Assembly: GCA_010405405.1 (NCBI GenBank)
Contig: MU004234.1
Coordinates: 1,887,275-1,951,274, forward strand
DNA: 64,000 nucleotides
Direction of reading: 5' to 3'
DNA from: Microthyrium microscopicum
Lineage: Eukaryota
Shown: positions 1-64,000 of the stretch, in pieces
Position numbering within the stretch: the first letter of the stretch is position 1
How the letters are laid out: each line of letters begins with the position of its first letter
Made by a program: the position numbers and the translations under genes
Notes under the pieces: model-generated
What the model was told of the DNA's origin: nothing
Seen by the model: the letters and a program-made list of their open reading frames with translations, nothing else
Database searches by the model: none

Positions 1-1330
1 TAAATAAAGGTCGACCTAGGCCAAGACCGAACCTTGAGTAGCACGGATTTGATAATCAGGCGGTGAGCAAGTCAAGAGTGGTTGAACCGAATGATGTCTT
101 CAGTAACAGCAATGGCCTGTGGTCTTCACCAAATGAGGTTTCGCGAGGTTTTCTGCTACTTCTGTTCGTAGCAAAAGGATTATCCTTCTAGTTGTGGTGG
201 GTACAAGTCTGGCAATTCATTTCTTTAGCTTCCTACTCAAGAAAGAGGTAGCTTCAACTTACTGCATGGCTTGGGACAGCCTAAAGCAGACCGTAAGTAT
301 TTGAATTTAATTTATGTTCATCCTTCCATTATTCTTGACTGCGCATGAAAAGCGCTTCCCATGTCTTATCTGTCTGATAATGGGCTGATATACCTGGTTC
401 CTTTTGGGAAAAGAAACCCCCTGCATCGCCCATGGATTTGTACCATTAGTAAAGCTCCGGTCATTTCGAGATTTTGGATCATTTCGAACTGGTAAAACAG
501 TTTAATTACCCAATCCGATCAAATTTTCTGAATTTTTTTATCAGACGCTCTGGCGTGCGGTGTTCCCAGCAGGAGGTGGCGCAGTGACGTGCCGCAGCCA
601 CTTTCAAAATATTCGTTTCTCGAAACAACTGTACTTTGTGGGGACTGCTCCATCAATAAACAGGTCTGATTTGAGATGTACAAGATGTAATAAACCGAAA
701 CCTACGGGCAGAGCTGGTAGCGACCCCGAAGTAGAAGCTAGGAGCGACAAATGTTTACATAAGGTACTTGATCATCACTGCTGCGATTATGCTCTCCGTG
801 CTGAAGTCAGCAAAGTTGATTGACCTAGCTTGCACCCATAGACATTACACATGGTGATAATGAAGGACAACCCTTTGTTGTTGAGCTTGTAGTAAATAAG
901 TTATGCAAAGGCCGAAAAATATGTTGCTCTTAAAGCCAAGTTGAAAGCACATTAAAGGATGGACTACGAAATTTCTATATAGCTGTCATGCAAATATCGA
1001 TGTAGCTCCCATTACCACAGCCTATTGAGAGCACAAAATTGACCACTAGAGATATTAGCGAGATATACTTACATTTATCTGATTGATACTTCACCACTAG
1101 TATGCTTATGCGCTTATGGCTCGCGTGGTGTGGCTGTTCCAATCTCGAGATGGTTTTTCATGATGATAGAGGTCACGGCTTTCCGATTCTGGCCATTAGG
1201 AAATGACTGCCAATCCTACATCCTGCGCTCGTCGCCCTCTACAAAAAGGGCTACTTACATATCTGATCAATCTGACCTCTGCTACCACATATATATCATT
1301 CTCTTGTATGGGTCAACAGTCTTCAAAGCA

Positions 1331-2358
1331 ATGGCTAAAGGTAGAGAACCAAGCAAGACGGCTGAAGTTGGTAATGATGGTGAACGGCCAAGAAAGCGAA
1401 CACGAATGACGGTTGATTCTTTTCCATTCATGCGACTGCCAGATGAGCTAAAAATTGAAATTCTCCGCCAAGCACTTACTCATCCTACCCCGGTTCATTT
1501 ATCTTATGACGAAGAGAGATATTGGGATGAGAAGAAAATCCTGGATGCTCGTATCGCCGAAGGCTATATCGGAGCTTTCGATTCATCAGATAGACCAAAT
1601 TCCGGTGAACCAAAAAAGCGGTTTGTACATACTTTCACGGGATTTCCATTAAATAGCTCCAGCTTGATATCAAAAAGGGTCTTGACTGACTAACCTCTCC
1701 TAGACTACATATCAACACCTCCCTTCTACGGGCGAACAAGCACGTTGCTAAAGTGGCTCTTCCGGTGCTGTACGGCGACAATAGATTTTCCTTGCGACTA
1801 CGAACAGCATATATAGTCATAGAGGTACTCAAGCCAAACAAGAAACATGTCAAACACTTGATCTTCGAGGCACACCGCGAAAGGGATATAACAGACTATA
1901 ATCCAAGGGGGCTAGTTGAGATGGGTCGACGACTTCGTTACTACTTCTTTCTCCAAGACGTTGAGCTTCCGTTGTGGCCGGATTGGAACCCAATTACTGG
2001 AGCGTGGTGGCAACTAGACGCCGACCGTCTGCATATTGGCCAACCTGCCCCAACGAACCAACCCCGTATTAGTTCAGACCCAAGACAATTCAATGATCTA
2101 AATGCTGCAGTCTCAAAGTTCAGAGAGGCTTGTCCTTTCAAAGCAAAGGTGGTTATTTCATTGAATGGCGAGCCTGAGAGGTGGTACATTGCGAACGTCG
2201 ACGAGATGGTATCTGATCGAACGAAGGAAGAAAATAAGATAAGAGTACTTCTTGTACCGGCGCAACCTAGGCCAGAGCCTCCTGCTGAAACAATTGCAGA
2301 GATCCTGGACTATATGGCGGCTAAGAAGGACTTACCACTATATGCAGCGGGCGGCTAA
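1331..2358 (+). CDS. F-box-like domain protein (2 exons; intron 1621-1703)
   Basis: ATG 1331; FPFMRLPDELKIEILRQAL F-box-like motif; intron GTTTGT...CTAAC...TAG joins in frame to LHINTSLLRANKHVAKVALPVLYGDNRF (ORF 1753-2358). Confidence 0.75.
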
Positions 2359-2793
2359 GCAGCATTGCTGATACACTCTGGTATGAAATACTTGAAAAAT
2401 ACGAAGCCTTTAGACGCTTGCATCAATGAAAGTAGACAATAGTACTTGTAGTGGACGTTTTGAAGGAGCATGAAATACTGGTCATACTCATAGTTTTGTC
2501 CTCGTATATAAGTAAGATAGTCTCCGAAAGTCGTAGATATCCCTAGCCTGAAGTGTAACGTCTGTCTGGAATGTCCAACTACATGACTGCCAACGAATGC
2601 ATCAAACGATCATTATATTTCTATTGACTACAATATCCACCGCCGTACTGAGAGACAAAGAGAACTTGCGTGCCCCGAGCAATCGGATTCGAATCCTCTA
2701 TTTGCTATTCAAAAATGGTGCATGGTAGCAATTGCATTTAAGAAGATAACACTCTTCACGGTGGTCTGTTCATCCACTCACTGAACAGCACGC

Positions 2794-4098
2794 TCAACGC
2801 CTAGCAGCATTCGCTTCCACAATTCTCATCAATTCGTCGTAAGTTCTCTGATCTTCTCCATCATCAAATCGCTCCTTGTTCATTTCCTCGCTTTGGAACG
2901 TCATGCCATACTTGTCGTCAAGTGAAACATAGCTGAATAGTCTTCGATTCGAGGATGGATCTGTCAGAATTGCGCGGATTCGTTGAGTACCTGCTGATTC
3001 TACACCGCGCCCAAATTGCTCACCCTTTGCCAATGGAATAAGGTCGTTTTCAATCTCTAATGTCGAAAGTATGGGCCCACTTTTCACGACTTCATTGAAG
3101 AACTTTTGCCAACCTCGTGGTTCGTGCGTCGTCTCCTGCCACCCATACTCATATTCCGCAAAGCAGTCTTTCAGCCTGATGTTTTGTAAGGATTTTGCAT
3201 GAGACGTGACAAAGTCTCGGACCTCCTCGGCTACAAAACAGCGAACTAGCTCTAGAGTCTGACACATCGGTGCGTGGTGAGGTTTAAGAGGGAGACGTAT
3301 ATCGTGCATCTCTCCGTCACCTAGTGGGCCTGACTCGGATGATTCCAGATGGATAAAGGTGACGGAATTAAGATGCTTGAAGAAAAACTCTGACAATTCT
3401 TGGCAAAAATTTCTGTAGTATTCCGAAGTATTTGCTTCCCAGCCTGCGCCGTTACCAGCACCCCAGAGACTGAGGGTAAACGAGTCGATGTTTCCAAGAA
3501 ATTTATGAAAGTCCTTCTCACGCCAGATAGGTGCACGATATGGAATGAGTTCGAGAAGAGTCAAAGACTTCAATTGCTGATTGGAGCTTACTGCCTGGAA
3601 GGTTTCTTCTAAGAGGTTGCGGAGTGGATCATAATCGATGTTATTCGCATCAGGTTCGTACGTCAGTTGCCAGAAGGCATTTTCCATATCTTCATCAGGT
3701 CCGGGGACAAATTGGATAGATATGTCGTCAATACTCGGAAGCAGTGGGTCTGAACCAGCAAGCATTTTCAAGATAGCGTCGGGAACTTGCTTCTGATGGG
3801 CTTCTTTGTCACCATCTTCTCCGTCCTCGCTGTCCGAACTAATGGGGTCTTCTGGCAAGTCGAAAAGTCCGGAGAAAGAGATTTTGCGAACATATTTGCC
3901 AAATTTTAATACCACATTTGATATCATTTCAATATCGTCCACATCATTTGTGAGCCGAATGTTTCTGAATATAGTTGGTGTAAGCAAATCTCGAAATAGC
4001 GAGTTGGTGGTACTAAGATTGACCCGGTCCGAGTAATTCGAGTAGTTACCAACTAAAAAGATAAGTTCTGGAGGCAAGATGTTGATGCTTTGTGGCAT
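2794..4098 (-). CDS. F-box domain protein with LRR-like C-terminus, 434 aa
   Basis: Intact ORF; N-terminal INILPPELIFLVGNY...VNLSTTNSLFRDLL motif; leucine-periodic body. Confidence 0.8.
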   Translation of the reverse strand: MPQSINILPPELIFLVGNYSNYSDRVNLSTTNSLFRDLLTPTIFRNIRLTNDVDDIEMISNVVLKFGKYVRKISFSGLFDLPEDPISSDSEDGEDGDKEAHQKQVPDAILKMLAGSDPLLPSIDDISIQFVPGPDEDMENAFWQLTYEPDANNIDYDPLRNLLEETFQAVSSNQQLKSLTLLELIPYRAPIWREKDFHKFLGNIDSFTLSLWGAGNGAGWEANTSEYYRNFCQELSEFFFKHLNSVTFIHLESSESGPLGDGEMHDIRLPLKPHHAPMCQTLELVRCFVAEEVRDFVTSHAKSLQNIRLKDCFAEYEYGWQETTHEPRGWQKFFNEVVKSGPILSTLEIENDLIPLAKGEQFGRGVESAGTQRIRAILTDPSSNRRLFSYVSLDDKYGMTFQSEEMNKERFDDGEDQRTYDELMRIVEANAARR

Positions 4099-4595
4099 GG
4101 TGGGATTGGAAGTTGTCGTGAAGCATAAGAGTCCCGGCTGTTCCGTGAATTAGGTACCGTAAGGATGTGGCCAGTGGAGCCGACTGCTGGGAAATATTTG
4201 GTTTTGAGTGTTCGTGGGTTTGTAAGAGAAGGAGAAGACCTATTTATCTCTTTTTGAAGTTGAGGATGATCGTTGAACAGACAAGGCAGAGTAGAGTACG
4301 GGCTAAGACGTTTTTTTGGTGATTCTGGGCGATCTTTGATCCATCTCAAAACCTGGGAGCTGTGGGAGCCTGCTAGGTTGCCATCTCCAACTTCATCACC
4401 ACCTCCCGACTATCGCACACCAAACGCAAAGATACTTCTCTTACTGCTCGTAATCGCCGGCTTTACTCATAATGGCCACCTTTACTTATCAGCGCCGCCG
4501 TGGTTAACTTTAATATTTGATCCTCGTCATGTCACCACAAGCTTTCAGCTTTTCGCCACTCAACCTCATACCATGCGCACATCAAGGCGTGGATA

Positions 4596-4748
4596 CTACC
4601 GTTTTTACCCTTTGAGTTCGAACACGGTAGCGCGGTTTTTTTGGCGAGGTTTGTCCGTGAGCTATAGCGAGTCACTGCCTAAGTTCGATGCGCCACCAGC
4701 AAGAAAAACCGCGCTACCGTGTTCGAACTCAAAGGGTAAAAACGGTAG
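4596..4748. mobile_element. Short MITE (~150 bp), Tc1/mariner-pogo-like
   Basis: Perfect 45-bp inverted repeats (4596-4640 / 4704-4748) flanked by TA; alternative termini CCGT...ACGG (4599-4745) are also TA-flanked. Confidence 0.8.
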
Positions 4749-5312
4749 TAGAGAGAGAATTCCTCTCTTTTCCTGCGTTTGGAAGACCCTTTTCTCAAGT
4801 AGCACAAGTGATACAGGACGATTAGAGTGGTAGCCAATAACACTTTTTGAACAGACCACAACTCGGTTTAACGATGAATTTCCCCAACGCCTCACATTGC
4901 CCAGAACATCCCCAGGACGAAATAAAGTACTTCGATGTACAAGTTGGCAGATATTATGATGGTGTAGTCGCATCAGATATAACTTCTACTCAACTCTAAG
5001 TCTATCCAGACACGACTCTGCAGCTTAAACCCTGGCCCCCTTTTTGCATTTGTGTAAACCTCCATTGATATTGCGGCACACTTGTCAAATGGCAAACACA
5101 ACGCGATGGCTAGGAACAAGCAGAATTGAACAAGCAGAATTCTTTTGACTTTTCATTAACTGCTTTGAGCTTTTCTAGATCCCATTCCCTGACATGGCCC
5201 TTGACTCGACCTCAATATGAACAGAAAGAATGATTCACTTCAGCTCATTTGCCTGCTTCTGAAGCAGCACTATGCCTCAAACGCAGGTACCACAAGCTGC
5301 CAACACTTTCTT

Positions 5313-5961
5313 CTAATCATAATAATAAGGTCTAACATGGCGGTTGTTTTTCAAGCCATAGACCTTATCGCCTAAGAGGCGGCGGCTGAGACGAAAAGTT
5401 AGCCCCCCTAGAACAAGACGATTGTGCATTAAAGCGAGGTCAAGACTCACTGAGGAATGCCAGCCCAATCCATACGCTTCCTGATAGCTTTTGCATTGCA
5501 TCCGTAAGGTGTTTGAATAGTCGCGCTCCAGAAGAATCCAGCCGGTGCGATCTCCTCATGCTCCGGGTTGTTATAGCCACTGTGGAAAGTGAAATTTGTG
5601 CCCAAGCACCACGAGTCAGATAAGCTGTCCTTGAGTTTTGAGCCATCTTTGCCTAGTTGCTCTCTCCAGTCCCAGCAAGTGGCATTGGCACTATTAGGGG
5701 GAGGACAATATCTCTCAACTCCAATCATGTAGTGCCTCCACATCATGATATACCATCTAGGGAACACCAGTGTCAGAGAGGTTTCTACAGTACATACTAG
5801 CAAGTGATCTACCTTCTGCGGGTGCATGACGCAACTTGCCTGGCATTGCAATCGTCGTTGTAATTTACAGCGTGGGGAAAATCCTCCCCTTCCTCCATCT
5901 CGGTGGTGGCAAAAATTTGCCCAACGGCGAGAAGTCCTACAACAGTGGAGAGAAGCCTCAT
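5313..5961 (-). CDS. Small secreted cysteine-containing protein, ~175 aa (3 exons)
   Basis: ATG 5961, signal-peptide-like MRLLSTVVGLLAVGQIFA; introns 5812-5757 and 5450-5386 with GT-AG and branch sites; exons 149+306+73 = 528 nt in frame; 6 Cys. Confidence 0.75.
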
Positions 5962-7105
5962 TTTCGAAAGTTATGGCGATAGTTGATATTCTCGATGGCG
6001 GGTACTGAATGGGCTTGAGCCAAATGTCAGAAACAGTCAGTAGGAGTACATATGGAGTACATATACCTCTTTATTTTTGCATCTATGGTCTACCAGACCC
6101 AAGTCATTCCAAGGCGCTCTGCACTACTGGCTAAACTTACCTTGATTTGCGGTACATCGTCCAAATAGTTCGTCGCACGGCAAGCACTTAGATCTTTCAA
6201 TCGACCTGCTTCACTAAACGACTGCAGATGTCCCACACATGCTCGAATGCAATACATGGTCATAACAAGCAGAGATAATGGGCCACCGTTGTTCAGAGCA
6301 TAAAGCCGACCTCCATCGAGACATATTGACTATTTCTTGACGCCCATTGTCAACATCATCGAGGCTCCAGAGAAGCTGCAGCGACAAAGGATCGAATCGG
6401 TGTAGTGGTAGATAATTTGGACTATGTACTTACTAAAAGCTTAATTCCTACCAAATAGTTAGGTACTTTGGAGACACCTGACAACTTATACAACCTCTAC
6501 CACCCTTGTTGATAGAAAGATACCTTACCATTCTTGAGCAAATAGTACTAAACTCGTGATATAAATTGAATCTCGAAATAGCGGCCTTATCTCAGATTGA
6601 GCGGCAACAACGAAAAATCAGTACGTACAATTCTTGAGTTTTCGAATACATCAGGTACGGGCCCGGAGAATCAAATTTGACGCTGCTAGGCCCCAGAGTA
6701 AAAAATGTCGATAGTGGAAAAAGATTTGACGACCTCAATGTTTTCTTAGCAAAGTGTTCCGCGCTACCCACCGTTTGCTTCTCTATTCCAGCTGGCACAG
6801 AACATAGTAGTATATTGATAGCAATTTCATCTCTTGAACAGCAATCTAACTACCATAAGGTGCATGGACTCATCACAATGCATTGAATTACGATTCAGCT
6901 AGACTTTTATCTCTCATCCCATGGCGGTTACCCATTCCCTTAACGATATCGCGTCTCACAAGTGCTGGAGGGCTGTCAGAAATCAAACTACAGTGAGGAC
7001 AAATCAAAGCTCTTTTTCAACGCTGACATTCTTTAATTAGTCTCAGAACGTTTTGATGACTTTGAGGATGACAAAAATCCGTCGAATGTAAGATTAACAA
7101 AATGT

Positions 7106-8151
7106 TCAAGACAGTGTAGTCACACCAGGTCTAGTAGCTTCCAACTTGTGCCTCAACTCCGTCCATACTCGATTCTGTAGCTTCTCTCCAGCCTCACCCT
7201 TGGCCAGTCCTACCAATGGAGCAATCTTGCAGTCTGGTAAATACTGCCCATGAGTCTCCGGTCCAGCGCTGGCACCATACACCAAGGTGCGCGCGCCGAC
7301 TTCTGGCTTACGGGCAAGCAATCTTACTATAAACTTGACCCACGCCTTCTCGAATAATTCGTTGTCGTTTCCTAGGCGAGTAACGCAGAATCTGTTTGCG
7401 AATTAACAGTCGACTCATAACTTTGGATGGTCAGGACTTACCCAGGAGCAACGACATTGACAATCACATCGCTGGAGCCCAGAGGAGAGAGCAAAGCGAT
7501 CTGCCGAACTATGAGATTGACCAAGAGCTTCGACACGTTGTATCGATCCGACAGACTGTCCTTCCTCGTCTCATCAGCCAGTGCGTTGAAGATCTGTCCA
7601 TCCGGCACATTGGCCTCCTTGAACTTGGCCATTTCGTACAGCTCTGAGCCCGTCACGGTGATATGCGTCTGCGTGCTAAACGTCTTTGCCGTCTCGCGCA
7701 GTTTTGGATGCATTAGCAGCGCAAGCAAAAACAGCGAAATAACATTCGTCGTAATTGTGCTCTCATTGTCCTCTGCCAGCTGAAACGTGCTCATCATCAC
7801 GCCAGCATTCAGCATGAGCGCATCAACTCTTTCCAACTCAGAGGAAGCGCGCTGGGCAAAGGCTTGAACGGATGAGTAGGAGCTCATGTCAAGTTGCCAT
7901 ACTTGCAGGGTTTCTGGTGAACATTTTGTGGATTGTTGGATCTCTGTTGCGGCGGTCTTGCCCTTTTCAATGTTACGGCATGCTATGATGACTTGTTTGG
8001 CGCCGAGTTGGACTATGGAGCGACAGGCTTCTAGTCCCAGGCCAGTGTTACTGCCTGTGACAATGACAGTTTTGCCAGCGAAGGACGTCGTAGGTTTGGG
8101 TGGTTCAGTGAAGAATTGTCGTTTGATGAAGGCGGCTAAGAAGGCGGCCAT
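7106..8151 (-). CDS. Short-chain dehydrogenase/reductase (retinol dehydrogenase-like; intron 7441-7392)
   Basis: TGSNTGLG Rossmann motif, LNAG, YNVSK catalytic motif; splices in frame to ARKPEVGARTLV exon. Confidence 0.92.
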
Positions 8152-8578
8152 GGTGATTATGTTGGCGTACGAATGGTTCGATGTATGATCGTACTATAGT
8201 ATATTGAAATGACTTTGGAAGCCGCGGCAGGTGAGATCGGACAATGAGAATAAGATGTGTGAGTATGAAATTGTTGAAAACCAAAGATTTACTGCCATTG
8301 GAGATCGTCTCTTATATACCTGTGAATTTATTATCACCAAGAGCAATAAGAATCGTTCCACATCCTTTGTGTCGAGTCTGATAATGGAGCTGGTTCTATA
8401 CACGCTAAGCCTAAAAGGGTAAACGAGCTGCAAAGGAACTCTGAGAAGTCTTCCCAATCGCTCCGTCCGAGCCCACAAGTCCCATCCAGACTCTTTATCA
8501 GAGGCATTCCGCCGCCATGATTATGCAAGCAATCTCCAGTCCTCGTTTACTCGATTTGGTCGACTGGCCCGGTTGATT

Positions 8579-9983
8579 ATGGCTAGCAAGGCACCAGCTT
8601 TCCAGGTCATCTCGCTCGTGGAAGGTGGTGGCGTACGCGATTACAAGAGGCGTAAAGCACACAAGAAGACTAGAGCTGGATGTTTGACCTGCAAAGTAAA
8701 GAAAGTCAAGGTATGTCAAATGATTTCAGGGGCTAGCTGTGATGGTGCTGATCTGCTGAGAAGTGTGATGAAAAGAGGCCTGTTTGTCAAAGATGTGGAC
8801 GAAACGGTCGTGTATGTAATTACGATGACTTTGATGGCCGAGAGCAAGAACATGCTCTTGTGAGAAGGTGAGATCTAGCAGGGGATTATTCCCAGAGCTT
8901 CAAGCCATGAGTACTGTTAGCCTATGGCGACAAAAGTTCATGCAGTATCCGTTGATATTTATACTGACACATTTTAGGAATTCGGGTGCTACAATTGGAC
9001 TCTCTTTGCCGTTTTCCGACAGCGAGGCTTCCAGTATTAATATCACGAATCATCTTCAAAACCACTGTACCGAAATAGTACAAATTCCCGGGAGCCTGAA
9101 ACTGCTTTCCCTGGCCAGATCCTATCCTGTTCTCCAACAGTCTTTACTCGCTGTAGCCGCCTGCCATCTACGGCAAATGGCGCCAACCGTTAGACAGCAC
9201 CAAATCGACGAGAAATTGCATCTCGACTTGGCCCTACAAAGCTACCAGAGCATTTTGTATACGCCAAAGGAGAAGCTCTGCCAATCAGATGTGGATTGTG
9301 TGATGCTCTGCACGACTCTCTTCAACGTGATTGCATTCACCCTGTCCCAATCTGAGGACGAAGATCTTCGCGACCTTGACCCAGAGAACTCATGGGTCTT
9401 CAGCCCACGCAAAGACAGGTTGAGCTGGATGGCACTTCAGGCTGGTATTCATCCTTTACTGAGGTACCTATCACCATTCATGAGCAAGACTATGGAAGCA
9501 ATTAGCCCATTGTTCCTAAGCCCTGGCGAGCTGTTCATGGGTGTTCCACTATGGCTTTATGAACCCCCAAAGACGTGGATCGGGGCATTTGGCATTGATT
9601 CCTCAGATTCCACGACTCAGCTGAACAGCACGTCCGATCTCTATAGAGCACCAGTCAGTGTTATAGCGTGGCTGCGAACTCTTCCGCCAGTAGGTGGGAG
9701 CCTGTTCCAACATTTATCTTTTCTTGGCAAGATACAGCCAAGGTTTCGATACTTGTTGTATGATAGGGATGAGCGGGCGTTATGGCTGTTTGGATATTGG
9801 CTAGGACTGATGTCTCGTTTTGCCACCTTTTGGTGGTGCCATAAACATGCGAAGAGAGATCATAAAGCTATTGGTATGTGGCTCGGGAGGCTGCAATTAA
9901 CTGAACGGGTTGGTACTGAAGGCGAGACGTGGAAGGAGTTGATGTCGGACTACAATATGGCACCGCATGTGCTTTGCGCATAA
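8579..9983 (+). CDS. Zn(II)2Cys6 transcription factor (Upc2-like DNA-binding domain)
   Basis: RRKAHKKTRAGCLTCKVKKVK | intron 8711-8763 | CDEKRPVCQRCGRNGRVCNY; a probable second intron ending ~8977; long C-terminal ORF. Confidence 0.9.
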
Positions 9984-9992
9984 AGTTCCATA

Positions 9993-10485
9993 ACGTAGGC
10001 CACCTACTTCTGATCCAACCTACTTCTGCGCCACCCTTTTACACCAAAAATGCCAATATTTAACACTACTTAAAGCCTCCGCTAGAAGTTAAATAATGAA
10101 GTTAAATTAGCCAATCTGTAGCTTCGATTTTTCTTATCTAAACTATATAAGTAAGAGTAGTAGACTAATAGTAAAGAAGTAGTAAAGTTGAATTCTGTAA
10201 AGTTGAAAAGTCTTGGCTAACAAATTTGGACTTAGAAATTTGGAACTTAAGAATTTGTTAGCTAAGACTTTCTAGATTTCTAATATCTTATTTCTAAGCC
10301 TATTCTACGGAATAAACTATAGTCCTAAAGTAGCTTTATGGTTAGAAAAAATTAGCAAACAATCTCTATTATTTACTTATTTTATTTCTATTCTGGTTGT
10401 TATGGTAGAGGACGTTGAAAACCACTGATTTTGGTGTAAAAGGGTGGCGCAGAAGTAGGTTGGATCAGAAGTGGGTGGCCGACGT
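9993..10485. mobile_element. MITE, 493 bp, Fot1/pogo-type termini
   Basis: 57-bp TIRs starting ACGT (2 mismatches), TA on both sides (9991-92, 10486-87), AT-rich RIP-like interior, no transposase. Confidence 0.9.
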
Positions 10486-11013
10486 TAGGATATCTATCAG
10501 TAGCGACTGCCATTGCCATCAGGCTGATCTGCACTTGGCTAGACCATACAACGTATGGAGAAAATTTATTTTTCAATCAAGAGAGCTAGAGAGTTGGTCG
10601 CTTGACAAAAGAATTCCAATGATAAAACTCCTAGCATCTGATGATTGCTTGGTACAGAATCTACCACGTTACTCTGGAGTTTGATACAGCTCATCAGTGC
10701 ATGGTATCATATGCACGACGTGGGCGTCATCTAAAGCTTCGCTCCTGCTCGGTCAGTCCAGCATCCCGATTTTCTCCTACCTCAGAGATCACGTCCGGTA
10801 TCGGTAATTCCTGCATTGAAGCTTTATCAACTGTTTCTACCCCAAACTTCAAAGTAAAGCAGTGAACTTGTACATCTTAAAGTATCACTTGTGAGCGTCA
10901 AGCAAACAGCTACCCCTGAAGATCGACCATTAGACGCACATCAAGATCTCTTTTTCAAAGCAATTTATTCGCCATTCCCATATCAAAAGAACTCCAACCC
11001 GGCTTCATCAAGC

Positions 11014-12134
11014 ATGCATATCCTCGTAAGTCCAACATATCTAGACCAAAGTTCATTGAATGCCAATATATCCACAGGTAGTGAACGATGACGGTCCACC
11101 AACAACCTCATCCAGCCCATACGTGCTAGACTTAGTCCGCGCCCTCCAACGCGCCGGCCACACAATCTCAGTCGTCCTCCCACACCAACAACGCTCCTGG
11201 ATAGGCAAAGCACATATTCTCGGCCAAAACATCAAGCCATACTACTACCAACCGCCCCCAGCACCAGACAGCAACCAGCCACTACCAGCCGACATCTCCT
11301 ACGTAGACACCGGCAAAGTATCACCACGTCCACTACCATCCGATAGCACGCAGGAAGAATGGGTCCTCATCGACTCAACGCCGGCCAGCTGTGTCCAAAT
11401 CGGCCTCCACCACTACTTCAAATCGCGCGGTCCCATTGACCTCGTAATATCCGGACCTAACTACGGCCGCAACACGACCGCCGTATTTGCGCTCTCATCC
11501 GGCACGCTTGGCGCGGCTCTCGAAGCTGCGATATGTGGTGTTCGTGCCATCGCACTGTCTTATGCTTTCTTTGACCGCAACCACGATCCTAAGATTATCA
11601 AGGGTGCAACAAACGCTAGTATCCGCGTAATCAACGCCCTAGTCGAAAACTGGGATACGCGAGATCAAGAACGTGGCGATAAAGTGCAGATCTACAGCGT
11701 CAATGTACCGCTGCTAGCTGGCGTGGAGAAGGCGAAGGCGCTGTGGACTCAGATGCTGCAAAATACGTGGCGGACGGGTAGTTGTTTTACGGAGATGGAT
11801 GTTTCGGAGGAGGAGGATTGGGCGCCTGGTGAGGAGGAGGAGAAGATTCGAGAGGCGGAGGGCACGGAGAAGGAGGAGGATGGGAAGAAGGTAGGGGATC
11901 ATATGAGGTATACGCATAAGCAGTTCAAGTGGAGTCCAAAGTTTACGGATGTGTATAAGAGCGTGGAGGAGGCGCCGCCTGGGAACGATGGATGGGCTGT
12001 GCAGCATGGCCATATTAGGTTTGTTTTATGATGATGACTTTTGCTTGAAGGTTGCTAATGGTTTTGGTAGTGTAACTCCGTTGAAGGCGAACTTTATGCA
12101 TGTGCGAGGTTTTGAAGGAGAGATTGAGATCTAG
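11014..12134 (+). CDS. SurE-family phosphatase/nucleotidase (3 exons)
   Basis: MHIL | intron 11026-11077 | VVNDDGPP; TPASC; SGPNYGRN; SSGTLGAA; last intron ~12019-12070 leads to VTPLKANF. Confidence 0.9.
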
Positions 12135-12330
12135 ATATCAGTCCGGTTGACGATATGTTAGCAAATGGCCAAGAACTGCACACGGTTAGAGCCAGGACAC
12201 AGCAGAGCAGAATCAGGTGGAGATAGATCTTTCAAACGGGACATATCCCGTTGAGTAATTGTACATTATCAACTAGTAGTTATGCTCATTATTTTAGGTA
12301 TTTTCTCACAGTGAAGCGACAATGACAAAT

Positions 12331-14078
12331 CTACAACGTATCGATCTGTCCCAACACCCACTGCAAGTGTCGATATGCCACTCTAGGTTGGAACTGTGGT
12401 TGCATGTGGCCTGATTGGCGAGTGGTAGCCCACATTAGTCCTATAATTAAGTTAGCATTGGAAGTCGAAGGATGAATATGCTGCTTTTCTTACCTCGCTC
12501 GTAATGTTGAGTGCCCATCACACCTTGTCCAGGGCCATCGAGACCTCCAAAACCGTTCTCGTCAAAGACAGCCTCCCATTGAAGATCAGGCAGCTGAATG
12601 ACAACATCTTTGTTGGGCGCTTCGTCGAAGCCTAGCTTTCCATTCCATGTCATGTTCTGGATACTGAGTAACGTTCCGTTGCTAATAATCTCGTAGTCCC
12701 AGTCACCATTGGCAATCAACACTCGGTTAGTAGCCTCAATGACCTGTGGTAGAACAGACTGGATAGGATCCAACGACAGATCATAGTTGCCATATGGACC
12801 TGGATCAGTGCCATTGAAGACTGGTCCGCTGCACTCTGCCCAGTTGACTTCCTGAGGGGCGTGGATGGCATCCTTGACTTCTGAGCGGTTGAAATAAGGG
12901 CCGTCGAAATCGGGGTAGTTGTATATGAGATCGGTAGGGAAGGACAGTGGGTCGAAGAGAAGTGGGCACGTAAGCGAGATCTGATAGACGTTGAAGCATG
13001 GGTTCCCTTGGAACACGGCGTCATGCGCAATGTCCCATACATCGCACTCTTTGCTCATTTGGTTGTATGATCCGTTCAGCACTGGCTGTACGCCGGATGC
13101 AGGGAAGGTGAGGTATTTTGAAATATAGTCTTCGTATCCGCAGTCCTTGTGCGCCTTTTGAAGGGACTCCATGACGGTGGCGTTGAGGTTGAATAGTTCA
13201 GTGTACTTCTCCACGTATGGCACAGCTGTCATGGTATCTCCGATGTAATCGTATTTTCCAATGACTGGATCGTACATAAGCGCACCACCGAGATCAAAGT
13301 TCTTGGTGTCGTTCTGCTTGAGAATGGCATCGGATACGTAGGGTACATAGCGTCCGGCATATGACTCTCCTGTCACATAGACTTTATAATCTTCGATGCC
13401 GAAGATATCTTGGAAGTTCTTGAAGAAGCCTACAAAGTCTTGCGCAACTTCTTCCTCGCTTGTGGCAGTGACTGCGCCAGTACTGAAACCAGTACCTAGA
13501 AACTATTAGTGTCTGTTCATATTTCCGGACAAGACTTTGAGCTTACCGACTGGGAATTCCACCCACAGCATGTTGGTGAGATTTTGCCAGCTATATGGGT
13601 TTGGTAATCCATTGTATTGGCCCCAAGTCCATATAAAGGGACCATTTTCTTGAAGAAAGCCTTCCAAGGAACTGCAGCCAGGCCCACCGTTCAACCAGAT
13701 TGTTATATCTTTTGAAGGCTCTCCTAGCTTTGGAGCAAAGAAGAAGAACAGACTCCGCGAAGTGTCGTTGCTGTCGATTGGAATTGTACCCGAATACAAC
13801 TCTCCGAAATCAAAATCGATACCGGGTAATGAGTCTACTTCATATGCTAAGAAATAATTAGTAGAGCGTCTTCAACAATGGAGCAAAAACCTACGATCTG
13901 TATCGCTCGAACCAAATACTGAAGGTGTAGAGCTATTTTTCGTTCCATCTCTAGGAAAAATCGCACCCCGATGTTCTCTCTTCCGATTCAACTTTGGACT
14001 TCTCATCGACTCACTTCTCATTGACTCCACACCAACCGCCAACAAGAGAAATACCTTTGAAATCCGTGAAAACAACAT
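12331..14078 (-). CDS. Secreted serine carboxypeptidase, family S10 (multi-exon)
   Basis: Signal peptide; [16 protein letters not shown] nucleophile; NGDWD; C-terminal GHMQPQFQP catalytic His exon. Confidence 0.93.
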
Positions 14079-14976
14079 TTTATCAGATCAAATCGCCAAG
14101 TTTTCACACAAAACCAAAAAGCTTAGCCACGGCATTATGCACGCTTTAAAGCAAGTAACAACATTTCCCACAATGTAATTATTTTAGGCATTACACAAGT
14201 GATCGACGTTAAAGATAACAAGCATTCATTGGAAGGTCGCATGGCATATGCGCGATCTTGTCCCATGCAGTTGACCAGAATCCCGGTTGCTACCTTGCTT
14301 TGATCCGTCCTGCCATGTTGAGTTAGACTGGGTGGATGCCTCAACAACAAAAGTGACTATCGCAGCAGGTGGAAGTACGCGGATGGAGGCGAGGGACAAG
14401 GATCGACACTAGGTGACGAGATGCGGAATAGACTGATAACAGTAACTGTCAGCAATTCGACTCGATTGGTATCGCTAAGGGCATTCTCGTCTCCATCATC
14501 CCCCATGCATGCGCTCATAAACGTGGAATGAGGCAAGGGTGGAGCTTTTGGGACAATGAGTCGTGGGAGTTGGAGTTTACTGGAGAAGGCAAGTCAAGTT
14601 TCTGGACGGAGAGGCCGTGAGATGATGGAATTCGGCTCAATCCAATCATGACCGCTTGAAGTGTTCTCGGGTCATGTTTGAGTGAAGGAGTTCGCATCGA
14701 AACTGAGGTTGGTCAATTCTAGTAGATCTTGAATATCTCCGTCAAGCCAATCACAATCAAGGACACCATAGAGTGAGATGGCGCTACTGCTCTTAGCATC
14801 CGGAAATAACTCCATGTCCAGCCAGTACAGTATTCGAGGATTCTTGGTGTTTCCACGAAGAAAGCAACAGACTGACAGTACTAGAATTAAGCTCAACTCG
14901 TTAATTATTGGGCTTCATTCCATCAGTCAATGATGACAACATATTCATGATAAGTCTGGTGTAGTAAATACGATAT

Positions 14977-16661
14977 TTAGCGACCTTCCAGCCGCTTTTT
15001 TTCCACTAGTCTTCCCTCTTCCCGCCTAACAAGCGCATACCATCCGGACCCCGCCCAGCACAATGCTACACCGACCCAGCTATGTACTGGTAGCCGGAAG
15101 TTATTGAAAATCACAATCTGTACTGCTGCCCGCGGCACGCCAACAAAGCAACTCGTTAGTGGGCTTGTTGCTCTTACCATGGCCAACGAGCTGCTATACA
15201 CAACAAACGCACAAAAGCCACCACATGCGCAGATAAACCAGAACCAAAACACGTCTAGGAAGTAGCAATTCCTGAAAATACGTGGTAGTTCGCCTGATAT
15301 GAGGACCATGGGTGAGAGTATGATGAGGGAGAGGATGGAGTTGTAGTGAAGGAGCTGGTAATAGGCGCGAGTAGACTGCTTGCTGCCGCTCTCGATGCGT
15401 CCACGACTATCGTCATGATATGGGGTAGTAGGTGAGAAGGAGGTGAGGACGTCGCCGGCCCGCACTTGGGAGGCGATGAGGAGTTTGTGAGTGCGCTCTA
15501 GCAAGATAGGGTACAGGGAGACGAAGAGGATGCTGAAGACGCCGGCTACAATAGCTTCCCAGGTGGCAATGGAGCGCGTGCGGATGCTGGCGATGAGCAG
15601 GTTGAGCCAGGCGGTAAGACAGGAAGAGAGAGTGGCCACAGAGTGAGTAGTGCGACCAAAGGTGGATGTGAGGATTAGCGTGAGCGGTATTATGCCGATG
15701 CGGCAGAGGGTATAGAGTGGGAGCGCTGAGTAGGCGAAGGAAATGTTGCTGAGTAGTATTTTGCCAATGAAGATCACGGATAGTGGCAGGACTGTTTTGG
15801 CAGTTGATAGATGAAATTCCAGGAGTCCACCGCCGGCAATGCCGCCGTTGCCTTTTGATATGGCGGATATGAGTCTAAGAGGATTGAGAGACGAGAAACC
15901 GAGGACTCTTGCGCCGCCTGACTGTGAGTTTTGCGGATGGCTCGGAGCAATGAGAGCTGTAAGACCAATTTTGCGTAACGGCCCAGCGAACCATCTTGAC
16001 ATAGCGGCCCATATCAGCAGAAATACATGGCAAAACAACAGTTGTATCCAGGTGGCCGTCAATGGATAAGGGAATTTGTATACTCCATCTATTCCTCTAT
16101 TAGCAATTGGTAACGCCCAATCCAGTCAGAATTCTCACATAACAATATCACCCGGTTGAGGAACACCAGCAATATAGAAAACGTAACGTTCACGGCCGTA
16201 ATAATCCCCACATACACCTGCCAACCAGCCCAAGAACCGAACAGAAATGCTCCCAATCCTCCATCCCGCCAACGGACCTTCCACAACGATGGTCCGCCCG
16301 CCGAGTCTGCTACCAGCGGCCGTAGACTTGATGAGAAAATATTATCATCCTCATCCTCTGATTGTGTAGCACTCGTCGCGCGGTACGGCGTTGGACTGGG
16401 AGTCCGGGAAAAGTCTATGAGGGGAACACCAGTCGTCGAGTCGACTTCCGCGGATGAGGTTCGCGAGTGTATGCTTCGGCCGGTCGAAGACTTGGGCGTG
16501 TCGAGATTGGAGAAGGACATGTCCGCGAATGCCTCATCGTCAAGGTAGGCGCGGGAGGCTTTGCTGGCTGTTTGGCGAGCGGCGGAGAAGCGGTCGGAGA
16601 GGATTTCAATGGCGGGTCTGAAGGGATTGGAGTTAGGGAGGAAGGGTCGCGGGAAGTTCAT
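14977..16661 (-). CDS. Nucleotide-sugar / triose-phosphate transporter family membrane protein (intron near 16.09-16.14 kb; start could be 16520)
   Basis: LVFLNRVIL...YKFPYPLTATWIQL and TSPLTS motifs; many hydrophobic segments. Confidence 0.8.
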
Positions 16662-16779
16662 GTCTGAGGCAAGCCATTCAGGGTGATAGCTCTTGCTTGC
16701 ATCAGGATTCGTTCAAGTTGAGGAACGGCACCAGTGTAATAATGGATGGAGATCAAGGTTGCTAAACTAATTAGTAGCA

Positions 16780-16970
16780 AAACTAGTCTAGTCTAGTAAA
16801 CTAGTTACGTGACTAGTATAGTATTATACTATACTAGTTACGTAACTAGTATAGTATAGTACTAGTTTAGAAAAATTTAATAACTAGTTAGTACTAGTAT
16901 AAAATATTAAACTAGTTAACTAGTATAATATAATAGTAGTATACTAGTTCTATTAGTTTAATACTAGCTA
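16780..16970. repeat. Left subterminal ACTAGT repeat array of the hAT
   Basis: Many ACTAGT hexamers just inside the left TIR, mirrored at the right end. Confidence 0.75.
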
Positions 16971-17059
16971 AGCCTTTTATATTTAAACTAAAATATATAT
17001 TATTTAATAGCTTTATATCTCTAGAATCTAAATCTAGTCTTATAATTTTAATAATATTA

Positions 17060-18010
17060 ATAGTTATAGAGTTATAGATAATATAAAATAGATTTTAATA
17101 AAATATATAAGTATATATATTTACTTTTATTATTAATAAATAGTATAATAATATACTTCTTTAGTTCTAAGTTATAGTATTATAATATAGTTTAGTAGCT
17201 CTATAACGTAATATAGATTTAATATCTTATTTCTATTTAGTTATTATAATATAAAATAGCTTATAAAGTTAGTACTTTTTAAAATATAAATAAATATAAA
17301 AGAAGATAAGATATATACTAGATATTACTATTATACTAACTACTATAGAATACTCTATATACTTTTATTAAATAGATATATTAATAATATATAATTTATT
17401 AATAAGATTAAAATAAAAATATAAGAAAATAAATATATAAAGATTAAATTTAATATATATTATAATATCTAGTATTTAATAGTACGTTTAAAAGATTTAT
17501 ATAAATATTGTATAGTATTATAATACTATTAAGTAGGTTTATAATATTATATGGGTTTTAACTCTTATTTATGTTTAGTTTCTATAATATAAAATAATAT
17601 ATAGAAAACTACTTTATAAAATATAATATTATCTAGTAGAAGATAAGATATATAATAGGTATTACTATAATACTACTTACTAGGAAATACTCTAGAGATT
17701 CTTATTATATAAATATATTAATATTATATAATCTACTAATAATATTTTAATAAAAATATAAAGAAATAAATATATAATAAATAAATTTAATATCTTTTAT
17801 TATAACTATAATAGAAAAGTAGTCTTTATAGTTTTTTATAAGATTTATATATTATTATAACGCTTAAGAGTAGCTCTATAATTTTATATAGGTTTTAAGT
17901 CTTATTTATATTTAATTTCTATATAATAAAATAATATATAAAAAAGTTACTTTTATAAATATATTAAGATCTAGAAGGAGATAAGATATATATTATATAT
18001 TATTATAATA
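17060..18010. repeat. Degenerate tandem repeat, ~337-bp unit, ~3 copies
   Basis: Anchor AGATAAGATATAT at 17304, 17641, 17979, with alignable flanks. Confidence 0.75.
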
Positions 18011-18457
18011 AGAAAAAATTACTCTATTTTAAAAGCAAAAGAATAATTAATTATATAAGTATTAGAATTCTAAAAATAAACTACGAAAAGAAAATAACTA
18101 AATTTTTAACTAAGACATAAACTAATTATCTTCTAAAGCTATATTTAGCTCTTTATCCTTAATATAAGTTAAATTAGAGGAATTACTAAGAGTAGGGCTA
18201 GAAATAGCTAAATCTAGTGCTTTAAGCTCTTTTATTTTCTATATTAAATTAGTATATAAAAGTAATATTATTAATAAAAACTAACCTTCTAAAAGCCTTA
18301 TTTAAGCTCTTTCTCTACTCGTTATTCTTCTTTAATCTTTTTATAAGTTTCTAGTAGCTATTAGTGTCTAATTTGACGTAACTTAGTAGAAGCTTCTTAT
18401 AATTTAATAGGGTGTTTTAGATTAGATTTATAGATTTTTTAAACTTAATCTTTACTA

Positions 18458-19277
18458 CTATAAAAGGTTAGTATAAGTTAGAAATAAAAGAATAAATATA
18501 ACTTACCTAGAAGCTATTTTGCTAGTTTTAAAAGTAGTTTTAGTCTAATCTACTTATAATCCTTTCTAATTAATTACTAGATTTAATAAAGTTAATAATT
18601 TAGTTTTATATCTATATAATGACTAAATAGTAATAAGCCTATATATAATAAGAATAGTAATTTCCTTACTATTATATAAAAATATAGCTTTATAGTTTAC
18701 TTTCTTAATTTCTAAGACGAAGTAAACTATAAAAGATTTAACGTTTCTACCTTCTAAAAGAAGTAAGAAATTAAGATATATACGTTAAAAATTATATTCT
18801 TAATGAATATAAACTAAATACCTAAATTCTTATCTTCTAGCCTATTCTTACTCTAAAATAAAAAAGTTATATTATAATTTATTATTTAAAAGAAGAGCGT
18901 TTCTATAGCTAAGAAATTTATTTATAAAACGTTATAGTTTAACTTATAAATTATATTAAGGATAAGAATTAGTTTAAGACACTATATATTATATTAATAT
19001 AATATAATAAAAATAGGATTATAACTTACTTTTAGCTAAAAGAATAAGGAAAGTATAACTAAAATGAAAAGTTAGAAAAAAAAATAAAGTTTAAAAATAA
19101 AAGATAACTTACCTAAAAAGGCTAAATAAGACTAGGCAAAGAGACTATTAAATAGAGAAAAATTTAGTAAGTTAAATAATATAGAATACTAGTACTAACT
19201 AGTAGTAGCCTAATATTAAAGACTAGAAAAAAGAAAGTTAAAAAAAAAAAAAAAAAAAAAAAGATAATAATACTTAC
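18458..19277 (-). pseudogene. RIP-ed multi-intron gene relic in the hAT left arm (true ends unknown)
   Basis: Four 48-55-bp GTAAGT...TAG introns on the minus strand: 19277-19223, 19112-19059, 19029-18982, 18506-18458; two keep CTAAC. Confidence 0.65.
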
Positions 19278-19425
19278 TATAGAAAGTAAAGAAGTATTAA
19301 ATAAAAAAACAAAAGAGGCTAAGTCTAGAAAGTATAAAGAGTACTAGTATATCATAGTACTAAAATATAAAATAATAGTAATAGGTAAAAAATATAGTAA
19401 TTATTTAAAATTTAAAGATTATTAA

Positions 19426-19743
19426 GGAAAACTTAATATACTTATATTCTTTTAATATAGGATTTACGTGCTAAAAATACTATTATAACTACTATAATTT
19501 AGGCTTTAAAACGTATATCATTTTAATTAGTTTAGGTACGTAATATAAAAGTTATTAATAAAAATAGATAAGACGCGTAAATATTTTACTAAGCGCCCTA
19601 TTTAGTTTTATTAATAACTTTTATATTACGCGTCTAAACTAGTTAAAATAATATGCGTTTTAAAGTCTAAACTATAGTAATTATAATAGTATCTTTAGTA
19701 CGTAGATTCTATATTAAAAGAATATAAGTATATTAGGTAAACC
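19426..19743. mobile_element. Foldback/MITE-like element, 318 bp
   Basis: ~140-bp inverted arms around a short loop, GG...CC ends, TATTAA direct repeat on both flanks (19420-25, 19744-49). Confidence 0.7.
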
Positions 19744-21145
19744 TATTAAAATTCTTACTTATCTTAGATCTTAATTAATTACTTTACTTATACTACTTTA
19801 AATTATACTATTACCTACTTATAGCTTACCTATATCTCTCCTTATTATTAAAATTTACTATATATATTTTGATCTATTACTAAAAATTACTTTTCTTTTT
19901 TTACTTTTTTAAATATTTTATTATATATAGACCTTTATTATATAATATAATACTATATTCTTCTCTTTAGAGAATTAGCTTTTATAGTCTATAGCTTTTA
20001 TTACTTTTACTCTAGTTAGTATTAGTTTATTTAGCTTTTAGAAATAATTAGACTTTAAGTTTAGATTTTATACTTTTAAATTTCTAAGCTTTTAAACTAG
20101 TTACTATAATATTAGTTATTATTCTAGGCTCTTCTTATTAGATATAGAATAGCTTAGTTATTTTACTTTTATTATTATATCCTTCCTTAGCTTTATAGTT
20201 TATAAATTATTTAAAAAAATAGAAAAATCTTTATTTATTAAAAAATATTAAGACTTTTTAGTAGATTTTTATAAGACCTTCTTTGGCTCCTACACGGCTT
20301 AATTTGCACCACTTCATTAATTTAATTTAAATAAACCTTTAGAATCCCTTTGCTAACGCTTAGGGATTACTTTTATAAATTTTTAGCTAGACGCCTATAC
20401 GCGTTATAGTGTTGTTACGGCTAGAAGAATGGCTAAATTAAATAACTAAAATATAGAAGAATAAGACTCTAATTTTAAGAGCTATAAGAGCTTACTTAAC
20501 GATAGCCCTTTAGAACTACTTAGTATAGTTAACGTAGTAGGGATATCCCTATCTAGAATATAAAAAGGCATATAAAAAGGATTAGAAATAATTATCTTAA
20601 AATAAGTCTTCTATAATACTATAGAGGAGCTTATTAAGCTAAAGGACTACGTCCTCTACTAAGAGGAAGAGCCTCTAGTAGCTAAATACCCTACCCCTAA
20701 ACCTACCTTTCTTAAAACTATCCTTAATTAGCTTAATAAGATTAAAGTAGTAGTTTAACGTTATTCTACTATACTAGCTCTAAAGCTATATTCCTAAGTA
20801 GTAATTACCTCCTATACTAAACTACATATAAGTAAACTAAAAAGTTATTCTATTATCCTATAACCTAAGGCAGAATAATATATAGGGACCCCTTTAGAGG
20901 TTCTTAAGGAACTTAAAAAGACATTTATAGGTACTATAAGCGTACGCCCTTTATAGAGTAGTAATCTTTGAGTTATCTTTAAAAATACTAAATAGAAGGA
21001 TTAGGCTTAGTACTTAACCATTAAAGGTACGTAAGTACTTTAGTAGGATTATCTTATTAAAGTAACTAGTATACTCTTAAAAAGCATTAGTAATAGGGTT
21101 CGTTATAGTAAGGTAGTTATTTAATTATAACTTAGGGTTTATTAA

Positions 21146-21369
21146 TATAAGGAGCTAACGGGCGCAATTAGGCAAGTAGAAAGTAGCTAGTATTGTAGAA
21201 TCTAAGTATAAAGAAAAGAGATCTAGAGATATAGCTACAAATGTAAAGAAGTAAGAGCCTAGGATATCCTTAGATATACTAACCCTAAACGGAATAAAGA
21301 GATCTTATCTAGAAGATTAGATCTTAGTATCTAAATACTATAATACTAAACCTATAAGGATTCTTTATA
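21146..21369 (-). repeat. 3' LTR of Gypsy A
   Basis: 224-bp direct repeat of 44682-44905; RIP-ed TG...CA ends. Confidence 0.92.
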
Positions 21370-23085
21370 TAACTCTTCCCTTCTAAAATAGACCTTATAG
21401 GCTATATCCTAATCTAATCTATTCTAGTCTAGTCTAGGCTAGTCTAGGCTAAGCTAGGCTAGTCTATATAAATATAAAACTCCTTTATATATATTACTAC
21501 TAAGGAATATAATAATATACTATCTACTTACCTTAGTACTATTTAAATTTATTTAATAAAGAAAAAGATATCTATTTAAGCTAGTTTATAGTATCCTATA
21601 ATCTCTTTAATAGCATAAATTAAAAAACTAAACTAAAGGTATAATACTATTAGTAAAAATAAATAAATATAACGCTTTTTATACTATATAATTCTAATCT
21701 ATAAGTAGTTTATTAGTATTATAATCTTCTTTTTTAATTTAATTTACTAGTAGAGACTAAGAAGGGTATAAACTAAGCTTCTAAGAATAAAGCCTATAGA
21801 ATTCTAATATAGTATTAGATATATTAATAGCATTTTTCTAAGGCTACTAAGTTTTATTATAAAATCTTATTTATTTAATCTTATATTTAAGCACCTTATT
21901 CTTACCCTTACTATCCTATTTACTATTAATAATAGTATTAACTAGCTATTCTTTTTTACTTTCCTTTTTATTAATAACTACTAGAGGAGGATTTAACTTC
22001 TATAATAGATATACATTATTATTAATTAAATATAGTAGCTAAGTATAGAATACTAGGTATATCTTTATTAATTTAGAAAGATCTAATTTATAAGTTACTC
22101 TATTAGTTTTATATAATATCTTAAAGAGACTAGTACTCTTACTATTAAGTATCTTAGAAAAGTAAGTAGTATTATAATTATATACGTTAAGTCTTACCTA
22201 GTCTTTAAGATAGAGATCTAGTACTAGATAGTAATATTTATTAGCATAGAGCTTTTATTAAGCTTAAGCTTAAACTAATTACTTCTTTAAAAACTTATAA
22301 AGCTTCTTATAATTATCTTAAACTTAATCTATAGTAATTACTTTCTTACGCGCTATAATAAAAGCATAAGACGCTTTTAGTAGTAGGTAATAAGTAAATT
22401 TAAGCCCTAATTTTAGTAGAAAATTATTTTATACCTTAAAAGGTATAAAACTAGTAGTAGCATTTATAGCAAAATTTACTATAAACTTAGTAAATAATAA
22501 TAGAGTTACCTAATTATTCTAATTCTAATTAATAAAGGATCTAAGATATTACTTTAAAGTAGTAATAGTTATTTTAGTAATACTATTAAATTCTAGATAC
22601 TATATAATACTTAATCTTAGCATAATACCTATTTATTCGTATAGATAACCCTAAAAAGTAGATATAAATTAGATTCCTTAATCTAAAAGGATAAAGTTAG
22701 GCTATCTATATAGCTTCTATACTTAATTAATAAAAGCTATAATTATTATTTTTACTAAAAGACTTAGGAGGATAATAAATTGCTATAACTATATTAAATA
22801 ATTAATAATAACTATAATATACTAATAAACTATACCCTAATAAGTATAATATAGTAGTAAGATAACAAAATCTATTAAAATATTAGACTATACTTAGTCT
22901 AGTAAAGAGAATAATTAAAAAAGGCTTTACTTCTTTTAGCGTACTAGTTTTATAAAGATATAATAGTAGCCTTTAATATATTTCTTAACGTATTCTAATA
23001 TTCTTAGCTATTAATAATCTTATTAAAAGTAGTAATATATTATTATAGTTCCTTTATAGCTTATAACTTTATATTAATATACTTA

Positions 23086-23180
23086 GGGGGAGTAGTACAG
23101 TAGTAGTACTTACAATCTTACAGATAGGCCTTACCTATTCGAGTATCCATAGGGCACAGGTTCGATTCCTGTCTCTCCCA
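23086..23180 (+). promoter_or_regulatory. tRNA-derived Pol III promoter head (A and B boxes)
   Basis: Acceptor stem GGGGGAG/CTCTCCC-A, D arm GTAC-AGTAGTA-GTAC, T arm ACAGG-TTCGATT-CCTGT; anticodon arm degenerate and elongated. Confidence 0.8.
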
Positions 23181-24290
23181 CTACCCCAAAAATAATAATC
23201 GTTACTTACTTTTAAAGCTATGATTACTCCTTCTTAGAGAAGGTTATCCTTTCCTTTTTAATAGGTGTAGAGAACGAGCTATAGCTCTTTTTAATATGTT
23301 GCAGAAGGTGCAAATTTTTGTATTACATAATTACTATATATAGCTATAAGATTATCCTTATTAAAGCTCTATTAATAATAATGGACTAGCGTTAAAAATT
23401 ATATAATTAGAAACTAGCTACTTAATACATAAAGCTATATATAAACAAAGCTATAATATTACTAAAGCGTAGTAAATTCAGTATGCTAAAGCTAATTCTT
23501 TTACAACTTTTAGTAATTAGATTAGACGATCGGCCCTAGCTTAGTAAGCCTAAAATCTAGCTATAATTAGTTAAGGCAAAGATTAGACTAAATAATATAG
23601 TAGAAACTTATAGAATCTAGGAATACTATAGCTTAGTAAGTATAGTGTCTACGAGTTAGCATAAATAGCGCTATAGGATAAGTTAGTAGACTTAGGGGAG
23701 GTAACCTAGAACACGCCAAGCTAAAGGACCCTAGATAATAGCTTAAAAGTAAAGCATAGCGTAGACGAATAGCTTTTAGCAGACTATTAGTACTACCTTA
23801 GACTTAATATTACGACAAGAATAGAGGGATCTAATATAATAATAAGGAGGGAATTAGCCCTACAAGGCGATAATATTAGTAACTTTAGGAACTTAAAGCA
23901 GTAGACTAATTAAAAGAATATACCGCTATTACGAAAAATACGCCTAGAGAAGTACTAATAGGCTAAATACTTCCTAGAATTTAGCTCCCTAATCTACTAA
24001 AGCTTTCATAGCTTAGGAGGCTAATAGGGCTTAGTAAGATATAATATTAGCCTTAGCACGAATTAGTATATAGAATATAATAGTAGGATTTTCCCTTATA
24101 TAGTTAGCGCCTTAGTTTACTAAATATATAGAAGTTAGCTAAAGCTAAACTAGGCCTTAGGCCTAGAGTAAGCTAGCTTAGCTAGATTTAGGTAGATTAG
24201 CTAATTAGATAAAGGTTTTTACCTACTTATTAAGAGTAGTGTCTATATAGCCTATTAGCATAGCTAAAAGATAATAAACAAGATTTATAT
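23086..24290 (+). mobile_element. tRNA-headed SINE-like element (~1.2 kb) with LINE-derived 3' tail
   Basis: 15-bp TSD ATATTAATATACTTA (23071-85 / 24291-305); tRNA-like head; last ~60 nt match the 3' end of the LINE at 26521-26579. Confidence 0.85.
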
Positions 24291-27200
24291 ATATTAATAT
24301 ACTTATTTTATTACTTTGTTTTATAAATATATTATTAATATAAATAACTTTTATTAATAAAGGATAGTATTATTTAGTAAAGCCTTATAATCTATTAATT
24401 TAATCTAATCCTAATTTAGTACTTTAAAGAGCAAGAAGTAGTCTTTCTATATCTTTATTAGTTAAATCGTAATTAGTAACTTATCTTTCTTACTTACCTT
24501 TATTACTTTTTATATAAACTACTCTAAATTAAAGTTTAGAGATTTAGTATTAATTAGTAGCAAATTATCTAAGCTAGCTAGAGCTTTATTCTAAGAGCTT
24601 CCTACAATAGGTTCTAAATTAGACTCTTTTACTATAGTAATATTTAACTTATCTAACGTAAGTATAGCTATCTATATAAAGAATAAGGTAATTAGGTTAA
24701 TAAGAATTATAGCTAGCTTAATAGCTTATTTAATACTAAATTAATATAAGAATAAGAGTAGTTAATACTATTACTTAACCTATAGATTTTTATTACTTTA
24801 AAGTATATTCTATAATCTTTAGATTAAAGTATTAGCTTTGCTATTATCTTTACTAAGGTAGTATTTAATTAAAAAGTAGAATTATAATAAGAATTTAGCT
24901 TAATATATTTAATAGCATATAAGCTTCTTAGTCTTTATAAAGGTTTAAAGATTCTAATAATCTAAAAATACTTTTATAATATCTTTAGTACTAAATAGCT
25001 TAGGTTTCTACTCCTTAAAAGTATAAATAATAGTAAGTAGTTCTTTATTATAAATATTATAATTATGTTCTACTAGTAATATCTTTTTAGAAAGAAAAGT
25101 AACTAGTCTTAGATTATTATTTATATCTTTTTATAATAATATAGTAGCGTAAGCTTAATTAAATATATCTATCTCTATCTAAGTTTCCTTAGTATAGTTA
25201 AAATACTAAAGTATTAGTATATTAGTAAAGTCTATTTTTAGTTTCTTAAAAGCTTATTTCTTAGGCTTATTAGAGTTCTAAGGAAATATAGCTAGAGTAT
25301 TCTTCTAAGTAAGATTTATTAATAGTACTATTATAGTAAAGTAATTAAAGATAAACTATTAGTAGAAGTTTATAAATCTAAGAAACGCTTATATATCTTT
25401 AAAATAGCTTAGTTATTTCTAATTAGTTATAGTATTAACCTTAAAAGGGTTTATCTTAATACCTTTTATAGTAATAATTAAACTAAGGTATTTTACCTCT
25501 TAAATAGTAAACTCTAACTTCTTAATATTAAGAAATAAGCCTATACGTTCTAATATATTTAGTACTAAATATATATAGGCGTTATATTCTTTTAGTATTT
25601 TACTAAATACTAGAATATTATCTAAATAGATAGTTATAAAATTATTTAAAAACTATATTAGTATATAATTAATATATACTTAGAATATTCTTAGTCCTTC
25701 TATAAGGCTAAAAGGTAGTATTTTAAACTTAAATAGGCTATAGTATATTAAGAATACTATTTTATATTTATCTTTAGATTTAATATAAATATATTTAAAG
25801 ATAGTAATAACGTTAAACTTAAAGTAATATTTTGCCTTTATAAGGTATATAAGCATCTTACTAATAAGTAGTAGAATATTACTATTTTTAATAGTAATAT
25901 TATTTAACTTATAGTAGTTAATATAGATATAGATACCTCTTCTTAGTTTACTTACGTAAAGTATAAGTATAGTATATTAAGATTTAGAACCTATAGCAAA
26001 ACTATACTAGAGTAAACTTTTAATATATTACTTAATAACTAATACCTACTTTAGTAATATTAATATAGATTAGCGTTTTAGAATTTTAGTATTAAAAATA
26101 AGATTAATAGTATAGTTATATTTACTACGATACAATATAAGAATATTTAAATACTTTAGATTAAAGACTTTAAAATATTAGTAGAAATATTCTAGAATAA
26201 GCTTTAAAATCTCTTTCTTTAATAGATAAGAGTAATCTTATTTATCTTACTATTTAAGATAATCCTCTTCTAATATAGCGTATACTATAAGATTTATAAT
26301 AAACCTATTATTATTATTCTTATTATTAGGAGGTTTCTTCTTTTTCTTATTATTAAAATCTTTAGGCTAAAATATATTAACTATAATATCTTTACGCTTT
26401 ATTAGTTTTTTAAACGCTATTATAAATATAAAAGTAATATCTAATTTCTTAAGTAATTTTAAATTTATAAATTATTCTTTTAGGTCTATAGTAATTAGGC
26501 GTTATAATATAATATATATATATAAATCTTATTTATTATCTTTTAGCTACGCTAATGGGCTATGTAGATACTATTCTTACTTTTAGAAAAACCTCTATAG
26601 GGAAACCTATAGTGTTCCTTTAGTTGCCTTCTAGTAGCCTTATTCTATTATTATTATAATACTTTCTTAGTTTACTACTTCTAAATAGAAGGACTTATAT
26701 TATCTCTTTATAAACTATAAGCTTACTAAAGGAATTCTAGTTAGTAGGTTAATATAGTAAGTAATTAGTAGTTACTAGCTATTAGGAGCTCTATATAGCT
26801 TAAGTATACTATATATTATATAAATTCTATACTACGTACTAAGATCTTAATCCTTAATACTATCTTTATTACTAGTTTCTCTTTTAGGACTTATTTATTA
26901 CTTAATTACTTAAGGCTATAGTATTCCTTAGGATTAGTTAAATCTAGCTTCTTAGCGCCTATTTCTATTTAGTATTGCCTTATTATTAAGTTTTACTATT
27001 ATAGTTTAATAAGTTCCTATTAATCTTCTCTTTCCTAGAGGCCTATAGCTATTATCTTTATATAGTTAACTTTTTATATAGTTTTATAATAGGTATATAT
27101 AATACGTATTTCTAAGTTTTTATAATTAATTTCTACCCTTAATAGGCTCTAGTATTGCTATAGCCTTTAGCTATATTAAGCCCTCTCTTTTAATATCTAT

Positions 27201-28389
27201 TAAGTAGAGTATTTATAATACTTCTTAGCTAAGTTTTTCTTATTAATCTATACTCTTTAATACTATATAATAGGCTACTAAATAGCTACTTCTAAGTTTC
27301 TAGTAGTCTATATAGTCTACCTCTAGAGTATAAAGTATTTTAAATCTATATAGTTTTAGTTACTTCTTTCTCTCTAAGTTTTTATTATACCTCTTATTCT
27401 TTCTAATTTTTTTTCTAAGGGTAAGTTCTCTATAGGCTTCTTTTCTTCTTCTTCCTCTTATTTTTAAGTACTTAGTAAATATCTTATACTTATAGGTACT
27501 TTCCTTCTATTATTTCTAAAGAAGGTAAAAACTACTTTATTTATAAATATTAAAAATACTACTTTATCCTTAAATATAAAATTAGCTAGTTTTATTTTAG
27601 CTTTTATTATAAGTTTTTTAGTATTTTTTTATATATAGTATTAACTATTATAATATAGACTATATATACTCTTAATATAAGAATCTATTTATACTATCTC
27701 TAAGTATTATGCTATTATATAGAGTTACTTAATAGTAAGTACCTAGTTAGTTCTAGCGCGTCTATTATAGTAATTATCTATATTTATAGTTAAGCTAGCC
27801 CTAGCTAGTATCTTTACTCTTATTATAAAAAGTAATATTCTAAGTATAAGACTATAAGTATATTTTTATTCTTAATCTTTTATCTTTTCTAATATTATAA
27901 TAAAGTACTAGTAGAGTTAAAGAAGTAAGGTAAACACTTCTAATATACTTTTAATAAAGTAATAGCTAACCTAGTTAACCCTTATTAAAGTATTAAAGAG
28001 TACGTATTATTAAGTATAAATAAGGAGGCTACTAAGTAGGTAGAGGTTATAAAGGATTTAGTAAGTAAGTTTATTAGCTATAGGGCCTAGTTTACTTCTA
28101 CTATAGCTTTATTAGCGTAGTAAAAGAAGAAGAAGCTAAAGGTTAATATAGCTATGCTAGTTACTAATTTAGCTTACTTATAAGCTATTTTATTAGAGTT
28201 TTATACTTAAAGTATAAAGATAGATTTATTAGTAGAGATATCTTAGTTATTAAGTAGAGTAGTAGTATTATTTAATAAAGAGTAGTAAATAGATATAGAA
28301 TAAAATTAATTATATTTTTAGACTTAGCTATTTCTTTTATAATTATATATTACTAGCCTATTAGTATTATAGTATTATAGTTAATTATT

Positions 28390-31300
28390 TATAAGATTCT
28401 TAAGTCTTAGTAGTTCTTTATACGCTTTAAGGTTTATTTTTATAATCTTTTTAGTTAGCCTAAATTGCTAAAGAGCTTTACTCTTTAGTAGCTATTTAGT
28501 TGCTACCTAGGTATCCTTTAGATTAGAGAGTATATAGGTCTTATTTAGTATTATTACTTATTCTAGTAATCTTTCTTTATAATATTATAGATAGTTTAGT
28601 AGTATATAGTAAACTATTTATTACTAGTAATTATATAGGTACTATAGTAAGAGAACTATTAGTACCTATATATTATATAGCTAGTTATTAAGTCTAATAA
28701 CTTTTAATTATATAAGGAAGAGCACTATTACTTATACTTTATTAAGACTATTATAAAGCTTAATTAGTTAGTTACTTTATAATATTTTCTACGCTATAGT
28801 AATATACTACTATGTCCTTATAAGCTATACTTAAGTATTTATTTAGAGCTTATAGTAATATGCCCTAATTAGGGATATCTTTAGCTTTAGTTTAGTTTTT
28901 ATTTTTTTCTCTTTTTATAGCATATTATTTATTAGTTACGTTACTTATTTATAGTTAGTATCTTATTTTTACTTTATCTCTAATTTCTTTTTTTATTACT
29001 TTAGTATATTAATTCCTTAAGTTATAACCTTAGTTACGCATATTTATATTAGTTTAAGCGTTACTAGACTTCTTAGTTATTACTACTAGGAAGGTATCCT
29101 CTAGTTTCTTAAGAGGTTTACCTAGTATACTTTAGTAATAATTTTACTTATTTTTTATATTATTATTAAGTCTTTATTCTTATTAATATATTCTTCTACT
29201 AAAATTATAGTATTTATTTAGAGTAGTTTAATTCCTATTTCCTTATTTAATAAAGTAATAAGAGTTTTTTAGTATTTTTCTATTATCTTATAGAGTATAT
29301 TATTCTAAACTATTACTAGTAGTTTATAATAATCCTTTAGTACTTTAGAAGATAGTAATCCTAAATCCTATATTTATACTCTATATATAAGAATTAGCCT
29401 AATAACTATTATATAAAGGAGCTTTATTTTTCTAAAGACTAGTCTTTATTTTAACTATGCTATTCTTAAAAGTATTATTACTTACTTAAATCCTTTAGTT
29501 TTAGTCTTTTTAATATAGTCTTTTTAGTTTATCTTTCTATTTATTTATATACTTAGTATCCTAATACTTTTTAGTATAAGCTTAGTAAATATACTATTTA
29601 TTATTATTATAGATTATAAGTCTACTTCTAGGTAGTAGATATTTTAAGTAAAGTATATTACTTAGTACTTATTAAGAATAAACTTTATACTATATTTATT
29701 TACTTAGTTAGTATACTTTTAGTAGGTTTTTTCTAGTCTTATATAGTTTTCTTAGGTAGTATTACTTTATATAACTAATATAGTATTATTTATAAACCTA
29801 AATCTAAAAATGTTATTATTAATATCTTAGAAGTATTTTAGTAGTTCTAATATAAAGAAAAGGAAGAGGATAGGTAAGAGGGAGAATTTTTAGGGGATCT
29901 CTATATTAGTTATTATTACTAGGCTTTAATGCTTAGTAAATATAATTTAGGTTATATAATTAGTAGTAAAGCTTACTACTATGTTAATTAGCTACTAAGG
30001 AACTTCTTTTATCTCTAAAATATATAGAAGTCTCCTTAGATTAATATTATTATATGCTCCTTAAAAGTTAAGGCTAAGTACTAATACTATAGCTCTTACG
30101 TTTTTCTTCTATACTACCTTAATAGTACTCCTTAGGAGCTATACTATTATTAGCGTTAACTACCTTACCCTAGCCCTTATCTAGTTCTAGAGTAGTAGGT
30201 TATTATCTTTTATAAGTTAGGTAAGTCTATTAGTAATAATCTTTTTAACTAACTTTGCTATAATATTCTTAAGGATAATTAGCTAGTAGGCTAATAGTAG
30301 TAAGTAGTCTTTCTTACCTAGCTTTTTTAGTACTAGCGTATAGAATTACTTTAAGTATTCTAAAATTATACTACTTATTAATATTTTGCTAATTATAGGT
30401 ACTAGTCTTTTACTAAATTCTATTAGTTTTAGATTATTACCCTTCTTTTTAGGCTATACCTTAAGCCTAAGAGCCTTTAGGACCTTATTTAGTATATTAA
30501 TAGGTCTTATTACCTTATAATTTAGAAGGCTACTAATTACGTAATCTATTTTTTTTACTATTATTTTATAGTTTATCTCTAGTTCTAGAAGTAGGATAGT
30601 ATTTTCTATATTACTTAGGTCTATTACTCTAGTTTAAGGAAAGAACTTTATAGATAGTATATTTACTTTACTTTAGTTATTATAAGTATAGTTATTACTA
30701 GTTATCTATCTAAGTACTAGTAGGTATAGGTCTTCTTTTAGTTTACTAGCTTTAATTTTTATTTACTTACTTATTCTTTATAGGCCTTAGTTCTTATAGC
30801 GCTTATAATTTTCTATAATCTCTTCTATAAAGGTTTACTAAAATATTACTTTATCCTAGCGTAGAGATTTCCTTAGCTAAGCTATAACTAATTTATATAT
30901 ATACTTATCTTAGTTATTTCTTATTTAAAAGTATCTTTTCTTTATATAATACTTTCTTTATATTAGTAAGGTAGTTATAGGTAACTACCTATATAAAGCT
31001 TACTTTAAGGGTTTTACTTTTAAGTAGTAAATCTCTAATACTTCTATTATTACTCTATATAGGGCCTTTATTAGTATATCTTTAGTATTCTATAAGCTAT
31101 TATTTATATATTTAATAAATTATTCTATATCTAGTTTTTATATATTATACTATACTTTTAGTATATACTTCTCTTATCCTAGGGTAAGCTAGATTAATAC
31201 TAGGATATAATCTTCTATTAGTACCTAGGTATTAACTAGGCTATAGAACTCTAGTCTTTCTTAAAGGAATTAAGATATAAATATAAAGTTAATTACTATC

Positions 31301-31885
31301 TTTATTACTCTTACTTTTCTTTCCTTATATAATCTATAGGTTAGCTCTCTTTTTAGTATACCTAGATAGAGTCTCTACTAGATTATATTATAGAGTAAGG
31401 TATTTACTTAGAGTTTAGTAGCTAATACTATGCTTTTCTATTAATAGTAGTAGTAATTAAAGTCTTCTACTAATAAGATCTTTTCTTTTACTTTATTAAT
31501 TATCTTTATTAGTATTAGGTATTTAGTAATATAGTTATAGTTACTTACTACTAAGCCTTTACTATATATATTAATAATTATTAGTATTATATACTTATAC
31601 TAGAGGCGTAGTATTAAGATAAATTAGTTATAATATTTTACTTACTAGTTCTCTATATTAAGTACTTTACTTATTATAAAGTATACTTTTAATTAATTAT
31701 TCTAATTATATACTAAAGCATAGCTAGGAGGGTAGTACGTTTTTTTTAGCTTTATAATTCCTTTAGGGTCTTAGACTACTATAATTAGTTACTTAGTATT
31801 ATTTAGTAAATTAAAGAATAGTTTTACTTCTTTTTTATTTAACCTTCTATAGTTATATTAAATAATATTAATACTATTTATTTAA
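28390..31885 (-). pseudogene. LINE ORF2 relic: AP endonuclease, RT, C-terminal zinc finger
   Basis: After reverting RIP: IIQYN/QDP (~31.8 kb), GDFN-like (~31.6 kb), PGKKDY..AYRPI (~30.3 kb), GIPQ.SPLSPILFLF (~29.9 kb), FVDD (~29.79 kb), C.C...QTV.H (~28.6 kb). Confidence 0.85.
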
Positions 31886-31905
31886 GTCTATTATTTAGAT
31901 TTTAC

Positions 31906-32132
31906 TGTAATGATTCCTCTTTATAGGCTTTATAGCGGTATTGTGAGAGAGATCTTATTATAAGATCACGTGCTAGACCTAAGGGAGTTAACACGCCTAA
32001 GGATCTACTAAGTAGACTTACTTCCCTCGTAGATCTATAGCTCTTCTAGATCTTCTTCTCTCTCTTTCTTATTTATAGATTCTAGAATATAATCTAATTA
32101 TTTGCTTACTCTAAGTTCCATAGCTCGTTATA
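31906..32132 (+). repeat. 5' LTR of Gypsy D
   Basis: 227-bp direct repeat of 39344-39570. Confidence 0.93.
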
Positions 32133-35100
32133 TAATCTATGAACTATTTAACTACTTATACGCTTATACTACGCATCCTAGAATTTACTTTTAAAGAAGC
32201 GCTTATATAGATTAACATCCTATACGCGTAGTCTTAGACCCTATTAAAGATTCTTTATAGATTTACTAAATTTATTAGCCCTACTAACCCCTTATCTAAT
32301 TAGAGCGTTAGAATTCTCTAATACTCTTTAACCTATTAATAGTCTTAGCGTTAATTACCCCTTATCCTTAGTTCTATAGAATACTAAAGTTTGTCTTCTA
32401 TACTACTACTAAATATCTATAATTATACTTAATATACTTACTATTAAGACGCGCTAAATAAATAAGTGTTCTTTCCTAGTATCCTTCTTTATTATTTATA
32501 ACTATAGCTAATAAGGCTCCTAACTAATGAACCTAAGTTAATAGCTATATAGCCTGCTTGCTATCTTTAATTACTTATACTTAGCCTAATAATTAGTGCT
32601 TATCTCTATCTCTTATATACTTACGTTACTTATCTTCGTTACGTTACCCCTTTATTATGCGTGCTAAGTATTAAAGTAGACTTAATACTTAGGATATAGT
32701 ATAATTAGATACTACCTAGAAAGTAGTAGATTTAGTAGAGAGCGTCTTAGGACTATTAAAACTACTAGAACCTAACTTAAGAGCATTATTAGAAAATAAA
32801 GACGAGTTAGAAGATAATTATCTATTAGAATAAGGCTATAAAGGTAAAGAGACTAAAGCGTTAAAAGACGCTCCTTAAAATACTAGTTAAATAACTTTAC
32901 TAAACTAAATAAATATAAGAGATAACTAGTTGCTAGCTTTTTTCTAACCTAATAATAATACTAGACTTTCTTTTAAAATATATAAATAGCTAATAGAACT
33001 ATATTAGTAAGCTAAAGGCCCTAGAGTACTACTTATATTAATATCTTACTACTTTATAGTAGTAGACCTTAATTAACTAGTTACTCTAACTATTAATAAG
33101 AACCTTTTAATCTTCTAAGCTACTTAAGTACGAAAGATGCCTAGTAAAGAAGGTAATAAGCTAAAAGACGTAGGAGTATACTTCTATTATAAAGAAAAGT
33201 AATTAGACCTCTATTACTACTCTTACTACCTAATTAAATTAGGTATAGACCTAGAATGTCTATTAAAAAAAGAGATTATGTTAGATAACCTAGTTATATA
33301 GCTCTACGCCTTATTATTAGCTTCTTAAACTATAGCCTACCTCTTTAAAATTAAGTAGAATATAAATGCTTATAATATAGACTTAATCTATACTCTCTAA
33401 GAAGAAGCTTTAGAAGCTTAGGAAGAGATATAAGACTTAGCTAAAACTAATAATAAACGCGCAAAGTAGATTACTTACCTTAAAGCGTAGATTTAAGATA
33501 ATACTATTGCCCTTAAGGAAGTAGTAACTACTTACTAAAAAGTATAGGAGCTATAATATAATAATAACTTACTTAAGGAAGTACTTACTACTTATATTAA
33601 TAAGATTAGTAAATACCATAAGGCTTTATAGGAGAAAGTAGATAAAGCTACTATCCTTTAAGCCTAGGTTAACGCCCTTTAAAAGAAACTTTTAGCTACT
33701 AAGGCGACTAATCCCTATCTTAATTATAATAAGTTAGTAGACGATAATCTATTCTGCTAGACCTCTCTAGCTTAGGATATAGACTAATCTAACTTAAATA
33801 TATCTTTAAGGGTACTAGATTTATATTAAATTACTTTCTTCTCTAACCTTAACTTAATTAGTAGCGTCTCTCTTCTTAAAGTATAGAGTAATAAGCCTTT
33901 ACTCTTCTTAAGAAAGAATAAGTAGAAGTACTACGCTTAGAAAGGCAAAGTACTAGACTATCTTAATAATAACGCATAAGTCTATCTTATAGAAGCCTTT
34001 AAGATCTAAGTCATCTAAGGAGTAATAGAGGATTAGGCGTTTAGTACTATTAATAAGTAGAGTAACTATAAGTTAACTAACCTATATTTATCTATAGTAG
34101 AGATATAGTCTAATCTAGACTATAAGTATAGTATTAAAGATAGCTACATTATTACTAAGACCTAGCTTAAAAGTTAAGAAGCTATAATAAAGCCTACTAA
34201 GAAGCTTAAATAATTCCTAGCTTACTTCTTAGAGAACTTATAAGAGGCTAAGCTTAGTAATTAAGATAAGATTATTAAAATACGTTCCCTTTTACTCCTA
34301 AAATTCGTAGAGAGAGTACTCTTCGTAAAATTAAAAATATTTATAGATTTCCTTAAGAGCTTATATACTATTACTTATTATATTAAATACGTCCCCTCTA
34401 CTAATTCATAAAGCTATAATAATAATAATCGTTTAGTAGCTAAGGGTAGCAAACAAAAACCTAAGTTTAATTACCTTTTAGATATTTATAATGCCTTAAA
34501 GGCTAACAACTATTATATAAAGTATAGAGAGAAAGGCTATAGCTATTAGCATAACTTAGCACTATATAAGGATAGAGATACCTTATTAGATGCCAAAATT
34601 TGACTAAAAGTTATAGCTATTATTATAGAGTTTACTACTATCTATAATTAAATTACTACTTAATCTCCTTAGTCTCTAACTATAGAGGATAATTATAATA
34701 AGTACAATTATAGCAACGATATAGAAAACTAAAAGCTCCTTTATAGAGACGCGCGAAGAAGCTAAATAAGTAAGAAGTATATAATTAGTAACGAAAGAAG
34801 AATAAACCTAACCCTAAGCTAGTTCTTATAAAAGAACAAATCTAATATAAGGTTAATAAGACTATCTAGTGCCTAGAAGTTAACCTCTAATAAGCATTGT
34901 CCCTAGAGCCTATTATATTTAATAATACTAAGTTAGCTATTATTAAGATATTCCTTATCTTTATAGTATATAATTTTCGCCCTTAAGAAGTAGCTACTAT
35001 ACTTATAGTAAGTAATTAGTAGACTACTTACAGTACTATATTCTCTCTAAAGTAAGGCTACTACTTAAAAATTAATATTCTTATAGATATAGGAAGTAGA

Positions 35101-38100
35101 GTAATAAGAATTATTTACCCTAACTTTATTAAATAATATAGGATCTCTACTATTAATCTCTTCGCCCCCTAAATTATATAATTAGCTAATAGTAAGGCTA
35201 TTATAAAGGTTAATAAAGCTACTATAGTTAACGTCTATTTAGAAGGGTATATTAAATAAATCTACTACTTTATTATAAACGTAGCTAGCTACGATATTAT
35301 TCTTAGTAATCTATAGATTAACCTCTATAAAGTTACTCTTAAAAGAGGAAAGAAGTAAATCCTCTTTAATTTAGACTATTACTTAGTATATTACTTACTA
35401 GCTAATTGCCTAATCTCTATAGATTATAAAGGCTATTTAGTTAACCTAACTAATCCTTACTTTAAGAATATTACTATAGTTAGTATTACCGCCTTTATTA
35501 AACTACTAGAATAAGGCTAGTAATTTAGTAAAATCTAGCCTAATAATTTTAAAGATGAAAAAGATAAGAAACCTCTAGATCTAGATCCTATGCTAAAAGA
35601 AGATATCGCTATTAATTTAGGCAAGATCTTACCTAAGGATTTTAAAAAGTAGCGAGAGAAGTATAATAAATCTCCCCTCTTATAAGAAGAGATTCTTAAA
35701 TACTTACTAAAAGAATATTACTATTATATAGACATCTTTAACCTAAAATTAAGCAATAAACTTATACTATACTATAGCGAATAAGATTACTCTATTAATA
35801 TTATCCTAGATGCTATAATTCCTAAATACTACTATAATAGCCTAAGTCACTAGGAATCCTTTATTATTAAATAATACGTTAATTAGATACTTAGTTAAGA
35901 TTAAGTTTAGGCTAGCAAATTATATTACGCCATACTAATGCTATATGTATATAAACTAAGAGAAGGAATTTAAGTTTATATTAATTACTACAGACTTAAT
36001 AAGATTATATAAAAGAATCATAACGTTTCTTTATAGCTATTAGAAACTTTAACCTATATCTATTACGTAAAATACTTCTCTAAGTTTAACGTTATTGCTA
36101 CCTTTATATATATCTATATTAAACCTAGCAATAAATATAAAACTATATTCCTAACTTACTATAGGTTATATAAATTTAAAGTTATGCCCTTTAGCCTTAC
36201 TAAAGCCTTAGGGACCTTTTAAGCTTATCTTAACTATATTCTAATTAATTACCTTAACGACTTTATTATAAGCTATATAGACGATCTATTAGTCTTTAGT
36301 AATACTAAAGCTAGCTATACTACCTATACCTACTTAGTCTTAAAAGTAATAAATAAAGTAGGATTATACTTAAATATCTAGAAGTGTAAATTTAATACTT
36401 AATAAGTTAAATACCTTAGCCTAATTATTACTACTAAAGGCATTAAAATAAACCTAAAGAAGATTTAAAGTATAGTTAACTAGTAACGTTCCTCTTTAGT
36501 TAAAAACGTTTAAGCTTTCCTTAGCTTTACTAACTTCTATTACTAATTTATTCTTAAATACTTAAAGACTATAGTACTACTAATAGTACTTATAAAGAAG
36601 GACGCTATAGCAATCTTCTCTTAAGACCCTAATAGGCTAGAAGAACGCGCGTTTAAGAAGCTAAAGATAGACTTTACGTTTACTAAGATATTATGCTACT
36701 TTAACTATATTAAAGAAACATAGCTAGAAATAGATGCCTTAGATTAAGTTTATGCCGTAGTTCTCTCTTAAAAAGGTAATAATAGGAAGCTTTACCTAGT
36801 TATATACCTCTTAAAGAAGATAACTCTAATAGAATATAATTATAATATTTATAATAAAGAGCTTCTAGCTATTATCTATATATTTAAGGAATAAGAACTA
36901 GAGCTATTTAGCTCTATCAACCCTATTTAAGTATTCTTTAATTACTATAACCTTTAGACGTTTATAATAACAAAACGTCTCTTTTAACAATAAGCTAGAT
37001 AGGCTAAGTTCTTCTCCTAGTTTTACTTTAAGATAAAGTACTAACTAGGTATAGCTAACGAAAAGGTAGATGCCCTTACCTATTAGTTATAAGATATCTT
37101 ACAAAGTAATAACGATCCTTATATCTTTTAATAAGTCTAACCTTTACTATTCCTATATTAATTTAATATAGACTATATAGTAAAGCTAGCTATATTGCTT
37201 ATTAAACCCGCCCACCTCTTAATACTATACCTAGCTACTATTACTTAGGATAAGTTAGATATTTCTAATCCTATAGGTAAGCTACTTAATCCTATAGAAG
37301 AGTCTCTTAGTAATAATAAGACGCCTAAGAATAAGCTACTTAATTTCTTAGAAGATAACTTATTCCTAAATTTTAATAGCGACTAGTTTTTATAGGATAT
37401 TGTAAATATAATAGAATATAACAAAACGATAATTACTATTTACTACGCTAAAACTAACTACTAGCTCTTCTTACCCTTTAGTACTCTAGAATAAGAGCAA
37501 ATTAAGCTTAGAGACTATATAGTAGCTACTAACAAAATAATCCTTTACTATAATTAAATCTTTATCCCTTAAGGAAAGCTTTAGCGCCACGCTATATAGA
37601 GCGCATATAGCTATAAAGCTATAGGCTACAATAGAGCAGTAACAACTTACTACTACCTATAAGAAAATTACTAGTAGCCTAAGATATCATAGGACGTTAA
37701 GAGCTTTGTTAAGGGCTATAAGTATATATTTACTAAACTAGTTTGCTAAAAGAAGTAAAGCTTTCTACGATAATTCCCTCTTCCTAAGTACGTATAGTTT
37801 AATATCTCTATTAATTTCGCCATCTTATTACCTTATTATTTATACTAAGGCGTAATCTACTAGCACGTTATAATAGTTATTAACTAATACATACAGACCT
37901 AATGCTTTATTTTGCTACTAGACCTTTCTATAGATTTAATAGTACTAGCCTTTATTAACTACGTATAAAAGCTTATTAGCTAGCTATTAATAATTCTTTT
38001 AGATTATAGTAGCTAATTTACCTTTATATTCTAGAAGCGTTTATACAAATACGTAGGTATAATACTTCGCCTTAGTATAGCATTTTACCCTAAAACTAAT

Positions 38101-39214
38101 AGTATAATAGAAATCTTAGTTATTATACTTAAGTAGTTCTTACGCGTATTTATTAACTAGGATTAAGATAACTAGGTAGCCCTTTTGCCCTTTACTAAAT
38201 TTATAGTTAATTTCACTATAAACGCTACTATAGGAGTTATACCTTTTAAAGCTTAAAATAGATTTAACCCTTAATTAGGCCTTAAGTCCTTATATTACCT
38301 CTTAAAACCTATAAATGCCTCTATAGTAGCTAATAAGGAAGCTATTAATGTAGACATAATATAGAAGGGTCGTACTAAGATATATAATTATCTAATAGAG
38401 TAATTAATCTAGGCATAAGCTTAGTAGGTAGAGTATGCTAACTACTACTACTATATAGCTCTAGACCTATTATTAAGTAACTAGGTTTACTTAGATATAC
38501 AGAACTACCCTACGTTATATCCCTTAAAAACTCTAGACGATAAGAATATAGGCTCCTTCTATATAATTAAAAAGATTAATACTATTACCTATAAACTTAA
38601 TCTCTTCGCTTCTATAAAGATATATAATATCTTCTACGCCTAGGTCCTCTACTATATTATAGACGACACTAAGCTACTTAAGTACGCTAACCTACTACTA
38701 GTAGTTATTAGAGAGACTATAAACGACGACAAATAGTTTATTAACGCTATTATTAATAGCTGCTTTACTAGTCAATATAAGAAGCTATAATATAAGATTA
38801 AGTATACTAGTTATAATAAAGCTAAATAGTATAATTAGATAGCTGCTAAGAATGCGTTAGAGCTTATTACTAAGTTTTACGCTTAGTACCTTAGTAAGCT
38901 AGGCCTATATCCTACTTAGATACTACTAATACTAAAGCCTACTAGTAATAGTATTAATTACGACTCTAATAGTATTCTTACTAATTAAAAGGAGTAAAAT
39001 AATTATACTACTAATTCCTTTATATTAATAGGATTACTAACTACTAGACTACTAGGACTTAAGAACTAGAGTATTCTAAGGATATCTTAGGGTTTATTAA
39101 TACTTCTTAATAGTTACCTTAGTAGGCTAGAGGTTAAGATACTCTAAATAACTAGTAAGGTTAGTATTATACTATAGAAGGATCAAAATATCGTTTATTA
39201 TTAAAAGTTTGTTA

Positions 39215-39270
39215 GACTAGACTAGACTAGACTAGACTAAACTAGACTAGACTAGATTAGACTAGATTAG
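39215..39270 (+). repeat. (ACTAG)n pentamer array in the Gypsy D 3' UTR
   Basis: ~11 tandem pentamers upstream of the PPT. Confidence 0.85.
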
Positions 39271-39343
39271 GATAAAATAGATTAGGAAAGTAGATATAAT
39301 TAGTAGTTTATAGCTTAGAGAGCTATACTAAAGGAAGGGGTCG

Positions 39344-39570
39344 TGTAATGATTCCTCTTTATAGGCTTCATAGTAGTGTTGTAAGAGAAATCTTATTGTA
39401 AGATTACGCGCTAGACCTAAGGGGGTTAGCGCGCCCAAGGATCTACTAAGCGGACTTACTTCCCTCGTAGATCTATAGCTCTTCTAGATCTTCTTCTCTC
39501 TCTCTCCTGTTCGTAGATTCTAAAATACAATCTAATTATCTACTTGCTCTAAGTTCCGCAGCTCGTTACA
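39344..39570 (+). repeat. 3' LTR of Gypsy D
   Basis: TGTAATG...CGTTACA, preceded by the PPT. Confidence 0.93.
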
Positions 39571-42500
39571 TATACTTATTTTATTACTAGAGGTTAGCCT
39601 AGGGTTATCTATAGCCTATTCTATTTTCTTATAATTATTTCCTTATTAGTCTTTTAGGGCGCTATCTCTTATAGTTTATAAGCTATTATTACCTTTATTA
39701 AAGTTAAATATGCTTATAATTAATTTCTAAGTACCCTAGACTAGGTTATTATATATTTTATTTTCTACTTTTTATAATGCTAATAGTCTTCTAGGGTTCT
39801 TAGTCTCTACTTTTTTTTTCTTTATACTATTTACTATAGTATATTTATTATTATTTATAAGCTAAATTAATATAATTTAGATAAATATTATAGCTCTTAT
39901 CTATTTTATATATTTTTTATTTATTACTTAGAATCTTTTTATACTTTTAAAGTAAATTTAGTATACTTTATATATATTCTTCTACTATATATAGTATTCC
40001 TAGCCTTACTTTTTTTCTCTTTTTCTTTTTTTCTTATTATCTTTATAGTTAAAGTACTAGACTAGGCTTATTCTAATATAGTTTTTAGTATTATAATTAT
40101 TTATATATTTACTATAGTTTAGTTTATATTAGGTATAAACTATTTATATATAGCCCTAGACTTAGTAGTAGAAGTATTATTTAGTAGTATATTTTAGGTT
40201 ATATAATCTAGTAAAAAGCTTCTTTACCTTAATAATAAACTTCTTTTAGATAACCTTATCTCTTATTACTATTATTAGGTAGTATAGTATAAATAATTCC
40301 TTAGTATATACCTTTTTATACTTTTTTAGTTCTTCTTTTACCTATTTATATTCTACGCCTCTATAAAGTTACTAAACTATTCTTATTTTTAGGTATTTAA
40401 ACCTTATCTTATTTTTATTAACTAGTTTTTTAATTAGTTTATTATTATCTATATTCTTATTATAGGCTACGTCTAGTTTAAGTAAAGTCCTTAGGATCTC
40501 TACTAGATAGTCTTATTATAGAATTTAGACCTTATCTAAGCTTACCTAGCGTAGCCTATTTTAGATATAGTCCTTATCTAATTATATATTAACTATAACG
40601 TTAATATTTTTACTAAGTAGTAGCTTAATAGTTATTATTTATAGAATAGTTTCCTTAATCTTTTTAAATAGCTTTACTTTATTTTACTTATTTTCTTTTA
40701 ATATATTTTTAACTACTTTTATAATATTAATTTAGACTATTAGGCTTACGTAGAGAGCCCTTTAGTTAAGGATTAGTAGGTTAGGTCCTTTTATAACCTT
40801 TACTTAGGAGTTAGGGATTATTTTAATCTTAGTAATCTACTTTATAATTATATTAAGTTTTTAGTTAAGATATATCTTAAGGCATATTAGCAAAGGGACC
40901 TTATTTATAGTTAGAGCTAGGTAGAATACTAGTTATTTAATATAGTCTTATACTATAATAAAGAATATATAGTATTATATAAAATTAGCTATTAGCTAGT
41001 TAAGGAATAGTTATATTAGATTCTTCTTTTTAGATATAAGTTTTCTTAATAGTACTTTAATTCCTCTTTATATTTCTATAAGTAGTAGTTTTAGGTTATC
41101 TTTTTATTTCTATATTGCCTTATTTTTAATATGAGTAGCCTCTATAGTAATAATAGCTATCTACTATAAATCTTTATTTATCTCTATAGCGTTAGCTATT
41201 GCTTATATCTAGTTAAAAGTTATATTATTATAATAGTCTTAATAAGATGAATCTAATAATAATAGTTTTATAGAATAATTCTAAGAAATTAATCTTTTAG
41301 TACAATGATGCTCCTTCCTTTTCTATAATATAATATAATTTATAATATATCTTATACTATAAAAGGTTAATATTCTTAATCCTCTATATAGGTTAACTTT
41401 ATATTAATTTAGCTAGGGTACTTCTAGAATTAAATTATAAGAGGCTACTTCTATAATAAAATAGCTAATTTACTTAACGTAGTATCTAATATATAGATTA
41501 AGGATAGTAGCTTTATTAACTATAAATACTAACTTACTATTAGTAAGTATTACTAAGCGTAAATAAGCTAATTAAAACGTTAAAATACTATATTACTAAA
41601 GATAATAAGAGTTAATAATTCTTATTATACTACTACTAATATTAATTAAAATACTAGCGTTAAAGTAAGTTAACTACTATAGTATAAATACTAAGCTAAT
41701 AGTAATTTATTATAATCTAATAATAAGATCTTTCTTTTTAATATCTTAAAGCTATACTACTAATATAATAGAAGCTAGTAAGATATAGATAGTATATAAG
41801 TATACTAAGAAGATATATCTCTTATAAATAGTATCTTTATACTTAAGATGCTAAATATACTAATAAAGGTAACTAAGTATCTTCTTAGTTTTCTTTTAAG
41901 CTTTTTCTTTAATATTCTTATAGTTTTCTTTTACTTAATAAAATATCTTCTTAGCTTTCTTAGTATTTTAGCGTTATTCTTTATTATATTAATAAAATAT
42001 TTTTTTTACGTACTTAATTATAGTATTAAAAGTACGTTTCTTTTTTTTATTATATGCTTTAGTTTTATTTAGCTCTTTCTTATAGCTTAATAAAGAAGTA
42101 TCTAGTTTAAAGATTAATAGTTATTATCCTTAGTAGTATCCTTTATAAAGAGTTACTATTCTTTTTAAACTTTTATAAATATTACTACTAAAGGTATAAC
42201 TAAGGCTTTAATCTTATTATTAGATAAAGGTTCCTAATTTTTATATAGCGTAGTCTTATTAAAGTAGTAATAACCTTTTTATTTATAATAGACGTAACGT
42301 TTATCTATTTTTAAGGCGTTAAAAATATCTATAAGATAGTTAATATTATTATTTTTATTATTTTAGGCTCCTTTATTAGTAGACTAATTATTATTATAGC
42401 TATAGAAGTTATTATTTATAGTAGTAGGCTTATAATTAATTTAGTGCGCAATAAAGTAAAGTTAAGTATAAAATATAGTAAAACTATTAAAATATTAGCC

Positions 42501-44681
42501 TACTAATAAGTTTATAAACTTATAATTAATAAGATTTTATAACTTAATAATCTTTTTACGCTCTAATAGTTTAATATCTACTAAATTTATTAAGAAGTAG
42601 CTAATAAAAGCCTAGAAACTTTCTATATCTTTTATCTTAGTATTTAAGGACTTTAATTATACTTTAGTATCTTTAAAAGCGTTTTTAAAGTAATAGTATT
42701 TATCTAAATTTACCTATATCTTTTCTATAGTATAATAAGAGTCCTTTAATTTATAACCTTCTTATATAACTATAATATTATAAGCTAGGCTAGTATAATA
42801 GATATAAATAAACTTAATTTTCTTCTTTTTAGTAGGAACGTAAAAGTATATATTCTTATTAAGAAACATATCTAATATTTTCTCCTTTTACTATTTATAG
42901 TACGTAGGTTTACCTTTAAAATTATTAGGTTCTTTAAACTTTATAAGTATTACTAAGAAGCTACTATTAGTTACTAATAATAGTAAGATATAATATATTC
43001 CTTAGGCTTAAAGCTAAAGGTATAAAACTACTAAATATATTACTTATAGTATAGAGCAACCTAATAAAAAGTTATCTTCTAAATCTTCTAAGTTAATTTA
43101 GGCTTAATTTATATTTACTTAAAGTTTATTCTTAAGCTCTTAGATTTAGTAATAAAAGTTAATAACTAACTTATAATATTATAAATTAGTATTACGCTTC
43201 TTTATTAATTTAGTAAAAGCTACTTATTTATTTAAATAAGTAGTAGCTAATATTAACTTATAGTTATAGTAAATTTAGCTAGTAAGTACTTTAAGATCTA
43301 TTATTATCTACTAATAGGTAGTTACTTCTTTTTATAGTATATCTACTAATTTACTTAGTTAACCTACTTTTATATTAGTATCTATAAATTCTTCTACTAG
43401 CTAATCTTAAAGTTTTTAAGTAGACTAGTAATATAATACTATAGTTTAATTAATTACTAATACAATATATAATTATTTAAAGAATTAATCTTCTTCTATA
43501 AACTTAATATATTAGTCTAAATATTTACTATTAGATATTAATATATAATATTTTTAGAGAGTAGTAGAATTATTAAGATTATTCTAAAAAACTACTAATA
43601 TTTACTTCTCTACCTCTAGTTCTACTTTATATAATACCTATATAAATAAAGGCTTTAAGCTAGTAAGTAATATAACTTTACTATTAAGGTTTACTAGTTT
43701 TAAGAATAAATAAGGTAGGAATAATATAAGAACGTTATAAGGTTCTTTTTTACGTACTAGTAATTCTAGCTAATAGTAAATATTAATAAGTAATCTTACT
43801 TCTAATGCGTCTTTGTCTAGTAGCTTACTAATAATAGTATTAAAGATTATTACTTCTTTACTTTTTAATCCTAGCTCTTTTATTATACTTACTAGCGTAA
43901 TAAGTACTATAGTTAATAGTTTAATAATAATCTTATAAGGTTATTAAATATTAATACTAACTTAAGTATTTTAATAAAGAAATTCCTTATCTTTATTATT
44001 TAAAGCTACTTTAGGTAGTAGAAGTAACTTTTTAATAGATTTAACTACTAGGATATTCTCTTACTATAGCGTTAATATAATAGTAAGCTATTAATTAGTT
44101 CCTATATCTAGGACGACTAGCTTCTTAGTAAAGTAGCTATCTTTACTATAGTAGAGTAAAGCTAAGTAGCTTTAAATACTAATATTGCTATGCTTATAAG
44201 CAATATAAGAGTTACTTAAGGATACTAGTTTAAGACTAGGAATATATAGCGCCTTACTTATAGTAATACGTAGCTAAGTAATATAGTATTTCTTAATAAA
44301 TTAAAACTAATTTAATAAATTTAATAGATATAAATTAATAAGGAATAAAGTAAGTATGTTTTATAGTTAGTAGAGAGGAAATAGTATAAATGCCTTTATA
44401 GATCTAAAAAGAATACTATAGGGCAAAGCTTAAGCCTTTAAGTAGTCTTTATTCTAGTAAATAATACTAAATTTATATTGCTCTAGTTAGTATTTATAAA
44501 TTTGCTAGTACCTTTAGTAAGCGCTAAACTTAATTAAGGGTAGTATTACTAAATACTAATTAGCTAAATCTATAGCATAACTATAGTAATTACGACGAGA
44601 ATTACTAAACGCCTCTACGTATTTATTAATAATACGTAAGTATATATAGAGCGTAAAATTAGTATAGAGGTACTTAGATTA

Positions 44682-44905
44682 TATAAGGAGCTAATAGGCG
44701 TAATTAGGTAAGTAGAAAGTAGCTAGTATTATAGAATCTAAGTATAAAGAGAAGAGATCTAGAGATGTAGCTATAGATATAAAGAAGTAGGAGCCTAGGA
44801 TATCCTTAGATACACTAACCCTAAATGGGATAAAGAGATCTTATCTAGAGGATTAGATCTTAGTATCTAAACACTACAACACTAAACCTATAAGGATTCC
44901 TTATA
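44682..44905 (-). repeat. 5' LTR of Gypsy A
   Basis: 224-bp direct repeat of 21146-21369. Confidence 0.92.
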
Positions 44906-45932
44906 ATTAAGGCCCTAAATAAAGATAATTAGTACCTTCCTACTATTACTAAGGTAAGCTAGATCTATAGTAATAAAACGTTAATCTTAGGAAAGAAGAG
45001 ATTATCCTTTATTATATATCTTCCTATAAAGAGTCTCTAGGAAACTACTATAGCTTAAGGGCTAACAATTAAAGGCATATAGTATAGTTGTAAACTCTAG
45101 GCTATAACGCTAGTAAGTACTTATTACTATTAGTATAGTACTTAGGGATATATATAGTCTTTCTATTTAGTAGAAGCTTACTATAAATACTATATAAGTA
45201 AGTATAATATATAGGACTATAAAATAAAAGATAAAAGTAAATAGTGCTTAAATTATAGTTATAAACATAACTATTAAGACAAATCCTATAGTATTTATAA
45301 AAGTATTACTTTAGTAGCAGACGTCCTTTAGGTAACCCTATTTAAATATATTATCAACTTATAGAATAACGTAGCTTAATAAGATTATAGTAATATAAAC
45401 CTACTACTAAAGAATAAATATATACTTATTACTATACTAAAAGCTAGCCCTATAAAAGGCCTTAGAAAGCCTCTAGCCTTAGCTATAATAGAATCTACTC
45501 TAGGATAGCAATCCCTTAGCTTTATGCCTACTTATTTAGAACCTTTAGGCGTAGCTACGCCTATAGTTACATTAAAAGGGAAGATTATTATAGCTATCTT
45601 AGTAAGTATTTATAAGGCTACTAAAGTAGCTCTAGCAAACCTAGTAGAGTTTAAGGAAGTAGATAAAGAGGTTTAGATAAAGTTAAATAAGTAGGAAGGA
45701 GATTAAATGAAGTAGAAGCGTTTTATAGAATAGCTTATTAATAGCTATAAGGTTAACGTTCTATAATAGATAAATAGACGCTAGAGCGCCTATAGTGCCC
45801 TACTAGGGCAAATAGTGTAGTTTTATTCCCCTAAGGGTTTCTACTATAAATAGTTAGTATAGTCTATATACGTCTATTAGAGTAGCGTATTTAGACCCCT
45901 TACGAGGTCTAAACAAACTAGACAATAAAGAG

Positions 45933-45969
<37 letters not shown>

Positions 45970-46176
45970 TAATTATTTATTATATCTCTATTCTTTATTT
46001 TATTTAAGACTTAAAAATTAAGTTCTAGAATTTAGATAGTATACTCTATATAACTCTTAAGTTAGTTTTATTTATTCTAGTTTATTTTCTATTATATTAA
46101 AGACTTTATATTTATTTAAATAGTTTATATAATAGCTAACTATAATATACTAAATTCTAGCTTTAATAATAGCTAG

Positions 46177-48470
46177 ATATCTAATACTAAGTCTATTAAG
46201 CCTTAGGATAGTATATCTAATATTTCTACTACTACTTCTCTTAGTTAGTAAAAATATAATAAACTATACTTTAAGCTAGATAATAACAATTCTAATACTT
46301 ATTTAATTATAAAGAGGCTTATTAAAAGAGAACTACTTCCTATTAATATTACTAAGCCTAAATAAGTTAAAATTATATATACTCTTTATTCTTATAGTTA
46401 AATAAAGAATTTAAAAGGTTTCTAAACTTCTAATTTTATAGTATATTATAGAGCTAAACATAAAACTATTACTATTAAAGAAGAGTAAAAAATTAATAAA
46501 GAAACTATAAAAGAATACTAAGCTAGAATTAAAGCTAATAGTAATAATCCTAGTAATCCTTTTACTATATCTATAATTAGTAATAAATAAGCTAAAGCTA
46601 ATACTAGATTAGATTTTAATTTAGATACTACTTTATATTTAATAGTTAAATTTATAGTTAAAAATAACTTATCTTTTAACTTATATAGCTCTAATTCTTT
46701 TAAAGAACTTCTAAAGTATTATAATTATTATAGTCCTTAAATTAATTATAATAAGCTTTAAAATCTTCTTTATTCTAGTTACGATAAAGCAAAAGATAAG
46801 CTAAAACGTAAATTAAAAGTAGTAGTTTCTAAAAATAATTATTTTACTATAGCTTTAGACGTATAGATATCTAATAGTAATTAGTATACCTTTTTAAGTA
46901 TAATAATTATCTATACTAATAATAACGTTAAGTTATAGTATAGATTACTAGGATTTAAAAGATTAACTACTAATTATACTAGAAGATATCTTTATAGTAT
47001 ATTTAAAAGTATTATTAAGTCTTTTAACTTAGATATTAGTTATTTTATTAGTTTTTTATAAGATAATGCTAGTAATAATAATATGTTAATTACTTAACTA
47101 AGAACTAAAAAGAATCTAATAGGTTCTACTAAAGATTTCTATAATATTTGTTATACTATATATATTATTAATTTAGTTGCTAAAGCTATTATTAGATACT
47201 TTATAGCTAATTATAATAAGGAAATTAAGACTACTAGAACTAGAGCTAGTCTTATTAGTTAATATACTACTTCTACTTAACTAGATGCTATTTTAGATAC
47301 TATAGCTTCTAAGAGTCTAATAGGTAGACTTAAAAAGATAGTTTACACTATTAAATTTAAGTAAGAATATTAAAAGAACTTTAAATTATCTAGAAAGTTA
47401 TATCTTAAAAGAAGAATACTAGACAAAGATATTAAAATAACTAAAATACTTATAAATAATAATACTAGATAGAATTCTATATATTATACTCTAAATTATT
47501 TTTTTAAACTTAAACCTTATATTAAATATATCTTTACTAATACTAAAGATAAAAAGTTTAAGAAGTTTATATTTAATAAAGCTAATTAGCTAGTATTAAA
47601 GTATTTAAAGAATATTCTAGGCTATTTTAAAATACCTACTATTATTTTATAAGAGTAGATTTATATTATAATTAATTAAACGCTTTTATATATTTATTAA
47701 TTATTTAGAAATTTAGAAGATTAAATGCTTAAATTTTCTATATCTCTTAATTCTATTATATTAAAAGATTATCCTAAGCGTAAATACTTTATTAATACTA
47801 TTAAGGAAAGCCTTAATAAGCTAGAAAAATACTATCCTTATAAGATTATAAATTAAGAAGTAGTAGAAAATCTAAAGCCTTTTATTATAGCTTTAATTTT
47901 AGATCCTAAATATAAAATAATATATTTTATAAATAATCCTTATAGCTTATTACTTTACTATCCTTAAATTTTAATAAACGTTACTAATTTATTTAAAGAA
48001 AAATATAATTTAGCTAAAATAAAACTAAATCCTACTTCTTTAAATTAAGAAAGTAGTAATTTAGATCCTATTTTAGATAATAATAAAAACACGTTTTTTA
48101 TTCCTATTACTAACGATAATACTACTACTACTAAAGAAGAGTATATTTATTATTTAAAATAAGAACGTACACATCCTAAAAAATATTCTTTAGATTACTA
48201 AGTTAAAAACTAAAATTAATTTTCTATTCTATTTTATTTAGCTAAAAAATACTTAATAATACCTAGTACTTCTACTAGTACTAAAAGTATATTTAGTATT
48301 AAAGCAGATATTATTTTAAATAATAGAAATAAACTACTAGCAAAGACTAATAAAAGAATTATTTAGCTTAAAAACTAGAAATTAGTAGATATTAATAAGT
48401 TTAAAAAATTATTATTATATAAATCTAGAGATAAGGATAGTAGTAAAAGTAAAGTAAAGAGTAATTATTA
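46177..48470 (+). pseudogene. hAT transposase relic (BED finger, DDE core, C-terminal dimerisation domain)
   Basis: Motifs in one frame: BED-like ~46360-46460; ALDV*IS (DxWTS) 46858; DNASNN 47062; IINLVAK; TR*NS (TRWNS) 47464; LDPKYK 47902; LAKKYLIIPSTSTS.KSIFS 48241. Confidence 0.9.
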
Positions 48471-49889
48471 ATATAGTAGAGTTAGTTAGGTTTATCTTTT
48501 AGGCATTAAGGAGTTATAGGTATTAGTTTAAATAGAAAATATAAAAAGATTAGTTAAAACTAAAGTATTATTATTAAAAGTAAAAATAAGGATAAGTTTA
48601 TTAAGTATTAGAGTATAGAGTAGTAGTATAGATTTAAGTTTTATAATATATAGATTATTTAATATAATATAGTAAAAGTAGTTAAAACCCTAATATAAAG
48701 AACTTATAAATTTATATATTAATTTAAAGATTTACGTTTAACTTTTAATAGATATTAATACTTATAGCTAATTATATTATATTAAAATTTAAGAATCTAC
48801 TACCTATATTTATTCTTTATAAATTATATATTAAATCATAGCTTATCTTATTCTAATAAGTAAGTTAATTATAAAAGTTTAAAAGACGTATTTAAAATAT
48901 AACTAGTAATAAGTATATATTTAAAAAAAATAAGTTAGATTATTAGATAGAGTAGGCTTAAAGATATATAATAATATATAGTATAGTTTATAAATATTTA
49001 GTTTTAGTAGTTATATAAATAGTTTTAAAATAATAATAAAAGATAGTTTAAAGTTTTATTATATAAAGTAGTATTTTATATTTTAAATTTAGATTTTAAT
49101 TAGATAGTAAATATATAGAAAATTCTATATTATTATATAGCTCTAAAATAACTTTATATAATAATATAGGTTTTATATCTTAAGTATTATAACTCTTAGT
49201 AGTATTTAAAATACTTTTAAATAATAAAATATTTTTTTAAATAGTAAATAAGCTTAGATAAGACAAAATAAATATATAGTTTTATATAGAATATATATAT
49301 ATTTATTATATAACTAAAATTTATCTAAAAAACTATAATTAAAAGACTTATTTCTACTATTTACTTACTTTATTATTATAAATATTAATCTTTAGTACTA
49401 ATATATTTAATATCTTTTTACTATATAAGTATTATATAAAACTAATACTCTAAGTATACTTATTATATTATAATAAATCAAAATATATATAGATTTACTT
49501 AAAAATAGCTATTTCTAATATAACTAAGTTAAATATAATATTTTAGTTAACTTTATTCTTTTTATCTATTATATTTATATTCTTAATTCCTAATTATTTA
49601 TATTAAAACCTAAAATAATTATATTTAGTCCTAATTCTTTTTATATTCTATTAGGCATAATTCTAGGAAGCTATACTTAAAAAATAAGTACTTAAAATTA
49701 AAAATGAACTACTCTAGTAATTATTTAAGCTTTATTTTTTAATAAAAAAAAAAAGCTCTAACTTTAAAGTTAAATAACTCTAGAATTAGTTAATACCTAT
49801 TAAAATAAAATATACTATTATATTCTATGTAAAATACTAAATTAAATAATATATTTTTTAGCCTATAATATTACTTAATCTATTTATAA

Positions 49890-50070
49890 AACTAGTATAG
49901 AACTAATACTAGTATACTAGTAGTATACTATAGTACTAGTCTAATTAGTATTATAAAATACTAGACTAGTATAATACTAGTACTAGTATTAAAGTATCCC
50001 TAGACTAACTAGTACTAGTAGCTACTTTTAATACTAGATACTAGTCCTACTAGTACTAGTACTAGACTAT
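49890..50070. repeat. Right subterminal ACTAGT repeat array of the hAT
   Basis: Dense ACTAGT hexamers just inside the right TIR. Confidence 0.75.
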
Positions 50071-50666
50071 ACTAATTAGTTTAGCAACCTTGATGGAGAT
50101 AGGATGGGATGCGGATGAGGCCGCCGTGGTGTTCAAGTTGACCCCTGTTTGCGAGCTAAACGCGCGGCTTTCAGGTAACCTTCGAAGTACAAGCAGCTTG
50201 TTTGATGGCTGACGAAACCTCCTTCTACCATGAACATGACCGAACATGGACTTCAATTTCCATCGAGTGCCATCGATTTTTGCGGGACGATCAAATACAA
50301 TCAGAATCTTTGACAAGTATCTTGGTCGCGTTGTAGGTTATGGGAGCATCGCCTGCTTAGACGCCAGGGAGACATGCAGACTATGAGCTGTCAAGGCTGT
50401 CAAGCTGTCTCTCCATCCCAGCCAGCCTGATCTGCCACTCTTCATGTTCATATATCTTGCTGTTGCCATTATTCTCAGAAGAAATCTTATTAGAACAACA
50501 CTGACGACCAACATATCCGCAGCCCTAGGATCGCAACTCGCGAGCCTGTTTCTTTGCGACAGTCGCGTCAAGTTTCCCTCACACAGCCTGATCATCCCAC
50601 TCTCACAACAAGTCTGGGCACCTCGGCCAGACTTTCCCAACGCCCTCTTGTAGTTTCGAGCCAACA

Positions 50667-52936
50667 ATGGAGAACTTTGCCCACAGCGCTGAAGGTTTGG
50701 TACCTCGCTCTACAGGTCAGCCTGACGACGAGGAAGACACGCGGGAACCCGATGGAGAGGTATCGTCCGATGTAATCGAACAATTCACTGAAGACGACGG
50801 ATCTGAACAATCACCTATAGACAACAGACTCAAGCCAAACTTTGTCATAACAAGCACAGAAAATGGACATGTGCTGTGTGAAGTGTGTACGGCCATGCTC
50901 ACGAGAGCTCTCGCTGAGACGCCGGAATTTACTGGGGTCGAAGACTGGAACTGGGTCGCAGACTGGGTCGAGGGTCAGCATCACCAGACTTTGGAATCAT
51001 TTACCCGTGCTGTAGGCATGTCATGCTACTTTTGCCTGAGATGGAACCCAGAAACTTCATTCAGCGAAGAAGACTCGGTCCAGTGGGCAATAAATGTCCA
51101 GAACTACCCCAAATTCCACTTTACTGTTTGTATGAGTATGAAGAGCTCGGACCAATTTTTCTTCGAAACAAAATTCGGACATGCCCCTAAACATTTAGAA
51201 GCCAGCCAAGCAGGCAACAGTAAGTCACAAATCGTAAGTAGTGTCTTAGGGATCCGAACTCAAACTTCTTAGACTCAGCGTCACATCAGCCAGTTCTTGT
51301 CAATGAGAGCTATGAGATACGGAATCATAGCTCATATCGAACAGTGAAACAAGACTTAAGCGATGGGAGTGAGCACAGTCACAGCATATTGGCAGGCCCA
51401 ACAAACAACACCGGGCACCCTTTACTGCTGAAGCTGGCTCACCAGTGGCTAGAGATATGCTGCCGAGATCATTCTTGCGGCAATTCCCAAGACCATTCGT
51501 GGCGTCCAAAACGTCTTATCGATGTGAATGAACGACGGCTCATTTTGACGAACCGAAGTATGTTTCCAGAGGCATACGCGACACTATCTTATTGCTGGGG
51601 CCCGAATCCAAACTTCTATACTCTGACGGCGGCTAATATTGATTCCGTGTGCTCTGCTTTGCCTACGTGGGCTTTACCTCAGGCATTCTTAGATGCCATG
51701 GAGGTTACACGTGCTTTGGATATCAGATATCTCTGGATCGATGCCCTTTGCATCGTACAAAACTCGAATACCGATTGGCAAGAGCAAAGCTCCGTAATGG
51801 GCAAGATCTACGCGAATTGTGTGGTCAATATTTCACTTTCTGTTCCGACTACACCAGAGCAGAGTGCTTTTTCTTCCAGAGATAAAGTTGTGCGCGACAA
51901 CTTCAATGCACTGCTCCCACTCAGGTTAAGAGCTATCTCTAGCGGCGTGGAGTTTACCTTCCAAGAACATTCCACTATGGAGGAATTCAAAGTGTCTCCG
52001 CTCACCAAGAGAGCCTGGATTTTGCAAGAGAGGCTCCTATCTCCTCGAATCTTAACTTTGGGACGAGAAACCTTGTTCTGGGAATGTTCAAGCTCACATT
52101 TTAGCTCAGAAACATGGCCTCGCTCTCTTCCGGGATACGACCATATGCTAGAGCGGTATCCATTCGCACATCGCCTAGATTTACAGGAGGAAAATTCAGA
52201 CGTAGGTCTACTGTTTGAAAGTTGGCGCACCATCATCTACGACTATAGTCAACGAAGCTTGACCAAGTCATCTGACAAGCTCGTGGCTATCGCTGCTATT
52301 GCTGAACAATATAGTACTCTCATTCAAGACCAAGAGTATCTTGCGGGCCATTTCAGGACTACCCTATTGCTACATCTCTGCTGGGAGGCAATGTATGGTT
52401 CAAAACGCATTGAACCTGCATCAGCACCGACCTGGAGCTGGGCTTCCAGGACTGGAGGTATCTTCATAAGACCTAAACCTCGGCAGGAGGAGAAGGAGCA
52501 CTATCTCCAGGACGGGCGGTCAGTCAACGCGCAGCTCATACATGCTAAAGTGGACTTGGTGGATCCATCTAATCGTTTTGGACAAGTATCTGGCGGTCGA
52601 ATAGTTTTAAAAGGATATGTCGGCGAGATTGAAGATCTTATGAGGTGTACAGAAGGCTACTATATCAACTGGGATTCAAAAAGCGATGGAGAGATGTGCG
52701 AAAAAAATGATGAGAACTATGCCTATATTCTGGTGTATGCGACATTTTCAGAAATTTCAGCAGGAATGTGGTCACTTCTTCTCAAGGAGGTTACGGGGAC
52801 AATCCGTGGAAATAGCAAAGAAAGAGTCTTTGAAAGAGTTGGCGTCGTTCACCCAGTTTCAATCTACAACGGCAAAGACAAGAACATACAAAACGTCTTG
52901 AAACATAGTCGCATCGAAACTATAACCATAATCTGA
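50667..52936 (+). CDS. HET-domain (heterokaryon incompatibility-type) protein, ~714 aa (intron 51220-51344)
   Basis: PKRLIDV, YATLSYCWG, YLWIDALCIVQ, MGKIYAN, RAWILQERLLSPRIL, PTWSWAS; the intron joins the two ORFs in frame. Confidence 0.92.
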
Positions 52937-53201
52937 GTCGGGATTCGTATGGCGCTACATTGACTCTCAAAACGCTTGATTCTTAGAAGTGGCTGTTCAT
53001 GTGTAGTCAGTAAATTTCAGACCCGCCAAGGGTATCAATATAATCTATTCTATCGATGTTTTTGATACCGCAGCTAAGAATGTTTACAATTGCGTCCTCC
53101 TCTACCATGCCCACGGCCGTTCGTCATGATATCAAACGATGGACGGCGTACTCTCATAACAAGTACACAAGCATGCCAATTCAGATCGATCATCTCCGTC
53201 C

Positions 53202-54547
53202 CTACGTAGAGCTCTCTACCTGATCAGCCCACGATGTCTTCTCGCCCACCGTCGATGACAACGACAACGGGTCCGCAACCTTCGTATCTTCCTTCGTCTC
53301 ATGCGCCGGCGTAGCCTTCTTATTCGGAAACTCCAGCGTGACGGGTCCTTTACTCGCGCCCTCCGTCGACGCTGGAGCAGCAGCGGGCAGCTCAGGAAAC
53401 TCATCAGGCTTAGGCGGCGCTTGCGCTTTCTCTTCCTTTTTCGGTGCCGCATGCCTACTAACATCACCACCAAAGCCACCTCTACCCCGTCCGCGACCTC
53501 TACCTCTGCCTCTACCCCCTCTCTCACCATTTCCCTCCTCTCTTATATCGCCAACCGCCTCACGTTCCCTCTCATGAACCGACCCAGTAACACCCCCATA
53601 CGCCCCCCTCCTCGCCCGTCTCCCATCCCCATCATCCCGTTCCTCATCCTTCTGCATATCCCACTCGCGTCCGCCCTGCGCCTGCAACTTGCGCATACGA
53701 TTCTTCTCCCGCTCGCCCATCATCTGCTGTCTATTCGCACGCTCCTCTTTCCGTTTCACAGCCGCTTCAGCTTCTCGCTGATGGAATGATTCCTCATCTG
53801 CTTGGGAGCGTGCGTGCTTGGCCATTAGGGATGCGTTTTTGATTTTCATTTCTTCGAGTTTGGTGGCGAGGGCTTCGGGGGTGAGTTTGTCGCGTTTGAG
53901 ACCGCCGGTGCCGGAGCGGTCGCCGCGGACTGCTGCGACGCGGGCTTCGGCGTTGTCTTCTGTGGGGGCGGCGGTGGTGGTGTTGTCGGGTTGGGTTGGT
54001 GGTGGTGCGGTGGTTGGTGTGGGTTCTTTGGGTTCTTTGGGTTCGCGGATGTCTTTGGTGAAGAGCTCTTTGCCGGCGTTGTTGTTGCGTGGAGGACCGG
54101 GTGCGCGGTTTCCTCGTGGGCCATTGTTGGCGCCGCGACGTGGACCGCGGGGGATTTGTTGATGTGTGCCACGAGAAGAAGGATGGTCATGTTGTGGAGG
54201 GATGTCGGGGAGAAGGGGTTCTTCGTGGTCTGCATGGAAGACTGGTTCGGCAGGAGCGGGTTCGTCGAGAGGTGTGAAATCGTCGTCGAAGAGATCGTCT
54301 GGTGGTCGTGTTTGCGCAAATTCGTCGATGGGGTCTTCAGCGGGATAGGATGTATCAGCTGGCGCTTCTATTGGCGCGTGTGTCTAGTGAGGAGTAAGTA
54401 GTGTGTCAAAAGTGCTTAAGTGCGGGCTGCGTATACCTGTGGTACGGGCTCTGACGTGATTGTGGGTGGTTGTGTTGGCGCATTTTCGGTTGGAGGTGCG
54501 GTTGGTTGTACTGGTGGAGTCGCAGTTGCCCAGCGAGAGGATTGCAT
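53202..54547 (-). CDS. Fungal hypothetical protein, Pro- and RG/RGG-rich, coiled-coil (2 exons)
   Basis: ATG 54547, short intron ~54.39-54.44 kb, open frame DDLFDDDF...AVRGDRSGTGG...EEMKIKN...RGRGRGRG. Confidence 0.75.
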
Positions 54548-55052
54548 TGTGAGAGTTTTTTGTGGCTGTCGTACTGTAAGACTGGATGAAGCAATAGTAT
54601 TATATAACGTCTGATGAGCGATAGAGGTTCAGGTTTGCGACAGAATCAAAGTTGTAAAGCTGGAGATGTAGTGGTGGAGGTTAGGATGGTGGATCTTCAA
54701 CGCGACGCCTCTTACTGCATAAAATGCCACCTCGCATGAAACCACGGTCACCAGGCGCTCATGGCTCTAAACTCGAGATCTTGAAAATGACATAGTTTCA
54801 GTCTAGCCATAAAGCTCACAGTAAGGATAGCAGTGATGAGGAAATTGATACGAATATGGTTGATATAATTTAACGAGGCTCTTGAGATCTTATAACGTTA
54901 TAAATCATGCAACCAAGTACTCCCACAAGTCATGCCATCGAATATGAGAGATCACTGATTCTCTCTTTACAGAGCAGGGTAATGCAAATAAATCAGATAC
55001 CATCAGCCGGTTCTGTCAGTCCAGGTCAAACGCCCACAGGGCCCACAAGTAT

Positions 55053-56326
55053 CTATTCCCAATCCTCCTCTTCATCACTCTCCTCAATCCGCTTGATCTC
55101 GCGTGGGCTGCCACCTGCTCGACTCGCTGCTCCACTGACTAGATCATATGATGCATCGCTATCAGGCTGTGAAAGAACGTCTGATGGTTTGAGATTTGAT
55201 GAAATAGGTAGTGGTTTGTCTCCTTTGGGCAGTGTGGGCGTTGACCTTGAAGCATTGGGAGTTGATGTGTCTTCTTCGTCCGAGTCTTCATCCCAGGCGA
55301 CTCCTTCTTCGTTTGCATTCGATACAGCGCCTGTACACGGGTCAAAATTGGAAATCGTACGATATACACCAGACCTACCTTGTAGAAGCTCTTTTCTCCG
55401 CTGTTCCTCAAGCTCAGCCACTCGTTTGAGAAAGTAATATCGGCACCAAAACGTAGCATAGTCCACTCGTTCAGGCACAAGAGCCTCCATTGCCTTTCTT
55501 AGCTCTTCATGTTTCTCGAGGTCTGCACTAATCGTCTCCGTCCGGCTGTTGACATTGAATTCTTTTGTCCACGCATCATATTCTGGGCCTGCGGGGTCTT
55601 TAAGGAAGCTGTCTAGACTGGAATGAATGACGTGAAGCTGTGCATCTAGACGATTGGTATGAATGATTCTCTTTCCATCCGAGTCTTTACTCTCAAAAAG
55701 AATCTTGTTTGGCTGTGACTCGTCAACAAACTCCACTGGTGGAGCAATGCTAACAGCATCTTTGAGGAACGATTTGATATTGCTACCCAGCTTCAAGAGA
55801 GCTTCATCGGCCGCATCTTCAGCTTTCTCGATGTCTTTTAGGCGCTTTGCAGCCTCTTCGCGGAATCTGGAGACTATAGATTGTGCCTCTTTGACAATAT
55901 CCTTGGGAAGCGATTCTGGTCTATCTGGGTGTTCCTCCTTTGGGGCTTCTGCTCCAGCTTCGGTAGCAGCAGAATCCTCGGTCTCTGTAGCTTGATCAGG
56001 TTGAAGTAGGGATAAGGATCTTGTACGGCTGACTAGGTCGGTCCAGCCTTTGGAAGCGGTGGTAGTCGCAGTGGTGTTTAGCTTTTGCGCCTCTTCGAGG
56101 TATGGCTCGCTCTGGTCACAGTTAGCATGATAGGTTGTATGAGCCAGTCAATCCAACTCACAGCTTTCTTGACTGTACCCCACAAGCCACCAAGAGTAGC
56201 TCCCCATGGGCTATTTGCAACAGCCTGGTATGCTTCCTGAAACTCGGTATTGAGGGATGCTTGGGTGGGTGTATCGGGGTCCTTGGGGAAGTTTTCTTCC
56301 TGAATATGGTCATATGCTGAGTCCAT
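55053..56326 (-). CDS. BSD domain protein (Dos2-like), multi-exon
   Basis: [11 protein letters not shown]...[31 protein letters not shown] motif; acidic EEDWE end. Confidence 0.85.
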
Positions 56327-56611
56327 GTTGACCGAATGACGACATGGAAGAATTGATAATAGGTATTAGGACGGCGTAAACTTGAAAGTGTAGGTGGAAT
56401 GTTTGGGTGAAGCAAAGGAGGCTCAAGGTGGAGTGAGGAGCATGGGGCAAGGATCGGTGAATCAAAGGGGCGACACATGAATGACAGCTGAAGATTGAGT
56501 CTCACTTTTTGCATGCATCAAGATGTAACCACTCTGAAAATGATCAAGCAAGCGCTTCATAACCTTCATAAAGTCGTGACAGTAATTTGGCGACTATCGT
56601 GCAGATGATAT

Positions 56612-57181
56612 TCACCTCCGCCGTCCCACGACCTTCGTAAACCCGTCCTCGTCTACCTCGGGCGCGATCTTTTGCCGCGACGGCTTCTCTACAACATCTT
56701 CCATCGACTCGTCTTCATCATCCTCATCATCGTCCAAATCAGACTCGTCGTCGACAGAATCCTCATCATCCGACGATGGCCCAACACGAGTAGCGCGAAC
56801 CTGACTCTTCTTGTTTTTCCAGTGCGCCCACAGCGCATCAACGCTCGCAGCATTCCCTCGTTGTAATTCTTGCTTGATTTGTAGAATGCCAGCCGCAATG
56901 TTCACCTCGCTACCATCTTCGACCGCGACTTCAAACTCGTCTTCCATAACTTGTAGTAGTATTTCCTCGAGGTCTACAGAGTCGGTTTCGGGATTGGATT
57001 GGAATATTTCGGATAGGGCGCCGGCGAACCAGGCTCGTTTGTCTGCGGACTCGTTGCCTCCCCATTGGTTTTGTACGGCGAGTGTGAGAGCTTCCCAAGA
57101 GTTGAGGACTAGAGAGATTCCAAGATCGAACTTTGCTTGAAGTTGGGCAGGAGTAGGCGCGGAGGAGGTAGTGGTGGCCAT
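56612..57181 (-). CDS. TSR2: Pre-rRNA-processing protein Tsr2 (WGG domain)
   Basis: WEALTLAVQNQWGG...LEEILLQVMEDEFEVAVEDGS; C-terminal DEDGFTKV. Confidence 0.9.
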   Translation of the reverse strand: MATTTSSAPTPAQLQAKFDLGISLVLNSWEALTLAVQNQWGGNESADKRAWFAGALSEIFQSNPETDSVDLEEILLQVMEDEFEVAVEDGSEVNIAAGILQIKQELQRGNAASVDALWAHWKNKKSQVRATRVGPSSDDEDSVDDESDLDDDEDDEDESMEDVVEKPSRQKIAPEVDEDGFTKVVGRRR

Positions 57182-58244
57182 GTTGGCGATGAGTGTAGAA
57201 ACGAGTAGTTTGTTGGAGTATATCGGTGTGTTGATTTTGGACTTTGGTTGTTGGATCAAAAAAAATATCAGGCAAAGCGATGATGGATGAAAATGTGGGG
57301 TCATGATTTGGTGGCAGGGATGCAGGTTTGCTGTTTGCAGCCCCCTACCCCAGAAAGCATACCCCACGACTGTTCTTGTCCTCCAGGCTCCAGATCCTTC
57401 ACTTCCACTTTCATACTTGTATTTTTATAGTGCACAACATATAAGCATCGGAAATTTAAATGTCTATTTCTGTTTACGCGCTTTTTGCAAGCGATAGTGC
57501 TCCCACCAGTAACAAAATGGCAACAACCTACTTGACAAGCCGCGGCCAAAGAATGGGCAGGCGTAGGGCACAGAAGTTGCTTATTCTTGTCCTTTCAGAT
57601 GTTACCGGTACATCAGACATTTCCGCGTGCTCAGCAAGGAGATTTCTGACACTAAACTAAGCTATTGGCACTTTGGAACAATGGTACCTGCGTCTCCATT
57701 CATTTGCCCAGTTCTTCAGCTGTACTGAATAATATGCATCCCGCATTTTAGCTCCTGATCATCCTATCTAACGTCATCATCATCTCTCGAGTGCTCTTTG
57801 GCATCTTCTCTCAAAAGTATGATCCCTTCACTCTTTCTGCTTTGACCGCATTCATACGCTATACCGATTACCGCCAGACTATCCCTGCCATTCTTCAATG
57901 CAACTACCTTTGGCGCGTCTCTATACAGGCACGAGAGGTACCTGCACATGTGTACAGTGTGCCGAGTAGATTCCTGCTCAGATAGATGAATTAGGAAGTT
58001 GCGATTCCTCCAAACTCTCTTACGTTTCCTCTATCATACCTCTTCTATCTCAACTCTACATCCTAGTATCACCAAGCTTTCGATTGACTATCTCAATGCA
58101 TTTTTATCTTCTACTACGCACCCATCCTTCAAACCCTATCAACAACCTCAACTCTTTCCTTCTGCGCCGTGTCTAGTATTCAGCTCTACTACTCGATCAC
58201 TTTCCTGAGGTTGTACACCGCTTATTCCACCTCATGCTATCAAG

Positions 58245-61200
58245 ATGCCTATAAACACTATTGGCATTGTCGCCTCCGTGTCACCTACAGTTGTCGGTAC
58301 ATGTGTTTCTCACGTAAGTATACATCCATTTTGGCGAAACTCATCAATTGATCTCTATCCAGTACACCAATCGCAAACCACGAAAACATAAACCAACTGC
58401 TCATATATCATATGATCTTGGTCTAAATGTCGTCCGCCATTTCATCAAATATATGGCCAAGCATACCGTCGAGGATGTCCAAGATTTTACCGCCCAATGG
58501 ATTCCAGCTCCCACTTGGGTCAAGCTAGAGCCAGTCTCAATATCTCAGAACTTTTCGGATACAGCAGCCAAGCATCTCATAGCCCAACTTGGTTCCAAGG
58601 GTGTCGCCGAAGTTGGAGGAGTCAATTGGTGGCAATGGCGCAAAAAGCAAGCCCCTTTAAAAGCTGAATGGATTGAAATGCGCAAAGACCATCAGGCTAG
58701 AGGAAGCAATAAAAGTACCAGGATTCTGTTTTACATCCATGGAGGAGCCTATTACTTTGGTAGTGTCGACGAACATAGGTATCAAATCCAACGACATGCT
58801 CGAAAGCTCAAAGCGAGAGCCTTTGCTCCGCGATATCGTCTGGCTCCACAGTTTCCCTTTCCGTGCGGACTTCACGATTGTTTGACTGCTTACCTCCATC
58901 TCTTGTCCGAGTATGATCCGAGTACTATTTTGTTTGCTGGAGATTCAGCTGGTGGCGGCATGGCAGCCAGCCTGTTGGTCCTTTTGCGAGATCAAGGTCT
59001 ACCTTTACCTGCTGGAGCTATGCTTTTGAGTCCATGGGTGGATTTGACTCATTCCTTTCCAAGTATTCTAGGAGATGGAAAGCTGGACTATATTCCAACT
59101 CAAGGTTTCATTCATATGCCATCGATATCTTGGCCTCCTCCACGCTTGGCTCCTGAAAAGGGGTTCAATGAAAGGCCCATCAGATCTGAAACGGAACCAC
59201 CAATGGTATCAGACAATGGAATAGATATATATACCCCAGGACCCGATTACACACTTGATGGCTCCAAGCCAGACGAACCAAAACTGGAACTATCTGTACC
59301 TGCCGAAACTAAGAATTCCAGTGAAGCTCCGGAAACATCTGTAGCAGCAACTGGAGCCAGCTCTGACAGATCAGATGGGACTACTACTGAGCATGTAACC
59401 TCAAGTCCAACAAATCCCCCAACTACCACGAGTGGTGTCTTGTCAAATGGAACCAGCCGACCACCATCTACCACTACACCCGATCCATCCACGCCTCCAG
59501 CAAGACCGAATTGGATCCCATCACATATCCCTTCTCACCAAGCAACCCCTCGTGTCTCCGTCGACGGGACCGAAACCTACATCCTAGAACAAATTCAACT
59601 CTACGCACCAAACTTCCAGCTCTTCAACCCACTCGTCTCTCCCGCCCTATCACCCTCCCTCGGCGGTCTCTGCCCACTCCTCATCCAAGTCGGTTCCGGC
59701 GAACTCCTTAGCGATGAACAAGTCTATTTTGCCCACAAAGCCGCCAACCCACAAGCATTTCCTAGCAACGACGAAATCATGGATCGCTGGGATCCTGACC
59801 GTGAAAGTCTAAACAAATGGGGTCCAACGAACGTGCAGTTACAAGTCTGGGATGATCTGTGCCATGTCCCGCACACTTTGGCTTGGACAAGACCGGCAAA
59901 GTACATGTATCGCAGTGTAGCGCAATTTGGCGCATGGGCACTCGCAAGGGCTCAAAAAACGACCATTGACATCGATGATGATGACAGTGGGAGTGATTCC
60001 GAGGAGGGCAGTGAGCGATGGGTCGACGCGAGCCGTAGTCCGGTCGGATCGATTGTTGTTCCACGAGAGGCGCAACTTGATGGTGGTGAAGGCGGGTTGA
60101 GTACGCTGGCGAATGCAGACGAAACGACGTTGAAAGCCCAGGCCATTGATCAAGGAACAGAGCCCGCTGTTCCTGAAAGAACGTCGTCGAATCAGGCTAA
60201 TGGTTCGGCTTCAACGCCATCAACTGAACTAGTCGACTCTATAACAACCGACTCGCAAGCCACGGTAAGATTTCCTGTCCCAAACCTATTTCCCTAATGG
60301 CATTTCATGAAACCAAAAACAAATGCATCTCCCACCGCAGTCGATGGCTACCATCGAGTGTTGTTGCTCTCACCGAATGCGATTCGTATTTTATGATTCA
60401 TACCGAAAACATCAAATTCGTCTTTTCAATCACATTCTTTTACGATTTTCGATGGAACCAAAATCATTGCATCTCCCATCGCATTCGATCGCCATCATAG
60501 TATACGTTGCTGTTCGAGTGCCATGGCTCCCAGCAGATGCGATGGCTCATGAACAATTCCACGGCATTTTGCCTTTTAATTCGAAATCATGTTACTGACG
60601 GTTATGTTAGGCCTCCCCAGCTAATAACAACACCTCCACCCTCCCATCCATCAATGAACCGACCGGCACAATCGGCAAGGCTGGCGATGCGCTGCCACCT
60701 TTCGAAGAACATATGATCCGGCAACGTGTTGATCGACACGGCAGCGTCTACCCAATGGGTCCGCCTTCACTTTTCTTCTCCTTACGTCTTAAGACCAATA
60801 CCATTGGTATCGTGAAAGAGCCTGCTGTGCATCGCTGGCTTGAACGCCAAAAGAAGTGGGAGAAGAAATGTAGCCGTAAACGGGCAGCCGCAGATGCCAA
60901 AAGGAGCAAGATAGAATCTGCCGGTTTACCAGTTGGCATGGATGGTGAGACCCCGCCACCTACTGCGTTGGTAAGACGGTGGGTCGGCGAGCAGAAAGCA
61001 CCTGGAAGGAGAAAGAGGGGTATGGATGAACTTAAGAAGAGAAAGATGGGTGTGGGACTTAAATGGTGGTCTGGTTGGGGCTCTAAGCATGATGAGGAGA
61101 CGGTAAGTTATCCCAAATTTAGACAAGCCAAGCCTCCTTTTGCCAAAATGTTGTAACTAACGTAATGATACAGATAGCAAATCAAACCGTCAACGACCGC

Positions 61201-61845
61201 CGAACCACATCATCACCTCTACCTCCAACCACCGGCCATCAACGCAAAGCCAGCATGGCCGAGCGTCGCAAGAGCGTCGTCGATGAAGGACAAGCAGATC
61301 ACCGAGCAATCCGATCAGGGCCTAATTCGCCAACACCGACTTCTGTGCGAGATCAACGACCACGTAGTCCGTCGTCAAACCTCCTTGAAGTTCCTATGCT
61401 TGATATCACGGGCCGAGCTGCTGGCACCGCAGGGTCATCATCAAAGTTTCGAGAAGTTTTGGAGCCACAAATCAACACCAAGCAGAATGGCAGTCCGGCA
61501 CCCGTTGTTGACAAGGGAAAGGGGCCTGTGGCGAAGACAGAGGAAGCTCCCACTGTTATTGACAAGGGAAAGGGGAATGCTGCCAGTATAAACACAGCAC
61601 GTGAAGGACAAACTGGTAAGAACATCTCGCGTCAAGTCACACTTGACGACGTCTTAATCGTTACATTTCCCAGCGCGTTCGATGGCTCCCATAGCACGAG
61701 TCTTCAAACTAGTGCTATGGCTCCCACCAGATGCGATGATTCCCATCGCGTATTCTACAATTTCACAGACTGACAGATTTCAGGTGCAAGAGCGGTGCGG
61801 CCCGCAAGCGAACGCTTCTATTCGGCGGCAGAATATCCTACTTAG
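58245..61845 (+). CDS. Alpha/beta hydrolase (HSL-like lipase/esterase), 5 exons
   Basis: HGGAY oxyanion motif, GDSAGG nucleophile; introns 58314-58362, 60265-60610, 61103-61173, 61616-61783 give a continuous frame ending at TAG 61843-45. Confidence 0.85.
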
Positions 61846-62053
61846 AACCTAGATCCTTCCGCCTGATATCGTAAACAACCTACATAGAACCTATGACTCC
61901 ATCCTAATATTCCACCCACCATTTTTGACGTTTCTCCCATCAGCTTCGCTAGCTCCCATATGCTACAGTTATATCACGGAAAGCGTCAATTGTCAGAAGC
62001 AATGATCATTCTTCTTGACCTATTCATAGGTTTATGATAAATTACTAACAGAT

Positions 62054-62711
62054 TCACGATCGACCAGCCTCCATCTCAATATACTCCAGCACGCCCTCCA
62101 CCTTCCTCTTAAATTCCCCCCGTCTCAAATCCTCCTCCCGACAAGCAATCGCCATACAAACCAACGTCGAAATACTCCCAAACAGCAAAAACGCAAACAA
62201 CACATCCGAAATCGCATACTGAAACCAACTAAACCCCGAATTCCAGCCCGCAGCCCCCAACAGCGCACAAAAACATATCACGTCTATCCCAATTATCCAA
62301 CCAAGCACTGCCTGCCTCTTATACTCGAGGTAAGAGCCGCGCGCACAATGATATAAAGCGAAAGCGCTACCACCGAATCCGAGAATTGCCTATTGAAACT
62401 ATCAGCATGATATAGGGGATATACGAGGGCATGGAAGGACGTGCGGCGATGATTTCCCATATTGGTAGTTGCACCATCCAGGGATATTCGTAGGTATTGT
62501 AGTAGTCATAATCTTTGGTGATTGCTTTGCCGGGAAATAGTGTGACTGGAGACGCGAAGATGATTGTGCAGAGGATGAATACGTTGAATAGGAAGAAGAT
62601 GTTGAGTTTACGGAGTAGGAGGTGGAGGGGGTGGGCGGTTGGTCGCCTCTTTTTTAGGAGGGGTCTTGATGGTAGGTCTGGGTTGATTTTGTTGTTGAAT
62701 TTGCTGTCCAT
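62054..62711 (-). CDS. Hypothetical membrane protein (probably 2 exons)
   Basis: Two adjacent hydrophobic ORFs (62367-62741, 62054-62308) separated by a probable short intron. Confidence 0.5.
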
Positions 62712-64000
62712 GGTTGCTGATGAAGGAAAGGAGCATATCACTGATTGTGGAATTGGTGGTTTTGAATTTACAGGAGATTAGAGATCACGGTTGGAGAGGA
62801 AATGATGTGTACTTGAAGCTCTCATGACAATGAGTTCTGTACCTAATGAATAGCGCCTTGCAGGATTCACGATTGGCACAGCCTACTTCGTGCTTGACTG
62901 CGCCGCACCGCCTGGGAGTACTTAGGACCTCTACAAGGGACATTTCGAATCTTGAGAGCTGAAGATCTTCAAACTAGCCAATGTCTTGTCGATCGAATAC
63001 TCCATATAATTGGCTTGAAGTAAGGCAGTCTCGTATTCCGAACAATTTTAGTGTCGAGGCTAGTTTCTTACCTCTTCTCGGAAATATTTGACCTTGAAGG
63101 TATTACTCTCAATTACACAAGCATAGAACACATACTTGTTTGATGATGGCGATGTATGATTCCCTTGTTTCTGAGAAAAAGGCGCTTGTAAACTTTGCAA
63201 AATGTCGGCTGTTGAAATACCGTTTACGGTGTTTGCTAACACGACAGTTGTGGGATCAATTGGTAGGATTCAGCCTACGGAGTATTCCAATAACATGCGC
63301 AAAGGTCCTTGCGATATGTGGTAGTAAGCTCAAATGCAACTGGAATAGTCCTTTGAGCATGGCTTAGATGCGAAGGTTGGTCAAGTTCGGAATGCACTGT
63401 ATCAGGTTGGCGGCCAGCCTCATGGCAAGTTGACCAATGAGCAGAGAGGATCCACGCAAGGCTGATTCCAACCTAGGCTATCCAACTTGTGACCTACCCC
63501 TAAAGCTTCAAAGTTCCTCTGTGGTACTAAATAAATTTAAGCTTATGCTTCAGATCATAACACTTATACAATAATATCATATGGCTGAAATGACCTCGCG
63601 ACCTATCTAGGGTGATCGGATGGTAAGTCGAGGCGAGGCGGCAGTCAGTGGAGGGCTATTGTAGGCGGTGTATATAGAACATCTACTTGTCTACAGCATA
63701 ACTAACTAGTTTGTATAGCTTTCGATATCATTACATTGCCACGATACATTGTTTTCACAAGCATTCATTCACTCGTTAGTTTGAAAGTATCGAAATGTTG
63801 GGGGCTTGCATATTCGAAGTTTACATAACTTAACCAGGTATTACCAATGACTCAATGTATTTCGCTAACAACTTCTACCCATAAGTCTTCACAGGTTAAC
63901 GTCTTGTCGAGTCTCGCTTTGTTAAGCTCGAGAGTTTCTCACACTGACAGAATCAATCCACGATGGTACTGGAAAGTTTATATAAGGCGGGATTGGCACA

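Follow-up and report, generated by a model that had tools for sequence, protein, structure and literature searches.

Nested retrotransposons and the insertion site

In the 64-kb window, i.e. the whole stretch of DNA analysed here from the leaf-litter fungus Microthyrium microscopicum, the outermost element is Gypsy-1 (21086-44905, minus strand; LTRs 21086-21369 and 44625-44905), an LTR retrotransposon degraded by repeat-induced point mutation (RIP). Its minus-strand region 24306-26516 still matches the Pfam domains RT_RNaseH_2 (3e-16) and RVT_1 (2.7e-6). Gypsy-1 hosts two insertions, a 1.2-kb element on the plus strand and a 7.1-kb LINE-like element on the minus strand, 2.2 kb away from it. 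The LINE-like element is itself interrupted by Gypsy-2 (31906-39588, plus strand; LTRs 31906-32156 and 39344-39588), and Gypsy-1 sequence resumes to the right of 41337. Without its inserts the internal part of Gypsy-1 measures about 7.27 kb, compared with about 7.2 kb in Gypsy-2. The order of events is thus that Gypsy-1 received the LINE-like element and the 1.2-kb element, and that Gypsy-2 entered the LINE-like element afterwards. A SurE-like protein is encoded in the flank of the locus, and its sequence agrees at 100% with a protein recorded under the name of M. microscopicum.

The 1.2-kb insert occupies 23086-24289, i.e. 1204 bp between two copies of a target-site duplication (TSD), TATATTAATATACTTA. 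In an exact 16-mer search of the window this sequence was found at 23070-23085 and at 24290-24305 and nowhere else. The insert and its TSD, both proposed in an earlier note on this DNA, are therefore real, but the duplication is 16 bp long and not 15. Shuffling the 33-kb AT-rich block in 3-mer blocks yielded only 6-16 exact 16-mer repeat pairs per ~5e8 position pairs, and a chance origin of the duplication is thus unlikely.

Gypsy-2 provides the empty site. The flanks of the insert in Gypsy-1 (22214-23073 and 24635-26260) align to 38468-37612 and 37267-35639 of this paralogue, and with the insert and a single TSD copy taken out the alignment runs across the junction without a gap. The score is 347 with one TSD copy and 331 when both are retained. 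By this flank alignment the unoccupied target lies at approximately 37600-37615 on the minus strand.

A dispersed family with a tRNA-like head and a non-coding body

The first base of the insert after the TSD is also the first base of a tRNA-like structure. The Rfam tRNA model RF00005 matches 23086-23180 on the plus strand over its full length (model positions 1-71) with 44.7 bits (gathering score 29; E 7.4e-8), which is the sole Rfam match at gathering level in the window. The fold comprises a 7-bp acceptor stem, a D arm, a long extra/variable region and a T arm; at one place the head has 39 nt against 15 in the model. The B-box pattern GGTTCGANNCC has a single match in the window, at 23159-23169 in the head (0.09 expected; present in 9 of 100 shuffles). 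The A-box-like stretch at 23093-23103 agrees at 9 of 11 positions with the A-box consensus, and both mismatches are of the RIP type (C>T and G>A). The claim that the insert starts exactly at a tRNA-like fold with A and B boxes is borne out by these data, and a 5' tRNA-related region of this kind is what characterises SINE2-type elements. With default settings ARAGORN found no tRNA in the head; with relaxed settings it proposed either a class-II Leu(CAG)-like fold (-ps70) or Cys(ACA) with a 5-nt intron (-i). As judged from these folds, the parent tRNA is ambiguous between the two.

Other copies of the element were sought in contigs from four public runs at a likeness of 80% or more. One full 1.2-kb copy and one copy of the LINE-like element were read as sequence, the others via summary tables. 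Between 9 and 14 variant contigs cover each position of the body, and up to 25 the tail. Three further 5' junctions, one in a contig of run X6 and two as joints in run X1, fall at 23084-23085 and lead into unrelated flanks, so that in all four readable junctions the element begins within 1-2 nt of tRNA position +1. As in SINE2-type elements, we are thus dealing with a dispersed multicopy family, its TSD being read at the window copy only. The earlier note had made its reading depend on further copies joining head, body and tail, and the variant contigs over head, body and tail, together with the three additional junctions, speak for a real family.

These copies also bear on the idea that the element is a one-off chimeric retrocopy. 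In this case a LINE reverse transcriptase at work on a LINE 3' end or some other RNA would have jumped to a tRNA, with a single insert of tRNA, body and tail as the result. The window holds a single copy, in line with this idea, and the CTA that follows the discriminator base (23181-23183) could be the RIP-mutated CCA of a mature tRNA. However, a mature tRNA lacks the 24 extra nucleotides of the anticodon/variable region, and variant contigs span head, body and tail. Since three more copies, in unrelated surroundings, have an identical starting base, a singular event of this kind is extremely improbable.

The window copy of the family is a product of RIP. Read from the window copy to the copy in run X6, which is nearly unmutated and lies in DNA of normal GC content, the differences consist mostly of A>G (22) and T>C (20), with two C>T and one A>T, and it is this bias that identifies the window copy as the mutated one. 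The RIP indices of the element are 1.84 (TpA/ApT) and 0.38 ((CpA+TpG)/(ApC+GpT)), compared with 0.78 and 1.25 in flanking genes. The X6 copy stops at 24285 and is followed by CAACAACAACA and unrelated DNA.

Between head and tail lies a body of about 1 kb (23181-24208). The suggestion that it hides an ORF did not hold. From the ATG at 23381 it reads ATG GAC TAG, a stop after two codons. All six frames of the body contain 36-56 stops per ~350 codons, none of them being a low-stop frame, and codon periodicity is absent from the body (chi2 4.3, p 0.64). In addition, copies are distinguished by frameshifting indels of 1-2 nt, the 12 best supported of which all lie within 23375-23854. In comparisons with the LINE-like element and the rest of the window the body showed no similarity, either plainly or in purine/pyrimidine space. 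The element is thus non-coding and non-autonomous, as SINE2-type elements are. Its 1204 bp lie well above the usual SINE length of roughly 80-600 bp, and the earlier remark that the body is long for a SINE was correct.

The partner element and the shared 3' tail

The 7.1-kb minus-strand element consists of a 3' part (26517-31905), which includes its tail (26521-26598) and a region of putative reverse transcriptase motifs (~29770-30327), and a 5' part (39589-41323) with ORF1-like periodicity that was cut off from it by the nested Gypsy-2. The boundary of the 5' part with Gypsy-2 was taken from the LTR alignment and is approximate. An exact 14-bp TSD, TATAATATAATATA, flanks the whole at 26503-26516 and 41324-41337, its only two sites in the window. 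Self-blastn revealed neither LTRs nor terminal inverted repeats, and the element ends in ...AAGATTTATA plus TATA. Absence of terminal repeats, a TSD of variable length and a simple-repeat or A-rich 3' end are the structural marks of a LINE, and all of them are present.

Codon periodicity is detected in an ORF1-like region (positions 1-1500, p 1.5e-6) and in an ORF2-like region (p 1.5e-13), and it is absent from the last 990 nt, the stretch of about 1 kb that leads up to the tail. When codons were threaded with reversal of RIP, the motifs KKPGKKDY..AYRPI, GRST, LSLD..GAYD, G.PQGSPLSPILF and F[AV]DD, which are compatible with motifs of non-LTR reverse transcriptases, could be read in canonical order. 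G.PQGSPLSPILF is compatible with RIP reversal at 29895 and F[AV]DD at ~29796. This combination of motifs B and C is unique in the six frames of the 64 kb, and in shuffled sequences motif B occurred in 2 of 40 cases and B together with C in none of 40. Pfam searches of all six frames of the element, on the other hand, returned no domain of any kind, and searches against PDB and for homologous proteins gave no match, while Pfam did detect reverse transcriptase and RNase H in Gypsy-1, which is equally mutated (RIP index 0.06 for both). The sole mark of the partner as a putative non-LTR reverse transcriptase element is therefore the motif threading, which is compatible with such an identity. The proposal of a LINE partner thus stands as far as its autonomous appearance, its TSD, the periodicity and the threaded motifs are concerned; recognition by profile or sequence searches it did not find. 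Nor do these searches lend support to the Tad clade named in the earlier note, for which one would look for an APE endonuclease, a reverse transcriptase and RNase H in ORF2 and for the phylogenetic position of the reverse transcriptase.

The tail of the 1.2-kb element (24209-24289, plus strand; core 24231-24289) likewise ends in ...AAGATTTATA and resembles the 3' end of the partner by blastn, inverted-arm and purine/pyrimidine matches. By blastn, 24209-24289 matches 26598-26521 at 84% over 81 nt (E 1e-17), the only non-self match of the element in the window. As inverted arms, 24231-24294 and 26516-26579 (64 nt) are 91% complementary. In purine/pyrimidine space 24231-24289 and 26579-26521 are identical at 59 of 59 positions, which means that all differences between the tails are transitions. 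Against this score of 59, none of 40 shuffles exceeded 30, and the next-best matches in the whole window on both strands scored 25-27. The ends of the two elements are fixed independently by their own TSDs, and the tail is therefore terminal in both. Hence the gapless tail of about 60 nt, differing by transitions only, is confirmed, and the locus shows the hallmark of stringent pairs, in which SINE and LINE of one genome have homologous 3' termini. The stem announced as TAGC...GCTA fared less well. A 5-bp hairpin, UUAGC-NUA-GCUAA, is indeed common to both tails, each read from a RIP-mutated copy, but neither tail folds better than shuffled sequences (z -1.13 and +1.16).

The similarity between the elements ends about 80-99 nt from their 3' ends, and this would also be expected if 26521-26598 were an independent insertion beside the 7.1-kb element, namely a member of the 1.2-kb family truncated at its 5' end, in which case no LINE would carry the tail. 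The lack of a database homologue of the 7.1-kb element in the searches made is in line with this. However, one copy of the exact 14-bp duplication directly abuts the tail and the other the 5' end of the 7.1-kb element, and the sequences flanking them on either side lie next to each other in Gypsy-2; thus the tail and the 7.1 kb were inserted as one unit. There is no second TSD between tail and body, and the number of variant contigs is the same at 26574 and at 26664 (16 each). An independent truncated copy is therefore very unlikely.

Proposed mobilisation and relation to known SINE/LINE pairs

Taken together, 23086-24289 is with good probability a RIP-mutated copy of a multicopy, non-coding SINE-like family composed of a tRNA head, a body of about 1 kb and a LINE-derived tail of about 60-80 nt. 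The core of the earlier reading, a tRNA-headed non-autonomous retroposon sharing its 3' terminus with a nearby non-LTR-like element, holds, and most likely the 1.2-kb element is a parasite of the neighbouring reverse transcriptase element. The RNA polymerase used, recognition of the tail and the driving role of this LINE family are what we infer. The RNA would start at tRNA position +1, the start being set either by the internal A/B-box promoter of Pol III or by RNase P cleavage of a longer transcript. The LINE reverse transcriptase would then recognise the 3' tail ("stringent" 3'-end recognition), and target-primed reverse transcription into the nicked target would create TSDs of 14-16 bp. 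The similar TSD lengths of the two elements (16 and 14 bp) are consistent with mobilisation by LINE proteins. The present copy would have landed in the older Gypsy element and been hit by RIP thereafter.

A variant of this scheme keeps the family and its LINE-dependent insertion and differs in the origin of the RNA. Pol II would transcribe it from a promoter of its own or by read-through, and RNase P, cutting at the head, would give the RNA its clean 5' end at tRNA +1. The element would then be a composite that functionally resembles the hominid SVA rather than a SINE in the strict sense. SVA, too, is long, composite and non-coding, and depends on a LINE acting in trans for its mobilisation. 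It has a Pol II transcript, a poly(A) tail, relaxed recognition by L1 and no tRNA head, and it would be a functional analogue of the 1.2-kb element without common descent. Runs of four or more T are expected to stop Pol III, and the window copy contains nine of them within its 1204 bp, the first at 23210, 30 nt beyond the head. Both this and the 5' ends at tRNA +1 suit Pol II and RNase P, as do contigs of run X6, possibly an RNA run at a guess, which join the ends of the element to 960-1430 nt of unrelated sequence with normal GC content. Yet X6 may be DNA, and T runs may have arisen by RIP through C>T changes (positions 23252 and 23282, T in the window copy, read C in other copies). Moreover, a type-2 promoter of Pol III requires just such an intact B box and near-consensus A box, spaced as in a tRNA, and fungal SINE-like elements of 700-900 bp have been described (PMC5063351). 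An origin from Pol II transcripts is rather unlikely.

More doubtful still is the broader reading that the family represents a distinct kind of LINE parasite, a still active 1.2-kb non-coding RNA whose tRNA-like head acts as an RNase P signal and not, or not only, as a Pol III promoter. Continued activity is suggested by the nearly unmutated copy in normal-GC DNA, which lies within high-depth contigs of the possible RNA run.

Tail sharing between SINEs and LINEs with stringent recognition has been published, including the two fungal pairs Mg-SINE/MGL and SINE2-1_BG/Tad1-24_BG (PMC3747384), and AfuSINE2-1a/I-1_AF has been proposed as another (PMC5063351). Like the present element, Mg-SINE of Magnaporthe is described as non-autonomous, with a tRNA-derived head and a 3' end shared with the LINE MGL/MGR583 (PMC3747384). 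Compared by description, it is shorter (472 bp versus 1204 bp; PMC5063351) and belongs to another fungal class. In Blumeria graminis, too, a tRNA-SINE is linked through its tail to a non-LTR partner, which is assigned to the Tad1 clade (PMC3747384), whereas the partner found here is a candidate non-LTR element. Blumeria is reported to be without RIP (PMC10648671), unlike the copies readable here, which are RIP-mutated. AfuSINE2-1a of Aspergillus fumigatus has a tRNA-related head and a 14-bp TSD (14 bp for the LINE and 16 bp for the element in our case), and its 3' region resembles the 3' UTR found in I-1_AF, a LINE-like element of the Tad clade. It is only ~335 bp long, of very low copy number, and its similarity was found by manual alignment (PMC5063351), whereas here the terminal 59 nt differ by transitions only. 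With respect to length, mgsr1 (800 bp), EGH24 (900 bp) and Eg-R1 (700 bp) are non-coding fungal retroposons above the classical SINE size, all of them shorter than the 1.2-kb element and likened to it on length and non-coding status alone (PMC5063351).

The pair is thus a further example of a known arrangement, with a length of 1.2 kb that is unusual for a SINE. A literature search for M. microscopicum and transposable elements yielded nothing on its repeats. That the pair is possibly undescribed is therefore plausible for this species, but the type, a fungal tRNA-SINE with a LINE tail, has already been published (PMC3747384, PMC5063351). To a specialist the finding is expected and no surprise. 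Nevertheless, documented fungal pairs are few, two in the account of PMC3747384 and one proposed in that of PMC5063351, and a well-delimited SINE-like/LINE pair is now added from an order of Dothideomycetes that has received little study. As a natural record the locus is clean: the target site can be seen both occupied and empty, the two TSDs are alike in length and the nesting order is legible. It also indicates that heavily RIP-mutated LINEs, as the partner probably is, can evade Pfam and phmmer entirely and still show themselves through codon periodicity and RIP-reversal motif threading. Finally, the length of the element and its exact start at tRNA +1 pose a testable question, namely how long tRNA-headed retroposon RNAs arise. 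If the head does act as an RNase P signal, this would be a route by which any read-through transcript could give rise to RNAs competent for retroposition.

The insertion site and its surroundings

The flanks of the window (1-17000 and 50000-64000) have about 46% GC and bear genes; one ORF encodes a fungal transcription-factor fragment and another a SurE-like protein, which has 100% identity to a protein named for Microthyrium microscopicum. The 33-kb central block between them has a GC content of 13-30%. Its TpA/ApT ratio is about 1.8, compared with 0.78 in the flanks, as is usual for DNA hit by repeat-induced point mutation (RIP). Its centre (21086-44905) is a single nested stack: the LTR retrotransposon Gypsy-1 contains the 1.2-kb tRNA-headed element and a LINE, and the LINE in turn contains a second copy, Gypsy-2.

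The RIP-degraded DNA around the 1.2-kb insert belongs to Gypsy-1, a minus-strand copy whose LTRs (21086-21369 and 44625-44905) are ~92% alike. Within 24306-26516 (minus strand) Pfam recognized RT_RNaseH_2 (3e-16) and RVT_1 (2.7e-6). Gypsy-2 (31906-39588, plus strand; LTRs 31906-32156 and 39344-39588) was likewise identified with Pfam and is less mutated than Gypsy-1. Without its inserts Gypsy-1 has an internal length of ~7.27 kb, matching the ~7.2 kb of Gypsy-2. A (CTAGT/CTAGA)-like microsatellite adjoins the 3' LTR in both copies (21405-21466 and 39213-39274).

Other features of the AT-rich block are a tandem array at its left edge (17038-18010; three copies of ~337-bp units, 71-78% alike) and a near-perfect palindrome at 19431-19738 (two arms of 149 nt with 87% complementarity and a 10-nt spacer). 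A six-frame scan of 43501-46500 was negative. The highest codon-phase periodicity of the block was found at 46001-49000 (chi2 145, p 8e-29; GC 17-19%), which is probably another RIP-degraded coding element.

The earlier note had described an insert of 1.2 kb with a target-site duplication (TSD) of 15 bp. The window has just two exact copies of the sequence TATATTAATATACTTA, at 23070 and 24290, which bracket 1204 bp (23086-24289, plus strand). Thus the insert and its duplication were confirmed, but the TSD is 16 bp long. In the shuffled AT-rich block, just 6-16 exact 16-mer repeat pairs were found among ~5e8 position pairs. As TATATTAATATACTTA matches at two independently fixed boundaries, the tRNA start and the tail end, and such repeats are rare in shuffles, the match is not due to chance.

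The two Gypsy copies provide the comparison of a filled and an empty site. Gypsy-1 sequence on either side of the insert aligns with Gypsy-2: 22214-23073 corresponds to 38468-37612, and 24635-26260 to 37267-35639. The spacing between the aligned blocks is 1562 bp in Gypsy-1 versus 345 bp in the other copy, a difference of 1217 bp. When the insert and one TSD copy were removed, the two Gypsy copies aligned gaplessly across the junction with a score of 347, compared with 331 when both TSD copies were retained. The 1.2-kb element is an insertion with its filled site in Gypsy-1 and its empty site in Gypsy-2.

Head, body and copies of the 1.2-kb element

The Rfam tRNA model matched 23086-23180 (plus strand) end to end with 44.7 bits (gathering score 29; E 7.4e-8), the sole gathering-level Rfam match in the whole window. 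The B-box pattern also has a single match in the window, at 23159-23169, where 0.09 were expected. The insert therefore starts at a tRNA-like fold, as had been proposed. In the anticodon/variable region, the match has 39 nt against 15 in the Rfam model. ARAGORN found no tRNA at default settings; at a 70% threshold it drew a Leu(CAG)-like tRNA of class II whose variable arm is long, and in intron mode an odd Cys(ACA) tRNA with a 5-nt intron. Directly after the discriminator base of the tRNA-like head, 23181-23183 read CTA, which a single C>T RIP change would produce from CCA. The head may come from a mature tRNA rather than from a gene, provided that CCA stands here in unmutated copies.

The body of the element is non-coding. 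All six frames of the element contain 36-56 stops per ~350 codons, and the body shows no codon periodicity (chi2 4.3, p 0.64). A hidden ORF was rejected on these grounds, and with it the suggestion of a RIP-mutated frame opening at ATG 23381, where the start codon is followed by GAC TAG. Among copies, the 12 best-supported indels all fall within 23375-23854 and are 1-2 nt each.

Contigs of four public sequencing runs (X4, X1, X5 and X6) were aligned to 22300-27300 at >=80% likeness. X1 to X4 stem from one sample (organism A), X5 carries another organism label, and X6 has the same species label; the designation of X6 as "RNA?" is a guess. X4 yielded 1832 aligned contigs and X1 786. The comparison of contigs covered 40 of 1312 differences and 28 of ~2800 pieces, and its depths are not copy numbers. 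At the listed positions, G or C in place of A or T of the window was carried by 9-14 distinct contigs in the body and by up to 25 in the tail (24240). Among the pieces listed, the element start at 23084 is joined to other sequence in two X1 contigs: in one, 19 nt separate it from a preceding element end, and in the other, 36 nt separate it from a preceding Gypsy position, 25989. From X5 (organism B, share 0.20) came low-depth contigs, one of them identical to 23544-23743.

In X6, a contig of 1399 nt enters the element at 23085 from unrelated sequence of normal GC content, and a contig of 1514 nt leaves it at 24285, continuing with CAACAACAACA and then unrelated sequence. The differences from the window to X6 are A>G (22), T>C (20), C>T (2) and A>T (1). 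A letter-by-letter comparison showed that the loose ends of the X6 alignments are still collinear with the window where the alignment stops: after 23323, 12 of 30 letters differ, all of them T/A in the window versus C/G, and before 24080 again 12 of 30 differ, 10 of them in this way. This indicates that RIP has heavily mutated the window copy and that its family includes a nearly unmutated copy as well.

The partner element, a probable LINE

Gypsy-1 is interrupted a second time at 26516 and resumes at ~41338, as both sides align to Gypsy-2, and TATAATATAATATA is present in just two exact copies, at 26503 and 41324. This shows that 26517-41323 was inserted as one unit with a 14-bp TSD. Gypsy-2, with its own LTRs, lies inside this interval; the remainder is the ~7.1-kb LINE on the minus strand (26517-31905 and 39589-41323), in which no terminal repeats were found. 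Its codon-phase base composition is strongly periodic (positions 1-1500, p 1.5e-6; 1651-4350, p 1.5e-13), to a degree per kb that resembles the RT regions of both Gypsy copies. The last 990 nt lack such periodicity (p 0.84). Stop density in the individual frames gave no distinction between sense and antisense strand.

Database searches with the LINE were negative. Pfam found nothing in all six frames, including those of the plus strand, with the RT frame (in phase with 30327) searched at E up to 10, and the RT-frame translation had no match in PDB. The search for homologous proteins with this frame was also negative; its candidate selection was probably swamped by I/L/K-rich words. A weakness here is that Pfam does detect Gypsy-1, which is equally RIP-mutated (RIP index 0.06 for both), and thus RIP severity alone does not explain the failure with the LINE.

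We threaded motifs through the same frame, admitting at every codon any residue that a reversal of C>T and G>A changes can yield. The threading recovered KKPGKKDY...AYRPI.L, GRST, LSLD..GAYD, G.PQGSPLSPILFLFF and F[AV]DD in canonical order and spacing, which we take to be the motifs of a non-LTR RT. In all six frames of the window, exactly one site is compatible with PQG[SD]xLSPxLF (29895, minus strand), and a site compatible with [FY][AV]DD lies downstream of it. The first motif appeared in 2 of 40 shuffles and both motifs in none of the 40. Judged from these reconstructed motifs, the partner is probably a non-LTR retrotransposon.

In the LINE segment 29338-30477 (minus strand) a putative non-LTR RT can be read by eye after RIP reversal, and Pfam hmmscan is blind to it even at E 10. 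Profile-based annotation may systematically miss heavily RIP-mutated LINEs.

The shared 3' tail and the proposed mode of retroposition

The 3' terminus of the LINE is the tail that it shares with the 1.2-kb element. The last 64 nt of the element are 91% complementary to 26516-26579, and blastn aligned 24209-24289 with 26598-26521 (84% over 81 nt, E 1e-17), the element's only other match in the window. When C was collapsed with T and G with A and scored strictly as purine/pyrimidine, 24231-24289 matched the LINE tail at 59 of 59 positions; hence every difference in this tail is a transition, in agreement with the earlier note. In 40 shuffles the score never exceeded 30, against 59 here, and the next-best matches in the window on either strand reached 25-27. 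Outside the tail the element showed no similarity to the LINE in purine/pyrimidine space (best score 24, controls 24.1 +/- 1.9).

A 5-bp hairpin is common to both tails. Neither of them folded better than its own shuffles, so that the stem proposed earlier is present but not supported as a significant structure. Metagenome scans with degenerate patterns for the tail and a body 30-mer gave no match. The 3' ends differ: the nearly unmutated X6 copy has CAACAACAACA, the window copy TATA (24285-24289), and the LINE TATATATA before its TSD. This suggests that the terminus is a short, variable simple-repeat tail rather than poly(A).

LINE-dependent retroposition through recognition of the 3' tail is an established principle (PMC3747384), and it is the best reading here: the tRNA-headed RNA would be recognized through its tail and retroposed by target-primed reverse transcription. 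The A and B boxes favour its transcription by Pol III. The length of the element and nine T runs in the window copy argue for a different source of the RNA, namely Pol II read-through that RNase P then trims. These T runs may be RIP artefacts.

The element is not short as SINEs are, but probably works like a SINE. SINE-like elements of 700-900 bp are known from fungi, and the tail-sharing pair AfuSINE2-1a/I-1_AF is in print (both PMC5063351), as are Mg-SINE/MGL and SINE2-1_BG/Tad1-24_BG (table in PMC3747384). Our literature searches returned nothing relevant on repeats of Microthyrium microscopicum or on the 1.2-kb family. The arrangement of a SINE and a LINE with a common tail is thus already known in fungi, and the 1.2-kb family adds a member to it.
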